DNA of 64,000 nt from Phoronis australis (lineage: Eukaryota > Animalia > Phoronida): NCBI GenBank assembly GCA_002633005.1, contig NMRA01000063.1, positions 414,010 through 478,009 of the forward strand, in the 5' to 3' direction. Shown in pieces: positions 1 to 64,000 of the stretch. The first letter of the stretch is position 1. Every line of letters starts with the position of its first letter. Both the position numbers and the translations under genes were made by a program. The notes beneath the pieces were generated by a model. That model was not told the origin of the DNA. It worked only from the letters and a program-made list of their open reading frames with translations, and did not search any database.

Positions 1-984
1 ATCTAGTAGCCATTTCGAGTCGTTTTTTGACGTCTGTCCCTCTAACAACCAAACCACTCGAAGGATGATTGTGAAAATTGGCATATATGTTCTTACTATG
101 AAGAAGACAGTTGACGATGATTTTCCGACGACTTCGACTACTGTGGCGCCTCCTAGTGGCAGTTTTGTTTGTTTTTGAGCCCATGGCTGTATCTCCTAAA
201 TGCTCTACAGGATCTTTATTAAATTTAGCAAATATATGTATATGATCTTGACAACGTACGACGGTGACTTTCGGAAAGATCGGTCTACCGGTGTGCCCCC
301 TAGTGGCAATTATATTTTTTTTACATTTACCTCCGTATCTTCAAAGGTCCTCAATGGATTTCCATAAGATTTGGCACATAGACATCTATTAGTGAAGTGA
401 CGCTAGCCATTCATCTTCGGTTTGATTCAAGGTATTTTGCACCACCTAGTGGCCATTTTTGTTGTTTTCGAGTCTGTTTTTTTGGCGTCCGTAACTCTGT
501 CAACCAAACCACTCTAAGGATGATTGTCGTGAAAGTTGGCATGTATGTTCTTTCTATGAAGGGGACGGTTGACGATTAATTTCCGACGACTTCTACTACT
601 GTGGTGCCTCCTAGTGGTGATTTTGTTTTTTCGCACCCATACCTGTGTCTCCTAAGCCCTCTGCAGGATCTTTATAAATTTAGCTCGTGTAGTTTTATGA
701 AGTTAACAAGAGAAGACGATAACTTTTAGACAGATCCGACGAACACTGCCCCCTAGTGGTAATTTCATTTTCCTTTGTTTCTCTGAAGTTCCTCGATGAA
801 TTTTAATGGAATTTGGTAAATGACTTTCTTTTAACGAAACGATGACATTTTCTGGTTTTCAGATGGATTTGACGTATTTTGCACCATCTAGTGGCCATTT
901 TGATGATACAAATAAACAACCCTATAAGTATACCATTTGTGATGCATTCGTGGGCACATTTCAACGCTCCGCGTTGCTTTTGTT
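1..984 (+). mobile_element. HINE/DINE-like non-autonomous Helentron, family A, 5' part outside window
   Basis: Internal repeats with cctagtggc motifs; ends with subTIR gtgggcacat, hairpin caacgc-tcc-gcgttg and cttttgtt, as in the other copies. Confidence 0.8.
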
Positions 985-3844
985 GGTTCTGTTAAGCATC
1001 CGGGTGCCAGTGGTTTATTTGAAAATGAACTTAATAGATTTCCTGCGGTTGTAAAAGACCCGATGCTTTATGATATAACCCAGAACTGATATTTTCCTGT
1101 TTCGATTTTACCCGGGGTTGACGTTACCTAATGATATTCTATGCCCGCTATTGCAACTAAACGAGTAGATGCGAAATTGTGGTAAGCGAACTTTTTATTC
1201 TTCTCTTCATACACTTCCCCCCCCTGGCAGTTTTTCGCTCCCCAGACCGGCGTAAAATGTTCTGACTCCAATAGAAACAACCTTATTCCGGCTGAAGCGG
1301 ACAATTAAAAACAAAATTATTCTAGGTGGCTAAAAAGTTAACGTCGTAGGTGGTAACCATAGACATCACATAGACCGGGCACGCGCCACTCAGATACATG
1401 CAGCTCGCATTGTCAATATTACGCCATATTGGAGAGTGCTACACAGGACAAAAATGGCGGAAAACACTGGGAGCCCTACGGCATCAGTCAGAAAATTGGC
1501 GGGCTCACAGTGTTATGCTTGCAGCCAAAGAGTTAAGTTTTTTGGTCCTGGGTATTTTTGGTTCGGCCATGGAGTTTAGAGGTGCTGCCACTAGGTTTTC
1601 ATGTTCTGTCACCATAGTTTAAGGGGAGTGATTATGGGTTGTTTCCACATCAACCTTGATAATTGAGACCATATGAGATCAATTAAAACATAATTATTGA
1701 CCAGCATATGCTGTTATCCAATGATGATGCTGTTTTTTAATTGTACTTAAGTAAATATTTGCTATCAATGACAATCATGTGTATTTTTACTTGTTCTGAA
1801 CAATAACATCCTAGAACCTACTCGCTAGCCATCAAAATCAGTACATCTAAGTGAATAATGTATTCTCTGTTGAAATATATACTGCTTAAAAACTCACTTC
1901 TTATTAAGTATTTCACAATCAGATTTCTTCTGTTGTATTAAAACAAACATATCCCTGCAAAATCTGTACTTATGTTAAAGTTGACATTGCAAATTTTGTG
2001 GATTTGCACTGCTTGCTTATGAGCTCTTTGTTTAGTGACTCAAAACTCGCGCAAAAAGTAAAGTGCACAGTAACCAAAATATCAAACCTGTACGACTGAA
2101 TTGCACATCCAATCTATACCCAAAATACAGAATTTCCCACTCGAAACCGAGTGGAAATATACCCAACCGAGCCGGTGTAGCATTAAATAATGAACCCGAC
2201 GGTGAAAAATGACCCCGTCCATTAAATTTAGGCCGCCCATTAAATGCAACCTGGTTCGTATTTTAATTTTACGTAGTTACCCAGGGCCATTCTCCATATT
2301 GAAAACTAAGGATTATTGGGCACAACAAAAGTACGTCCCCAGTGAGCAGCATGTCTCCTGGATGGAAACCCGCACAGGTTTGGGAATTATTTCAAGGATA
2401 TTCATTTTATGGAAAACCAAATGTTGAGTACATAAACAGCATTTTTGTTGTGAAATTGCACTGAATTGTTCCTGCGCATCCAAATACATCATTGGGTAGG
2501 GCATGGTTTCACGGATTTTTTTCTACAGATGTTTTTCAAACGACGAGTTAGGTTGCAAAATTTTGGCTACGAACAAAAAATAGAGGGAGTTTGTACTCCG
2601 AGTTAGTTTGGATCTTTAACCACTTTGATGACAGCCATATAGCAGGTCATACCTAGAAAAATCGCCGATACTTTTCTTTCTTTTCACATCGCAAACTTAG
2701 CTACTCAAATGTACGTGTCAGTTAGAGAGCACCGATTCAAGTTTCACATCGGCAACTAGCCTTGCGCTCTAGAGCCTTTCAATGGCGGTTGTGGAGAACA
2801 GTAATGCCACAGTAATGCTATACCTGCATGAACGAATTTTACGATCTGAAATGTGGGAGTATTTAATGCTGCAGGTAAGAGCATAATCTAAACATTTTCT
2901 TGATGATCTAAAAAATTTATTTTGGCACGTAAAACGGCAGGAAAATTTTGCGACCTGGCATTTATGAATAAGAGCTCAATTTTGAAACCATGACCTGGGA
3001 TTTTGGCAAGGTTGCAAAATGCAACCTGGCAATTTTATAGCATTGAGCCCTGTAATGTGATAGTATTCTATTTCTGTAACAATACGAACATCGGAACCGT
3101 TAGCAACTCGAACAAAAATTTGAGTTTGTTGGTGCTGACGTTGGCTGTGACTTGCGTTGATAATGGAAGTGGAATGCTGTTGTGGTAAGGACCATCAAGG
3201 CACCGGTTTTGTGAGAAAAGGGGCGTAATTTGACTATTATTTTTTAGCCAGCTTAATATGGCGAAATGCAGCTTTAACAGAATAAATTAACTTTTTTTTA
3301 AATTGGCCAGAACTTGGGCATGTGACTGTTGCATCAAATGTATTTGATTGAGGGCATTCCTCTCAAGTCTGTGTTGTGTTGCTATCAAGGTACCAAGTGA
3401 CTGAGCTAAACAACAAAGCACTTCACTGTGTTACTCATTACTGGATCATGTGTCTGTGACCATCATTCTCACCACTTCAGGCATTCACACTCTGGTCCAC
3501 ACCTGCAATTCTGTGTTTTCAAACAGCCTTTTCAATGCCATTCCTTTGAGGTTGCGACGCTGTGAAAGAATGTTCAGCTGGCCCACTTTCCCTGTTCTCC
3601 TTAACCAATAACCTGCCGTCGTTTTTCACCAGAGATGTCTGTTTTTTGAATATCAGGCTTGTGCCTAAAGCAGATAGTCTGATGTTAATGTTTTTGCAGC
3701 CCAGTCAAGTGTATTGATTACTCAAGCGAAGGTCAGTAAGCTTGGAATGTCACCTGGTGACTTAACCTTGAGCTTTGATGAGTTGTGTAGATGCAAGCAT
3801 TTGATGAAGGAAGCTAGCGTGATCACTTGCTTCTCTTGCAATGT

Positions 3845-4446
3845 ATGACATCAGCTTGTTATTCGCCCCTCATATTTATATGACATCTTGTTATACGCCC
3901 ACATATTTATATGACAGCATCTTGTTATGCGCCCACATATTTATATTTCATCTTGTTATGCGCCTACATATTTATATGACATCTTGTTATGCGCCCACAT
4001 ATTTATATGACATCTTGTTATGCGCCCGCATATTTATATGACAGCCTCTTGTTATGCGCCCACATATTTATATGACAACATCTTGTTATACGCCCACATA
4101 TTTTTATAGCAACATCTTGTTATGCGCCCACATATTTATATGACAACATCTTGTTATGCGCCCACATATTTATATGACAACGTCTTGTTATGCGCCCACA
4201 TATTTATATGACAACGTCTTGTTATGCGCCCACATATTTATATGACAACGTCTTGTTATGCGCCCACATATTTATATGACAACGTCTTGTTATGCGCCCA
4301 CATATTTATATGACAACATCTTGTTATGCGCCCACATATTTATATGACAACGTCTTGTTATGCGCCCACATATTTATATGACAACGTCTTGTTATGCGCC
4401 CACATATTTTTATGACAACTTGTTGTTACGCGCCCACATATTTATA
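3845..4446 (+). repeat. 34-bp minisatellite (acaacgtcttgttatgcgcccacatatttatatg), about 17 copies
   Basis: 34-bp period (e.g. 4177, 4211); unit contains the HINE 5' terminus. Confidence 0.95.
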
Positions 4447-4776
4447 TCAATGTCTTGTGTGATCATGTGTTTTTTCAAGGTTTTTGTAGAAGATGTTTTA
4501 CTATGTAACTCCAGGAGAAGTTTGGATAACAATTACTGTGTAGCTATTGACAGTTTTGGCAATGATGTTCTATGCAAGTATTGTGTGGTAGTGCGATGCT
4601 GGCGGAGACAATCTGAACCAATTGATGAAGTTGAAAAGCACTCCATGTTGTTTGTCACAGCCACTTATGAGAATGGCATTCATTGGTCACCCAACCAAAA
4701 TGGATGTTGTCTTCTAGACAGTCGAATTGGTCCTTACTCAGATTAGAGTATTTTCAGGGCTTGGAAAGAACTGCAT

Positions 4777-7431
4777 TGTTATGCTCCCACATGTGTGGTC
4801 ACATATTGTCATCACTTTGTCCGGTTGTTAGGTTGTCCGGATGATTTGTCAAAAAACCCTGGTCGGATTTTGATGAAATTTGGCACAAGGGTGTTGAGCA
4901 TCACTGGAACGGTTTATGTCTCTTTTCAATGTGCCCTGCCCCCTGGGGTCAGGGGGCGTCGCTTTTTCTGTATTTTTGGGTCAAGAGCGTTTCTGGTTGA
5001 TATCTAAAAAAGGGATTGACTGATTTAACTGAAACTTGAAGCAAAGGTGTGTGATGTCAATTTGCTGGCATGATTAAATTTTTGAGTGGATTCAACTACT
5101 GCAGCACCTCCTAGTGGCCATTTGTCCTCAATGAGGGGCTTTTCGAGTGTTGTTTTGGGGAGAAGAGCATTTTCGGATGATATCTAGAGAACTGATCGGT
5201 GGATTTCATTGAATCTTGACACAGAGGTTTTTTTATGAGATTACACTGGTACCATTTGATTTTTGGTCAGATTTGACAAATGCAGTGCCACTTAGTGGCC
5301 ATTTTGTGTGAGAGCGTTTCCAAATGATATCTAGAGAACAGATCGATGGATTTCAATGAAACTTGACCCAAAGGTGTTTAATAACAATGCGCCGGGACCA
5401 TTAAATTTGTGGGTGAATTTTGACTACTGTAGCGCCTTCTTGTTGCCATCATGTTATCAGTGAGGGCTTTTTAAGTGTTGTTTGGTAAATATTGTTTCCA
5501 GATGTTATCAATAGAACCGACTGGCATACTACTTTGAAACTTGACGCAGGGGTATGTGATGAGATTGCAACAGCACCATTTGCTTTTCGGCCGTATTCGA
5601 GGTCTGTAGTGCCTCTCAGTGGTCATTTTGTGTGAGCGTTTCCAGATGACGTGAGTTCGACTGTTGTAGCATCTCCTAGTGGCCATTATGTTTTCAAGTG
5701 TTGTTTGGGGAATAGCGTTTCCAGATGATCTAAAGAACAGATTGATGGATTTTGTCAAAACCTGACATCAAGGTGTATGATGAGATTGCGCCGGCACCAT
5801 TTGATTTTTGGTCAGATTCAATAGCTGCAATATGGCCATTTTGTATGTGAGTGTTTTCGCATGATGTTGGGAGCCGAGTGAAGGATTTCAATGAAAGGTG
5901 ATGCAGATGTTTCTGTTGACAATGCACCAGCACCATTAAAGTTCTGGGCAGATTCGTCCACGGTAACACCTCCTACAGGCCATTTTTTTCGACATGGGCT
6001 TTAGAAGTGTTTAGAGGAAGAGTATTTCCTGATGATATCTAAAGAACCGTTTAATAGATTTCATCATTTTTGACACCATTTGATTTTCGGGCCAATTTGA
6101 CAACTGCAGTGCCTCCTAGTGGCCATTTTGTGTAATCGTTTCTGGATGATATGTGAAGAACGGACTGAGGGTTTCAATGAAAGTTCACGCAGAGGTTTGT
6201 AATGACATTGCATCGGCACCATTAAATTTTCGGCGGATTCGACCACTGTCGCACCTCTTAATGGCCATTTTGTTTTTGACATGGGTTTTGAAGTATTGTT
6301 TGGGGAAGAGCGTTTCCGGATGATATCGGGATTGTTAGTAGATAAGCCCACTTGATGAAACGCCCATGGGCGTTTATTCTGAAAATTATTTGGTGTTGCA
6401 ACGTCTAGTGTCAAGTGTCCAGATAATGGGGTAGTTTGTTCGTAAAATTTCTTCTTAAAAGGTCACTCGGCGTCAATTTTGTGTCTCAAATTCAGTTTCG
6501 TGGAACATTTATCATTTACAAAAACAAACAAGGTGTTGGCAAACTATCTATTTATTAACATAACATTTAAAAACAGTTTTATGTAAAAAAATGTCAAAGT
6601 CAGCAGATCTATGACTTTCCGTTTACAAGACCCCCTTTTCCAAATAATTGCCCGGGTGTTTCTTTGGTTTTAATAAAACTCCTGAAAATCTTCATTTCCT
6701 GTATACACGCCCATCTGCTTATCTATGGAATATCTGAAGAACTAATTGAAAGATTTCATTGAAACTTGTCACAGGTATATGATGAGATTACACCATTTCA
6801 TGTTTGGCTGGGTTTGACTATTGTAGTGCCTCCTAGTGGCCATTTTGTGTGAGTGCGTTTCCAAATGATTTGTAGAGAACTGAGGGAAGGATTTCAATGA
6901 AAGTTGACATGGGTTTGTGATGACAGGCGGCACCATTAAATTTTCGGGCAGATGTGACTACTATAGCACTTCCTAGTGGCCATTTTATTTCCAATGTGGG
7001 CTTTTCAAGTGTTGCTTAGGAGAAAAGCATTTCCGGGTGATATCTCAAGAACTGATTTACGCATTCCACGGACGCAAAGTTATGAGATTGCGCTGGCACT
7101 ATTTAAGTCACAGCTGGATTCAATTTAATGAAGGATTTCGATGAATGTTGACACAGAGGTATGTTAGGGCAATGTGCCGGCAGTTCCAGGCTTATTCGAC
7201 CTGTGTAGCACCTACTCATTTTTAACATGAGGCTTTTCACGTGTCATTTGGGGGAAGAATATTCCTGGATGATATCTGAAGAATCGATTGATGGATTTCA
7301 TTATAACTTGACACTTGGGCTGGCACCATTCAATTTTCGGGCAGATTTGAGTTCTTCAGCGCCTCCTAGTGACTCTTAGAAACATATCTTATGCAATGTA
7401 CCGTGGGTGCTTGTCACCGCCCCAGCATTGC
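4777..7431 (+). mobile_element. HINE-like element, family B (diverged), interrupted at about 6340-6720
   Basis: Starts ttgttatgctcccacatgtgtgg; internal repeats with gcctcctagtggccattttg; ends gtgggtgctt plus a degenerate hairpin and a T run. Confidence 0.65.
6455..6720. mobile_element. Kolobok-like DNA transposon end fragment
   Basis: ttaaaaggtcactcgg start (TTAA followed by purines), shared with the element end at 31002. Confidence 0.35.
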
Positions 7432-9226
7432 TTTTTATGCGTCCACACATTTATATGTGGACGCATTATGCCGTCATCTCCATCCATCTGTCTGTCTGTC
7501 CGTCCATCCGGTGTCCAGCGTCCGCTGCTCCATCTCCAAAACCACTTGACGTATGTTCATGAAATTCGGCACGTGTTGGTTTCATGGATGGGATGGCATG
7601 AGCGAACTTTCGGACAGATCTGACTACCGGTGTGCCCCCTAGTGGCAATTTTAGTTTTTTACGTTTACCTCTATCTTCAAAGGTCCTCAACATGTTTTCA
7701 TAAAATTTTGTATATAGGCACCTATTAGTGAGATGACGCTTTCCTCCCGTTTTCGGATGGATTCGACGTATTTTGCGCCAATTAGTGGCAATTTTTACGG
7801 TTTTCGGGTATGTTTTTTGGCGTCCACCCCTCTATCAACCAAAGTGCTCGAAGGATGATTGTGAAAATTGGCATGTATGTTCTTACTATGAATAGGACAG
7901 CTGACAATGATTTTCCGACGACTTCTGACTACTGGCGCCTCCTCGTGGCAGTTTTGTTCATTTTGCTCCTAGGGCTGTATCTTCTAAACCGTTTGCAGGA
8001 TCTTTACTAAATTTAGCAAGTGTATTGATATGATATTGACATTGGACGACAACTTTCGGACAGAGCTGACTACTGGTGTGCCCCCTAGTGAGTGGCAATT
8101 TTAGATTTTTACATTTACCTCCGTATCTTCAAAGGTCCTCCACATGTTTTCATAAAATTTGCCATGTAGGCATCTATTAGTAAGATGATGCTATCCTCCC
8201 AATTTCAGATGGATTTGACATAGTTTATGCCACCTTACTGGCCATTTCTACTGTTTTCGAGTCCGTTTTTGGCGTCCACCCCTCTATCAACCAAACCACT
8301 CAAAGGATGATTGTGAAAATTGGAATGCATGTTCCTACTATGAAGAGGACCGCTTACGATGATTTTCCGACCACTTTGAGTACTGTGACGCCTCCAAGTG
8401 GCAGTTTTTTTTTGCGCCTATGGCTATATCTCCTAAACCGTTTTCAGGATCTTTACTGAATTTTTCAAGTTAATTTATGTGATATTGACCACGGAGGACG
8501 ACGATATTCAAGTGGATGTGACTATCGGTGTGCCCTGTAGGTGCAATTTTAGTTTTTTACGTTTACGTCTGTATCTTCAAAGATCTAAAACGGATTTTCA
8601 TAAAATTTTGAATCTACGAATCTATTGGTGAGATGATGCTATCCTCCCGTTTTCAGATGGAATCGAGGTATTTTGCACCACCTAGTGGCCATTTTTGCTG
8701 TTTTTGTGTCTGTCTTTTAGCAGTCACTCCTCCATCAACCTAACCATTCTTAGGATGGTTTTGAAAATTGGCGTATATGGTCTCGGTGTCAAGAGGACAG
8801 TTAACGATGAAGATTTTGACTACTGTGGTGTCTCGTAGTGGTAGTTTTGTTTTGTTTTGTTTTTGCTCCCAGTTGATGTATCTTCTAAAGTCACTACAGA
8901 ATCTTAGTTAAATTTAGTAAATGTATTTATGTGAAGCTAACAACAGACAACAACGACTTTCAGGTGGATCCAACGAAGTGTGCTCCCTGGTGGCAATTTC
9001 ATTTTATTCCGTTTTCCTTTGTTTTTCTGAAGTTCCTTGACAGATTTTTATGGAATTTGGTGAATAGCTTTCTATTAAAGAAGCAATGACATGTTCCCGT
9101 TTTCGAATAGATTGGACGGTTTTGCTCCATCTAGTGCCCATTTTTATGTTACAAATAAACGACTGTTAAAGCACTTCATTTGCGTTGCATTCGTGGGCGC
9201 ATTTCAATGTTCTGCGTTGCTCTTGT
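7432..9226 (+). mobile_element. HINE family A, full-length copy
   Basis: T run + atgcgtccac..gtggacgcat hairpin, GTCC/GTCT microsatellite, ~450-bp internal units (7629, 8074, 8527), 3' subTIR gtgggcgcat, palindrome, ctcttgt. Confidence 0.85.
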
Positions 9227-9424
9227 GTTACTATTGGAGACCAAGCTTGATAAGGCTCTAGCAAAGTGTCAGTTTTCTTAAGTTCTGAAATCTGGAAGCA
9301 AGGAACAATTTGAGACCTGTTTTATATTTGTGAAGTCGAAATCAAAAAGGTGGTTCATGTGGGCTCATTACAGTTCCATGGTGCATTTAATTCAACTGTA
9401 AACTATACTTTGTTTCTTTGCCAG

Positions 9425-9637
9425 GGACTAGTTGCTACTCTAGAGAACTGAACTACAAGCGTTTCCGTGAGATTGCTGATTCGGTAGGGGCTTACCTATT
9501 GGCTGACATGGCTCATATATCTGGACTAGTGGCCGCCCAGGTAATCGCTAGTCCATTTGACTTTTGCGATGTCGTTACCACAACAACGCACAAAACACTG
9601 AGAGGTCCAAGATCTGGAATGATTTTCTTCCGAAAAG
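9425..9637 (+). CDS. SHMT1: Serine hydroxymethyltransferase (cytosolic-type) internal exon containing the PLP-binding lysine
   Basis: ccag|..G|gtttgt; [78 protein letters not shown] resembles SHMT1 rather than SHMT2 (GTSAYAR). Confidence 0.97.
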
Positions 9638-9756
9638 GTTTGTTGTGTTAAGTTTAAATTGTACTGCACGTGTTTTTATTGTGCATGCATATTATACTGT
9701 ATGTAACGCACAAAAGTTCAGTTGTGTAATTGCACCAAATGGGCTGCAGCATTGAA

Positions 9757-10460
9757 ATACCAGTTAAAGTAGCTGTTACTAACTGATAAAGGTAAATACC
9801 AGTTAAAGGTGCTAGTAGTAGCAGGTAAAGGTAAATTCCAGTTATAATAGCCAGTAGTAGCAGATAAAGGTAAATACTACTTAAAGTAGCTGTTACTAGC
9901 AGATAAAGGTAAATACCAGTTAAAATAGCTAGTAGTAGCAGATAAAGGTAAATACTAGTTAAAATAGTTCTTACTAGCAGGTAAAGATAAATACCAGTTA
10001 AAATAGCTAGTAGTAGCAGATAAAGGTAAATACTAGTTAAAATAGTTCTTACTAGCAGGTAAAGGTAAATACCAGTTAAAGGTGCTAGTAGTAGCAGATA
10101 ATGGTAAATACCAGTTAAAATAGCTAGTAGTAGCAGGTAAAGGTAAATGCCAGTTAAAATAGCTAGTAGTAGCAGATAAAGGCAAATGCCAGTTAAAATA
10201 GCTAGTAGTAGCAGATAAAGGTAAATGCCAGTTAAATAGCTAGTAGTAGCAGATAAAGGTAAATGCCAGTTAAAATAGCTAGTAGTAGCAGATAAAGGTA
10301 AATGCCAGTTAAAATAGCTAGTAGTAGCAGATAAAGGTAAATGCCAGTTAAAATAGCTAGTAGTAGCAGATAAAGGTAAATGCCAGTTAAAATAGCTAGT
10401 AGTAGCAGATAAAGGTAAATATCAGCTAAAGCAGCTGTTACCAGCAGATGAAGGTAAATT
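9757..10460. repeat. 39-bp minisatellite in SHMT intron
   Basis: Unit aaatgccagttaaaatagctagtagtagcagataaaggt, about 18 copies. Confidence 0.95.
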
Positions 10461-10915
10461 TTGATGTAAAATGCAGTGACTAACCATGTCTGCATTTTGT
10501 AATCTTGAAATTAAAAAGTAAATGCTCAAATAATGAATAAGGGACAAACGTCACGTAAAAACAACGTTAGTGAATGAAAATTTTACATACCTTTCAATGT
10601 ATTAACAAAACTGAAAACATCATTCCATCAGCAACATTTTGAATCTGTTCCACATTTCTGAGTTACTTTTCCTGTTACATACCGGTAATTTATGCACAGT
10701 GGAACAGTTTGAGCTGTTACCAGTTGATATTCATTGATAACATTTGGCGGCTTTAACCACTTGTGCCTATACAACATGAAAATTCCAGTAGCATATACAC
10801 TGTTCTGGGTAACTGGTCAGGAAGGACTTTTCTTTCTCAGATGGTATTTTTAAGATACAACACATGTTTTGTTAACAGTTTAATTAATGCCTCACTCTTT
10901 CAAAATTCATCACAG

Positions 10916-11029
10916 GTGTCCGCAATGTTCTCGCAAATGGTGAAAAGGAAATGTACAATCTAGAGAGACCGATTAACGAGGCCGTCTTCCCGGGTCTGCA
11001 GGGTGGACCACACAATCACGCCATCGCTG
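10916..11029 (+). CDS. SHMT1: SHMT exon
   Basis: cacag|..G|gtgaga; (G)[37 protein letters not shown]; phase 1-1. Confidence 0.97.
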
Positions 11030-11261
11030 GTGAGAAATTAAAGGCCAACACTGTTTTTTTCTTTTTGTGTTTGTCTGAAGATGACGATAGACGACCACAA
11101 GTGAAATTTAGCAAATAAGTTTCTACTTGTTGGAACCCATGCGAAGCTGGTGTGTGGGAATCTGCTTTAGCTCTGTTAACAATAGATATAGAAGTTGCCT
11201 TGGTGATACATGCTTAAGTTAGGAAACAAAAATAGGTAAAAGCTGTGCGGTTGTCAATGCC

Positions 11262-11652
11262 TTTTATTGTGTGCCCATATATTTATGTGTGGACGCATTA
11301 TGCCGTCATCTCTGTCCGTACGTCCGTCTGACGTACGTCAGGCGTCCGTTCGCCGGCGTCCGCTGCTCTATCTCCAAAATGCCTTGACGTATGTTCATGA
11401 AATTTTGCACGTGTTCCTTTCGTGGATGGGACGGCATGAGCGAACTTTAGGACAGATCCGACTACCGGTGTGCCCCCTAGTGGCAATTTCAGTTTTTTAC
11501 GTTTACCTCTGTATCTTCAAAAGTCCTGAATGGATTTTCATAAAATTTGATATATAGGCACCTGTTAGTGAGATGACGCTATCCTCCCGTTTTCAGATGG
11601 ATTTGACGTGGTTTGCGGCACCTAGTGGCCATTTTTACTGTTTTCGAGTCTG
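11262..11652 (+). mobile_element. HINE family A, 3'-truncated copy
   Basis: 5' hairpin, GTCC repeats and first internal unit only. Confidence 0.75.
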
Positions 11653-11935
11653 CGTGCGTATAAGACAGCAAAAGTGAAAATGACAACCCTACTAATTGCC
11701 AAACGACGGCCACGTCTTTAGTAGTTTTTGAGTTGCTAAGAAATTCTCAAACCCCTTTACTTGTATCTGGGACTACGTGCGCGAAATAAGATTTTTCTTT
11801 CACACATTCTTGCCAACGTAAAGTGGAGGCCTACTCCAGTGATTCTAGTGCGTGAACTCATACGCATACGCACCACTCCAAAGCTGCACATCAAAAGAGA
11901 ACTGCAACAGTCCTAAATGACAGAGTATACCGGCA

Positions 11936-14607
11936 TTTTTATGCGTCCACATATTTATATGTGGTCGCATATTGCCGTCATCTCTGTCTGGGCGTCCGGC
12001 GTCCACGGCTGCATCTCCTGAACCCCTTGCAGGATCTCATTGAAATTTGGCAGGTGTGTTCCTATGGGGTTGACGACAGAGGGCGACGAGTTTCGGACCG
12101 ACCCAAATACTGCTGTGCCCCCTAGTGGCAATTTTAGTTTTTTACATTTATCTCTATTTTCAAAGTTCCTTAACCGATTTTCGTGAAATTTGGCACATAG
12201 GCATCTATTAATAAGTTGACGCTATCCTCCCGTTTTCGGATGGATTTGAGGCATTTTGCACCATCTAGTGGCCATTTTTACTATTTTCGAGTCGTTTTTT
12301 TTCGTCCACCCCTCTATCAACCAAACCGCTCAAAGGATGATTGTCAAAACTGGCTTGTATGTTCTTACTATGAATTGGACGGCTGACGATGATTTTACAG
12401 CGACTTCGACCACTGTGGCACCTCCTAGTGGCAGTTTTTTTTTGCGCCTGTGGCTGTATGCCCTAAGCTGTTAGCAGGATCTTTACTTAATTTAGAGAGT
12501 TTATTTGTATGATGTTAACAATGGAGAATGACGACTTTCAGACAGCTTTGACTACTGGTGGCAATTATATTTTTTTACGTTTACCTCTGTATGTTCAAAG
12601 GTCCTCAATGTATTTTCATACAATTTGGCATACAGGCATCTGTTAATGAGGTGACGCTATTTCTCTGTATTCAGATGGATTGGACCTAGTTTGCGCCACC
12701 TAGTGGCCATTTTTATGCGCCCACATATTCATATATGGACGCATTATGCCGTCATCTCTGTCCGTCCGTCCGTCCGTCCGTCCGGCGTCCGCTGCTCTAT
12801 CTCCAAAACCCTTTGACATACGTTCATGAAATTTGGCACATATGTTCCATGGATGAATGGGACGGCATGTGCGAACTTTCGGACGGATCCGACTACCGGT
12901 GTGCCCCCTAGTGGCAATTTTAGTTTTTTACGCTTACCTTTGTATCTTCAAAAGTCCTTAACGGATTTTCATGAAATTTGGTATGTAGGCACCTAGTAGT
13001 GAGATGACGCTATCCTGCCGTTTTCGGATGGATTCGACATAGTTTGCTCCACCTAGTGGCCATTTTTACTGTTTTCGAGTCTGTTTTTGTGCTTCCACCC
13101 CTCTATCAACCAAACCGCTCAAAGGATGATTGTGAAAATTGGCATGTATGTGCTTACTATGTAGAGGACGGTTGACGATGATTTTCCGACGATTTCGACT
13201 ACTGTGGCGCCTCCTAGTGGCAGTTTTGTTTTTTTGCGCCCATGGCTGTATCTCCCAAACCGTTTGCAGGATCTTTACTAAATTTAGCAAGTGTATTTAT
13301 GTGATGTTGACAACGGACGATGACGACTTTAGGATGATTCTGATTACCGGTATGCCTCTAGTGGCAATTTTAGTATTTGCCTCTAGTGGCAATTTTAGTA
13401 TTTTACATTGACCTCTGTATTTTCATAGGTCTTCAGGTGTATACTTTGTGTTACTTCGTGACTGTGAAGGAAAAGTTCCAAGTAGAAATTTGTTTCTGGC
13501 ATTCTAATGCTGTGCTAATCTCGTATGTTGGTAAATTTGTTTTTAATTCTATGTTTCTGTGGTGCTTTAAGCAACTGGTGTATAGGATGTGCTTGTATTA
13601 TGAAGATTACTCACATTTTGCCCCTAGCCTATTGAGGAGACAATGACCATGCCTTTCCATTTTGCAAAGTATGCCCTCTACTGGCCACTTTATGGTACCA
13701 ATAAACAACCCTAGAAGGATACCGTATGCGGTGCAATTGTGGGCGCATTTCAACGCTCCGCGTTGCTCTTGTTACAGTTTTCGATTACTGTGAAGTGGAC
13801 AGCTGACGACGATTTTCCGACGAGTTTGATTACTGTGGCACCTCCTAGTGGCAGTTTTGTTTTTTTTGCGCTCATGGCTGTATCTATTGAACGGTTTGCA
13901 GGATCTTACTTAATTTAGCAAGTGTATTTATAACTTTCGTACGGATCTGACTACTGGTGTGCCCCCTAGTGGCAATTTAGGTTTTTACGTTTACCAGTCT
14001 GTATCTTCAAAGGTCCTCAACAGATTTTCATAAAATTTTGAATATAGGCATCTATTGGTGAGATGACACTATCATCATCCTGTTTTTGTTTGGAATCGAG
14101 GTATTTTGTGCCACCTGGTGTCCATTTTTGCTGTTTTCAAATCTTTTTTTTTGGTGTCCACCCCTCGATCAACCAAAGCATTCTAGGGATGGTTTTGAAA
14201 ATTGGCGTATATGTTTTCAGTATGAAGACGATGTTTGATGATGGCAACTGACTACTGTGTTGCCTCCTAGTGGTAGTTTTGTTTTGTTTTGCGCCCATAG
14301 CTGTATCTCCAAAACCCACTACAGGATCTTTATTAACTTTAAAAAGTGAATTTATATGGAGATAACAGACAATGACTTTCAGGTGGATGGAACGGACGCT
14401 GTGACCACAAATAGCAATTTCATTTTGTTCTGTTTTCCTTTTTTTTCTCTGACAGATTTTTATGAAATATGGCATGTGTCCATTTTTGGATAAATTGTAC
14501 ATTTTTGCGCCATCTAGTGGCCATTTTTATGATACAAATAAATAACCCTAAAAGCACACCATGTGGAATGCATTCTTGGGTGCATTTCAACGCTCCGCGT
14601 TGCTCTT
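11936..14607 (+). mobile_element. HINE family A copy hosting a nested copy
   Basis: 5' end tttttatgcgtccacat at 11936; interrupted 12711-13773; 3' palindrome caacgctccgcgttg + ctctt at 14588-14607. Confidence 0.8.
12711..13773 (+). mobile_element. HINE family A nested copy with an extra ~270-bp internal segment
   Basis: Both termini intact; sits in the host's ggccattttt|acagttttcga T run. Confidence 0.85.
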
Positions 14608-15391
14608 ATGTATCATTTGTTATTGTCATAAATTTTTTGTTCTTAAATGTCGCATTTCATTTTTGTTGAATGTCCACTTTTATAGTTTTTTGCCATACAC
14701 AGATGTGACGGTGATAAGACCACGAAATACAATGCGTCTTCATTACCATGCACACATATATTCATGAATGTATGCTTTACAGGTATCCTCAATCAAGTTA
14801 TCTTGATACTATTCCCTGACCCTGTAGTGTATGCAGATCTTCAAATGATGGTCGACTGGGTAGATTGAGGAGTAGTGTTCGTAGGCAAAAAAAGTTCAAT
14901 GTCCTTTGGACTGGCACAGTAAATACGCCTCTTTTTCTACTATGAAGATGAAGATTTGAACCAGAAATTGAGATTTTAATCAGTTATTTTTCAAAAAGGT
15001 ATTTCGAATCTTGAGTTGTTTTTTGTAGTAACCGATACCTGTAAAAGAGAAGAGAAAACAATGTAAGATCAAGCACAATTGGCAGCCATTTTAACACACT
15101 AGTGTTCTCCATTACCAGTTTTAACCTGTTGCTTCGACAGGTTTGTCGATGCTCCCGTCAGATTTGGGTCAAGTGAATGATGCTTTTGTCTTTAATGTTG
15201 TCTGGTTGCAAGTGGTTTGTCGCCTATCTACCGTATATCTGTATGTATATGTGGATATGTATGAGTCTTTGTATTCGGACCAGTGGAATATATTCACAAC
15301 TACTGATTACAAAAATGAGACAACATTGTGACAAGACTTACCCTGCACATTATGCACATTGAGTAATAGGCTCATCTGTTCTCACTCTCAG

Positions 15392-15514
15392 GTGTTGGTG
15401 TGGCCCTCAGACAGGCATGCAGGCCTGAGTTCGTACAGTACCAAGAGCAGGTGGTGGCCAACGCCAGGGCGTTGTGCAAAGGTCTGCAGTCACATGGTTA
15501 TACCATTGTGTCAG
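15392..15514 (+). CDS. SHMT1: SHMT exon
   Basis: ctctcag|..G|gtgcgt; (G)VGVALRQACRPEFVQYQEQVVANARALCKGLQSHGYTIVS; phase 1-1. Confidence 0.97.
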
Positions 15515-15812
15515 GTGCGTGTCATGTCTACCGTTTGTGTAGCAAGTATCAGTGTGTCTGAGATACTGTTTGTAGGTTAGGCGTATACTCTTGAACTTTC
15601 CTATTTCGTAAGTGTCCACATTCATGTAACTTACAATAAAAGTACATTCCACTCACTCCCTGTCAACATCGTCACCTCTGTATGCAAATATGGGACTAGC
15701 TGGTAACATCACTCATAGACGAAAGATCTATAGTTGATGAGCAGACTTGCTGACTTTTTCAACTATGTGTTGTAGCAAATTACTATTATCAGTTGGACTC
15801 TCCAAACACTTT

Positions 15813-15938
15813 AGCTTGTGTATTTACTGCTTGTGTATTTACTGCTTGTGTATTTACTGCTTGTGTATTTACTGCTTGTGTATTTACTGCTTGTGTATTT
15901 ACTGCTTGTGTATTTGCTGCTTGTGTATTTACTGCTTG
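15813..15938. repeat. 15-bp tandem repeat (gcttgtgtatttact), about 8 copies
   Basis: Direct periodicity. Confidence 0.95.
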
Positions 15939-16209
15939 AGTTGGTTGACGAGGAATGATGTCATTTAAAAGTGTATAGTTATAGAAAGGGTTGCTGTCAC
16001 ATTTGTCTCAAGAGGTTCATTGTTAAGACTTTCCAACTCAAAATGTTTTTAAATGTTAAAACTTTTTTAGTTTAATTTTAACAACCCGGCTTGTGTTTGT
16101 TGTCTTGAACATTGAATGTCACCATTAAACTTGCGGTTTTGTTGCTGTTCCAATTTGTGAAAGTTAACTATAGTTGATTCACTTTCGCTGAATGGTTTGT
16201 TATCAATAG

Positions 16210-16437
16210 GTGGCACTGACACTCATCTAGTGCTTGTGGACCTCCGTCCGCAGAAAGTAGATGGCGCCAGGGCTGAAAAGGTACTGGAGGAGATCAGTAT
16301 CGCCCTGAATAAGAACACATGTCCCGGTGACACGAGCGCTATCAAGCCAAGTGGTCTGAGGATTGGAACACCAGCGCTAACCTCGAGAAACCTCAAAGAG
16401 GATGATATCATGCAAGTTGTCGAATTCATCCACAAAG
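16210..16437 (+). CDS. SHMT1: SHMT exon
   Basis: aatag|..G|gtatgg; (G)[75 protein letters not shown]. Confidence 0.97.
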
Positions 16438-17430
16438 GTATGGCTGAAACACGGTGGCCAGTCTGCTTTTTATTGGCTCATTATGCCGTCATGGCAGTTT
16501 GTCTGTCAGGTGTCTCCGGTTGTATCTCCAAATGTCTTTAATGGATACAAGTCAAGTTTTGTTGACATGCTCCTTTCTTGGCTGGGATTACATGAGCCAA
16601 TTTCTGGACAAATCTTCCTACTGCTGTGCACCCTAGTAGCAAGTTATGGGGGTGGGGGAGGGGGAGAGATAGAGAATATGTTTTTTAACTTATATATATA
16701 ACAAATTAGTCAATACAATAAAGAAAAAACATTTGGATATTTATGTATGTAAGATGGAGATCCCCAAAGGCACAAGCCCAAAGTACATTCAAGAGAACAT
16801 TATGTGAAAACATTTCTGAAATCTGTTTACACTAACCTCTAGCCTGTTTACTTTGCCACAACATTTAATTTGATAATTTCGCCACTCATCTTCAGAAGTT
16901 ATTGTGAAGTTCCTCAAAATTTGTTTTATTATTTTGCAATAGTTTGTTATAACACTAACCTAAACATTTCCATTTCAAACTGTGTCCTCTGATTTGGTGA
17001 ATACCGTATTCGCCTTGATAAGCGCCCAGGGCGCTTAGAAAAATTCACTTCAGGGGGCGCTTATTATAGCCCAAAAGTGGTCGAAACCCGGTCTCCGAAA
17101 CAGGTGAAATCGTAAGCTAGGATTCATCAAATTCACGCTCTGTGACTCATCTATAACCTGTGACAGAGTTTCTACAAAATTGGGGTGCGTTGCTATCAAG
17201 CTTTGTTGTTAAATTACGATCATTTTTCAGAAAATTATACTAATATCCCAGGGCGAAAACTTGCCAACTGATGCATCGCTGCTTCACGATCGCCGATAGG
17301 TCAACTTGATGTCTTGAGTAAAAATACAGTTTCGATTTATCAAATTACCTGAAGTCCTCTTTATAAAAGTTTTCAAAAAAGCGTCCCTAAGATTTTAAGT
17401 TCCTGTGGAGTCGGGATTAAAGCATATAAA

Positions 17431-18497
17431 GCCGATTTCATGAAGGTGGTTTAACAAAACCAGGTTTAAGACTTAAAACTGGTCTTCCTAAACCTGGTCT
17501 AATTTTAGACCTAACTTGCATTTCACCAATGTGGTTTAAAAGTCTGAAAGCCTAGTTTTGTTAGACCAGGGAGCGGGTTTAGTAAAACCAGGTTTAAAGT
17601 ATCTAAGACATCCTGCTGTGTCGATCTGGATGAATCCAACAAACTATTGAAGTGCTTTAATGAAACCTTGATCATGTGGGTATACAATGGCACACACTAG
17701 TAGAATCAGTGCAGACATTTGCGGAAAAGGTCTAAAAGCTTTTCTCATGAGGAAAAATGTAATGTCTGGGCCCAACACACATACACACATTAAAATACAT
17801 GCTCACGATTAGCCACAACATGATAAATGTCCCAATTTATTTCCATGCCATGGGGCGGGGGGGCAAGACCCCTTCCTGGCAACATTAAATCAGAAACCAA
17901 TGGAAGTGGAACTCAGAAGAATCAGAAGATACTGTCTTCAGTCAAACCCATAGCGCTTACGATGACACCTTGCTCGACCAGTCGTATTCTGAGGAATCAG
18001 CAGGACACCATCCAGCACATTCTGGTCTACGCATAGGCGGATCCAAGGGGGTCACAGGGTCCGGACCCCTTTTCCCTTGATTTTAGTGATATCAAATCTA
18101 TGATTTTCTTAATGTTGAGTTTGTCCCCCTTTCAAAAAGTCCTTGACCGACGCCCCCTTAAAAATTGTGGGTCTTCCCCTACTGCGTTTGATCTTATGTC
18201 ATCGTAAAACTGAATATTGAAAATGGTCCATTGTCACTCTAAAACTGCGTCGTAAATGCACACCGCGGCATCATTCAGGTGCACCTATATCGTGCAAGTC
18301 TGTTACATAACTGTTAAACCTGGGTCTGACCAAGTCTAAAGTTAATGCTGGTTTAAGATCTTGATACAGGTGTAAAGAATATAGACCTCGTTGGTGAAAT
18401 GAAAACTGACTTAGACCAGGTCTAAAGTTAGACCAGAGTTAAACCAGGTTTTACTAGACCACTGGTCTAAAAGTTAAGCCACATTTATGAAATGCAG
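17431..18497. mobile_element. PIF/Harbinger-like MITE nested in the previous element
   Basis: Inverted ends gatttcatgaaggtggtttaac / gttaagccacatttatgaaatg; subterminal accaggtttaa repeats. Confidence 0.6.
18032..18180. mobile_element. Small hAT-like MITE (third nesting level)
   Basis: cataggcggatccaagggggtc..ggacccc start typical of short hAT MITEs; right end degenerate. Confidence 0.45.
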
Positions 18498-19355
18498 ATT
18501 ATATTTAAACCTATGAAATCGACTGATTAAGTCCAAATCTGCGCTAGATCATATGCCGCAATACGAGAAAAATGTGAACGCACAAATGTTGTTATCACGT
18601 GATGTTTGTTTTTAAGTTCGTCTGTGTATTGTGTGAGTGAGCGAGTTCATTTGTGAGAGTAAACGCGATGTAACGATCTAGGTGTTCATTGTAACTAAGG
18701 AAATCAACACAAGCAGTAAAGCAGAAGGTATTTTATTTAGCACTTGTTGATCTCATCTGCTAAAAAACGTACGAGAGTTTTCTCGGTAAGGCCGATGTCA
18801 TTGAGTCGCCCGGTGACTGGATGCGTGACAGTCGAACAGTTATTTTTCGGGAGATTCGGGAGGTGTAAGGCTGCGGAAGAGTTCTCTACAGTGGGTCATT
18901 TTGATAGTTCCCGAAGACTAATCTTTGATGACAGGTACTTGGATGTAGCGCACGCTTCCTGGCCACGTGCTTTGAACTGAACAAAGGTCAAGTGAGTCTT
19001 CGATTCGTGCTTGTGTTCTTTTTGAAGCACGGAGGTTTGAAGTCTATAGTCACGGCTAAATACTGACATAGCGGCTAGGCTCGTTGTCTACAAATGCTTC
19101 ACACAATGATTTTTTCAGGACTGTTGGATCTTATTGATAAATTGAAGACGTTACTGTAGAATTTTCGAACTGTAGGTAAGGCATTTTTGCATGTACACGG
19201 TGTTCATGGACTGGGCGCGTATTTCAGCAATGTCTGAAAACGCGTGGGGGGTGCTTATAGGGGCATGGGCGCTAATTGGGGCAAATACGGTATTTTGATC
19301 TGAACAATTGTTTTTTTTTTTGCTAATCATGGCACATCGTGTTCTTATTCTCCAG

Positions 19356-19519
19356 CCATTGTTCTCACCCAAGAAATCAACGCGGTGTCCGGTAAGTTGT
19401 TGCGCGAGTTCAAGGAAAAAGTGGAGGAGCCAGAATTCCAAGAGAAGATCAAAACTCTGAGACAGGAAGTAGAAACGTTTGCCCGCAAGTTCCCCATGCC
19501 GGGCTTTGACGAGTGGTAA
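19356..19519 (+). CDS. SHMT1: SHMT last coding exon
   Basis: ctccag|; (A)IVLTQEINAVSGKLLREFKEKVEEPEFQEKIKTLRQEVETFARKFPMPGFDEW*; TAA at 19517-19519. Confidence 0.96.
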
Positions 19520-19764
19520 ATGAACCAGAGGTCCATTATGCAAATGCCCAAGTAGTTGCAAATAGGTTGTGGTGACATTATTCGAAGTTCTAGACCACAA
19601 TGGAGCTTGATTTGCAACTTTGCTACAAATTTGATTTCAATGTATTCTCCGAGTGTAACTCCGCGTTAAGTGTTTGGCTAATTTCAGACACAATGACTTT
19701 TGGTTAAAGTGTATGTTCATTTGGAATGTTATTCAGTACATGTTCTATTAAAATATAATGAACC

Positions 19765-19770
19765 AATAAA
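19765..19770 (+). promoter_or_regulatory. Candidate polyadenylation signal of SHMT
   Basis: AATAAA about 245 nt after the stop codon; ATTAAA also at 19747. Confidence 0.5.
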
Positions 19771-19804
19771 TTAACAGAGAAATTGTTAATGTGTCTGAAT
19801 GAGT

Positions 19805-20060
19805 TGACTGTGACTGGTCTCATCTTTGTGCTCTGTTAGCTTGTCTTCCTTTAGATAACTGTGACTGGTCTCATCTTTGTGCTCTGTTAGCTTGTCTTCC
19901 TTTAGATGACTGTGACTGGTCTCATCTTTGTGCTCTGTTAGCTTGTCTTCCTTTAGATGACTGTGACTGGTCTCATCTTTGTGCTCTGTTAGCTTGTCTT
20001 CCTTTAGTTGACTGTGACTGGTCTCATCTTTGTGCTCTGTTAGCTTGTCTTCCTTTAGAT
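19805..20060. repeat. 51-bp tandem repeat, 5 copies
   Basis: tgactggtctcatctttgtgctc recurs every 51 bp (19811, 19862). Confidence 0.95.
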
Positions 20061-20108
20061 AACAATTCAAGCTCACACCATGTTATAGTCTGGGGTAAAG
20101 TGTACTTT

Positions 20109-20465
20109 TGTACTCTTCATTGCTTCCAATGTTATTGGCTAGCATGAAACTGCATGCACTACTGTCCTGTACTCTTCATTGCTTCCAATGTTATAGGCTA
20201 GCATGAAACTGCATGCACTACTGTCCTGTACTCTTCATTGCTTCCTATTTTATAGGCTAGCATGAAACTCCATGCACTACTGTCCTGTACTCTTCATTGC
20301 TTCCAATGTTATAGGCTAGCATGAAACTCCATGCACTGCTGTCCTGTACTCTTCATTGCTTCCAATGTTATAGGCTAGCATGAAACTGCATGCACTACTG
20401 TCCTGTACTCTTCATTGCTTCCAATGTTATAGGCTAGCATGAAACTGCATGCACTACTGTCCTGT
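20109..20465. repeat. 59-bp tandem repeat, 6 copies
   Basis: tgtactcttcattgcttccaatgttataggctagcatgaaactgcatgcactactgtcc. Confidence 0.95.
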
Positions 20466-20804
20466 TCCAGTTGTGGCCAGTGCTTAATGTGTCTTATGAC
20501 ATTGAGTGTTTGTCTAAGTGCTTTGATATTTGTATAGTGCCCAGTGCTGACTTGTCAATCGTGTGGCACTTTGAACTATTTGTTGAAAAACTGCAATTGT
20601 GTGTATGTCAAATTCCCAAGACAAAAAAATGCTGTATGTTGTACTAACAGAATATCTAATAAGAAGTCTTGATGAGTGACTTTATGACAGTTTTTGTGTC
20701 ATTAACACCTTGTTCTGGATAGTTGAATAATCGTTCTTTAGTTGTAAAGCCCTCTGATTAATTGATTTATTTAACAACTATGGTCCACAAAATAATAGAG
20801 TACA

Positions 20805-20990
20805 ATATACCACTATACCAACATACTATACCAATATACAATCTGATATCACTAAACAACATACTACTACACCAACACAGTCCTATACCAACATACTACT
20901 ATACCAACACAGTCCTATACCAACACAGTCCTATACCAACATACTACTATACCAACATACTACTATACCAATACACCACTATACCAACAT
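20805..20990. repeat. ~16-bp degenerate tandem repeat (ataccaacatactact)
   Basis: Direct periodicity. Confidence 0.85.
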
Positions 20991-23139
20991 GCAAAGAAAC
21001 ATTCATACAAATAATGCTGTAGTAGCAGTAAAAAGTAAATTAAATACAACAGTCGATGTGTGGATAGCGCAAAAATGTTTAAAAAAGACAATTTGGTGCA
21101 ACTTGTTCGAAAGTCGTATAGCAGAGGACACTATACACGCAGCAACATAGGCATGCGCGCACTCGGCCTAAAATACAGGGGGCTCGAATTTTTCGATATC
21201 TGGACCCTTCACTGAAAGAAATCGACGAGGACTAAAAAAATTGGGTGACTAGGTTCAGGCTCACGGACCATGCATCCGCGCAGACTTCCCGTGGATTTTG
21301 TGGACTTTTGTCCCGTTTACTCGGACTTCTTGTTTCACTGAAGCGGGCCTTTTTGCCCAATTCGCCAAATGGGTCGAGCCCCTCCTGGGTGCGCCCATGC
21401 ATTGGCAATAGGGTTCAAGGACTGAGGTCGACAGTAAATGCGGTCCGTAAAATTGGGCCTTAGAATAATTACTTGCAACAGCTGTTTGGAAACTCCCCAG
21501 CTGCATGGTACTGTTGTGAAGGAAGATTGCAGTGACAAGCGTTTTGCCTCTACAGGTCACTAGCCCATAACATATATATTACAACTTTGATGAGAAAGGA
21601 TAGCCTACATGAGATTCAGTTACGGAACAGAAATAAACAGTGCCATAATCAATTATGGGGATCAGTTTCAGCATTTTTTGCCGCAGTCCTAGCTATAACT
21701 TACACATTTGACTACATTTTAACAGTGGCAAGTTGCAATTTCTCAAATTCATATTTGTTGACTTGATTGGTTGTAACTTTCGTCCAGAAAACCACAACAA
21801 TGTCTACCTTATGGGGCTCGGGCTACGTTACGTACAGACACTCCCGTGAACACAAGTCCAGTGAGATACCCTATGTTATGAATCACTTGATCGCAATTGC
21901 GAGTGTCTTCGGTCTGACAGAGTACAATCCCGGTCCTAGCTTGCAGAACCTCTCACTCCTAAATGGAGAGTGGATGTCGCCTCACGTTCAAAATGCGGGC
22001 CTCGGAGCGATAAAATGGGTTGGGCTACTCTAGTCTATACCAAATGATGTAATTATACTTGAGAAGATAGAATAACCACTCTAGTTGGCGACTCGTCCCT
22101 ACAAATTAACCTGTCCCTACATTTGCATAACACTGTCTATGCAAATGATACCAAGTTTGATAGCCTGAGCTGTTCAGGTCACATGACCTTGTTTATTGAA
22201 ATGATTCTAGAGTAACCGCGTGAACGAAAAGTTATTTAAAGCTGCCTAAAGCAAGCTAAAAACGAAAATAGAATTTGGCCTTGGTATTATGATATTCCTT
22301 ACCGTAGCAGGATTCCATTTCCGTTGCCAGCTCAAGTCAAAGTCATTACGTACATGCATCATTTTCGCAAATTTTAGGTTCGGCCAACGCTAATAAACTT
22401 TGAAGCCTTTTCATGACTCGCTGATCACTTCGTAACGATATTGTTGCTGGTAACGGAAATAGGAATATTACCAGACCCATTTCGTGAGAGTAAAAGGTAT
22501 ACGGTTCAATTTTCTTCTTTTTAGACAGCTAAGAAATGCAACTTTAACGTAAATGCGGCAAGTTTACACGTCATCATGAAAAACGAAGTAGCTATTATTT
22601 ACGTTCACGGTTTATAGGTACAGTAGACCTACCTGTTTTCCAAAAAAGTTTTGTGGGTTTTGAGATGCTACCCAAGCAAAAAACCTCTTCCAAAGCTGTG
22701 CTGCCTCGTGCGACATTTCCTGTTCTATTGACAAAGTAACTAAAACGACCATTGTACAAAATTTTCAGGTAAAAAGTTACCAAACCCGGTTTTGGCCTGT
22801 TAACAGACACTAAAAACGAGTTCTCAGAAACAATTCTCCTTAACTCAAAAAACCCCAAACATTGAGGAAAAGTTGAACTCCTTTCAAAGCCTGCTAAACG
22901 GGCAAGCGTGACCTACACTGTCAGCGAATTACTGCTGTGGGGAAAATACTGCCCACCAATGACCATAATGTCCAATTTGTGAGATAGGGGGGTATGAGTT
23001 TTTAGTTGATTACTGCTTTAACTTGGAAGATAAAGGCCAATACATTAGCAGGTGGCAGTACGCGGATTGGCTGAAATCATCAAAACAGGGTTTAGTATCC
23101 TTTTAAATATTTTTATTCTTTAAGTTTCATAAGCTGATT

Positions 23140-23375
23140 TACAAGGCCCAGGGTGTTCGACACTCCATCTACTACAGCAACTGAAATAAAAGGATACGCA
23201 CATATGTTTAGGTATATCGCGAACACCTGTCCTGTGCTCAGCGGCCAAGGTCATTAGTCGGCCTTGGATCACGATGTCAGCCCAAGACCTGTGCCATCGA
23301 TTTCATACCCAGAGTCTTAGTGGCGAGAAAAAAACGACACGAACCGCGAACTTCATGGGTACTGGTTGTGGATCT
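23140..23375 (-). mobile_element. Possible tRNA-derived SINE remnant
   Basis: B-box-like ggttcgtgtc followed by a SINE-like body (ggccgactaatgaccttggccg); A box not clear. Confidence 0.3.
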
Positions 23376-23497
23376 AGAAAATGAGGATACCCACCCTAAG
23401 GACCTGAAACGGGGAGCCATTTGTACGGAGCTCTTGAAAAAGCCACTGTTTTGTATGGTATTGTTCCAGGAATACCAGCCTTTTGCAGTGAGGGACC

Positions 23498-23768
23498 TAA
23501 CCTCTTGTAAGAAGTCTTGGCCGGACTGTGATTGAATAAAGCTAACCTCTTGTAAGGAGTCTTGGACTGTAATTTGATAAAACTAACTTCTTGTAAGGAG
23601 TCTTGGACTCCAATGGGATAAAGCTAACCTCTTGTGAGGAGTCTTGAACTATAATTGGATAAAGCTAACCTCTTGTAAGGAGTCTTGGACTATAATTGGA
23701 TAAACCTCTTGTAAGGAGTCTTGTACTATAGTTCGACAAACCTAACCTCTTGTAAGGAGTCTTGGACA
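23498..23768. repeat. ~40-bp tandem repeat, about 7 copies
   Basis: ataaagctaacctcttgtaaggagtcttggactataattgg variants. Confidence 0.9.
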
Positions 23769-23941
23769 GCTGAATTGTCAATCGTAAACAGTACAAGAAG
23801 GCGTCCATGTTGTAAAAAATGAGTACATTTGCAATGAATTTGGAGCTTGGAACCTTTAAGTGATCAAGACTCCCAAAGTGCAATCCTTTGCGTTTTTTAA
23901 AGATTGGTAGTCTGATATCCAAGTTAGTCTGCGGTTATGGT

Positions 23942-24081
23942 TCATCTATCTGTATTGAGATGAACCTCTGATATTTCAAGGTTACTGGAACTTCTCCATC
24001 CAGTGTAACAGCTTCCCACACTTCTGACTTTGAACGATACCTCTACAGCGCCTCTTACTGGTAGTTCACACATACCTTCAA
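23942..24081 (-). CDS. PAN + 3xCTHRC1-domain gene, exon 9 (last; domain 3 C-half)
   Basis: ttttacag|; (V)EGMCELPVRGAVEVSFKVRSVGSCYTGWRSSSNLEISEVHLNTDR*; matches CTHRC1 EGLCEG...TGWNSVSRIIIEE. Confidence 0.9.
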
Positions 24082-24724
24082 CTGTAAAACAAACACGCCA
24101 GTCGAGCTTAACATTTTAACAACAACAACCACAACACAATAAAATCTGCATTCTGTCAAAAGCTATATTTTAATTGATGTAAACCACTTAAAGGTACATT
24201 CTCCTCGAGAAAATTAATTTTACAGAAATTAGATATAGCCAGTAACAGAACTCTGAGCCAACTCGAACGCGTTAAATAGTCTATTTTAAATACACCAACT
24301 TGACGTCAGTGAATGTCTAATAAACAACGGCGAGAATTGGCGACTTGTAATAGAATCACAAGAACACAGGGGATTTTGTTATTTTAAAGTTCTGGTAGAG
24401 ACGAGAGTTGCACTACAATAGTTGGTCCCTGTACTCCTCAAGTATATTGCTCTTTGTAAGAAGAAAAGTCCAAAATATGTCTTGTTTCCGAAAGCTTTTC
24501 TTATTTATTTTGACTATAAAATTTAACGTAAACAACTCTATAACCTGTTTGGTGGCAATATTTAATAAGTTAGTTCATCCCTAATTGAGTTGACTTCGTT
24601 ACCACAAAAACCCAACGTTTCACCAGCGGCACAAAACTAAAAGGTATCTTAAGAAGAAGAGATCATATTACTGATATCTATTCAATGATTTGATTATAAC
24701 AAAGACCGGAGACCTAGTTATTGT

Positions 24725-24744
24725 ATATATACATACACATACAC

Positions 24745-24817
<73 letters not shown>

Positions 24818-24850
24818 GGCCTACACATGCATGCATACATACATACATAT
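24725..24850. repeat. (CA)n microsatellite
   Basis: Direct. Confidence 0.98.
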
Positions 24851-25209
24851 AAAAATTAGATGGAAAACTAATTTTGGTGATTGGTATTGTTTTTTGGTCA
24901 AATTTTATGCACAAAAACTAGATTTTTAAAGCCTCTTAACATAATTTGGGGTTCTGCGAAATTTATGATTCTATAGCGGTTGGCTTAGGAGACAGGAATA
25001 TTCACCAGGGGAGGGATGGTCAAACAAACAACGGGGGGAAGTGTTGGATGGGGGAGGCATTTTGCGATGATTGGGGGACCACAACCTTTTTATTTCACCC
25101 GTGGCTAAGGCAGGGTTGGCAAGGGTATAATATATCTAACAGGCTTACAGAATAAGTTATAATACACATTTTATGAATCAATTATCGATGAACCTATACA
25201 GGTACTTAC

Positions 25210-25414
25210 CAACCGATGGTTGATGATAATTGTGATATGTGTGACTCATGACGATGGAGCCGAGGATTGGTCCTGGATTCGAGCACTCGACGTCATTAAA
25301 TGCAAAGTACCATGCGCAGCTCTGGGAGTTGGAATTCCAGTATGACGCTCTCAAGGTGCCCAACCAACGTACTTTGAGTGCACTGCGGCTTGACAACTTG
25401 AAGTATTCCACTTT
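25210..25414 (-). CDS. PAN + 3xCTHRC1-domain gene, exon 8 (domain 3 core)
   Basis: aacag|..G|gtaagt; KVEYFKLSSRSALKVRWLGTLRASYWNSNSQSCAWYFAFNDVECSNPGPILGSIVMSHTYHNYHQPSV; matches CTHRC1 FTKMRSNSALRV..GSLR..RWYFTFNGAECSGPLPI; phase 0-1. Confidence 0.92.
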
Positions 25415-25879
25415 CTGTTCGCAAATAGAACAAGCACATCATGTTTACTGCCCTTTTGGGAATGCCTTTTGAAATGAGGGCAATTAAATTTTATCCAACT
25501 AGAGAGCATTTTGCGGAAATACTTTCTAAAATGAAATCATACCGATAAGAATCTTTAATACGCAGACTCTGATAAAATACCATGAAATTGTTTTAGCGTT
25601 TCCAGCACTTTAACCGGCTATATACCAGCGGTAACATGACGGTTCACAAAACACATTTTCAGTTCCTTTTTACCGCGCAACTCTTGCCAGGCCAAGTTCA
25701 TTCGTTCCTCCAGTCGCGCTGGTCACCCTGAGTTCAGCACCCAGCCATCGCCACCAAACGCTAGTGACGCAAATTTGCTGCGCCATTCGGATGGCAGCAA
25801 ACGCGGTGGATTGATCAAACGAAGAAGCATACTCGGGATAGTCAAAGATTAGTCCAGTGTACTCCCGCTAAGACTTCGG

Positions 25880-26230
25880 CACAGGCGCTTTGGTGAACAC
25901 AAAAATGGATAAACCCACTGCTATCGGTGACCATTTAGTTCCATCTAGCCACACCATCAATATCTACAATACTAGAGTTCTAGCCAGGGGGGAACATTGG
26001 CACTCCCGCAAGATCAAAGAGGCCTTTTACATTAAACAATACAACCCCCCCACTCAACCGTGACCAGGGACTACAACTTCCTCCCATCAACCACAAGGAC
26101 GTGTTACGTTACTTCCGGTTCTACAATGGCGGGAAGACCAGCCATGTGATCAAGGGCCTGAGCTGCAGACTATGCTTATCTGACTTATAGTCTTCTAGTA
26201 AGTAAAGTCTGTCGTTTTTACTATCATCAC
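25880..26230 (+). mobile_element. Penelope-like element 3' remnant (GIY-YIG C-terminus, frameshifted)
   Basis: RFGEHK / AIGDHL..SHTINIYNTRVLARGEHWHSRKIKEAFYIKQYNP / LNRDQGLQLPPI. Confidence 0.8.
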
Positions 26231-26374
26231 AGAAGACGACGATGAATTATTAACACTTTTAATCATTACAGCGGGCTTGTAAAGTCAGTCCCTCAAATTT
26301 GGTTAGCTACCCTTTATATCAGTCTGAATATGTAAAACAAAAATTCCTAGCAATTTCGACTCCACTGTTGCATA

Positions 26375-26471
26375 CACAGGCGTCCTCAGCTTCTGATCGT
26401 CCCCAATACACTACATATAATACTACTATATGTAGTGTATTGGGGACGATCAGAAGCTGAGGACGCCTGTG
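26375..26471. mobile_element. 97-bp fold-back MITE with 8-bp TSD (hAT or P superfamily)
   Basis: Perfect 45-bp arms, 7-nt loop, gttgcata on both flanks, CA..TG ends. Confidence 0.9.
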
Positions 26472-26519
26472 GTTGCATATCGTCAGTGCTCAAACGGGGT
26501 GCTCAAACTTTAGGAAGAC

Positions 26520-26760
26520 TTTGTCAGAAACTTGAAAGCCCCAAATAGCCATGTGGATAGTGCCCTGCAGAAGTGGGTTAGAGTTTTAAATGTTATTTAT
26601 GTTGATGATTTTGATTGGTCCAAAATTTATCCATTACCTTATGTGTTAGCGTTAGATTCATATTTTAAGGTATTTCACGTACAAAATTGTACGCTGTATC
26701 TATAACAACAAATGTATTTTTAACGTTAATTAAAGTTCAAGAGAATGACTTGTGTTACGA
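26520..26760 (+). mobile_element. Tx1/L1-type LINE ORF2 C-terminal fragment
   Basis: Broken frame ALQKW..DFDWSKIYPLPYVLALDSYF/FTYKIV../TTNVFLTLIKVQENDLC resembles the zf-RVT region. Confidence 0.6.
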
Positions 26761-28420
26761 AAATATAAACGTAAATGAACACTTTTCGGTTACCCTGATA
26801 AAAAATTAACATCTATTTGCATATTTACAAACATGATAACAAGTTACACGAAACTTGGGACGAAGACAGGGTCGAACGTCAGCACCAACAGTCCAAAACT
26901 TGAAATTTGCGGCATCTCCAGTCTTCATCACCAAGGCGTCCTCACGCGTTCCGTTGAGTCCACTAGTCCACCAAAATAATACAGTCAAGTTCCATACACA
27001 AGACGCTACTGTCCGCGCCGTAGCAAAGGCTCACCACGTGAACAAATAACGCTCAGTATTCAGAAAGTATGAAGAAACCATAAAGTCCAGCCTCAGTGTT
27101 CAGACAAATCATGATACACGTCTGCTCACCATCAGCGACCAACTAGAACTCCGATAAAACTCAAAACTGCCCCCTAGCTCTCATAGTCAGACTATATGAA
27201 AAGAAATTAGCGCGAAATTCTTGCCTCCCAAAACGTCACTTCCGGAGTAGACTACGAGTAATTAATTAAATTACGAAAAGCAGTAAATAAGTGAAAAAAT
27301 ATGTCTGGGATAATCAACGAACCTTATTTTTGCTAAAAATGACATGAAAAAAGGTTGCCTTCGCCTTTAATGATACTCACAATACTGCTATATCTGGTCT
27401 CTGGTCTCGTTTTCGCACCATTGGAGTTTCTCATTATTTGTTGGCGTCTTGCTTTTTAATTTTTTTCTCGACTGCATTTATTGCATTCGAGCTTCAAATG
27501 CCAGCGAAGTGTTACTGCAACCAATCAGCTACATCGACATGTATATAATGTTCTCATTGGTTGCAATTTAGCAATGCGTTTCCTACCTCCGGGAGATTTC
27601 TATCTGGGACCGTTCATATCAACCAATCACTCACACTTCATGCCTTATATATAATACCTCATTGCGAATCCCCCTTCCCTCATGCTCCATTCCAGGATTC
27701 CAGTGGCCAAGATAAAATTTCAGATGCTTTACAAATGAAACTTTTGCCAAGACCAAATGTCAACAGTTGTACAACAGAACAATTTCATACACCCAGAACC
27801 CATAATTTCAGCTGCCGTATATAACTACAGTTGAACCACCGTACAGTAAATAATAAACAGATTCAGACTCCACCCACTGCAATTGTGGTTGAAATATAGT
27901 TCAACAGTAGAACTCAAGTGAACAGTCACCCTGCAACTGCATAACCAAATGTAAAATAAATAAAACCCAAATTTTGTTTTGATGAGTGTGAAGAACACCG
28001 GTGTAGCTACAGAGGGCCATGTCCCCCTTCATGACAGCGTTCTGTCGTTCAGCAACTTTCCAGACGTGAAGGGTTCTAAACGTGCGGTAACATCTGGCTT
28101 TTTTGTTAACTGCCCAGGACAGTCGTTTGTCCCGTATGACTACAAGCAGGCCAATTATCTACCAGGCTTCACTGGGTTACTGAAACCTGGCAGAATAGAT
28201 TGTCCTAACCAGTGGCGGATCTAGGATATCACAAGAGGGGGCCCAACATTTTGTCTGTAAACATTTGCGCAAAGCACGACTGTAGATGCGCATAGCACCC
28301 AATGGGGGGAGGTCGGGAGGGGAGAAATTTTTAATTTCTGTTTTTTCCTTGTATCCCGAAGTATTATCCAAGAAAAAAGGCAAAAAAGAGAAAGTGTCAA
28401 ACAGGAAAAACTGCAGGAAC

Positions 28421-28480
28421 CACAGACTCGAACTCACGACCTGACGATAGAGCACGCGTGCTTTACCACTGCACCACCAC
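28421..28480 (-). mobile_element. tRNA-like SINE head or tRNA relic
   Basis: A box tggtgcagtgg and B box gttcgagtc; no complete cloverleaf. Confidence 0.5.
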
Positions 28481-29681
28481 GATTTAACTCCTAATTTGCT
28501 ACTAAGAGACCTACTTGTTTATGGTCCACAGCGTTTACGGGCGAAACCTTTTTTGTAATGTTTATTACAATTTTTATATTTTGTGCAATCAGTTCGTAAC
28601 AAATTTGTTGTATTTAAAATAGTCTTTAATTGCCCAAAAGACCAAATCCGTTATTTTGTGTTGGCATAATGACGCGATTGCTTTGGAAATCGTCTTAAGG
28701 TTTGACAAAGAGAGAATTATGAGTTTCTGAGTGATTCACTGAGGCTTCGATTAAAATTCACATCTTACCAGCAGCTTCTGTTTTTTCATCGTCACCCAGA
28801 TTCCATTTTCTTTAAAAAATGAAGTAATTTTCTTCATTGCACAGTGAAGCAGACGACGGAAACAGAGTCGTAGTGCGCAGCCCCACTGCCGGTCGCCTGG
28901 GATATCGCGGGAGAGCCTATATACTTAGCCATAGTTCCGTTACGATTGATCCGTGTTCCGAATTTGACACTTGAAATTGGATCTGAGCCCCCCCCCCCAA
29001 CACAATAAAACTGCACACATTTCAATCTTGTTTCCGCCGTATAATGTTAATTACCGGGGTTAATTAATAAACTCAACATTTCCCTACGCTCTTGCTATTT
29101 TATTTTTTGCGGCCAAGGGGCAGGCTGATCCGATCCGATCGGAGATTAGAGCAAAAGAGAGCCGGCCCTCCCGACCATAAATGCCAGAGTGGAGTTAATC
29201 AGTCGTGTAAGATATTGGCTACAGGGGTAAACTTCCCAACTTGCTGTTGGGCTATTGAATCGAACAAATTGGGAGCAACGGGAAAACGCCGTAATGTTGA
29301 TCATTGATAAAAAATCCTCCCCGGGTCAATTTCAATTCATTTCAAAATGCCCTCTTTGCCACTCGTTTTCTCAATCACCTGGTCTCCAGCAATTTCACGT
29401 TTGTTCCGCCCCCTTCCTCTTCGTACTCCTGGATACGCTAGTAGTGATGACCTGTCATGGAGAGTTGTCGTAGCTCCATAGACAGCAGTGTCAGTAATTA
29501 CTAAAATATTGAAGAAACGTTTGCCTGATTCAACCGCCCGCAACATGCGCACAACGCATCTTGTTCAGGTAACATCAAAGATTTTATAGTTACCTTGGGA
29601 TATAGTATCTTTGGTATCACACACAAGTTTTCGTAGACTGAATTAATTTCAGTCTAGCGCGGAAAAATAATGTAAACTCAC

Positions 29682-29782
29682 TTTGATTTGCCCGTTGGTC
29701 GTCCCCGTATTCAGTGAGTGCCAATAGTGGTGAGCCAAGTTGAACTGCGGCACACGGACGCTTGTGCCATCTGGTCGAACAT
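29682..29782 (-). CDS. PAN + 3xCTHRC1-domain gene, exon 7 (linker + domain 3 N-strand)
   Basis: ctttag|..|gtgagt; (Y)VRPDGTSVRVPQFNLAHHYWHSLNTGTTNGQIK, cf. CTHRC1 [21 protein letters not shown]; phase 1-0. Confidence 0.9.
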
Positions 29783-30783
29783 CTAAAGATAGAACGTCGC
29801 AAATAACCCACTGCTTTAGACAAAGGCTAAATTACTAAACAATGGTGTCAGTGCAGGGTGCAAAGAATGTTATGGTTTCGCCTCTAAATTCCAGCTTCGA
29901 TACCCCAAGCCCCCGTCTCGAACCAGTAAACACCAAACCCAAGGTACAAAGTCCATACCTGCGCCCATTAACTCGACACATGCACCAAAAATACCGGACG
30001 GTACCACACAACATCCAATCCTGGACCATGGGTCTGGCTGAAGAACTGATCCTCGGGTATATGGAACAGGGTATGATGCATTTTCTTTGGGTGTGTGGAG
30101 TTTGGGTAGAGGGTACGAAGGCTGTACCACAGGTTTTGTGTGTTAGTCTGATACTGATGATACAGCGAATGAAGCTAGAATTTAGGTGAGCACGATGGGA
30201 TCGTGTCCATCCCTGAATGTAGTCGTAGAAAATTAGAAGATAAATTAGGTTCTGTTACGTAGTAATGCAGTAAGACACACTGTTTTCGTAGACATGAAAT
30301 AAAGTGACAAATGTACTTAAATTCAGGCCGTGGTATTGCAAAAATTCCGGAAGATGAAATTTTACTCGGTGTAGGATTCCATGGCTGTAATAACTGTCTA
30401 CAATGCTGCCTTTATATCATATTTACATAAGTGTTAAAACTAAGGCGACGTGACATTTAACTTTTAGTAAGGTATCAAAGAAGTCTACAATGTGGTTGCC
30501 GTTCGCAAAGATAATTTACTCTGTATGTTTACACGACTCAAGAAATTCCCCTTGCCGTGCGAGAGACGATGACAAGACACGAAATTTAAGTTTGTAATAA
30601 TTACGTGAGACTACATGCGCATTACAAAAGAAATGTATCTCCTCGTGTATTCGTGAAAAAGAAAGCTAAACAGCTGAGGGAGACAGACTGTCGACCTTGA
30701 GAAGATAGGGCGTTTGGCAGCCTGAAAACTGCAGACGATCGCTTCTTTCGCTTGTTCCTTTTTTACGTAGAGTGACTACTTAC

Positions 30784-30936
30784 ATGCACTGATCTTTGAA
30801 TTCAACCTGACTTCCTCAACAATAATTCGACTGTAGCTGTTCGAACCCTGGTAGGGACTTATGGATCCGCCGCAGTCTTGATGCCATAGCTGGATTTTTA
30901 CATTGCCTTCAGCTAGTCCTTTACAGATTCCACCAA
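30784..30936 (-). CDS. PAN + 3xCTHRC1-domain gene, exon 6 (domain 2 C-half)
   Basis: ttttgtag|..T|gtaagt; (I)GGICKGLAEGNVKIQLWHQDCGGSISPYQGSNSYSRIIVEEVRLNSKISA; phase 1-1. Confidence 0.93.
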
Positions 30937-31577
30937 CTACAAAATTGGCATGATTCGCAAGAATCTCCGATCAATGTCTGGAGCACCTTAAGTTCGACTC
31001 TAGGGTCACTCGGTGATTTTGATCTTGAAAAGCGTACTTCATACTGTGTAGGTCATTCTTTTTCAAGTTAGCACCATGAATATTTTAGTCCAAATTAGCT
31101 CATTTTTGGTTCAAGGAGGCTCAATAAGTAAAACAGTTTCAAAACGGTTTAGAAGAATTGGAAACAAAAAATCTTAATGATGTACTATTAGACACAACCT
31201 CTCTATCAGAAAACAGCTTCTGCATCTTCAAACGGGTTTCTGTTAACTTTCTTTTGAGCGCCAGAATTCGGTAAATTTTGCCATTTTTGTGTTTGATTTT
31301 TAGCTATTTTTGAGGTGCTCTGCGGGCCAGTTAGCGGGGCGCTGGTAGTTTCAAATACAATTTTCCATCATGCAGTTTGTTTCGACAAACTAAGAAAATA
31401 ACAAATATTAAAAAATGTTTTTTATTTGTTTCCAAGCAACAGCCGGCAATGCAAAGGACAAACTATCGCGCATTTTACAGTCCTTGACTACAAGCAATCT
31501 GTAGATGTATCTATTAAAGCTCGTTAAAGGAGATTCAGTAATTTTTGCAAAATATTTTTCTATTGTGATGAAAACCA

Positions 31578-32833
31578 TAATCTTCTTAGCCCATACATAC
31601 AAACTATTCACAAGGCTATTAAAAATGGAAAGGAGAAACAACTGGAAGAAAATCAACCCCGAGAACAAGCAGGGTTTAAAAAGAGCTACTCAGCAACAGA
31701 CCATCTGCAAGCGCTTGGACAAACAATTGAAAAATGTAACGAATTTAACCTGCCACTGTGTGTTGGTTTCATAGACTATGAAAAAGCTTTTGATTCAATT
31801 GAACATTTTGCCATTATTGAAGCCCTAAAAACATCAACATAAATGAAAAATATGTAAAACTGCTGCAAAATATATATACAGATGCAACCGCCACAATACA
31901 CATCGACAACCACGTCTCTGAAAGATTCAACATAGAGAGAGGAGTTCGACAGGCAGACCCAATTTCACCTAAACTGTTTACACTGACAATGGAAGAGATC
32001 TTCAAATCTTCAGACCTTCGAAGGGGAGTAAACATAGACGGAGAACATCTAACAGACCTAAGATTTGCAGATGATGTTGCTTTGTGCACAGAAGACATAA
32101 CACAACTAGAAACAAATTTAAATATACTAAATGAAGAAAACAACAATGTGGGATTAAAGATACACAAGGACAAGACAAAGTACATGACAAATTTTGAAAC
32201 AGATGAACAAGTAATGGTGGAGAACAAGATCATTGAAAAAGTCACACAATATAAATACCTGGCACACTATACAAATGGGGAACCGTATGACCAATGAAAT
32301 ACAAATCCGAATAAGAGCTGAATGGAGTTACTTTGGAAAAAAACAGAGAGATATTCCAAGATAAGAACATACCCATATCCCTGAAAAGAAAAGTATTTGA
32401 CCAGTGCATCATCCCCACAATTACCTATGGATGCCAAACATGGACCTTAACAAAGCAGATAAAAACACAGAGAGCAATGGAAAGAAAAATGCTTGGAATA
32501 AAATTACTAGACAGGATTCCACACACAGAGATAAGAGAACAAACAAGAGTCATGGACATAATCAAGACAATTCTGAAATTGAAATGGAGGTGGGGCGGAC
32601 ACGTGTCCAGAGCACAGGACAACAGATGGACAAAAAGATTACAGAGTGGCAACCCAGATATGGAAAGAGATCAAGAGGACGGCCCCACGCCAGATGGAGA
32701 GATGACATCGTGAAAACGATAGGCCCAACATGGATGAGAGCAGCAAGAGACAGAACAAGTTGGAAGGCATTGTCAGAGGACTACATCCTGCAGTGGATGG
32801 ACAACGCCTAGATGAGATGAGATGAGATGAGAT
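31578..32833 (+). mobile_element. RTE-clade LINE, 5'-truncated, frameshifted
   Basis: LLSHTYKLFTR, IDYEKAFDS, RGVRQADPISPKLF, LRFADD, KWRWGGHVSR..DNRWTK, EWQPR..KRSRGRP..RW; (GATGA)n tail; imperfect TSD gatgaaaacca/gattaaaacca. Confidence 0.95.
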
Positions 32834-33019
32834 TAAAACCAGCGACTTCAATTTTTAAATGATTCAAGTACTGCTAGCCTCCCTGGTGACAGCTTCTATA
32901 ACTAAATTTCTTTGGTAAAAGTTCATGAAATTTGGCAAAATGTTTCTATCGAAATGTTTTCAAGTGATTCTAACCTGTGTTGTCCTACCGGCAGTAGTTA
33001 TAAGCGTTTTGGAGACGGT

Positions 33020-33775
33020 TCACGTGTCTAATGTTTGCAACCACACCTGCCGCCAGCAAGTGTCTAATGTTTGCAACCCCACCTGTCGTCAACATGTGTC
33101 TAATGTTTGCAACCACACCTGTCGTCAGCATGTGTATAATGTTTGCAACCACGCCTGTCCTCATCATGTGTCTAATGTTTGCAACCACACCTGTCGTCAG
33201 CATGTGTCTAATGTTTGCAACAACACCTGCCGTCAACATGTGTCTAATGTTTGCAACCACACCTGCCGTCAGCATGTTCTAATGTTTGCAACCCCACCTG
33301 TCGTCAAAATATGTCTAATGTTGGCAACCACACCTGTCGTCACCATGTGTCTAATGTTTGCAACAACACCTGCCGTCAGCATGTGTCTAATGATTGCAAC
33401 CACACCTGTCGTCAACATGTGTCTAATGTTTGCAGCCACATCTGCCGTCAGCACGTGTCTAATGTTTGCAACCCCACCTGTCGGCAAAATGTGTCTAATG
33501 TTGGCAACCACAACTGTCGTCACCATGTGTCTAATGTTTGCAACCACACCTGCCGTCAGCATGTGTCTAATGTTTGCAACAACACCTGTCGTCAACATGT
33601 GTCTAATGTTGGCAACCACACCTGCCGTCAGCATGTGTCTAATGTTTGCAACCACACCTGTCGTCAGCATGTGTCTAATGTTTGCAACCCCACCTGTCGT
33701 CAACATGTGTCTAATGTTTGCAACACCTGCCGTCAGCATGTGTCTAATGCTTGCAACCCCACCTGTCGTCAGATG
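33020..33775. repeat. 36-bp minisatellite, about 21 copies
   Basis: catgtgtctaatgtttgcaaccacacctgtcgtcag. Confidence 0.97.
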
Positions 33776-34442
33776 CTAACTACTGCTGCGACAGTCTACC
33801 TTATTACCGAACAATCGTTATATTAAATGTAATGAAGCCTTTTCAATATGATTTTTTTTCATTTCTACAGGATTCCAAAAAGTGATTTCGTCACTTCCTA
33901 TAAGAGATAAAACATATCTCAAAAATATTGGACGCATGGGCTTCAAACTTTAAAGTTAGTTGAGGGTTGATTCTAGTAAATAATCTCAAGTGATATCAGA
34001 ACAGCAAAGTTGATGTGTAAGCCAAAATGATCGTGACAACCTTTTAACACAGTAATTTATTTTAGAAAATCTCTGCAATACAAAGGGAGCCATCATTATG
34101 AAAGTAGAAGTGCATAACTGCTACCATGGCCACTGAGTACTCCAAAAACATTTCTCCATGATTATAAAATAGGAGATGTTGCACGAAAGAAGGGTTTGAG
34201 TAAGTGTCACGTGTCACACTTCATCATCCAAATGCAGCCTATACCTGTAAACCAATTAAGATTTATTCGCATTTTGTTGCTCTTAATTTGTTAACATACG
34301 TCATAAAAATGATTTGAAAATACAGGTCCAAATATAGGTCAAAATATAGTAGCAAGCAACCCATTTTTCCTACCAGAGAAACTGACCACTCGGAATGAGT
34401 TGACACGGCACAGCTTTGTGAGTAAACAGAGGTTAAACTTAC

Positions 34443-34653
34443 TTGGGTGATCTCTCATTTGGTATCCCGTCTTTGAACTGCCATAATGTGTTATAATACC
34501 ATCTATTTTCCCTGGGTTAGAACACTCCAAGTCGTTGAACCTGAGGGAGTATAGCGCGCAGGTAGTACCTGTGTGACTAGGAAGCTCACGGAGTTGACCT
34601 CGCCACACGACCCTTAGTCCCGTTGACGACAATCGCTTCGAAAAATTTATTAT
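34443..34653 (-). CDS. PAN + 3xCTHRC1-domain gene, exon 5 (domain 2 core)
   Basis: tttttcttcactag|..A|gtaagt; IINFSKRLSSTGLRVVWRGQLRELPSHTGTTCALYSLRFNDLECSNPGKIDGIITHYGSSKTGYQMRDHP; phase 0-1. Confidence 0.92.
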
Positions 34654-35581
34654 CTAGTGAAGAAAAACAGTGGTTTTACACAGAGTTTTGAACAGCTGCA
34701 TGTCGCACTTGTTAATATAGCTAAAAATGAAAATCGAATTAGTTCTTTACTCTAATGAAATTGTCATGATAATCCTTATCATGATCTGATTCTATTACAA
34801 TTAGAAATTAACAAACACTTGATCCAAATCCTTTACTCAAGAAAGCGGCGAAATAATGTTAGGGATATTTCGGCAAACACTGCGGCGTTAAGCAAACAAT
34901 CAATCTTATGTCAAAGTAGCTATTCAAAAATACACATTATTTTCACCAACAATGAAATATAATTGCTTTTTAGCGTTCTTCATAACAAAATCAGTCCATC
35001 ACACAGTTTTTATTTATAGGCAGTAATTTATTTTTGTCACACCTAATAGCTAATCTAAATCATGTAAAAAAGATAATTTCTATTTCTGATATACATCTCG
35101 AATAATATCATTGTAGGCTCTATTATTCTATTCATGTCAGTCCTCAACCAAATCAATATTCACTATTATTCTACATATGTTTGCCATAAGTATGATTTAT
35201 GTCTGGCAAAAATACAGCCAATGGGAATCGAGCAACTATGTCAGATATAGACAAAGGAAAAATGAATTGTGATATAAATCAGCCACTGAGAATTCATCAT
35301 TTCTCTATTTTATGTCTGACGTAATTCTCCGATTCTCATTCAGATCAGACACAGATTAACGGTGGATTTTAAACTCGTTTTAACCAGACATAAGTAGAGA
35401 ATGGCAGCGAGTCATGAATCATTGCACATGACAATTAATTCGGGAACTGTGTCAGTCATTATTGAAATTATGTTTAGCACATTTTGACATAATACTTATT
35501 GTAGTATGCGATGTTCATTTGTTTGTGGAATTTCCACGAGAAGTCGTTATGGATTCCAGTTGGTGCACCTTTTAGTAAAAC

Positions 35582-35770
35582 ACCTTATTCACGCAGTCGC
35601 ATTATTACAAAGAATCTCATTTTAGGTTTTAAAAACAATGCTTTCCGCGCTTAATTACAGTGCAGAACATGTTTTTCGCTTGCCTCGTTATATTTATATT
35701 TATATCTCAAATGCATGGTTTTTAAACCTAAACAGAGGAACATTTTTAAAATAGCGACTGCCTGGATAAG
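35582..35770. mobile_element. Small MITE with ~22-bp inverted ends
   Basis: ccttattcacgcagtcgccatt / aatagcgactgcctggataag; right tip interrupted by the next element. Confidence 0.6.
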
Positions 35771-36019
35771 GGGCTTGTTCCAAGAAACTGACTTAAGTTC
35801 ATTTTTTACTTAAGTTTAAAATTTGTCTTAACTTCCAAATTTTGAAACTTCCACATTCGGTAAGTTAGTCAAAATTAAGACAAAACTTATGTCAAACACT
35901 TGAGTCAAACTTAAGATCTCTTTCTTCAATTTATTTTTAAACAGATTTAACTTTCATTTTAAGATTTACTAAAAATTTAAGATTTGTCTTAGCTGAGTGA
36001 CTTTTGTTGGAACGGGCCC
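35771..36019. mobile_element. PIF/Harbinger-like MITE
   Basis: TIRs gggcttgttccaagaaa / ttttgttggaacgggccc; 3-bp TSD AAG; internal cttaag repeats. Confidence 0.75.
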
Positions 36020-36404
36020 AAGGTCTATGGGTAATGTTAAATGGCTAAATCACTAAAAAGTATAAAAGCTCCCAGCGGAGTACGACCTCATTCTAAAACC
36101 AGGTCAACCTGACTTGGAAGCATTTGGCATTGAGTTCATTAAATGGAATTGAATATACAATTTGATGTTTTTTGCACAAACGCCCGCCCATATATAACAT
36201 CATATCGGAAAGCAATGGAAATCTTTTCTATCGCAAGGTCTATATACTCATTTCTCAGTTATTTGTGGTCATTTCACTACATTTATCATACATTAATTTC
36301 TGGTTTCTGATGGGCTGCGGCTACAAACTCCTATTGAACATTGATTATGGTGACGATTCGCATTTACTGACCACATGTGTAAAGCATACGCGCAGGTCAC
36401 TTAC

Positions 36405-36499
36405 TGCAAAGGCTACTGCGTCGTTCTTTGTTGCCGCATCATTTTGCCAGAAAGCTTGTTTGACGTTGAACGAACTCAAGGCAGAACACGTCGTTTTGT
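36405..36499 (-). CDS. PAN + 3xCTHRC1-domain gene, exon 4 (linker + domain 2 N-strand)
   Basis: ttctcatctag|..|gtaagt; (D)KTTCSALSSFNVKQAFWQNDAATKNDAVAFA, cf. NYKQCSW; phase 1-0. Confidence 0.9.
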
Positions 36500-37037
36500 C
36501 TAGATGAGAACAAACGCGTAATCGTGATTACTGTGTCACACAAATTTGTGATTGTATTAATAACAGCATAAGCACAAAAAAGGAACCTGTTAATGGTAGA
36601 CAAACGTGAAAAATATTTAGTTACAACTTTTATGTCCAGAAAACATGGGTTTGTACACTTTCAAAAATGAACCCACCTTTCGTCCCAAAGCCAACTTTTG
36701 ATTTAGTTTTTTAAGTTCTCTTAAAAAGTTGTTTATTGATCGACACAATGTTCTAAAGCTTGACATATCATTGCTTGTCATATTATTGGTCGAACATAGT
36801 AAGACCAAACATATCTCCTAATTTGACCCACAAACAAGTCGAGTTCAACTTTTTAGCGCCAAATGATCTAAATCTAAATCCAGTTTCTGCGACGGAACGA
36901 GGGTTTGTTACCGATTGAACGAGGGTTTGTTACCGATTGAACGACAGTTTGTTACCGATTGAACGACAAAAGCTACTGCAGTACTTGCTGCAACTCATTT
37001 TAATCAGGCGTCAGCTGTCATGGCAAGTATACTTTAC

Positions 37038-37205
37038 CTAAGCTCGCGGACATGTCCACTTCCCGAACCATGAGGCGCGCGTACGAATGGGAAGCGAACA
37101 ATATGTGCGAGCTGTAAGAACTGTTTTCCGTACTTCCTTTACAGTTGCTTACATAAACATCAATGGTAACGTCACCGGCCGCCAGTCCTTCACAAATACC
37201 ATCAA
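37038..37205 (-). CDS. PAN + 3xCTHRC1-domain gene, exon 3 (domain 1 C-half)
   Basis: gttttag|..G|gtaaag; (V)DGICEGLAAGDVTIDVYVSNCKGSTENSSYSSHILFASHSYARLMVREVDMSASL; phase 1-1. Confidence 0.93.
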
Positions 37206-38334
37206 CTAAAACATTTCATCCAATAAATAATATTTGATACTGTACATTCTCAAATATAATTTCTTTTTCAGTGTAATCTATATGTGTCAAATCACATGTA
37301 ATGTTGTCACAGTTATTAACATAAAGTAAAATTTGATTTGCGGGTAGTTAAAAAGACGAAGTTAACAGCTCCAAACTCAGTTTGTTCAATTCGGCCAGTG
37401 TCACCGACGGAATTTGAATTCTTGAATGTAATTAAAATTTTCTTTACTTTAACCGAAAGCTGATGTTGGTTCACCTAGAATAGCACAATTAGAGAAAAAA
37501 CATATTAATTGATGCTGGGGCATCTACAATAGCACAATTAGAGTAAATAAAAGCATATTAATTAACATCAACTTATTTACGAGGACATTTGGTCAATCTT
37601 CACCAAGTTTCATATTCTCTATTTATCGCAAGATAATATTAATGTTTTAAACACTGAAATTACTGAACTGTTATTTGAAATGAAGTAAATTAAGAAACGC
37701 TACTTGACCACCTTGTGTCTTTCAAAGCATGTACATGTATAATACGTGTAAAGAATTTTGATTAAAAAATCAATCAAAGTTAATTTTAGTAAAAATACTA
37801 GATTATAATTCAAATTATACCGGAAGCTGCTAATTCATTTTTTCATCCGCAACATGAAGGTAGGAAGTTACTATTACAAAAACATCAACACCACATATTC
37901 TTTTTCAAGTTAAATAGCTTTGAAAAAGATTTAGAAAATATCAGATTAATCTAAGTATTTTTAAAAAAAAGCTCTTGAAAGAAAAAGTATTAAAAACACA
38001 TAATACTAAAAAATATTAAAGCTAATAAAATGTCTTGGTGATTAGTAAACAGCGTCCAGTAAACAGAGTCCAGTAAACAGCGTCCAGTAAACAGCGTCCA
38101 CAATTATTTCAATGTTTATTTCGTGCATGATCTATGTTAAGAGTGTGATTGAATTTGCAAGATTTGGAATTTATTATTGTGATTTCTTTATCTAGATAGT
38201 TTTTCAAAAAACTGTGAATTTGTAAAATTCAATGACAATTGCGCTCATATGATTATTTTAGTACCTTTGTGATCTTTGGTGGATGTTTTTCCTAGAATCA
38301 TTGTGTGGATGTATGGCTTTATGAAAAACAGATG

Positions 38335-38722
38335 TTGATTCTATTGTAATGTTAGTATGGAATGAATAAAGGTGCTGTCGATTCTATTGTAATGTTAGTA
38401 TGGTATGAATAAACGAGCTGCTGATTCTATTGTAATGATAGTATGGTATGAATAAACGTGCTGTTGGTTCTATTGTAATGATAGTATGGTATGAATAAAC
38501 GTGCTGTCGATTCTATTGTAATGATAGTATGGTATGAATAAACGTGCTGTTGGTTCTATTGTAATGATAGTATGGTATGAATAAACGTGCTGTTGGTTCT
38601 ATTGTAATGATAGTATGGTATGAATAAACGTGCTGTCGATTCTATTGTAATGATAGTATGGTATGAATAAACGTGCTGTTGATTCTATTGTAATGATAGT
38701 ATGGTGTGAATAAACGTGCTGT
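38335..38722. repeat. 43-bp minisatellite, 9 copies
   Basis: gattctattgtaatgatagtatggtatgaataaacgtgctgtt. Confidence 0.96.
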
Positions 38723-39177
38723 TAATAAAAAAAGTTTCATGAGAGTTGTAACCTTTAGCAATTGTGATATTTCAAAAGATTTGAAACCAATGAAATTAGA
38801 TACTTCATATGTAATTGTTCGCTCACATACCACACCGCGCGTTGTCATTGATTGTCATTTCACATGTTATAAATGATGTTTGATATTTAAAACGAATACT
38901 AAAAACCCGATGCATGGTAATGGCCGCGGAACAAAATAATTTTAAAGTTTTTTACATTGGTCACAAATGTTCCTAGAGAGTGTTGAAGGTTCACGATATG
39001 TACAATTATATTTAAAATAAACACAGCTTTGACCTAACGGCGACAAGATAATCTCAGAAAAGTCTGTTTCTTTTTGCTCGAAGTTAAACTGATTTTTGGT
39101 CGCAAGTGGAACCGTTTATTTCATCACAGTGCAGCCTGACGGTTTAATTGCAGTATATTTTGAATTAATTGACCTAC

Positions 39178-39382
39178 CTTCTTCCATTTTTCCGTAGAGC
39201 AAGTTTACGTCACTCTCGAAATGAATGATGTCTATTCCACCTGATTTGGGACATGTCGCTCCATTAAACTTGAAATACAAGGTTGCACAACACGCAATAG
39301 AACACCCCTTGGAGCCACGAAAATCGGTAAACAATGTCACGTGCAGACCGGATTTCGGGGATTTTTTCGGGTACACTTTGGT
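39178..39382 (-). CDS. PAN + 3xCTHRC1-domain gene, exon 2 (domain 1 core)
   Basis: ttttccag|..G|gtaggt; TKVYPKKSPKSGLHVTLFTDFRGSKGCSIACCATLYFKFNGATCPKSGGIDIIHFESDVNLLYGKMEE; cf. CTHRC1 CRNACCQRWYFTFNGAEC; phase 0-1. Confidence 0.92.
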
Positions 39383-40159
39383 CTGGAAAATTGAAATTCA
39401 TTTTAATCGAAGAGAAATGTCAATTGAACAGCAGAGGGCAAGCAGACTCTATTTGACTTCTAGTAAAGAATGCAGGCTGCGTTCCGCACTTACAGCGAAA
39501 AAGTTTCGTTTTTGAAATGGAAAAAATGATGCTATAATTAACATTCCGTCTTTCACCGCCGACCATCACTTCGGTGGCTGCCATTTTATTAGGGTGCGCT
39601 TGTTAGGTAGGATACGCGACCCAGTCACTCAAAATTTTTTTACACTTGCGACGTCAGTGGTGTAAGCCTATCCGACGGGATTAGACTACTCGGGGGATAA
39701 AACTGAACTATTTTGACCTGTCTCAAACATGCAGTGATGCGAACTCAAGGTTTAAATTTATAATTTTCATATTGGATGAATATCTCTCCGTCTTCATTAA
39801 TAAAATTTGCAATTTTTCAGCGCATCGTTTGTCGTGTTGCATATGCATGTACATGTGATTTGTTTGAGACTTGACACTGACAGGTTTTCCTTTCAAGGAG
39901 TAAAAGCCGCGGACGACGCCGGGAAGAACGAGTTTGCGATCTTTCTTTTAAATCAAAATACGTCACATGTCAAACCTCCTCAGCTCGCTAAATGTCGGGG
40001 TGTAAAACGTTATTGAGAGACTGAGACGCGTTTGCGTAATATGCACGCGAAACACGTACTTATCATTCTGCGTGGATTTGCGTGGTCTTGATTGTGTTTT
40101 GCGTCTACAGGTAATTGTGTTTTGCGTCTACAGGTAATTGTGTTTCAAAATGTTACCTG

Positions 40160-40430
40160 CAGTTTATGTTCTTCTGCCAATCTGGTCGTCCACTCTTGGT
40201 TTGTCTTTCCAATATAGAATTGTCGGATGTTGCCGAGAATTTCTTCAGAACAATCGTCCGTGTCGACTGAAAACAGTGATCGAGGTCTCATCACATTGAC
40301 TCTTGACAATGATGACGTAACAAACTCAGGCTCGGCTCCAGTTTTCCGCCATTCCACCAGACGAAGAAGGTCTCAAGATGAGACCGAAAGCTTGTGGTTT
40401 CTATGTAAACTTCATGACACCGAAAGGTAA
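40160..40430. mobile_element. Rearranged Penelope-like remnant
   Basis: Minus-strand YIGKTNQEWTTRLAEEHK (GIY-YIG motif) abutting a plus-strand 3' end with a hammerhead-like motif. Confidence 0.65.
40354..40397 (+). ncRNA. Degenerate minimal hammerhead ribozyme (Penelope type)
   Basis: ccac..ac-gaagaa ggtctc-aagat-gagacc gaaa gctt gtgg; the core lacks the U of CUGANGA. Confidence 0.6.
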
Positions 40431-41454
40431 CTTATCATTATTCAATTTCATAATTTCCCACATCCGGGACTCTATATCCGCCACACGGTTTGTATTGGAA
40501 ATAGTTTATAATGGACATAATAATATTTTATAGGCATAATAAATGGGTGATAAAGTAGCATTTGTGCTTCCAGAAATACAACTTACCCCAACACACGGGC
40601 TCCGGTGGGGCGGGACATTCGTTGCTATGGCTATTGTCACAGTCAGTGCAGTCTCGGCCACATACTGCAGGCGAGGGGCAAATTATTTCACAAGGAGAAT
40701 TCGGGCTTATCTGAAACGAATTTTTATATTTTTTATCTACAACCTTGCCATTGATTCGGATTTAAAATAGCATTTCAGTTTAAAGATAACGAAACGAATT
40801 ATAAAGAAGACTATACCAAACAAGCTAGACCGACAGAATGAACAATTGCAAGCTTGAAGCATTTTCTTCTATTTGCCGGTGTAGCATATATTAGTGACCC
40901 CGGGTCACTTTTTAATATTAAAAATGACACGGGTCGCTTTTCAATGGGATCTAAATTTAATATGAACTACTCTGAAAAAATGACCCCATGGAGCCATTTT
41001 TTCACATATAAATAAATGGTAGGTTAAAATCAAAGAACACAGACTTCATTTCTTGTGCATCTCCTAGAACTGTCTCGAATTCAATGGCGGTGTAAAAGAT
41101 AGAACTCCATTGCAGTTCATAGTCATACTTTCAATGAGCATAACGTTCAGCCTGTGCAAACTTTTCAACCAAGTTTTGTTAATCACATGAAAAGTTGAAT
41201 ATGTTTAGCGCAGCCCCCCCCCCCCCCTGGGTTGACACTTCCTTGGTGNGTGTCCCCTCCCCTGGACGACAAAGGCTCCCTGCCCTCTCCCCCTGGTCGA
41301 CCGACAACTCCTTGGCGCACCCCTAAGTCGACAATGGCTCCTTGGCTCCAACTGTTGACACCTCGTTGGCGCAACACCTGGTCGACAAAGGCTCCTTGCC
41401 CTCCTGACTGAATTCGATCTCAGTTACAAGTACCAAGCAGATGTGAATTTGACG

Positions 41455-42215
41455 CGTTTAGCTCAAAATCTTAGTTTGCACTTAATGACATTTGATCTAT
41501 TGTTTCTAATTGGATGGCTCGATTGCTGAGTGAAGTAGTGTATTTGATTGGCATTTGTACGCTTACACCTGCGTGTTGAAATTGGAGAGAATTCCTTGAA
41601 AAATGTAAGAGAATTTAAAGTTTGAAAATTATATGACCTTTGCACTAATTGGCCCTATCCGGTGAAAAGTGGGTTTAATGCTAAGATTCACAGTTGTCTA
41701 ACTGGTAATTCATCAGAAAACGTGTTAAATGAAAGGTCAAAATTTCAGATGAAAAATGCACTTAGTGACCCCATGGTTGCAGCAAATGACCTGAGAGTCT
41801 AGAATTAGAAGAACTCGATTACATGTACAATATTTGGAATTTGAAGTGTCTACGTCAAAATCTTAGTATGCACCCAATGACATTTAACCTATTTTTTCTG
41901 ATTAGATGGACAGATTGCTAACCAAAGTAGTGTATTTGATTGGCATGTACGTTTACAGTTGTGCGCTCAAATTGAAAATTGTAGGAGATGATTTTGAAAA
42001 TTAGATGATCTTTGCTATAGTTGACCCTATCCGGATCATTATAAACGAGTGTAGTAGAATCATTGCAACGTCCGTGAAAAGTGTGTCTCATGCTGAGAAT
42101 CACAGTTGTCTAACTGTTGACACATCAGAATACGTGTTGAATGAATAGGTAAAAGATTCAGAAGAAAAATGCACCTAACGACCCCATTATTGCTCCAAAT
42201 GACCTGAAACTTTGG
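41455..42215. repeat. Diverged ~390-bp tandem duplication (2 units)
   Basis: tcaaaatcttagt(t/a)tgcac at 41463 and 41855, with colinear similarity to aaatgacctga. Confidence 0.85.
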
Positions 42216-42299
42216 ATTTGGTACTGCATTAAAGAATTCTGTTTCCTTGAAGCTTACATCTTTCTAAAGCTCGGGCAATTCAGCACACCAATAGGGTTT

Positions 42300-43665
42300 C
42301 CTTTTCACTTACAAAAGCTATTGCTCTACAGACCAGAATAGAATCAATTAATTCTCTCATAGCCGTATTAAAAATTGCGGATTTCATGAAGTCTTCGGGA
42401 ATTGACTGCACGTTATATTTCTTAGGAGAATCAATGCCAACTTAATTTAAATGTGAAGAGTTGCCATTATAATGCACGGAAAATCTAGGGCAACTAAAGA
42501 ATAATCTGCTATATGGAAAACACCAAAAAGGTCACTCAAGTGATGAAATTTGTCCAGCAATTCCCCGAGTGTATAAAATTTCATGTTGCGTAAGAACGTA
42601 GTCAACAGCCGAAGAACCCCTTCCCGAAACGACTGTAAAGCTATCATGTTCGGGACTTACTCGCCCATTGAGAACAGAGAACTTTGTGTCAATACAAAAT
42701 TTCAGGAGGGAATCCTCATGTCTATTTTTAGAAAATCTAAAGACTGTCTAGGTGGTGATTACGTCGACAACCTGCACATAATCTTTCATGTCTTTTATAC
42801 GGGCATTAAAGAGGCATGGAACGCGAACCCTCGTCAAAAATATCTTTTAAAGAATTCCTGATTAAAGTACCATCCCGCAACGTCTAGTACAGAGTAATTC
42901 AAATTCCCCTGTGAGGTAATTTTCGGAAAAAAATCACAAAATTCGCGGTTTTTGAAATACGCGCGAATGAAAAACTCTGTGGTCACCACAATGTTTCTAA
43001 TCTCCCTCCTACTTATAATAAATGCGCGCATGCGCTCACAGTCAAATGTCACATTTTCCATGTATGGAAAATGAACTACATCTATGTCTTGCCATACCAA
43101 ATAAGGAGACGTGCTCTTGATTGTTTTTTGAAATTTGAAATTAAAAGAAAATGCTTTGATATCAACAGAAATTAAATATCTTTACGAACAAATCCTAAAA
43201 GTACCTGGTAAGCAGGCAAAAATTCAATTTCAGTGGCAGAGAAGCACTTTCAATATTAGAAAATATACAGAGTCAACAAGGAAAAACAAGTGACATAACA
43301 AATAAAGAGTGAACTTTTCACAAGGGGAATTTTCTGGAGCTAAATAACAGACTAATATTACAAACTTATAATCAGAAATCACATCACTCAATTGCAGCCC
43401 AATTATGCCATCATGAGATTTATCAACAACCTTAACAGTATATTAAGTTGAGTCAACTAATACTCCTATTTCCCCAAACGGCCTAATAGCACGCGTATGC
43501 ACAGTGTTTCTATTATGGCCATATCAAACAAATCTTTCTACATAAATATTATCGACTTTAGCCAAATGGGTTTCAACAATATAGAAAATAACTGCTTCGG
43601 ACCCACGAATTACTTTCTCTCGCAGACCTTTGTTATTCTATGTCCAATCATTTGCATTCCGGGGG
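42300..43665 (-). mobile_element. LINE (RTE-X/L2-like) apurinic endonuclease fragment, split by an insertion at about 42805-43230
   Basis: NANDW..KGLREKVI..IFYIVETHL..GHNR..YLAPENS / FNARI..LLKFCIDTKFSVLNGR..FT..GRGSSAVDY, with stops and frameshifts. Confidence 0.8.
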
Positions 43666-44026
43666 AAATTCGTGTGGAAATTTCATTTTTCTGTAAATTT
43701 TCTGAAAATATTGTCATATATGAGGCACCGTACATCAAAGGATCTCCATACGTTTTCTCGCCGAATCGTTATCTTATACGGGAAATAATTAGTTAGGTTT
43801 TACCCGTTAGTTTTTTACTGTTCGGGCTTGTATTGAGGGTAAATATGTTTTCAGGAAGTATATGCTTAATTATTGTCTTACACTCGCCAATATACTTCCT
43901 CATATAATTGATTTACAGCAAGACAGAGAGACTGACAATTGTTGTAGACCACCTGTTGCGAAATAACATCTCTTGCACCATTATTAAACTTATTATTACA
44001 GGCATTTCAGAAAATTACATGCTTAC

Positions 44027-44359
44027 ATTCCACAAAGGCTTCGGCACAACAAGATGGCGTTGTCCAGTACACCTCGCGACCTCTTCTTCAGATACTGTAG
44101 TGTCATTCACGCTGTCGTATAGAAAACAAACGCCAGAGTTTTCAGAATGAAATACAGACTTACATCGCTCATTCTTCTTGCATTTGATCGCACATTCTAA
44201 TTCACTTCGAGCTAAAACTTGCTGAAATGCCAACTGAGGTCTCGACAACGTGACTTTGGTAGTCCACGTACGGTAAGATTCATTGCACACCATAATCTCG
44301 GAAAGCTTCGCGGGCTGTATCAGAAACAGAACTAGAAAGGAGGCCAATACAAAATACAT
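44027..44359 (-). CDS. PAN + 3xCTHRC1-domain gene, exon 1 (signal peptide + PAN/apple domain + start of domain 1)
   Basis: MYFVLASFLVLFLIQPAKLS signal-like; SELECAIKCKKNERCKSVFHSENSGVCFLY is a PAN cysteine pattern; donor AAT|gtaagc is phase 0 and matches exon 2. Confidence 0.88.
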
Positions 44360-44563
44360 GTCGACCCAGCATGGAGGACTGTTTCAACACAATGTATGCT
44401 ATCACACAGTTTCAAAAGTAATGTGTTTTTACCGTCATGTTATGCTACAGGGTACCTCGAAAACGCCTTCCGTCAAAAACATTCGATTTCGACAACTTGC
44501 TTATGAAATTGGTCTTAAGAATAGGTCAAATATTATTTAGTAAAATCGGATATGATGAATTCT

Positions 44564-45310
44564 GAGAGAGAGAGAGAGANTTTATTTGTAGTGGAGCTAT
44601 TTTGTACATATTGCATTGCAGTAGTTGGTATAGATGGCAATTTCATGACCAGATGTTCAATACATATAAACATATTTACACATTCACAATGTTAGAGTTT
44701 CCTGTCTAATATCATAAGCCTTTAATATAAATAAGGATAATCTTTTCAGAAGATTGCAAGAGTTTGTTTTGAATAAGTATTTGGCGTTTTCGATGTCAGA
44801 ATGCTTTCTGGATATTTTTGGTAAAAATTCATTCTAATATCGTTTAGTACAGGGCAGTTAAATAACAAGTGTATTTCGACTTCCAATTTCTGAGCGGTTG
44901 CAAATTTCACAAAGCCTCTCTTCCTTTGGAATGTCATGCCTACCAGTTTCTATTTTCAGTTGATGTCCAGAGCACCTGAATTTGGCTAGTATTCTACGTA
45001 AAGCTGGTGGTAGACAGTAAAGATATTCTGCACAAGATAAATATGTTTTGATGATAGAGTAAAATGAGCACTTGCTGAAGTTCTGCACTGACATCCTCCA
45101 TTCTTGGGCACCACAATCCAACAATCTTTGCTTAAATTCTAATATAAATAAATCAATATTTCCCGGTCCACTTATCCACATCTCCCCAAACCCGTATCAG
45201 AATAACATATTTTTAACTGCACTGGTCATATTTGCTCGTCCTCTTTCACAATCTTCCCGCAGCATCCTGTAACTTTTCTTTTTTGGCCCCGAGTAGATTA
45301 TTGGTTTGCA
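44564..45310 (-). mobile_element. RTE-X-like LINE 3' end
   Basis: FKQRLLD...LAKFRCSGHQLKIETGRH..PKEERLCEIC..HLLFNCP; AATAAA then a (TC)n tail at 44564-44586. Confidence 0.85.
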
Positions 45311-46114
45311 CAAGTATTTCACAGATAATAAATGCCTGCCGCATTCTTCTCTTGTCATAACGTTACTTGTTTTCTGTGGGACACCAGCAACCCATTTACT
45401 GAAATCATTGCGAACACTTTCTATGTCTTTCGAATATACTGGACCCCATATCTCGGCACCGTATCACTGTGGTCTTTGACAGAACTGACACTAGGATTGG
45501 CACTAGAGGTCACTGTGTGCTGAATATCACGTGGTATCAAACAATAACTAACTGCCAGCATAGATATGTATTAGTCTATGCTGCCAGTTCCTCTCGAAGC
45601 CTAGGAATCCTGAATTCAGTCCGACATAACAAATTTGCGACCAGTTTCATAGCCATAAATGGTCATCCCCGGTGATAATGGTACACCCCCCACCCAGCTC
45701 CCTAATCACGTCATCAAAGTCAACCCGCGTTTTTGTAGAACTGGCGGTTTCAGTTGTTGGAGATTCCGTCATCAAACATGCCCTAATGCTGTAGTTTGTG
45801 AACGTGGTTTATATATAGGCTAGCCAAATGAAATACGATCATAAATTAGAAGCGAGAAATGGCGAGTCCCGGTTTTGAAATTAGTCAATTCAGCAGTTTC
45901 CTAAGGACATGTACTGTGACACTATGAATCTAACCCTACCCCTCTGTCATAAATCGTCATTTTTTCAAACCCTCTACCCCTTGAGTGATGATGTCATGTG
46001 TGAATGCCTCCTTAGTAGTCTAAATCATTTACTTCGCCTGAGACTGTTCAGACGAACTAGCGACAATGAAAAATCCTATGGTTGATCCAATACAGAAATT
46101 GATTTTTTGGCGCT

Positions 46115-46220
46115 GGCTTATGTGGCAAGAGTTTGATTAACTTGACACCCCGGCTTATGTGGCAAGAGTTTGATTAACTTGACACGTTGGCTTATGTGGC
46201 AAGAGTTTGGTTAACCCTGA
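46115..46220. repeat. ~38-bp tandem repeat, 3 copies
   Basis: ggcttatgtggcaagagtttgattaacttgacac. Confidence 0.9.
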
Positions 46221-47231
46221 CAGAAGCCGGGGTGTCAGCCTCCCTTTCCGCGTTTCCGGTTTGCAAGTGACAGAGTGTTCTGATTCTAAAATCGTAGAAT
46301 TCGTATTTTCTTTGACTTGAGTGAGATGCATTTTTAATTATCCTGTAAGTAGGGTCTAATTCGCAATTATTCAATAATGAGAGAAAATCCCATTGGCTGG
46401 CGCGGTACGTGATTTAATGAACATAATTCAACAAATTACAAGCTGAAAGCGAGGCGGTGATAGGGACGCACTGTGCGACTGTATGATTGCAGAAGGGTCT
46501 ATATCCCTGGGAGCCATTAGTTACACAAACATGCTACTTATGAACTCGTCAGTACTACAAACATGTGCGTATCACTTTCTGATTTTATTGCCGACAAAAC
46601 GTGAACAGTGACAAATGTTTATAGAAATGACATTTACAAATCTTCATTTTGCAGCCCATAGTAAACAGATCAGATATCCCGATTTGCCACTGTGCCTATA
46701 AGGTGACCGATTTGATGAATAAAAGTGATATCGACCAGAATTAAAAATATTACTTATGAACATGTAATTTAACAGAACATGTTAAGCAACTATTTGCGAG
46801 GTGTAAAATGCAACCACCTATATCCCTATCGATCGTCGACAGTCATTTTTCAATGAAACAAACCGAGTTACCTCACTTGTGGTGTGCGTAGACTAAGGCT
46901 AGAAACATTTCTAAGACAAGGAGCACTCAACAAAGAACATACAATTACGACAACAGTGTTGATAGGCTCGTTGCAACAATAATTAGGTGTGCGTAGACTT
47001 GAACGAAAATAAAAAAAAATTATACCTTAGGCCTATATGTGCGAATTAGGAATCTGCAACAAAGTGAACTCAAAATGATTTTTTCGAGATAGACTTGACT
47101 GAAGGCCAGACGTTGTCTGTTGTGCATATGCATGCCAAATTAATTATTTGAACGTGTTGTGCATGTGCATGTCAAATTGAATGTTTGAACGTGTTGTGCA
47201 TGTGCATTGTCAAACTGAATGTTTAACATCA

Positions 47232-49506
47232 GCTCACAGGTGTTACAGGTATCGTCGACGACATTATTGTCTATGGAAAGAAGGCTGACGGAAGCGACCA
47301 TGACGTGAACCTAGAACCTCTCATGAAGCGCGCTCGACAGACAGGAATAAAGTTCAATACGGTGTAGTGAAATGCCGTTTTTCGGTCACATAATTAGTCG
47401 CAACGGCATACGCCCTGATCCACGCAAGACTGAAGCCATCGCCCGTATGGACCCTTCACAAAGTCCCGAAAGTCTTCAAACCTTCTTCGACATGACCCAG
47501 TTTCTGAGCCGATTCACTCCCAAGTTAGCTTCGGTAGCCGCACCACTAAGGGACCTGATCAAAAAAAAGAACGAGTTCATCTGGGGACCTGAGCACCAGA
47601 AGGCAGTAGATCAAGTCAAAGCCCTAGTCACCAATCCAGAAACACTGCAGTACCATGATAATTCAAAACCCCTAGTAGTACAGGTCGACGCCTCATCCAA
47701 AGGTCTAGGAGCCGCACTACTCCAGGAAAGTGGATCAATCGAGTATAGAAGGAAACTGCTAACAGAAACCGAATCGCGTTATTCTAATATTGTGAGAGAA
47801 TATCTGGCGGTCGTGTTTGGTCTGGAAGCCTTCCACCATTACATATATGGCAGACATGTTCAAGTGAACTCTGACCATAAGCCGTTGGAATTTATTACGA
47901 AGAAACATATCTCAAGCGCATCACCCCGGCTTGCCCGTATGCTGCTAAAGACCCAGAAATATGACTTCGACTTAGTGTGCGTAGGCAAGAACAAAGTTCC
48001 ACTAGCAGATGCCCTATCACGCATTGACTCATGTGCTGCAGATACAATCCCAGGATTTGACATAACCATACACGAGATACAGCTCCAACTGCATGCCAGT
48101 CTTACTCGTCTGACTCAGATCCGCTATGAGACAGCGAAGGACCTTGAGATGACGGTACTACGAAACATGATTGCCAACGGATGGCCTAACTCCAGAGCTG
48201 ATTGCCCCACCACGGATACTGGAACTTCAGAGACGAGTTGGGAGTTGAAGATGGAATCATTATCAAAGGAAGACGTATAGTCGTGCCACAATCATTACGC
48301 CAAACAGTGCTCAAACAGAGTCATTATGTCTGCTAAGACTAGACGTTCCACCTAGACCGTGGCACACACTTGGTATGGACCTATTCTACTGGAAACAGAA
48401 GGACTATCTCTTAGTCGCTGACATGTACAGCAAGTTTCCCATCGTACGAAGATTACACTCAACTACGTCCGGTTCTGTCATCAACCATTTGAAGACCATA
48501 GTAGATGAACACGGTCTCCCCGAGAAGGTCGTCTCAGGCAACGGACCACAGTTCTCATCATACGAGTTCAAACAGTTCGCTAAAGTATACGAACTAGAAC
48601 ATATTACAACATCACCGATGTTTCCCCAAGCGAACGGAATCATCGAAAGAATGGTACAGACAGTGAAGAATCTATTTATGACCAAGGCCTTCGAGACAGG
48701 CAGTGACCCCCACTTGGCAATGTTGTGCCTAAGATCAACACCGATTGACCACAAAACTCCGTCTCCAAGTGAACTGCTCAACGGCAGAAAGTATCGCACC
48801 ATGCTACCTTCTTTGCATATCCAAGGGGAACGGCGAGAACAACGAAACACTTCAAATGCGCCAAGAAGCACAGAAGCGCAACTTCCCCGGCTCAAAACAG
48901 TTACCTCCACTACATCTGAACGACAATGTACGCATGCTAAATACAGATACCAAGATGTGGGAACCTGGACAGGTTCTCGGTCAGGAAGTCATGACACCCC
49001 GATCGTACAAGGTGACAACCAACCGATGACCTTTCCGTCGCAACAGGAGACATTTGCGCAAGACCTCAGAAAATTTCGAAATTGACCAGCAAACCGAACT
49101 CGACACATCGATGCCAGAAGAACCAAATATCCCTGACGAAATTCCTACTGATACTCATGCGACTACCTGAAGTGGACGTGCTGTGCGGGAAACCTCAGCG
49201 GGATGACTTGTGAAAACGGAGCATTTTATTTTATTAGTTTTTTGTTAACACCTTAAGTTTTACAAGGAACATTTATCGTCGTAGTTTAAAGGATATTAGA
49301 CTTTTTATACCAGCTTCATTTGTTTCTTCAAGAAGGGGAGATGTAATATTTATTAGTAACAAGTAACTGTTAGCATTAATCCCATTGTGCCTAACATATA
49401 ATGCAGTGCTTCTTCCTGTATGATGTAGTGTGTTAAGACGATATAATTTTACTCTTACTTTCATCTTGTGGGATCATCAAGTAACCACACCACATCCAAT
49501 ATAACA
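47232..49506 (+). mobile_element. Ty3/Gypsy LTR retrotransposon remnant (RT end, RNase H, integrase, PPT, 3' LTR)
   Basis: IVDDIIVYG; FFGHII..GIRPDP; QVDASSKGLGAALLQ; SDHKPLE; ADALSR; RPWHTLGMDLF..SGNGPQF..PQANGIIERMVQTVK; PPT agaaggggaga then TGTAAT (49342) to about ATAACA (49506). Frameshifts; HHCC region deleted; no gag or 5' LTR. Confidence 0.93.
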
Positions 49507-50286
49507 TAACAAAGAGACTGTTATCGTGAGTTTCCCAGGCAGGGATGTGGAGTGCAGGGGCAGTTCAAGGATTTTGAGTTGGTCGGGGGGGCATGGCACA
49601 GGAATAACCAGAATTTCGCCTCATGCGCGCGCCCAACCTAAAAATGACATTACGGTGTTTTCCCGTTGCTCCCAACTTGTTCGATTTTATAGCCCAACAA
49701 GTTGGGAATGATCACCCCTGTAGCCAATATCTTACACGACTGATTATCTCCATTCTGGCATTTACGATTGGAGGGCCAGCTCTCTTTTGTTCGATAATTG
49801 CTCAAATCTCCAATGAGATCGTATCAACGGCGTGACTGAGCTGTGCTGTAAAAAATAAAAGTTAAGTTTTAACGTATTTGAGCATAAACCAATAACATTT
49901 CTGAAATCCTCGTCAAATGGTGATCATGTTTAGTTTTTGAATCGCCAAAATCGCCCAACTACAACCGAAGTTACGACAATCTATTCTTTCCGAACGTACC
50001 AATCCACTCTGGGTTGACTGTGTTAACACGTAGTCTGTAATAAGCCTTATTTTGGCCTGCCTGTTGTCATACCAGACAAAAGACTGTGCTGGGCAGTCAA
50101 CAAAGAAGCTAGATGATATCACACGCTCATAATTCATCTACCGATATGGGTGATTATTGACCTTCAGCTCATCATAAGACTTGGTCCCATTTGAGTAAAC
50201 AATGAGTAACACCATGGCTGTGATGAGACTGTATACCTATACAGTGCATCGGTTCTAGCCTTTCCGTTGACTATTGGAGTGTAACA

Positions 50287-50900
50287 GGTTACTACTTCGA
50301 TGGCCCACTCCGAAAAAAAGAACAACTACTCCGAATGTGCACTACTCCGAAAAAACACTGTTACTACTTTTTTCACTCGATCTTCCTAAATTTTCGCAAA
50401 ATGTCACGAATGGTTTATTAATTTGTTACTAACAAAATACCAACACAAAAAAAATTTGGACAATGAAGTCCAATGACTTATATCTGCCATTCTTACTGTC
50501 TTTGTAGTTAACAACTCTTGTATTCTTTGAAGTTCGCGCACCCGACGGGGGGGCTCAAATGAGCCCCCCATTTGGCGAAATGGGCAAAAAGATCCGCCTC
50601 AAAACAACAAAAAGTCCGAGAAAAGTGGACAAAGGTCCACTTATAAGGCGCGAATGCACAATTCATAGCCCTGAACGTGATATCCCGTTTTCTAGTCCCG
50701 TTTTTTGTTTGTAAAAGGTCCACATTGCCAAGAATTCGAGCTCCCCATATTTTAAACTGGGTGCCCGCATGTATTAGTGTTAAAAAATGAAACAAATGCG
50801 TTCATATTTGGAGGAAGCGTGGGTTTCTTCGGAGTAGTGTTTTCTTTTCGGAGTAGAGGTTTTTCGGAGTAGTGGTTTTTTGGAGTAATGGGCAGTAACC
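50287..50900. mobile_element. MITE with ggttact/agtaacc ends and inverted actactccgaa subterminal repeats
   Basis: Repeats oriented oppositely at the two ends; no TSD seen. Confidence 0.6.
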
Positions 50901-52434
50901 ATTACTGGACGCACCAGCACTGCTTAGCATATGAGCATTTTAATGCCATATGCTTTCTCTATTGTGCCAATACAACCCTCATGAAACTTGTGAGCAAAAG
51001 GTTTAGCACACTATAGTACATGTATGCAATAGTCAGCATTTAAAAAAACTTGAAGAAGTTAAGAAAATGAAAAATAATGAGACAAAAAGTCTGCTAGGCA
51101 GTTTTGACCTTTGACCTCTGGTTTGACCTTGAAAATGACCTCGTATTAATAAAATAACACCAGACATGGACTAACCATCACAGAAAACGGTACAAACAAT
51201 TATTATATGACTGTTAACCATCAAGTTCAAAAAACCAAAGTGGGTCAAAATTCAAAATGGCGCAATCCTGCATCTTGAATTGCAAAAAATGTTCAACGTT
51301 GTACTAAGTGCAACCAAGCTAATTTTGTTCTGATCATATTTAATATTTTTCAACAAAAAAACTGTAATAAACATTGCAGGGTTCACTACTGGAGCTATTG
51401 AGCTGGCAACTAGACTATAACCTCTGTCCCACAGAAGCAATGCTTAAAAGACCATGACAAACAAGTACTTGATATAAATGAACAAACATTTATTAAAAAA
51501 GGACAGTCTAAAAGAATATACAAATTGCACTAACATTGTCTTAGAATGCATTTCAAAATAACAATAGAGAATAAAAATAGAGAATAATAATAATAATACA
51601 AATACAAATAATAATAATACTAACAATAGCAATACTGGACACTATAACTAACAAAAACATAGAGTTTAACAGTGGTCTAAATATACGATACCAGGTACAT
51701 TTAATTCTTTCAAATGGTTTGCCTCACTAAGAGGTGATCATGAAACAAGGAATCCTATTGTCTGCAAGCAAACGGATAAGAGCAAGTTCAACTCATCAGG
51801 GTAGACAATTTTACCCTCTCAAGGTCTGCATGGATACTGACACTGCCTGCATATAGGTCTCATTAATTAACTTCTTTTCTTGCAAACTGCACTTTTCTTT
51901 ATAAAAAAATCCATTTTCTTAAGAATGGTATTCATGTCTTTAAAGCACAAATTACATTTTTCCATTAAAATAAATACACCATTCCTAAAAATGCAGTTTT
52001 TGAGATAAAAATGTAATTTCGAAGACTAGACTGGTGGTTTACAAAAACAGCAGTCGACAAGACATGATAGGGTGCTTAATGTAGACCTTGAGGCAGATTG
52101 TACAGTCTCACTTTGAACAGGTGGCTGAGATTTTTGTGAGGATCTTAAAATGAAGATTTGACACTCACCAGTGTGTGAAACAGGATGTCCCAAGGTAACT
52201 GTTATATTGTCTAAACAGCACTAAATAATTTTTTAATATAAAGTTTAGAAACTTTGTGTTGTGTGCTAAATGGGTAAAGAATTACCACTAACAACAAGAA
52301 ATTGAAAAAAAATCCCCACACAAATTAGCATTCCTCCATTTCCTAATAGAAAGCACCAAAATTGTACAGCAATATCAGCACCATTTAACATTTTCAGAAC
52401 AACTGAATGTTAAATAATATTAAAAATGTATTTC

Positions 52435-52846
52435 AATATAAATCGGTAAATGAAACAACAAGAATGGATCAACTGAAATTTGAAATTTTCGGATGTAACA
52501 ACTTCCTTTATCAACAAAAACAGAAATAAAGTAAAATCAAACACAAAATGACAATTGACATATAAGATATGGTGTAATGAAAATGATACATTTTTGCGTA
52601 AAAAATTCAACGACATATTTCAAGAAGTTTTTATGTTCAATCCATGAGGTTCTATTGTATTAAGTTTGTCTATCCAATATTGTTCTCTTTTAAGTCTGTG
52701 AGGGGTACTGGGGTGTTGGAGTTTTTCTATTATTTGTACAGAAAGATCTTGAATATTATGGTTTTTTGGAATTGAAATGATTACCTATAGTATCATTTCA
52801 AATTTCAGTTGATCCATTCTTGTTGTTTTATTTACCGATTTATATT
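52435..52846 (-). mobile_element. Penelope-like remnant (GIY-YIG C-terminus, degenerate hammerhead, inverted tail copy)
   Basis: IGNHFNS/HNIQDLSVQIIEKL....RLKREQYWIDKLNTIEPHGLNIK*; ~52-bp inverted repeat 52435-52487 / 52795-52846. Confidence 0.8.
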
Positions 52847-53102
52847 CTTCATTTCTTGAAACAATAGTATCCTTGGGAGGATCTGGATCGCCTTATTTAG
52901 TTTCAGATATATTTTCTACGAAATGTATTTCACTAATGCATTTAATAACAGACAGGAATAGTATGCAAACACTACTAATAACCTTCAAAGTTTAAATCTT
53001 TCAGTTTGAAGAAATTACGTTTACTGATTAGCCATAACAATGTGTGTTTATGATCATTTCATGATCGCACCATTGTTAATACACTTCAAAAAGTAATTTA
53101 AT

Positions 53103-56100
53103 ACAAGAGCAATATGGAGCGTTGAATTGCACTCACAATAGCACTGCAAATGGTGTGCTTCTATGGGTATTTTAGTATCATAATTAGCCATTACATGGGT
53201 ATTTTAGTATCATAATTAGCCATTATACGGAACAGAATGCGTCAAACCCATCCTTAATGAGAAGGTGGTGTCGTTTCTGCAATACACAGCTATTTGCCAA
53301 ATTTCATGAAAATAATCTAACGAACTACTAAGATATAGAGGCAAATGTAACAAGAGCAACGCGGAGCATTGAAATGCGCCCACGAATACACTGCTCCTAG
53401 GGTTGTTTATTTGTATCATAAAATGGCCACTAGATGGCGCAAAAACGTTCAATCCATCAAAAAACAGGAACGTGTCATCGCTTCTTTAATAGAAAGCTAT
53501 TTACAAAATTTCATAAAAATCTGTCAAAGAACTTTCTGAGAAACAAAGGAAATGGAAAAAAAAAATGAAATTGCCACTAGGGGGCTCAATGTTTGTTTAA
53601 TCCGCCTGAAAGTCGTCCTCGTCTGTTGTTCTCTTCATATAATACACTTACAATATTTAATAAAGATCCTGCAGTGGGTTTAGGAGATAAACCTGTGGGC
53701 ACAAACAAAAGATAACTACCACTAGGAGGTGCCACAGTGGTCGAAGTCGTCATCGTCAACCATGTTCTTCACAATGAAAACGCCAATTTTCAAAATCATG
53801 CTTAGAATGGTTTAGCTGACAGAGGGGTGGACGCATAAAAACATTTTATGAAAATCCGTTGAGAACCTTTGAAGATAGAGGTAAATGTAAAAAATTAAAA
53901 TTGCCACTAGGGGGCACATTGGTAGTCAGATCTGTCCGAAAGTCATTGTCGTCTGTTGTCAACATCATATAAATACATTTGCTACATTTAGTAAAGATCC
54001 TACAAACCGTTAAGGAGATACAGCCATGAGCGCAAAAAAAATTGCCACTAGGAAGTGCTACAGTAGTCAAAGTCGGAAAATCATCATAAACCATCCTCTT
54101 CATAGTAAGAACATACATGCCAATTTTCACAAAAATCCTTAGAGCGGTTTGGGTGATATAGGGGTGGACGCCAAAAGACAGACTCAAAAACAGTAAAAAT
54201 GGCCACTAGGTGGCATAAACTATGTTGAATCCATCCGTAAACAGGAGGATAACATCAATGGCCACTAGGTGGCGCAAACTATGTCAAATTCATCCGAAAA
54301 CAAGAGGATAACGTCATCTTACTAATAGATGCCTATATGTCAAATATTGTGAAAATACGCGGAGGATCTTAGAAGATGAAGACTGAGATAAAACGTTAAA
54401 AACTAAAATTGCCACTAGGGGACATACTGGTAGTCAGATCCATCCGAAAGTCGTCATCTGTTGTCAACATCATACAAATACACTTACTAAATTTAGTAAA
54501 GATCATGCGAATGGCTTAGGAGATACAGCCAAAAAAACCAAAACTGCCACTAGAAGGTGCCACACTAGTCTAAGTCATTGGAAAATCATTGTCAGCAGTC
54601 GTCTTCATAATAGAACATACACGCCAATTTTCACAAACATCTTTAGAGCAGTTTGGTTGACAGAGGGTGGACACCAAAAAAACAGTAAAACTGACCACTA
54701 GATGGCGCAAACTACGTCGAATCCATCTGAAAACGAGAGAATAGTGTCATCTCACCAATAAATGCCTATATGCCAAATTTTACGAAAATATATTGATTGA
54801 AGACCTTTGACGATACAGCGGTAAACATAAAAACTAAAATTGTTACTAGGTGGCACACTGGCAGTCCGATCTGTTTGAAATTCGTCATTTTTTGTCAACT
54901 TCATACAAATGTACTTGTCAAACTTAAAGTCCTTATCTTAAAATGCCAATGTGGCTCCACTATTCAAAAATACTTAATAAATAAAATTTTATTTATGTAC
55001 CTTTCATTATTATATTCTTTTCGCCTTTCGTGCCACAAGCGTTTTTTTTTTACCTGTATTTGACCCTTCTCTGTGAGCAGATAATTACCAGCGGTCATTG
55101 GATATTTCCGTACCCACATTTCCGGCTCGTCAGTTCAGGAACTTGTCCTGAACGCCGCCATTTTTTCCTTGTAACTGAATGTGCTATCGCTTGCTAGAAA
55201 AGTTTTTCATTATTTTGTTTTCTTAGTAATATCTCGTGATTCGTTTGTATATATATAGTGTACATATAGTTCGTAGTTAGTGGTTGAAATTTTTTTTGGA
55301 ATATTACGCATACTTTTGTTTATTATGTTAAAATAGCATTTTGGTGTTTAGTTCCTGTTACATAGGGCAGTCAAACCAAATGTTGTTGTTTTGAATTTTG
55401 ATTATAGTTTTGAAAAAGTACTTTGCATCCTACTCCGTAAAAATCGGAAAAGTGTCAAAATCGGGGGCAAGCAGTGCAAAGTCCTTGCATGTTTTGTGGC
55501 GAAATTTGGGTCACTTTGTTTGGATCGGATCGGCCATCTTGGACGACAGCGGGATAAGTTACGAGTTTAAAACTTTGTATAAATTGTTTTGCCAACAATT
55601 TAAGGTGAAATTTAGTGAGATATCGTAACTTACTATTCTGCACGATTCAACAGTTTTCACCAAATTTCAGCCTTGCATTTATTACTTATTAAGTGATAAA
55701 AGTGCTCACAATTCCCATTGGTACCAACAACATGGCGAATTTTGCTGAACTGAAAGGCATGTTCAACCAGATACTTTGTAATTTGTGAAGATTCAACGTT
55801 GATGCATTTTGACAAACGTTGCTACAAAAAATGAACTCGCATCTTCAGGCAACATTTCTTGATGCCTTGCGTTTACTATTAATACATAAATTTAAAAAAA
55901 CATCATACAGTTGAAAACCAAGTTCACTAGAAGTTTTTCATTTCATGGATTCTTGCAATTCTATCAATGAGATTGCCACCTCCACTCAAATTACAATTAT
56001 CGATATGGTTCAGTTGTGAGGTCACTTCCTTTGTACTCACTGCTTAATAAATTAAAAAATGAGAACATTTTGTATTGGACTTGACATACTAACGTGGTCA

Positions 56101-57052
56101 AACGAGCCCCCTATTTGGAGAAATGGAAAAAGGTCTGCCTCAGTCAGAGAAGCAATAACTCCGAAAAAAGTAGAAAACAAGACAAAAATCCACTAAAGGC
56201 AGGCAGTACCAAAATTTGGTGTCTGCAATTCATAGCTCTGAACATACCCAGCGAATCTTATAGTAAAAGGTATACATTCTCAAAAATTCAAACTCCCATT
56301 TTTATGCTTGGTGCGCAAATCTCCCTTGAAAGCCACCAACTTTGCACAGTTCGCCAAAAGACCTCAAGTTCTAAATAAACCTCGTTTGAGCGAGCGCTGT
56401 GGCCAGGGACCAGGCAGGCCTAAGGGTAGCCTTGGTGCAAAGCTGTATACTGACAAGTTGTATTTTGATGATAGCCTTCATACTGGTAGCTGGCAGGCTA
56501 GCTAACTTAAGGGCTGCCGCGACAGTACGTGTGACACAGGACTAACCAGCCTGTAATCAGTCGGATCCGTCCACAATTCGGCATCATCCGGCGTCAGTTT
56601 CATAGGAACACATCTGAAAAATCTCATCAAAATCCTGTGAGGGGTTTAGGACATACAGCTATGATCACCGGATGCCCGTATAGACAGAGATGATGGCAAT
56701 ATGCAATACCCCCATATAAATATGTGGGCGCATAAAAATAGCCACAAGGTGGCGTAAAATCCGTCAGAAAATGAAATGACACCATCGCCTTCGTATTAAA
56801 AACCTGAATTTCATGAAAATCTGCCAAGGAACTTCGAAGATACAGAGGCAAACATAAAAAAATGCCACTAGGGGCACAGCGGTATTTGGGTCGGTCTGAA
56901 ACTTGTCATTTTCTGTCACCAGCCACATAGGAACACACCAACCAAAGTTCAATAACATCCAACAAGGGGTTTACAAGAAACAGCAGCGGACGCCAAGACA
57001 GAGATCACGACAACATGTACCCACATATCAATATGTGGACGCATTATAAAAA
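53103..57052 (-). mobile_element. Older HINE copy (outer) hosting a nested HINE
   Basis: 3' palindrome at 53103-53135; 5' hairpin at 57015-57052. Confidence 0.65.
53349..56738 (-). mobile_element. HINE family A (inner), itself interrupted at about 54920-56550 by an unclassified DNA element
   Basis: 3' end aacaagagcaacgcggagcattgaaatgcgcccac; 5' end atatgtgggcgcataaaaa; ~450-bp internal units. Confidence 0.75.
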
Positions 57053-57070
57053 TCATTCTAAAACTGCAGT

Positions 57071-57145
57071 TCATGCCATCAGAGGCTTTTCATCTTCTGT
57101 TCTGTAATCATTGTGTCGTTGTCGACCTCCAAATAATTTGTTCAA
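57071..57145 (-). CDS. Last coding exon of an unidentified membrane protein (cytosolic tail)
   Basis: tgtttcag|LNKLFGGRQRHNDYRTEDEKPLMA*; phase 0 matches the upstream exon. Confidence 0.75.
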   Translation of the reverse strand: MNKLFGGRQRHNDYRTEDEKPLMA

Positions 57146-57224
57146 CTGAAACAATAGTCATCGAAATATTATGAACAACATCTAGTAGAAGCAATCATAT
57201 AGTAGTTGCAGAAGTAACAGTAGA

Positions 57225-57701
57225 CCCTCATGACAGTGGCCACAGTAGAACCTTGTGACGGTAGCCACAGTTATACCTTATGATGGTGACCACAGTAGTA
57301 CCTTATGATGGTGGCCACAGTAGTACCTTATGACGGTGGCCACAGTAGTACCTTATGATGGTGGCCACAGTAGAACCTTATGGTGGTGGCCACAGTAGTA
57401 CCTTATGACGGTGGCCACAGTGGAACCTTATGATGGTGGCCACAGTAGCACCTTATGGTGGCAACAGTAGTACCTTATGATGGTGGCCACAGTAGTACCT
57501 TATGATGGTGGCCACAGTAGTACCTTATGATGGTGGCCAAAGTAGTACCTTATGATGGTGACCACAGTAGTACCTTATGATGGTGACCACAGTAGTACCT
57601 TATGATGGTGGCCACAGTAGTACCTTATGATGGTTACCACAGTAGAACTTTATGGTGAGGGCAACATGCACCCACATAAAAATATGTGGGTACATAAAAA
57701 A
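57225..57701 (-). repeat. 25-bp minisatellite (about 17 copies) joined to a HINE 5' terminus
   Basis: ccttatgatggtggccacagtagta (57301, 57326); followed by cccacataaaaatatgtgggtacataaaaaa. Confidence 0.9.
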
Positions 57702-58497
57702 GCCATTTTAAAGTTATTTCAAACCTGATTTAGTGGCCTCTATTCTAACTTGTATATGAAAAAAGTAGGCTTTGTCAAATAGTAAAAGTATATATTTTCT
57801 GGAAAAAAAAGATCAGGGAATGAATATAAAAAAATATGTAAATGTTTTATACGGTAAAGTCGCGTGATTTTCGGACACTGAAAATTAATTCCAATAGAAA
57901 AAATTCATTCTTGGACGTATTTTTGTGTCATTATTAAATTAAATATTCTGTTAACACCTTTTTACATCAAAATTCCATGTTTAAAAAAGGTACGTTCATA
58001 GCAAAATAACCACTGTCGATTTTAATGAAACCTTTTTCAGAAAACTTCACCAGTTACCTCAAATACTGTTAGAAATTTTTGTTTAGCCTTTTTGTTCGAT
58101 TTCTATGACAAATCAACTCAAAATGTGAGGTATATTTGTAAAAAAACAGAAGTCATATTCGTCTTTGTTACATTACGCAAAAAGTAGGCCTTTATATCAA
58201 AAATCCTAATAGTATTTTCGAGATTGATGAATGAATATTAAGTTTGGAAAGTTTCAATGAAATCCACCAAACCGTTTTCGAGAACTCATGTTCCTAAGTT
58301 CAAATTAAGTAGATTTAGCGAAGCCGGGAAAAAAAACGATTGTGTGGGAGACTTGGGATAATTATTGGGTGCAACCTTGTTTTCAAATTATTATAACCTA
58401 TACACCCCTTAGCCACATTCATTATTTCAACATGTACATCCAATGTCATCTGAATTTGCAGAGCGCAATTAACTTAATTATCACAAAAACATTACAT

Positions 58498-59248
58498 ATG
58501 GCCACTAGGTGGAGCAAACTAGGTCGAATCCATCAGAAAACAGAACGGTAGCGTCACCTTACTAACCCAGCCTGTACACCAAATTTTATGAAAATATGTT
58601 AAGGAACTTTAAAGATACAGAGGTAAATGTATAAAAATAAAATTGCCACTACATAGCACACCAGTAGTCAGATCTGTCCAAAAGTCATCGTCGTCCGTTG
58701 TCATCATCATGTAATTGCACTTACTCAATTTAGTAAAGATCCTGCAAATGGTTTAGGAGATATAGCCGTAGGCGCAAAAAAAAAAACAAAACTGCCACTG
58801 GGACACGCCACAGTAGTTGAAGTTCTCGGAAAATCATCATCAACTGTCCTCTTGATAGTAAGAACATACATGCCAATTTTCACAATCAATTTGGTTGATA
58901 GAGGGGTGGACTTGAAAAAGTAAAAATGACCACTAGTGGTGCAAACTACATCGAATCCATCCGAAAACAGGAGGGTACTATCGTCTCACTAATAGATGCC
59001 TATATACCAAATTTTGTGACAATATGTTGAGGACCTTTGAACATACAGAGGTAAATGTAAAAAATAAAAGTGCCACTAGGGAGCACATCGGTAGTCGGAT
59101 CCGTCCGAAAGTTCGTTCATGCTATCCCATGCATAAAAGGAACACATGTGCAAAGTTTCATGAACATACGTCAATCAGACAGACGACGCCCTGACGGGCA
59201 GAGATGATGCCATAATGCGTCCACATATAAATATGTGGGCGCATAAAA
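58498..59248 (-). mobile_element. HINE family A, 3'-truncated copy
   Basis: 5' hairpin atgcgtccacatataaatatgtgggcgcat-aaaa and about 1.5 internal units. Confidence 0.8.
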
Positions 59249-59313
59249 GTACAAACGGACCATACTGAAGTCCAATGTATTCATGCAACAAAGTGAGAGT
59301 TAATGGTTCTTAC

Positions 59314-59459
59314 CAAGTGCCGTCCTCTTAACACAACAAGGAACCCAGCAATAGAGATAAATCCAACCAAGGCAATCCATGCGTAGACAGATATCATGGC
59401 TCTGTTGTTCTTGTGGACTTCTTTAAAACTTAACATAGAGTGTATGTAAGCTTCATCGT
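59314..59459 (-). CDS. Transmembrane exon of the unidentified membrane protein
   Basis: cttttgtag|..|gtaaga; xDEAYIHSMLSFKEVHKNNRAMISVYAWIALVGFISIAGFLVVLRGRHL; ~23-aa hydrophobic helix followed by RGRH; phase 1-0. Confidence 0.78.
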
Positions 59460-61054
59460 CTACAAAAGTGGCATGTAATGTAATTAGAGCAAGTCAGCAA
59501 GTTTATGGTTCAGTCGACAACTTTGGGAAATCAGGATTAATGGAAGGTAAGGATGGGATAACATTTGGTGGGTTGGCATTCTCTACATCAAAGAGTTTTA
59601 CAACATTTGGAATTGTCTTGACTTCCACTTGCCTAGCAATTGTTTTGAATATACAGTGCCACCCGCTGTGCCTACTCACTATGTGAATGAGAAACTAAAG
59701 GAGGTGATAGGATTACTACTATATCAACTTAAACATGTATTTGCATGCTCCTAACTATATTAATGCTATCTTCACATAATCTAAACAAAGTGCAGTTGTA
59801 TTCATTGACAACTTATACATCTGAAAAATAAAAATTCTGCAAAATAGGGGACCTTTGCTCTAATGAGGTACCTTGGGGATTCACATAGCCCCGTATCATG
59901 CAGTCTTATTCCCCAACACCTCGTCACGATACTTACTGGACACGGTTGAGTGATTTACAGCGGATCATTTTCGACACAAAACTCGTTCTTAACATTTGGC
60001 AAGTTTCAATGCACTTCACATTCACATCTTCACTATATGTTGTGTTTGTAAGTAACTTGACCAAGCAATCACAGAGATAAGGAATTAGCGTGCAAGTTCC
60101 ACTTTAAAGAACTTGAAGATGCAATCAAGCAGGCAGGGGCTAATTATTATTAATCAAACAGGCAGGAGCTTCTGGAAAACCTAATACATCCAGAGCACAT
60201 AGGAGAAAAAATCTCTTATACGCTTATAGTACCTAACAATTATTCATGGCATAAAGGTACGGGGTACCTAACTAGAAAATAAGGAGGGACAGGGGACTTC
60301 CGGTTCCGGTTTCAGTCGTTGAAAGCAAGCTAATCTGTGCTCGTGGGAATTTGTAAAAAAAAACTCAGGAAACCATGCCTGGAAAAAGTCAATGAAAAGC
60401 ACTTCGTTCACAAAGCACAATACCCAAGGAAACGAATGCTCAGGAAAACTGTGAAAGTTCTGGTATTGTTGGTATCGACAGTGGCTGTGACCCGGTGTTG
60501 GCACCGACATGACAGTTTCGACTCCAGAACTGCGCTCAGACTCAACAGGAACCATAACTGAATTGAAGTCACTAATTATGGAGTCAACTGCCTGTTTGGA
60601 AGCATTGTTCTCTGATAGAATTTCTATGGTTGAGGACAGAATGTTAGATTTACCTCTCAAGAATTTATGTTTAACACACTCGTCGCAGTGGAAAAAAACA
60701 TTCACGAGGCAAACCTCCGCAGGCTTGATCATGTTGACTGTTTGCAAAAGCGTTTGGTTTACGATGAATGGAGATCTAGGAGATATAACCTCTTGTTCTA
60801 CGATATCAATGACGCCACTCGTGACACGACCAGTTAGAATGTAGAGCAGGTAGTCAAAGGCTTCGCAGAAGAAAAACTTCTACTTCAGCAGTTATGTGAA
60901 CTCGCTCATGTTTTCTAACTGCCACAGATTGCCGAAGCCACAGCAGTCTAGAAAACCAAACACTCCGAGAGCAATTATTGTTAAAGGCACAGGGTGTGAC
61001 GATCCTAATTAATAATAATTTTGAATGTGAAACTACAAATAGTTATAATGATGG

Positions 61055-62501
61055 CAAGAGCAACGCAGAGCGTTGAAATGCGCCCACAATTGCACCTTAT
61101 ACGGTATCCTTCTAGGGTTGTTTATAGGTACCATAAAGTGGCCAGTAGGGGGCATATATGTAGTATGTTGTACTTTGCAAAATGGAAAGGCATGGTCATT
61201 GTCTCCTCAATAGGCTAGGGGCAAAATGTGAGTATCTTCATAATACAAGCACATCCTATACATCAGTTGCTTAAAGCACCACAGAAACATAGACTTAAAA
61301 AACAAATTTACCAACATACGTGATTAGCACAGCATTAGAATGCCAGGAACAAATTTCTACTTGGAACTTTTACTTCATAGTCACGAAGTAACACAAAGTA
61401 TACACCTGAAGACATATGAAAATACAGAGGTCAATGTAAAATACTAAAATTGCCACTAGAGGCATACCGGTAGTCAGAATCATCCTAAAGTCGTCATCGT
61501 CCGTTGTCAACATTACATAAATACACTTGCTAAATTTAGTAAAGATCCTGCAAACGGTTTGGGAGATAAAGCCATGGGCGCAAAAAAAAAAACTGCCACT
61601 AGGAGGCCCCACAGTAATCATAGGAAATTCAGCGTCAACCGTCTTCTTCGTAGTAAGAACATTTTCACAATCATAATTACAGCGGTTTGGATGATAGAGG
61701 GGTGGATGCCAAAAAGACTCAAAAACAGTAAAAATGGCCACTGGGTGTCGTAAACTAGGTCGAATCCATCCGAAAACGGGAGGGGGCATAGCGTCATCGC
61801 ACCAATAGGTGCCTACATACCAAATTTCATGAAAATTCGTTAAGGACTTGTGAAGATACAGAGGTAAACGTAAAAAATTGCCACTAATCATCATTGTCTG
61901 TTGTTAACATCATATAAATATACTTACACAATTTCGTAAAGAACCTGCGAATGGTTTAGGAGATACAGCCATAGGCGCAAAAAAAAACTGCCACTAGGAG
62001 GCGCCACAGTAGTCGAAATCGTCGGAAAATCATCGTCAACTGTCCTCTACATAGTAAGCATATACATGCCAATTTTCACAATCATCCTTTGAGCGGTTTG
62101 GTTGATAGAGGGGTGGATGCAAAAAAACAGACTAGAAAACACTAAAAATGGCCACTAGGTGGCGCAAACTATGTCGAATCCATCTGAAAACAGGTGGATA
62201 GCGTCATCTCACTAATAGGTGCCTACATATCAAATTTCATGAAAATCCGTTCAGGACTTATGAAGATACAAAGGTAAGCATAAAAAACTAAAATTGCCAC
62301 TAGGGGGCACACCGGTAGTCGGATCCGTCCGAAAGTTTGCACATGCCGTCCCATTCATGAATGGAACATACGTGCCAAATTTCATGAACGTATGTCAAAG
62401 GGTTTTGGAGATAAAGCAGCGGACGCCGGACGGACGCCGCCCGGATGGACGGAGATGACGACATAATGCGTCCACATATAAATATGTGGGCGCATGAAAA
62501 A
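61055..62501 (-). mobile_element. HINE family A full-length copy, same subfamily as 12711-13773
   Basis: Both termini present; shares the extra internal segment. Confidence 0.85.
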
Positions 62502-62989
62502 GGGAATGTTTTAATTATTGAAAGTGTTGAAAAACTTTCACAGTTACCCTAGTCTGCATATACGCTCCTAACCAAGATTCTTCACTTTTTATGAAATCGT
62601 AGCAGATCGCATCCCTCTGTTCAACTACAAATTTATTGTTCTATGAGGAGATTAGAATTTGGTCCAAGATTATGATTAGGACTGTTTTGGTTATGTGAAT
62701 CAGAACAATCCTCAGGCTAGAGAAACAGTTCTAAATTTAAACCAAACATTCATTTTGTTGACCCTTGGAGAGTCTTCAATCTTGACCATAACTCTTTTAC
62801 ATGGAGTAGGAAAAACCCAGTTAAGAAATCTCTACTCGGGGATAAAAAGTAGGTGGAGCAAGTAAAAATTATTATTCAAGACGCCAAAAGTGAATATGCT
62901 TCTGACATTGACGGAGCTTTACTGTTTAACATGTTCCTACTTAACATTAGATCTTTCACTCCGTCATATAGTGCTTTCAAAAATAAGGA

Positions 62990-64000
62990 AAAGAACGAGA
63001 GCGCTCGGAGGAGCGACACTTGGCAGAATTAATCGAAAAGACGACAAACACGATATCATTCATGTGACTAGCGAAGAAATCAAATAGAGAGCATACAACG
63101 AGAGCGCTCGGAGGAGCGACACTTGGCGGAATTAGTCGAAAGACGACAATGGGGAGGACGACGACAATCATGACGATCAAGGCGGCAATAATGGATAACA
63201 CGGTAACATTCATGTGACTAGCGAAGAAATCGAATAGAGAGCATATAATGAACTACAATGAAGAACAATAGATGACGCAACATGACGGTCCAGTCTACAG
63301 TAGAACAGTGCTGGCTGGGTCAGTCTGGGTCAACTAGGCATAACCAAAACAAAGTGAACTAACTGAAAGCCAGCCAGGTGCGTGCATACGTGACCGTAGG
63401 AACAACGGTATCCGAAAATCTCGAATAATTCAAAAAGTAGACGTCGTAGCGCAAAATGGAAAATATCTTCTGAAACCCCGTTCAAAACTCTATCTAAAGT
63501 GATAGTTTGGCAAACACGATAACATTCATGTGACTAGCGACGAAATCAAATAGAGAGCATACAATGAACTACAATAAAGAATAATAGATGGCGCCAAATG
63601 ACTGTCCAGTCTACAGTAGAACAGTGCTGGCTGGGTCAGTCTGGGTCAACTAGGCATAATCAAAACAAAGTGAACTGAAAGCCAGCCAGCTGCGTGTGAC
63701 CGAAGGAACAACGGTATTCGAAAATCTCGAATAATTCAAAAAGTAGACGTCGTAGCGCAAAATGAAAATTATCATCTGAAAGCCCGTTCAAAACTCTATC
63801 TAAAGTGGTAGTTTGTCAAACACGATAACATTCATGTGACTAGCAAAAAATCAAATAGAGAGCATACAATCAACTACAATAAAGAACAATAGATGGCGCA
63901 ACATGACGGACGAGCCATGCTTTAAAGTAGGACAGTGCTGGCTGGGTCAGTCTGGGTCAACTAGGCATAACCAAAACAAAGTGAACTGAAAGCCAGCCAC
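62990..64000. repeat. ~310-bp tandem repeat/satellite running off the window end
   Basis: aacattcatgtgactagc and gctggctgggtcagtctgggtcaactaggcat recur at about 305-315 bp spacing. Confidence 0.9.

Follow-up and report, generated by a model that had tools for sequence, protein, structure and literature searches.

Gene structure and RNA support

The window, a 64,000-nt stretch of Phoronis australis DNA, carries on its minus strand a coding frame of 11 exons, 1845 nt and 614 amino acids, made up of nine exons that had been predicted from the sequence and two that came to light in RNA reads. Its product starts with a likely signal peptide, followed by a PAN domain and a Cys-rich knot and then by three complete CTHRC1_C domains; it has no Gly-X-Y repeat. 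No second copy of the gene was found within the 64-kb window. The coding exons are as follows.

44027..44359, minus strand: exon 1, 333 nt, with the ATG, a hydrophobic, signal-peptide-like start (aa 1-20) and the PAN/apple domain (Pfam match at aa 44-88); donor 44027 used in RNA
40587..40710, minus strand: exon 2, 124 nt, phase 0 to 1, Cys/Pro-rich knot with 7 Cys; both joints in RNA
40157..40266, minus strand: exon 3, 110 nt, phase 1 to 0, start of CTHRC1_C domain 1; both joints in RNA
39178..39382, minus strand: exon 4, core of domain 1, PF25815 E 3.1e-4; seen in RNA
37038..37205, minus strand: exon 5, end of domain 1, PF25815 E 2e-4; seen in RNA
36405..36499, minus strand: exon 6, start of domain 2; RNA on either side, aligns with homologs
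34443..34653, minus strand: exon 7, core of domain 2, PF25815 E 2e-7; acceptor used in RNA
30784..30936, minus strand: exon 8 (predicted), end of domain 2, PF25815 E 4.2e-5; consensus splice sites
29682..29782, minus strand: exon 9 (predicted), linker and start of domain 3; the linker is position-specific and common to the Lingula proteins
25210..25414, minus strand: exon 10 (predicted), core of domain 3, PF25815 E 1e-9
23942..24081, minus strand: exon 11 (predicted), end of domain 3 and TGA stop, E 2.1e-6 with our own HMM

Exon 3 shares its phase class with exons 6 and 9, and AATAAA motifs lie downstream of the exon 11 stop at 23117 and 22197. The RNA sample consisted of three raw-read runs from one study, about 19% of each, and the gene is expressed in two of the three; no joints of the gene were found in runs X3 and X4. 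Six coding junctions, reaching the exon 7 acceptor, are backed by reads (counts per run): 44027 to 40710 (6+9), 40587 to 40266 (5+11), 40157 to 39382 (15+3), 39178 to 37205 (14+7), 37038 to 36499 (9+5) and 36405 to 34653 (5+5). The reads across the first three of these show that two exons (124 and 110 nt), which encode the Cys-rich module and the first part of domain 1, had been missed. The junctions 34443 to 30936, 30784 to 29782, 29682 to 25414 and 25210 to 24081 are predicted from the sequence. A homology scan of intron 1 had suggested acceptor 40664 for exon 2, which the RNA joint ruled out; the same scan placed the true exon 3 no higher than 19th among 130 candidates, and it was the RNA that decided.

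The nine-exon gene proposed by the sequence-only reading stands in all nine coordinates, in its AG/GT borders and agreeing phases and in its 1611 nt, which translate with no internal stop, and falls short in its exon count and length, which the RNA sets at 11 and 614 aa. Three of its eight junctions were seen in the reads; 44027 to 39382 was absent, its place being taken by the path via exons 40710-40587 and 40266-40157.

Domain composition

Exon 1 matches Pfam PAN_1 (PF00024) with E 2.2e-6 and 27.8 bits against a cut-off of 21.4, and an HMM built from six homolog N-termini with E 1.7e-11; the PAN cysteines 56, 60, 66 and 78 align with those of the homologs. The knot in exon 2 has no Pfam match, and its Cys pattern is common to all six aligned homolog N-termini. 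Five of the eight remaining original exons match PF25815 (CTHRC1_C) as fragments, with E values from 3e-4 to 1e-9, two of them clearing the cut-off alone. When an HMM from 82 domains outside the family is used, the three full domains are detected at E 3e-25, 3e-32 and 2e-34. They are about 30% alike and keep 13-15 of 19 conserved columns, inside the family range of 11-18, as are their domain scores. The 614 residues contain no Gly-X-Y run of at least three, and the nine exons have no C1q family match in Pfam at E up to 1. The proposed content of a PAN domain and three CTHRC1_C domains with no collagen is therefore borne out by Pfam, our own HMM and the Gly-X-Y scan. In the nine-exon model, the hydrophobic, signal-peptide-like N-terminus (aa 1-26) alone rises above 1.4, and it has no sense reads; secretion of the protein is likely, a judgement that rests on sequence and homologs because the sampled transcripts skip the signal peptide.

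A family of PAN-3xCTHRC1_C proteins

A full HMMER search returned 279 matches at E 0.001, of which the best 150 were examined; word-index protein searches gave none among 78 candidates for exon 1 and none among 305 for the three core exons. A PAN domain followed by three CTHRC1_C domains without collagen was identified by Pfam in P0001, P0002 and P0003, and by precomputed Pfam plus our own HMM in P0157. No Collagen Pfam match was found in family members P0001-P0006 and P0009, nor a C1q Pfam match at 0.01 in whole homologs. The window protein is 29.8-31.5% identical to P0001 and P0002 over 584 columns (E 1e-64 to 1e-68). P0002 is a 611-aa protein on a contig of only 2632 nt, and its coding sequence is therefore read without introns, from what is probably an RNA contig. 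Every complete family member found has exactly three domains (P0001, P0002, P0154, P0155, P0156, P0157 and the window protein), and some gene models with two (P0005, P0009) may be incomplete. Two matches, P0007 and P0038, were set aside as Ig-repeat false positives. The following Lingula anatina members are entered in RefSeq as "uncharacterized".

LOC106162620
LOC106165752
LOC106178942
LOC106180315
LOC106175114
LOC106180490
LOC106175063
XP_013388928

Some of these eight loci may be alleles. Together with P0002 they share the window protein's domain order and linkers, at about 29-32% identity and in one clade, whereas some members differ in being partial or in having no Cys-rich knot (P0003/P0154, P0155). 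Bugula neritina KAF6026444, which belongs to the same set, is a fragment with two domains and no PAN. The nearest named relatives of the window gene are a brachiopod and a bryozoan.

In a quick tree, from which P0152, P0003 and P0006 were omitted as near-duplicates of P0001, P0154 and P0155, all 27 family domains group in a single clade together with an additional Lingula fragment (SH-aLRT 98). The family domains cluster by position, with 4 changes vs 13.3 when shuffled and none of 200 shuffles as low. The window domains have long branches (1.67, 1.16 and 1.02; median 0.42), domain 1 falls outside the group of other first domains, and a topology in which the window gene triplicated its domain separately is compatible with the data (p-AU 0.28). 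By domain order, linkers and common clade, the window protein belongs to the PAN-3xCTHRC1_C family. The domain order that had been proposed for a search of metazoan proteomes recurs in independent gene models (Lingula and P0002), and the gene, far from being unique, belongs to a multigene family with existing RefSeq records. Searches of the literature outside subscription journals turned up no description of this architecture, in agreement with the sequence-only reading; the family is apparently undescribed and also present in lamp shells.

Predicted fold of the three-domain head

Folds were taken from AlphaFold models of two homologs about 30% identical to the window protein, P0002 (pLDDT 79.9, pTM 0.79) and P0001 (pLDDT 79.2, pTM 0.72). 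For both models the top four of 48,161 chains are engineered single-chain trimers, namely 5HZF (C1q head), 4DOU (adiponectin), 5KCA (Cbln1) and 4ZCH (APRIL-BAFF-BAFF). One model gives Z 25.8 for 5HZF (rmsd 3.3 over 338), 25.4 for 4DOU, 23.7 for 5KCA and 21.5 for 4ZCH, with the next chain at 7.0; the other gives 26.8, 26.5, 24.4 and 22.7 for the same entries, with the next at 7.8. Across about 340 residues, both models superpose on the matched chains with rmsd 3.3-3.9 and an identity of 6-9%, and Foldseek places the same four entries at ranks 1-5. The structural check suggested for the protein thus yields a C1q/TNF-like three-part head, which, having been run on two homologs, is a prediction for the window protein. 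Among 177,635 PDB sequences, the search for solved relatives of CTHRC1_C gave none beyond one chance match (E 0.07).

The PAN parts of the homologs match apple domains with Z 4.7-7.8, among them the apple lectin SML-2 (7.8) and the HGF N-domain (6.0). In single-domain comparisons the TNF-like lectin PLTL is among the best or near-best matches (Z 7.0 and 6.6). The likeness to PLTL, the BC2L-C N-domain and SML-2 is one of predicted fold only (Z 6.6-7.8), and all lectin matches lie below Z 8, a level the tool calls common. The Atlas gave a weak lectin lead at 0.77 and no usable match for P0001. Fold likeness by itself shows no function.

From the match of the two homolog models to single-chain C1q/TNF trimers comes the prediction that it is the triplication which brings three heads together, in place of the collagen helix. 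PAN had been proposed as the replacement for collagen; in the models that task falls to the triplication and not to PAN.

The 5′ end and the transcript seen in RNA

In the RNA, exon 1 is entered downstream of the ATG; the features concerned are the following.

47026..47100, minus strand: non-coding exon further upstream, its 5′ limit approximate; donor AAG/GTATAA at 47026
44027..44111, minus strand: short exon 1, 85 nt, the form found in RNA, with its acceptor inside the PAN coding sequence
44378..44398, minus strand: candidate acceptor 19 nt before the ATG, which would join the upstream exon into a full-length mRNA

The joint 47026 to 44111 is carried by 2 (X1) and 12 (X2) reads and accounts for all 14 listed entries into exon 1. 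Neither of the two expressing runs has a sense read between 44114 and 44663, where the ATG, the signal peptide and the PAN core lie. Together these results put the full-length share in the RNA samples at about 20% at most. Since all 14 joints enter mid-exon 1, the full-length mRNA of this copy is a predicted one. In the short form a stop lies in frame 7 codons ahead of the joint, and its next in-frame Met is residue 255; it may be an unproductive splice variant. The 83 skipped codons have an intact frame, for which the chance is about 0.4% at this composition. A crude matrix derived from 10 of the gene's own acceptors ranks the candidate acceptor at 44378 first among the AGs between 44560 and 44028; no reads in the runs sampled use it. 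Full-length mRNA would be made in tissues or stages outside the sample, either from a promoter beside the ATG or by splicing of the upstream exon to 44378. Retroelement remains flank the start on both sides, with a Gypsy remnant beside the upstream exon.

Proposed role and alternatives

We consider it probable, with reservations, that the intact 614-codon, 11-exon frame encodes a likely secreted protein in which PAN and the Cys-knot precede three CTHRC1_C domains that close into a one-chain C1q/TNF-like head with a recognition or bridging role. In the models the three domains would form one pseudo-three-fold head within a single chain; because they are about 30% alike, the head would be a fixed heterotrimer with three different faces, an arrangement that the position-specific divergence and linkers suit. 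PAN, placed where the stalk was, may give a second binding site, and the protein would act as an extracellular recognition or bridging molecule, putative binding of glycans on microbes, particles or matrix being the most likely function. The eight Lingula loci fit an expanding recognition family. A wider scheme, which we put forward tentatively and would not ourselves bet on, is that lophophorates, and perhaps more lophotrochozoans, hold an old, expanded and undescribed family of natural single-chain CTHRC1-head heterotrimers that traded collagen for triplication plus PAN, as a parallel to bivalve multi-C1q proteins and bacterial fibre tips, serve these animals as a lectin-like recognition system, and are switched off in this species by splicing into the PAN exon.

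Among the alternatives, the one we take most seriously, while judging it unlikely, is that the family is real and this copy is unproductive or decaying, having lost its signal-peptide start to upstream transcription beside the Gypsy remnant and making no secreted protein. The absence of sense reads over the start, the exclusive use of the 47026 to 44111 joint, the upstream stop with a first Met at 255, the long branches and the retroelement remains on each side of the start all point that way. Yet the frame is intact across all 614 codons, the 83 skipped ones included, the PAN score equals or exceeds those of the homologs (21.7-25.8 bits), domain scores and conserved columns lie within the family range, a good acceptor precedes the ATG, and the RNA covers a fifth or so of three runs of one study, one of them without expression; a recent loss, for its part, would leave frame, PAN score, columns and acceptor intact. 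Somewhat less probable still is that a protein of this structure acts like vertebrate CTHRC1 and modulates Wnt/PCP or TGF-beta/BMP signalling or collagen deposition, its PAN domain binding a receptor or proteoglycan as in HGF. True homology to CTHRC1_C, the HGF N-domain among the PAN matches, expression that varies between samples (two of three) and the conserved Cthrc1 signalling function suggested by Leclere et al. (PMC7058181) are consistent with it, whereas Lingula also has eight conventional collagen-bearing Cthrc1 genes according to the same paper, and the present family is a separate, fast-evolving, expanded clade.

That the three domains stay unpacked, as beads on a string or in intermolecular trimers building a network, seems to us improbable: all complete members have exactly three domains, the two homolog models agree, and divergence and linkers follow position, although other CTHRC1_C arrays have 2, 4 or 8 domains (P0008, P0012, P0021), the possibly incomplete models P0005 and P0009 have two, and AlphaFold, having been exposed to single-chain C1q constructs, may be biased towards such packing. 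We give hardly any weight to a fusion of neighbouring genes, with either the PAN exon or exons 9-11, which encode domain 3, coming from another transcript. The junctions after 34443 are sequence-based and exon 8 read past its donor would stop three codons on, but RNA connects the exon 1 donor through to domain 2; for domain 3 the link is the domain 2-3 linker, collinear with those of the Lingula proteins and P0002, and the 1-kb intron shows no sign of a start exon of its own.

Comparison with known systems

CTHRC1 has been studied in fibrosis, tissue repair and cancer. In Leclere et al. 2020 (PMC7058181), Cthrc1 is defined by a signal peptide, a CTHR and one C-terminal domain; it trimerises via its collagen region, and the C-terminal domain was modelled ab initio as a C1q-like trimer. 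The window protein resembles metazoan Cthrc1 (PF25815), as portrayed there, in its signal-peptide-like start, homologous C-terminal domain and predicted C1q-like trimeric fold, and the intron near the start of each window domain is probably the conserved intron of that paper; it differs in having no collagen repeat, three domains per chain, and PAN and the Cys-rich knot first. A footnote to Table S3 of the same work mentions other collagen-less proteins with the C-terminal domain in Lingula and Phoronis, the layout not being described in the portion available. This collagen-less branch now has a defined architecture, is expanded in a brachiopod and echoes the three-domain C1q proteins of bivalves.

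Oyster multi-C1q proteins have mostly three domains, and SUEL-lectin/C1q fusions also occur in oyster (PMC6835236). Bivalve smultiC1q (e.g., HcC1qDC6) and sSUEL/C1q proteins, which serve in immune recognition, are likewise collagen-free, usually with three tandem C1q/TNF-fold heads, and include lectin fusions. Theirs is the C1q domain proper, whereas the window exons and homologs have no C1q Pfam match; given this and the 6-9% structural identity, the present family is therefore a parallel solution and not a member of theirs. The engineered trimers have the same predicted three-domain arrangement (Z 21-27) and are laboratory constructs, of which the family, judging from the predicted models, would be a natural equivalent with PAN added. 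As a natural three-domain chain with a predicted C1q-type head, it lends independent support to the modelled CTHRC1 fold and offers a collagen-free construct for work on the structure and ligands of the C-terminal domain. If the wider scheme above is true, CTHRC1 heads assemble by themselves into a binding module of the C1q/TNF type, and the family would provide a soluble monomer with which to obtain the first structure of a CTHRC1_C domain and its first ligand.

Two bacterial fibres (P0048, P0070) also end in three tandem CTHRC1_C domains on one chain, without PAN. Their domains group together (SH-aLRT 100), away from the PAN-3xCTHRC1_C family, and their triplication is therefore independent.

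Gene model and domain content

The gene is real and has 11 coding exons on the minus strand, the junctions 3′ of 34443 being placed by sequence. The sequence-only reading had proposed nine, and these are correctly placed: their borders are AG/GT, their phases match and their 1611 nt contain no internal stop. Its total of nine was wrong, as RNA adds two exons. Three of its junctions were confirmed by reads, while the first was replaced by three others, from 44027 to 40710 (6 + 9 reads in expressing samples X1 + X2), from 40587 to 40266 (5 + 11) and from 40157 to 39382 (15 + 3). RNA support for the coding junctions extends to the acceptor of exon 7 (34653), upstream of the four remaining 3′ junctions. 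In the nine-exon model the domains were unequally built, with three exons each for domains 2 and 3 (phases 1>0, 0>1, 1>1) and the first exon missing from domain 1. Of the added exons, one encodes a Cys/Pro-rich knot and the other the previously absent start of domain 1; both maintain the frame, giving 1845 nt and 614 aa. No base differences inside exons are listed from the RNA reads.

The proposed domain content is borne out. Exon 1 matches Pfam PAN_1 above cut-off, five exons match portions of CTHRC1_C (PF25815), and the 614-aa model contains three complete CTHRC1_C domains (E = 3e-25, 3e-32, 2e-34) and zero Gly-X-Y runs, in line with the claimed lack of collagen. With a domain HMM built on 82 CTHRC1_C domains from outside the family of PAN proteins with three such domains, the scores of the three domains fall within the range of other family members.

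Transcripts and the 5′ end

RNA mapped to the window comprised three raw-read runs from one study and one contig set, chosen by species label. Two runs express the gene at an exon depth of ~6-20, and none of its joints occur in X3 or X4. A loose read end within exon 1 (44027..44359) maps to 47028. Among the joints listed in a second read mapping (bin border 44114), which has 24 joints and 315 loose ends beyond those listed, 2 + 12 reads join 47026, the donor of an upstream non-coding exon, to 44111, an acceptor inside the PAN coding sequence. Over 44114-44663, sense depth is 0 in both expressing runs and antisense reads number about two per run. The upstream exon carries an in-frame stop seven codons ahead of the joint, and no in-frame Met follows until residue 255, so the sampled transcripts are unable to make the secreted protein. 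As 0 of the 14 listed entries are full-length, the full-length share is below about 20% in these samples.

We infer, as the simplest reading, a full-length form restricted by tissue or stage, plus an unproductive variant. Three observations speak against decay: all 83 skipped codons are open (a 0.4% chance event), the exon scores as well for PAN as homologs do, and an acceptor, unused in the reads, is present 19 nt before the ATG. The window copy may still have lost its function recently.

Family and phylogeny

Searching 1.84 billion proteins with a profile built from the three core exons retrieved 279. Among the best 150 of these, the top six carry PAN and/or multiple CTHRC1_C domains and lack collagen; five of the six are Lingula anatina RefSeq models, mostly 'uncharacterized'. 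Further searches brought the Lingula total to eight loci, of which some are partial and some may be alleles; the Bugula neritina record has two domains. Over 584 columns, the window model is 31.5% identical to homolog P0002 (611 aa, encoded on a 2632-nt contig) and 29.8% to homolog P0001, and the PAN cysteines, Cys-rich knot and both inter-domain linkers are collinear among them.

A quick tree of 67 domains unites the 27 family domains with one Lingula fragment in a single clade (SH-aLRT 98), separate from bacterial proteins with three terminal CTHRC1_C domains. Family domains group by position (4 changes versus a shuffled mean of 13.3; 0/200 shuffles as low). Window domain 1 has a long branch and is placed among second domains. 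A constraint uniting all first domains is not rejected (p-AU 0.72), but neither is a window-specific triplication (p-AU 0.28). One old triplication is favoured from the sequence comparison, because linkers and N-terminus are shared. The gene is a member of a collagen-free CTHRC1-domain family, so far known from lophophorates and seemingly undescribed.

Other CTHRC1_C layouts (homologs P0008, P0012, P0010, P0021, P0122) include collagen + 4 domains + FN2 in the sponge Oscarella, (collagen + domain) x2 in Actinia, folate-receptor repeats + domain in Branchiostoma, a protein with 8 domains, and a fusion with SRR1 that could be an artefact of gene modelling.

Predicted structure and proposed function

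Structures were predicted for P0002 (pLDDT 79.9, pTM 0.79) and P0001 (pLDDT 79.2, pTM 0.72), standing in for the spliced window protein; the two models have most of their alignment in common and are not fully independent. Compared with 48,161 chains, both models best match the same four engineered single-chain trimers, those of C1q, adiponectin, Cbln1 and APRIL/BAFF (Z 21.5-26.8, rmsd 3.3-3.9, 334-352 residues, 6-9% identity), with the next-best at Z 7.0 or 7.8 for the two models, and Foldseek agrees. As the match covers all three domains, it reports packing as well as fold, and the protein is predicted to act structurally like a single-chain C1q head. Neighbours matching one domain (Z < 8) are PLTL, a TNF-like lectin that binds glycans (PMC12914763), Pgp3, BclA and a fibre tip from Bdellovibrio. 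For the PAN part, the matches are SML-2, apple domains of factor XI/kallikrein and the N-domain of HGF (Z < 8).

In Leclere et al. 2020 (PMC7058181), Cthrc1 is defined by collagen together with a single C-terminal domain; the authors model it as C1q-like and note in a footnote that Lingula and Phoronis own further domain-bearing proteins without collagen; the protein studied here falls outside Cthrc1 by that definition. The sequence-only reading did not recognise the architecture as described, and our literature searches likewise found no paper describing PAN with three CTHRC1 domains. The component parts are not new, and there are precedents for a three-in-one device. In their 2019 paper, Gerdol et al. 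(PMC6835236) report 21 oyster multi-C1q genes, mostly with three domains, and 16 SUEL/C1q fusions, and other three-domain C1qDC proteins are described (PMC10672478, PMC5519582).

CTHRC1 trimerises via its collagen region (PMC7058181). Three heads linked within one chain would have no need of such a stalk, whose place may be taken by the PAN domain and Cys-rich knot, and divergence among the heads would give a fixed heterotrimer. The weakest step of this proposal is the role, which we put as extracellular recognition or bridging, most likely glycan-directed, and rate on its own at slightly short of an even chance; it is suggested by how the family has expanded and how fast it evolves, by the lectins among the structural neighbours of both parts and by the parallel with bivalves. 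A signalling role resembling that of CTHRC1 is possible.

Other features of the window

9391-19519, plus strand: serine hydroxymethyltransferase gene; four exon-bearing frames match Pfam SHMT
31528-32811, plus strand: LINE reverse-transcriptase fragment (RVT_1) in intron 7
47351-49085, plus strand: broken Gypsy-type retrotransposon pol remnant (RNase H, integrase)
51637-56213, minus strand: unbroken one-strand coverage, likely the 3′ UTR of a minus-strand gene lying further upstream
60268-60879: 203-aa frame with a weak ATP_bind_1 match (E 0.0065)
33024-33772, 9755-10459, 3844-4447, 57217-57654: minisatellites, 25-39 bp units, ~18-21 copies

The stretch 44600-45200 (minus strand), just upstream of the ATG, has no Pfam match; we take it to resemble the 3′ end of a LINE, complete with AATAAA and (TC)n tail. 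Only ~300 bases separate the Gypsy-type remnant, a candidate source of promoter sequence, from the non-coding exon upstream of the gene, and coverage of the likely 3′ UTR stops near 51637 in both runs. The likely last exon of the serine hydroxymethyltransferase gene ends near 19519, so that this gene and the CTHRC1-domain gene lie tail to tail. The minisatellites give rise to several long pseudo-ORFs.
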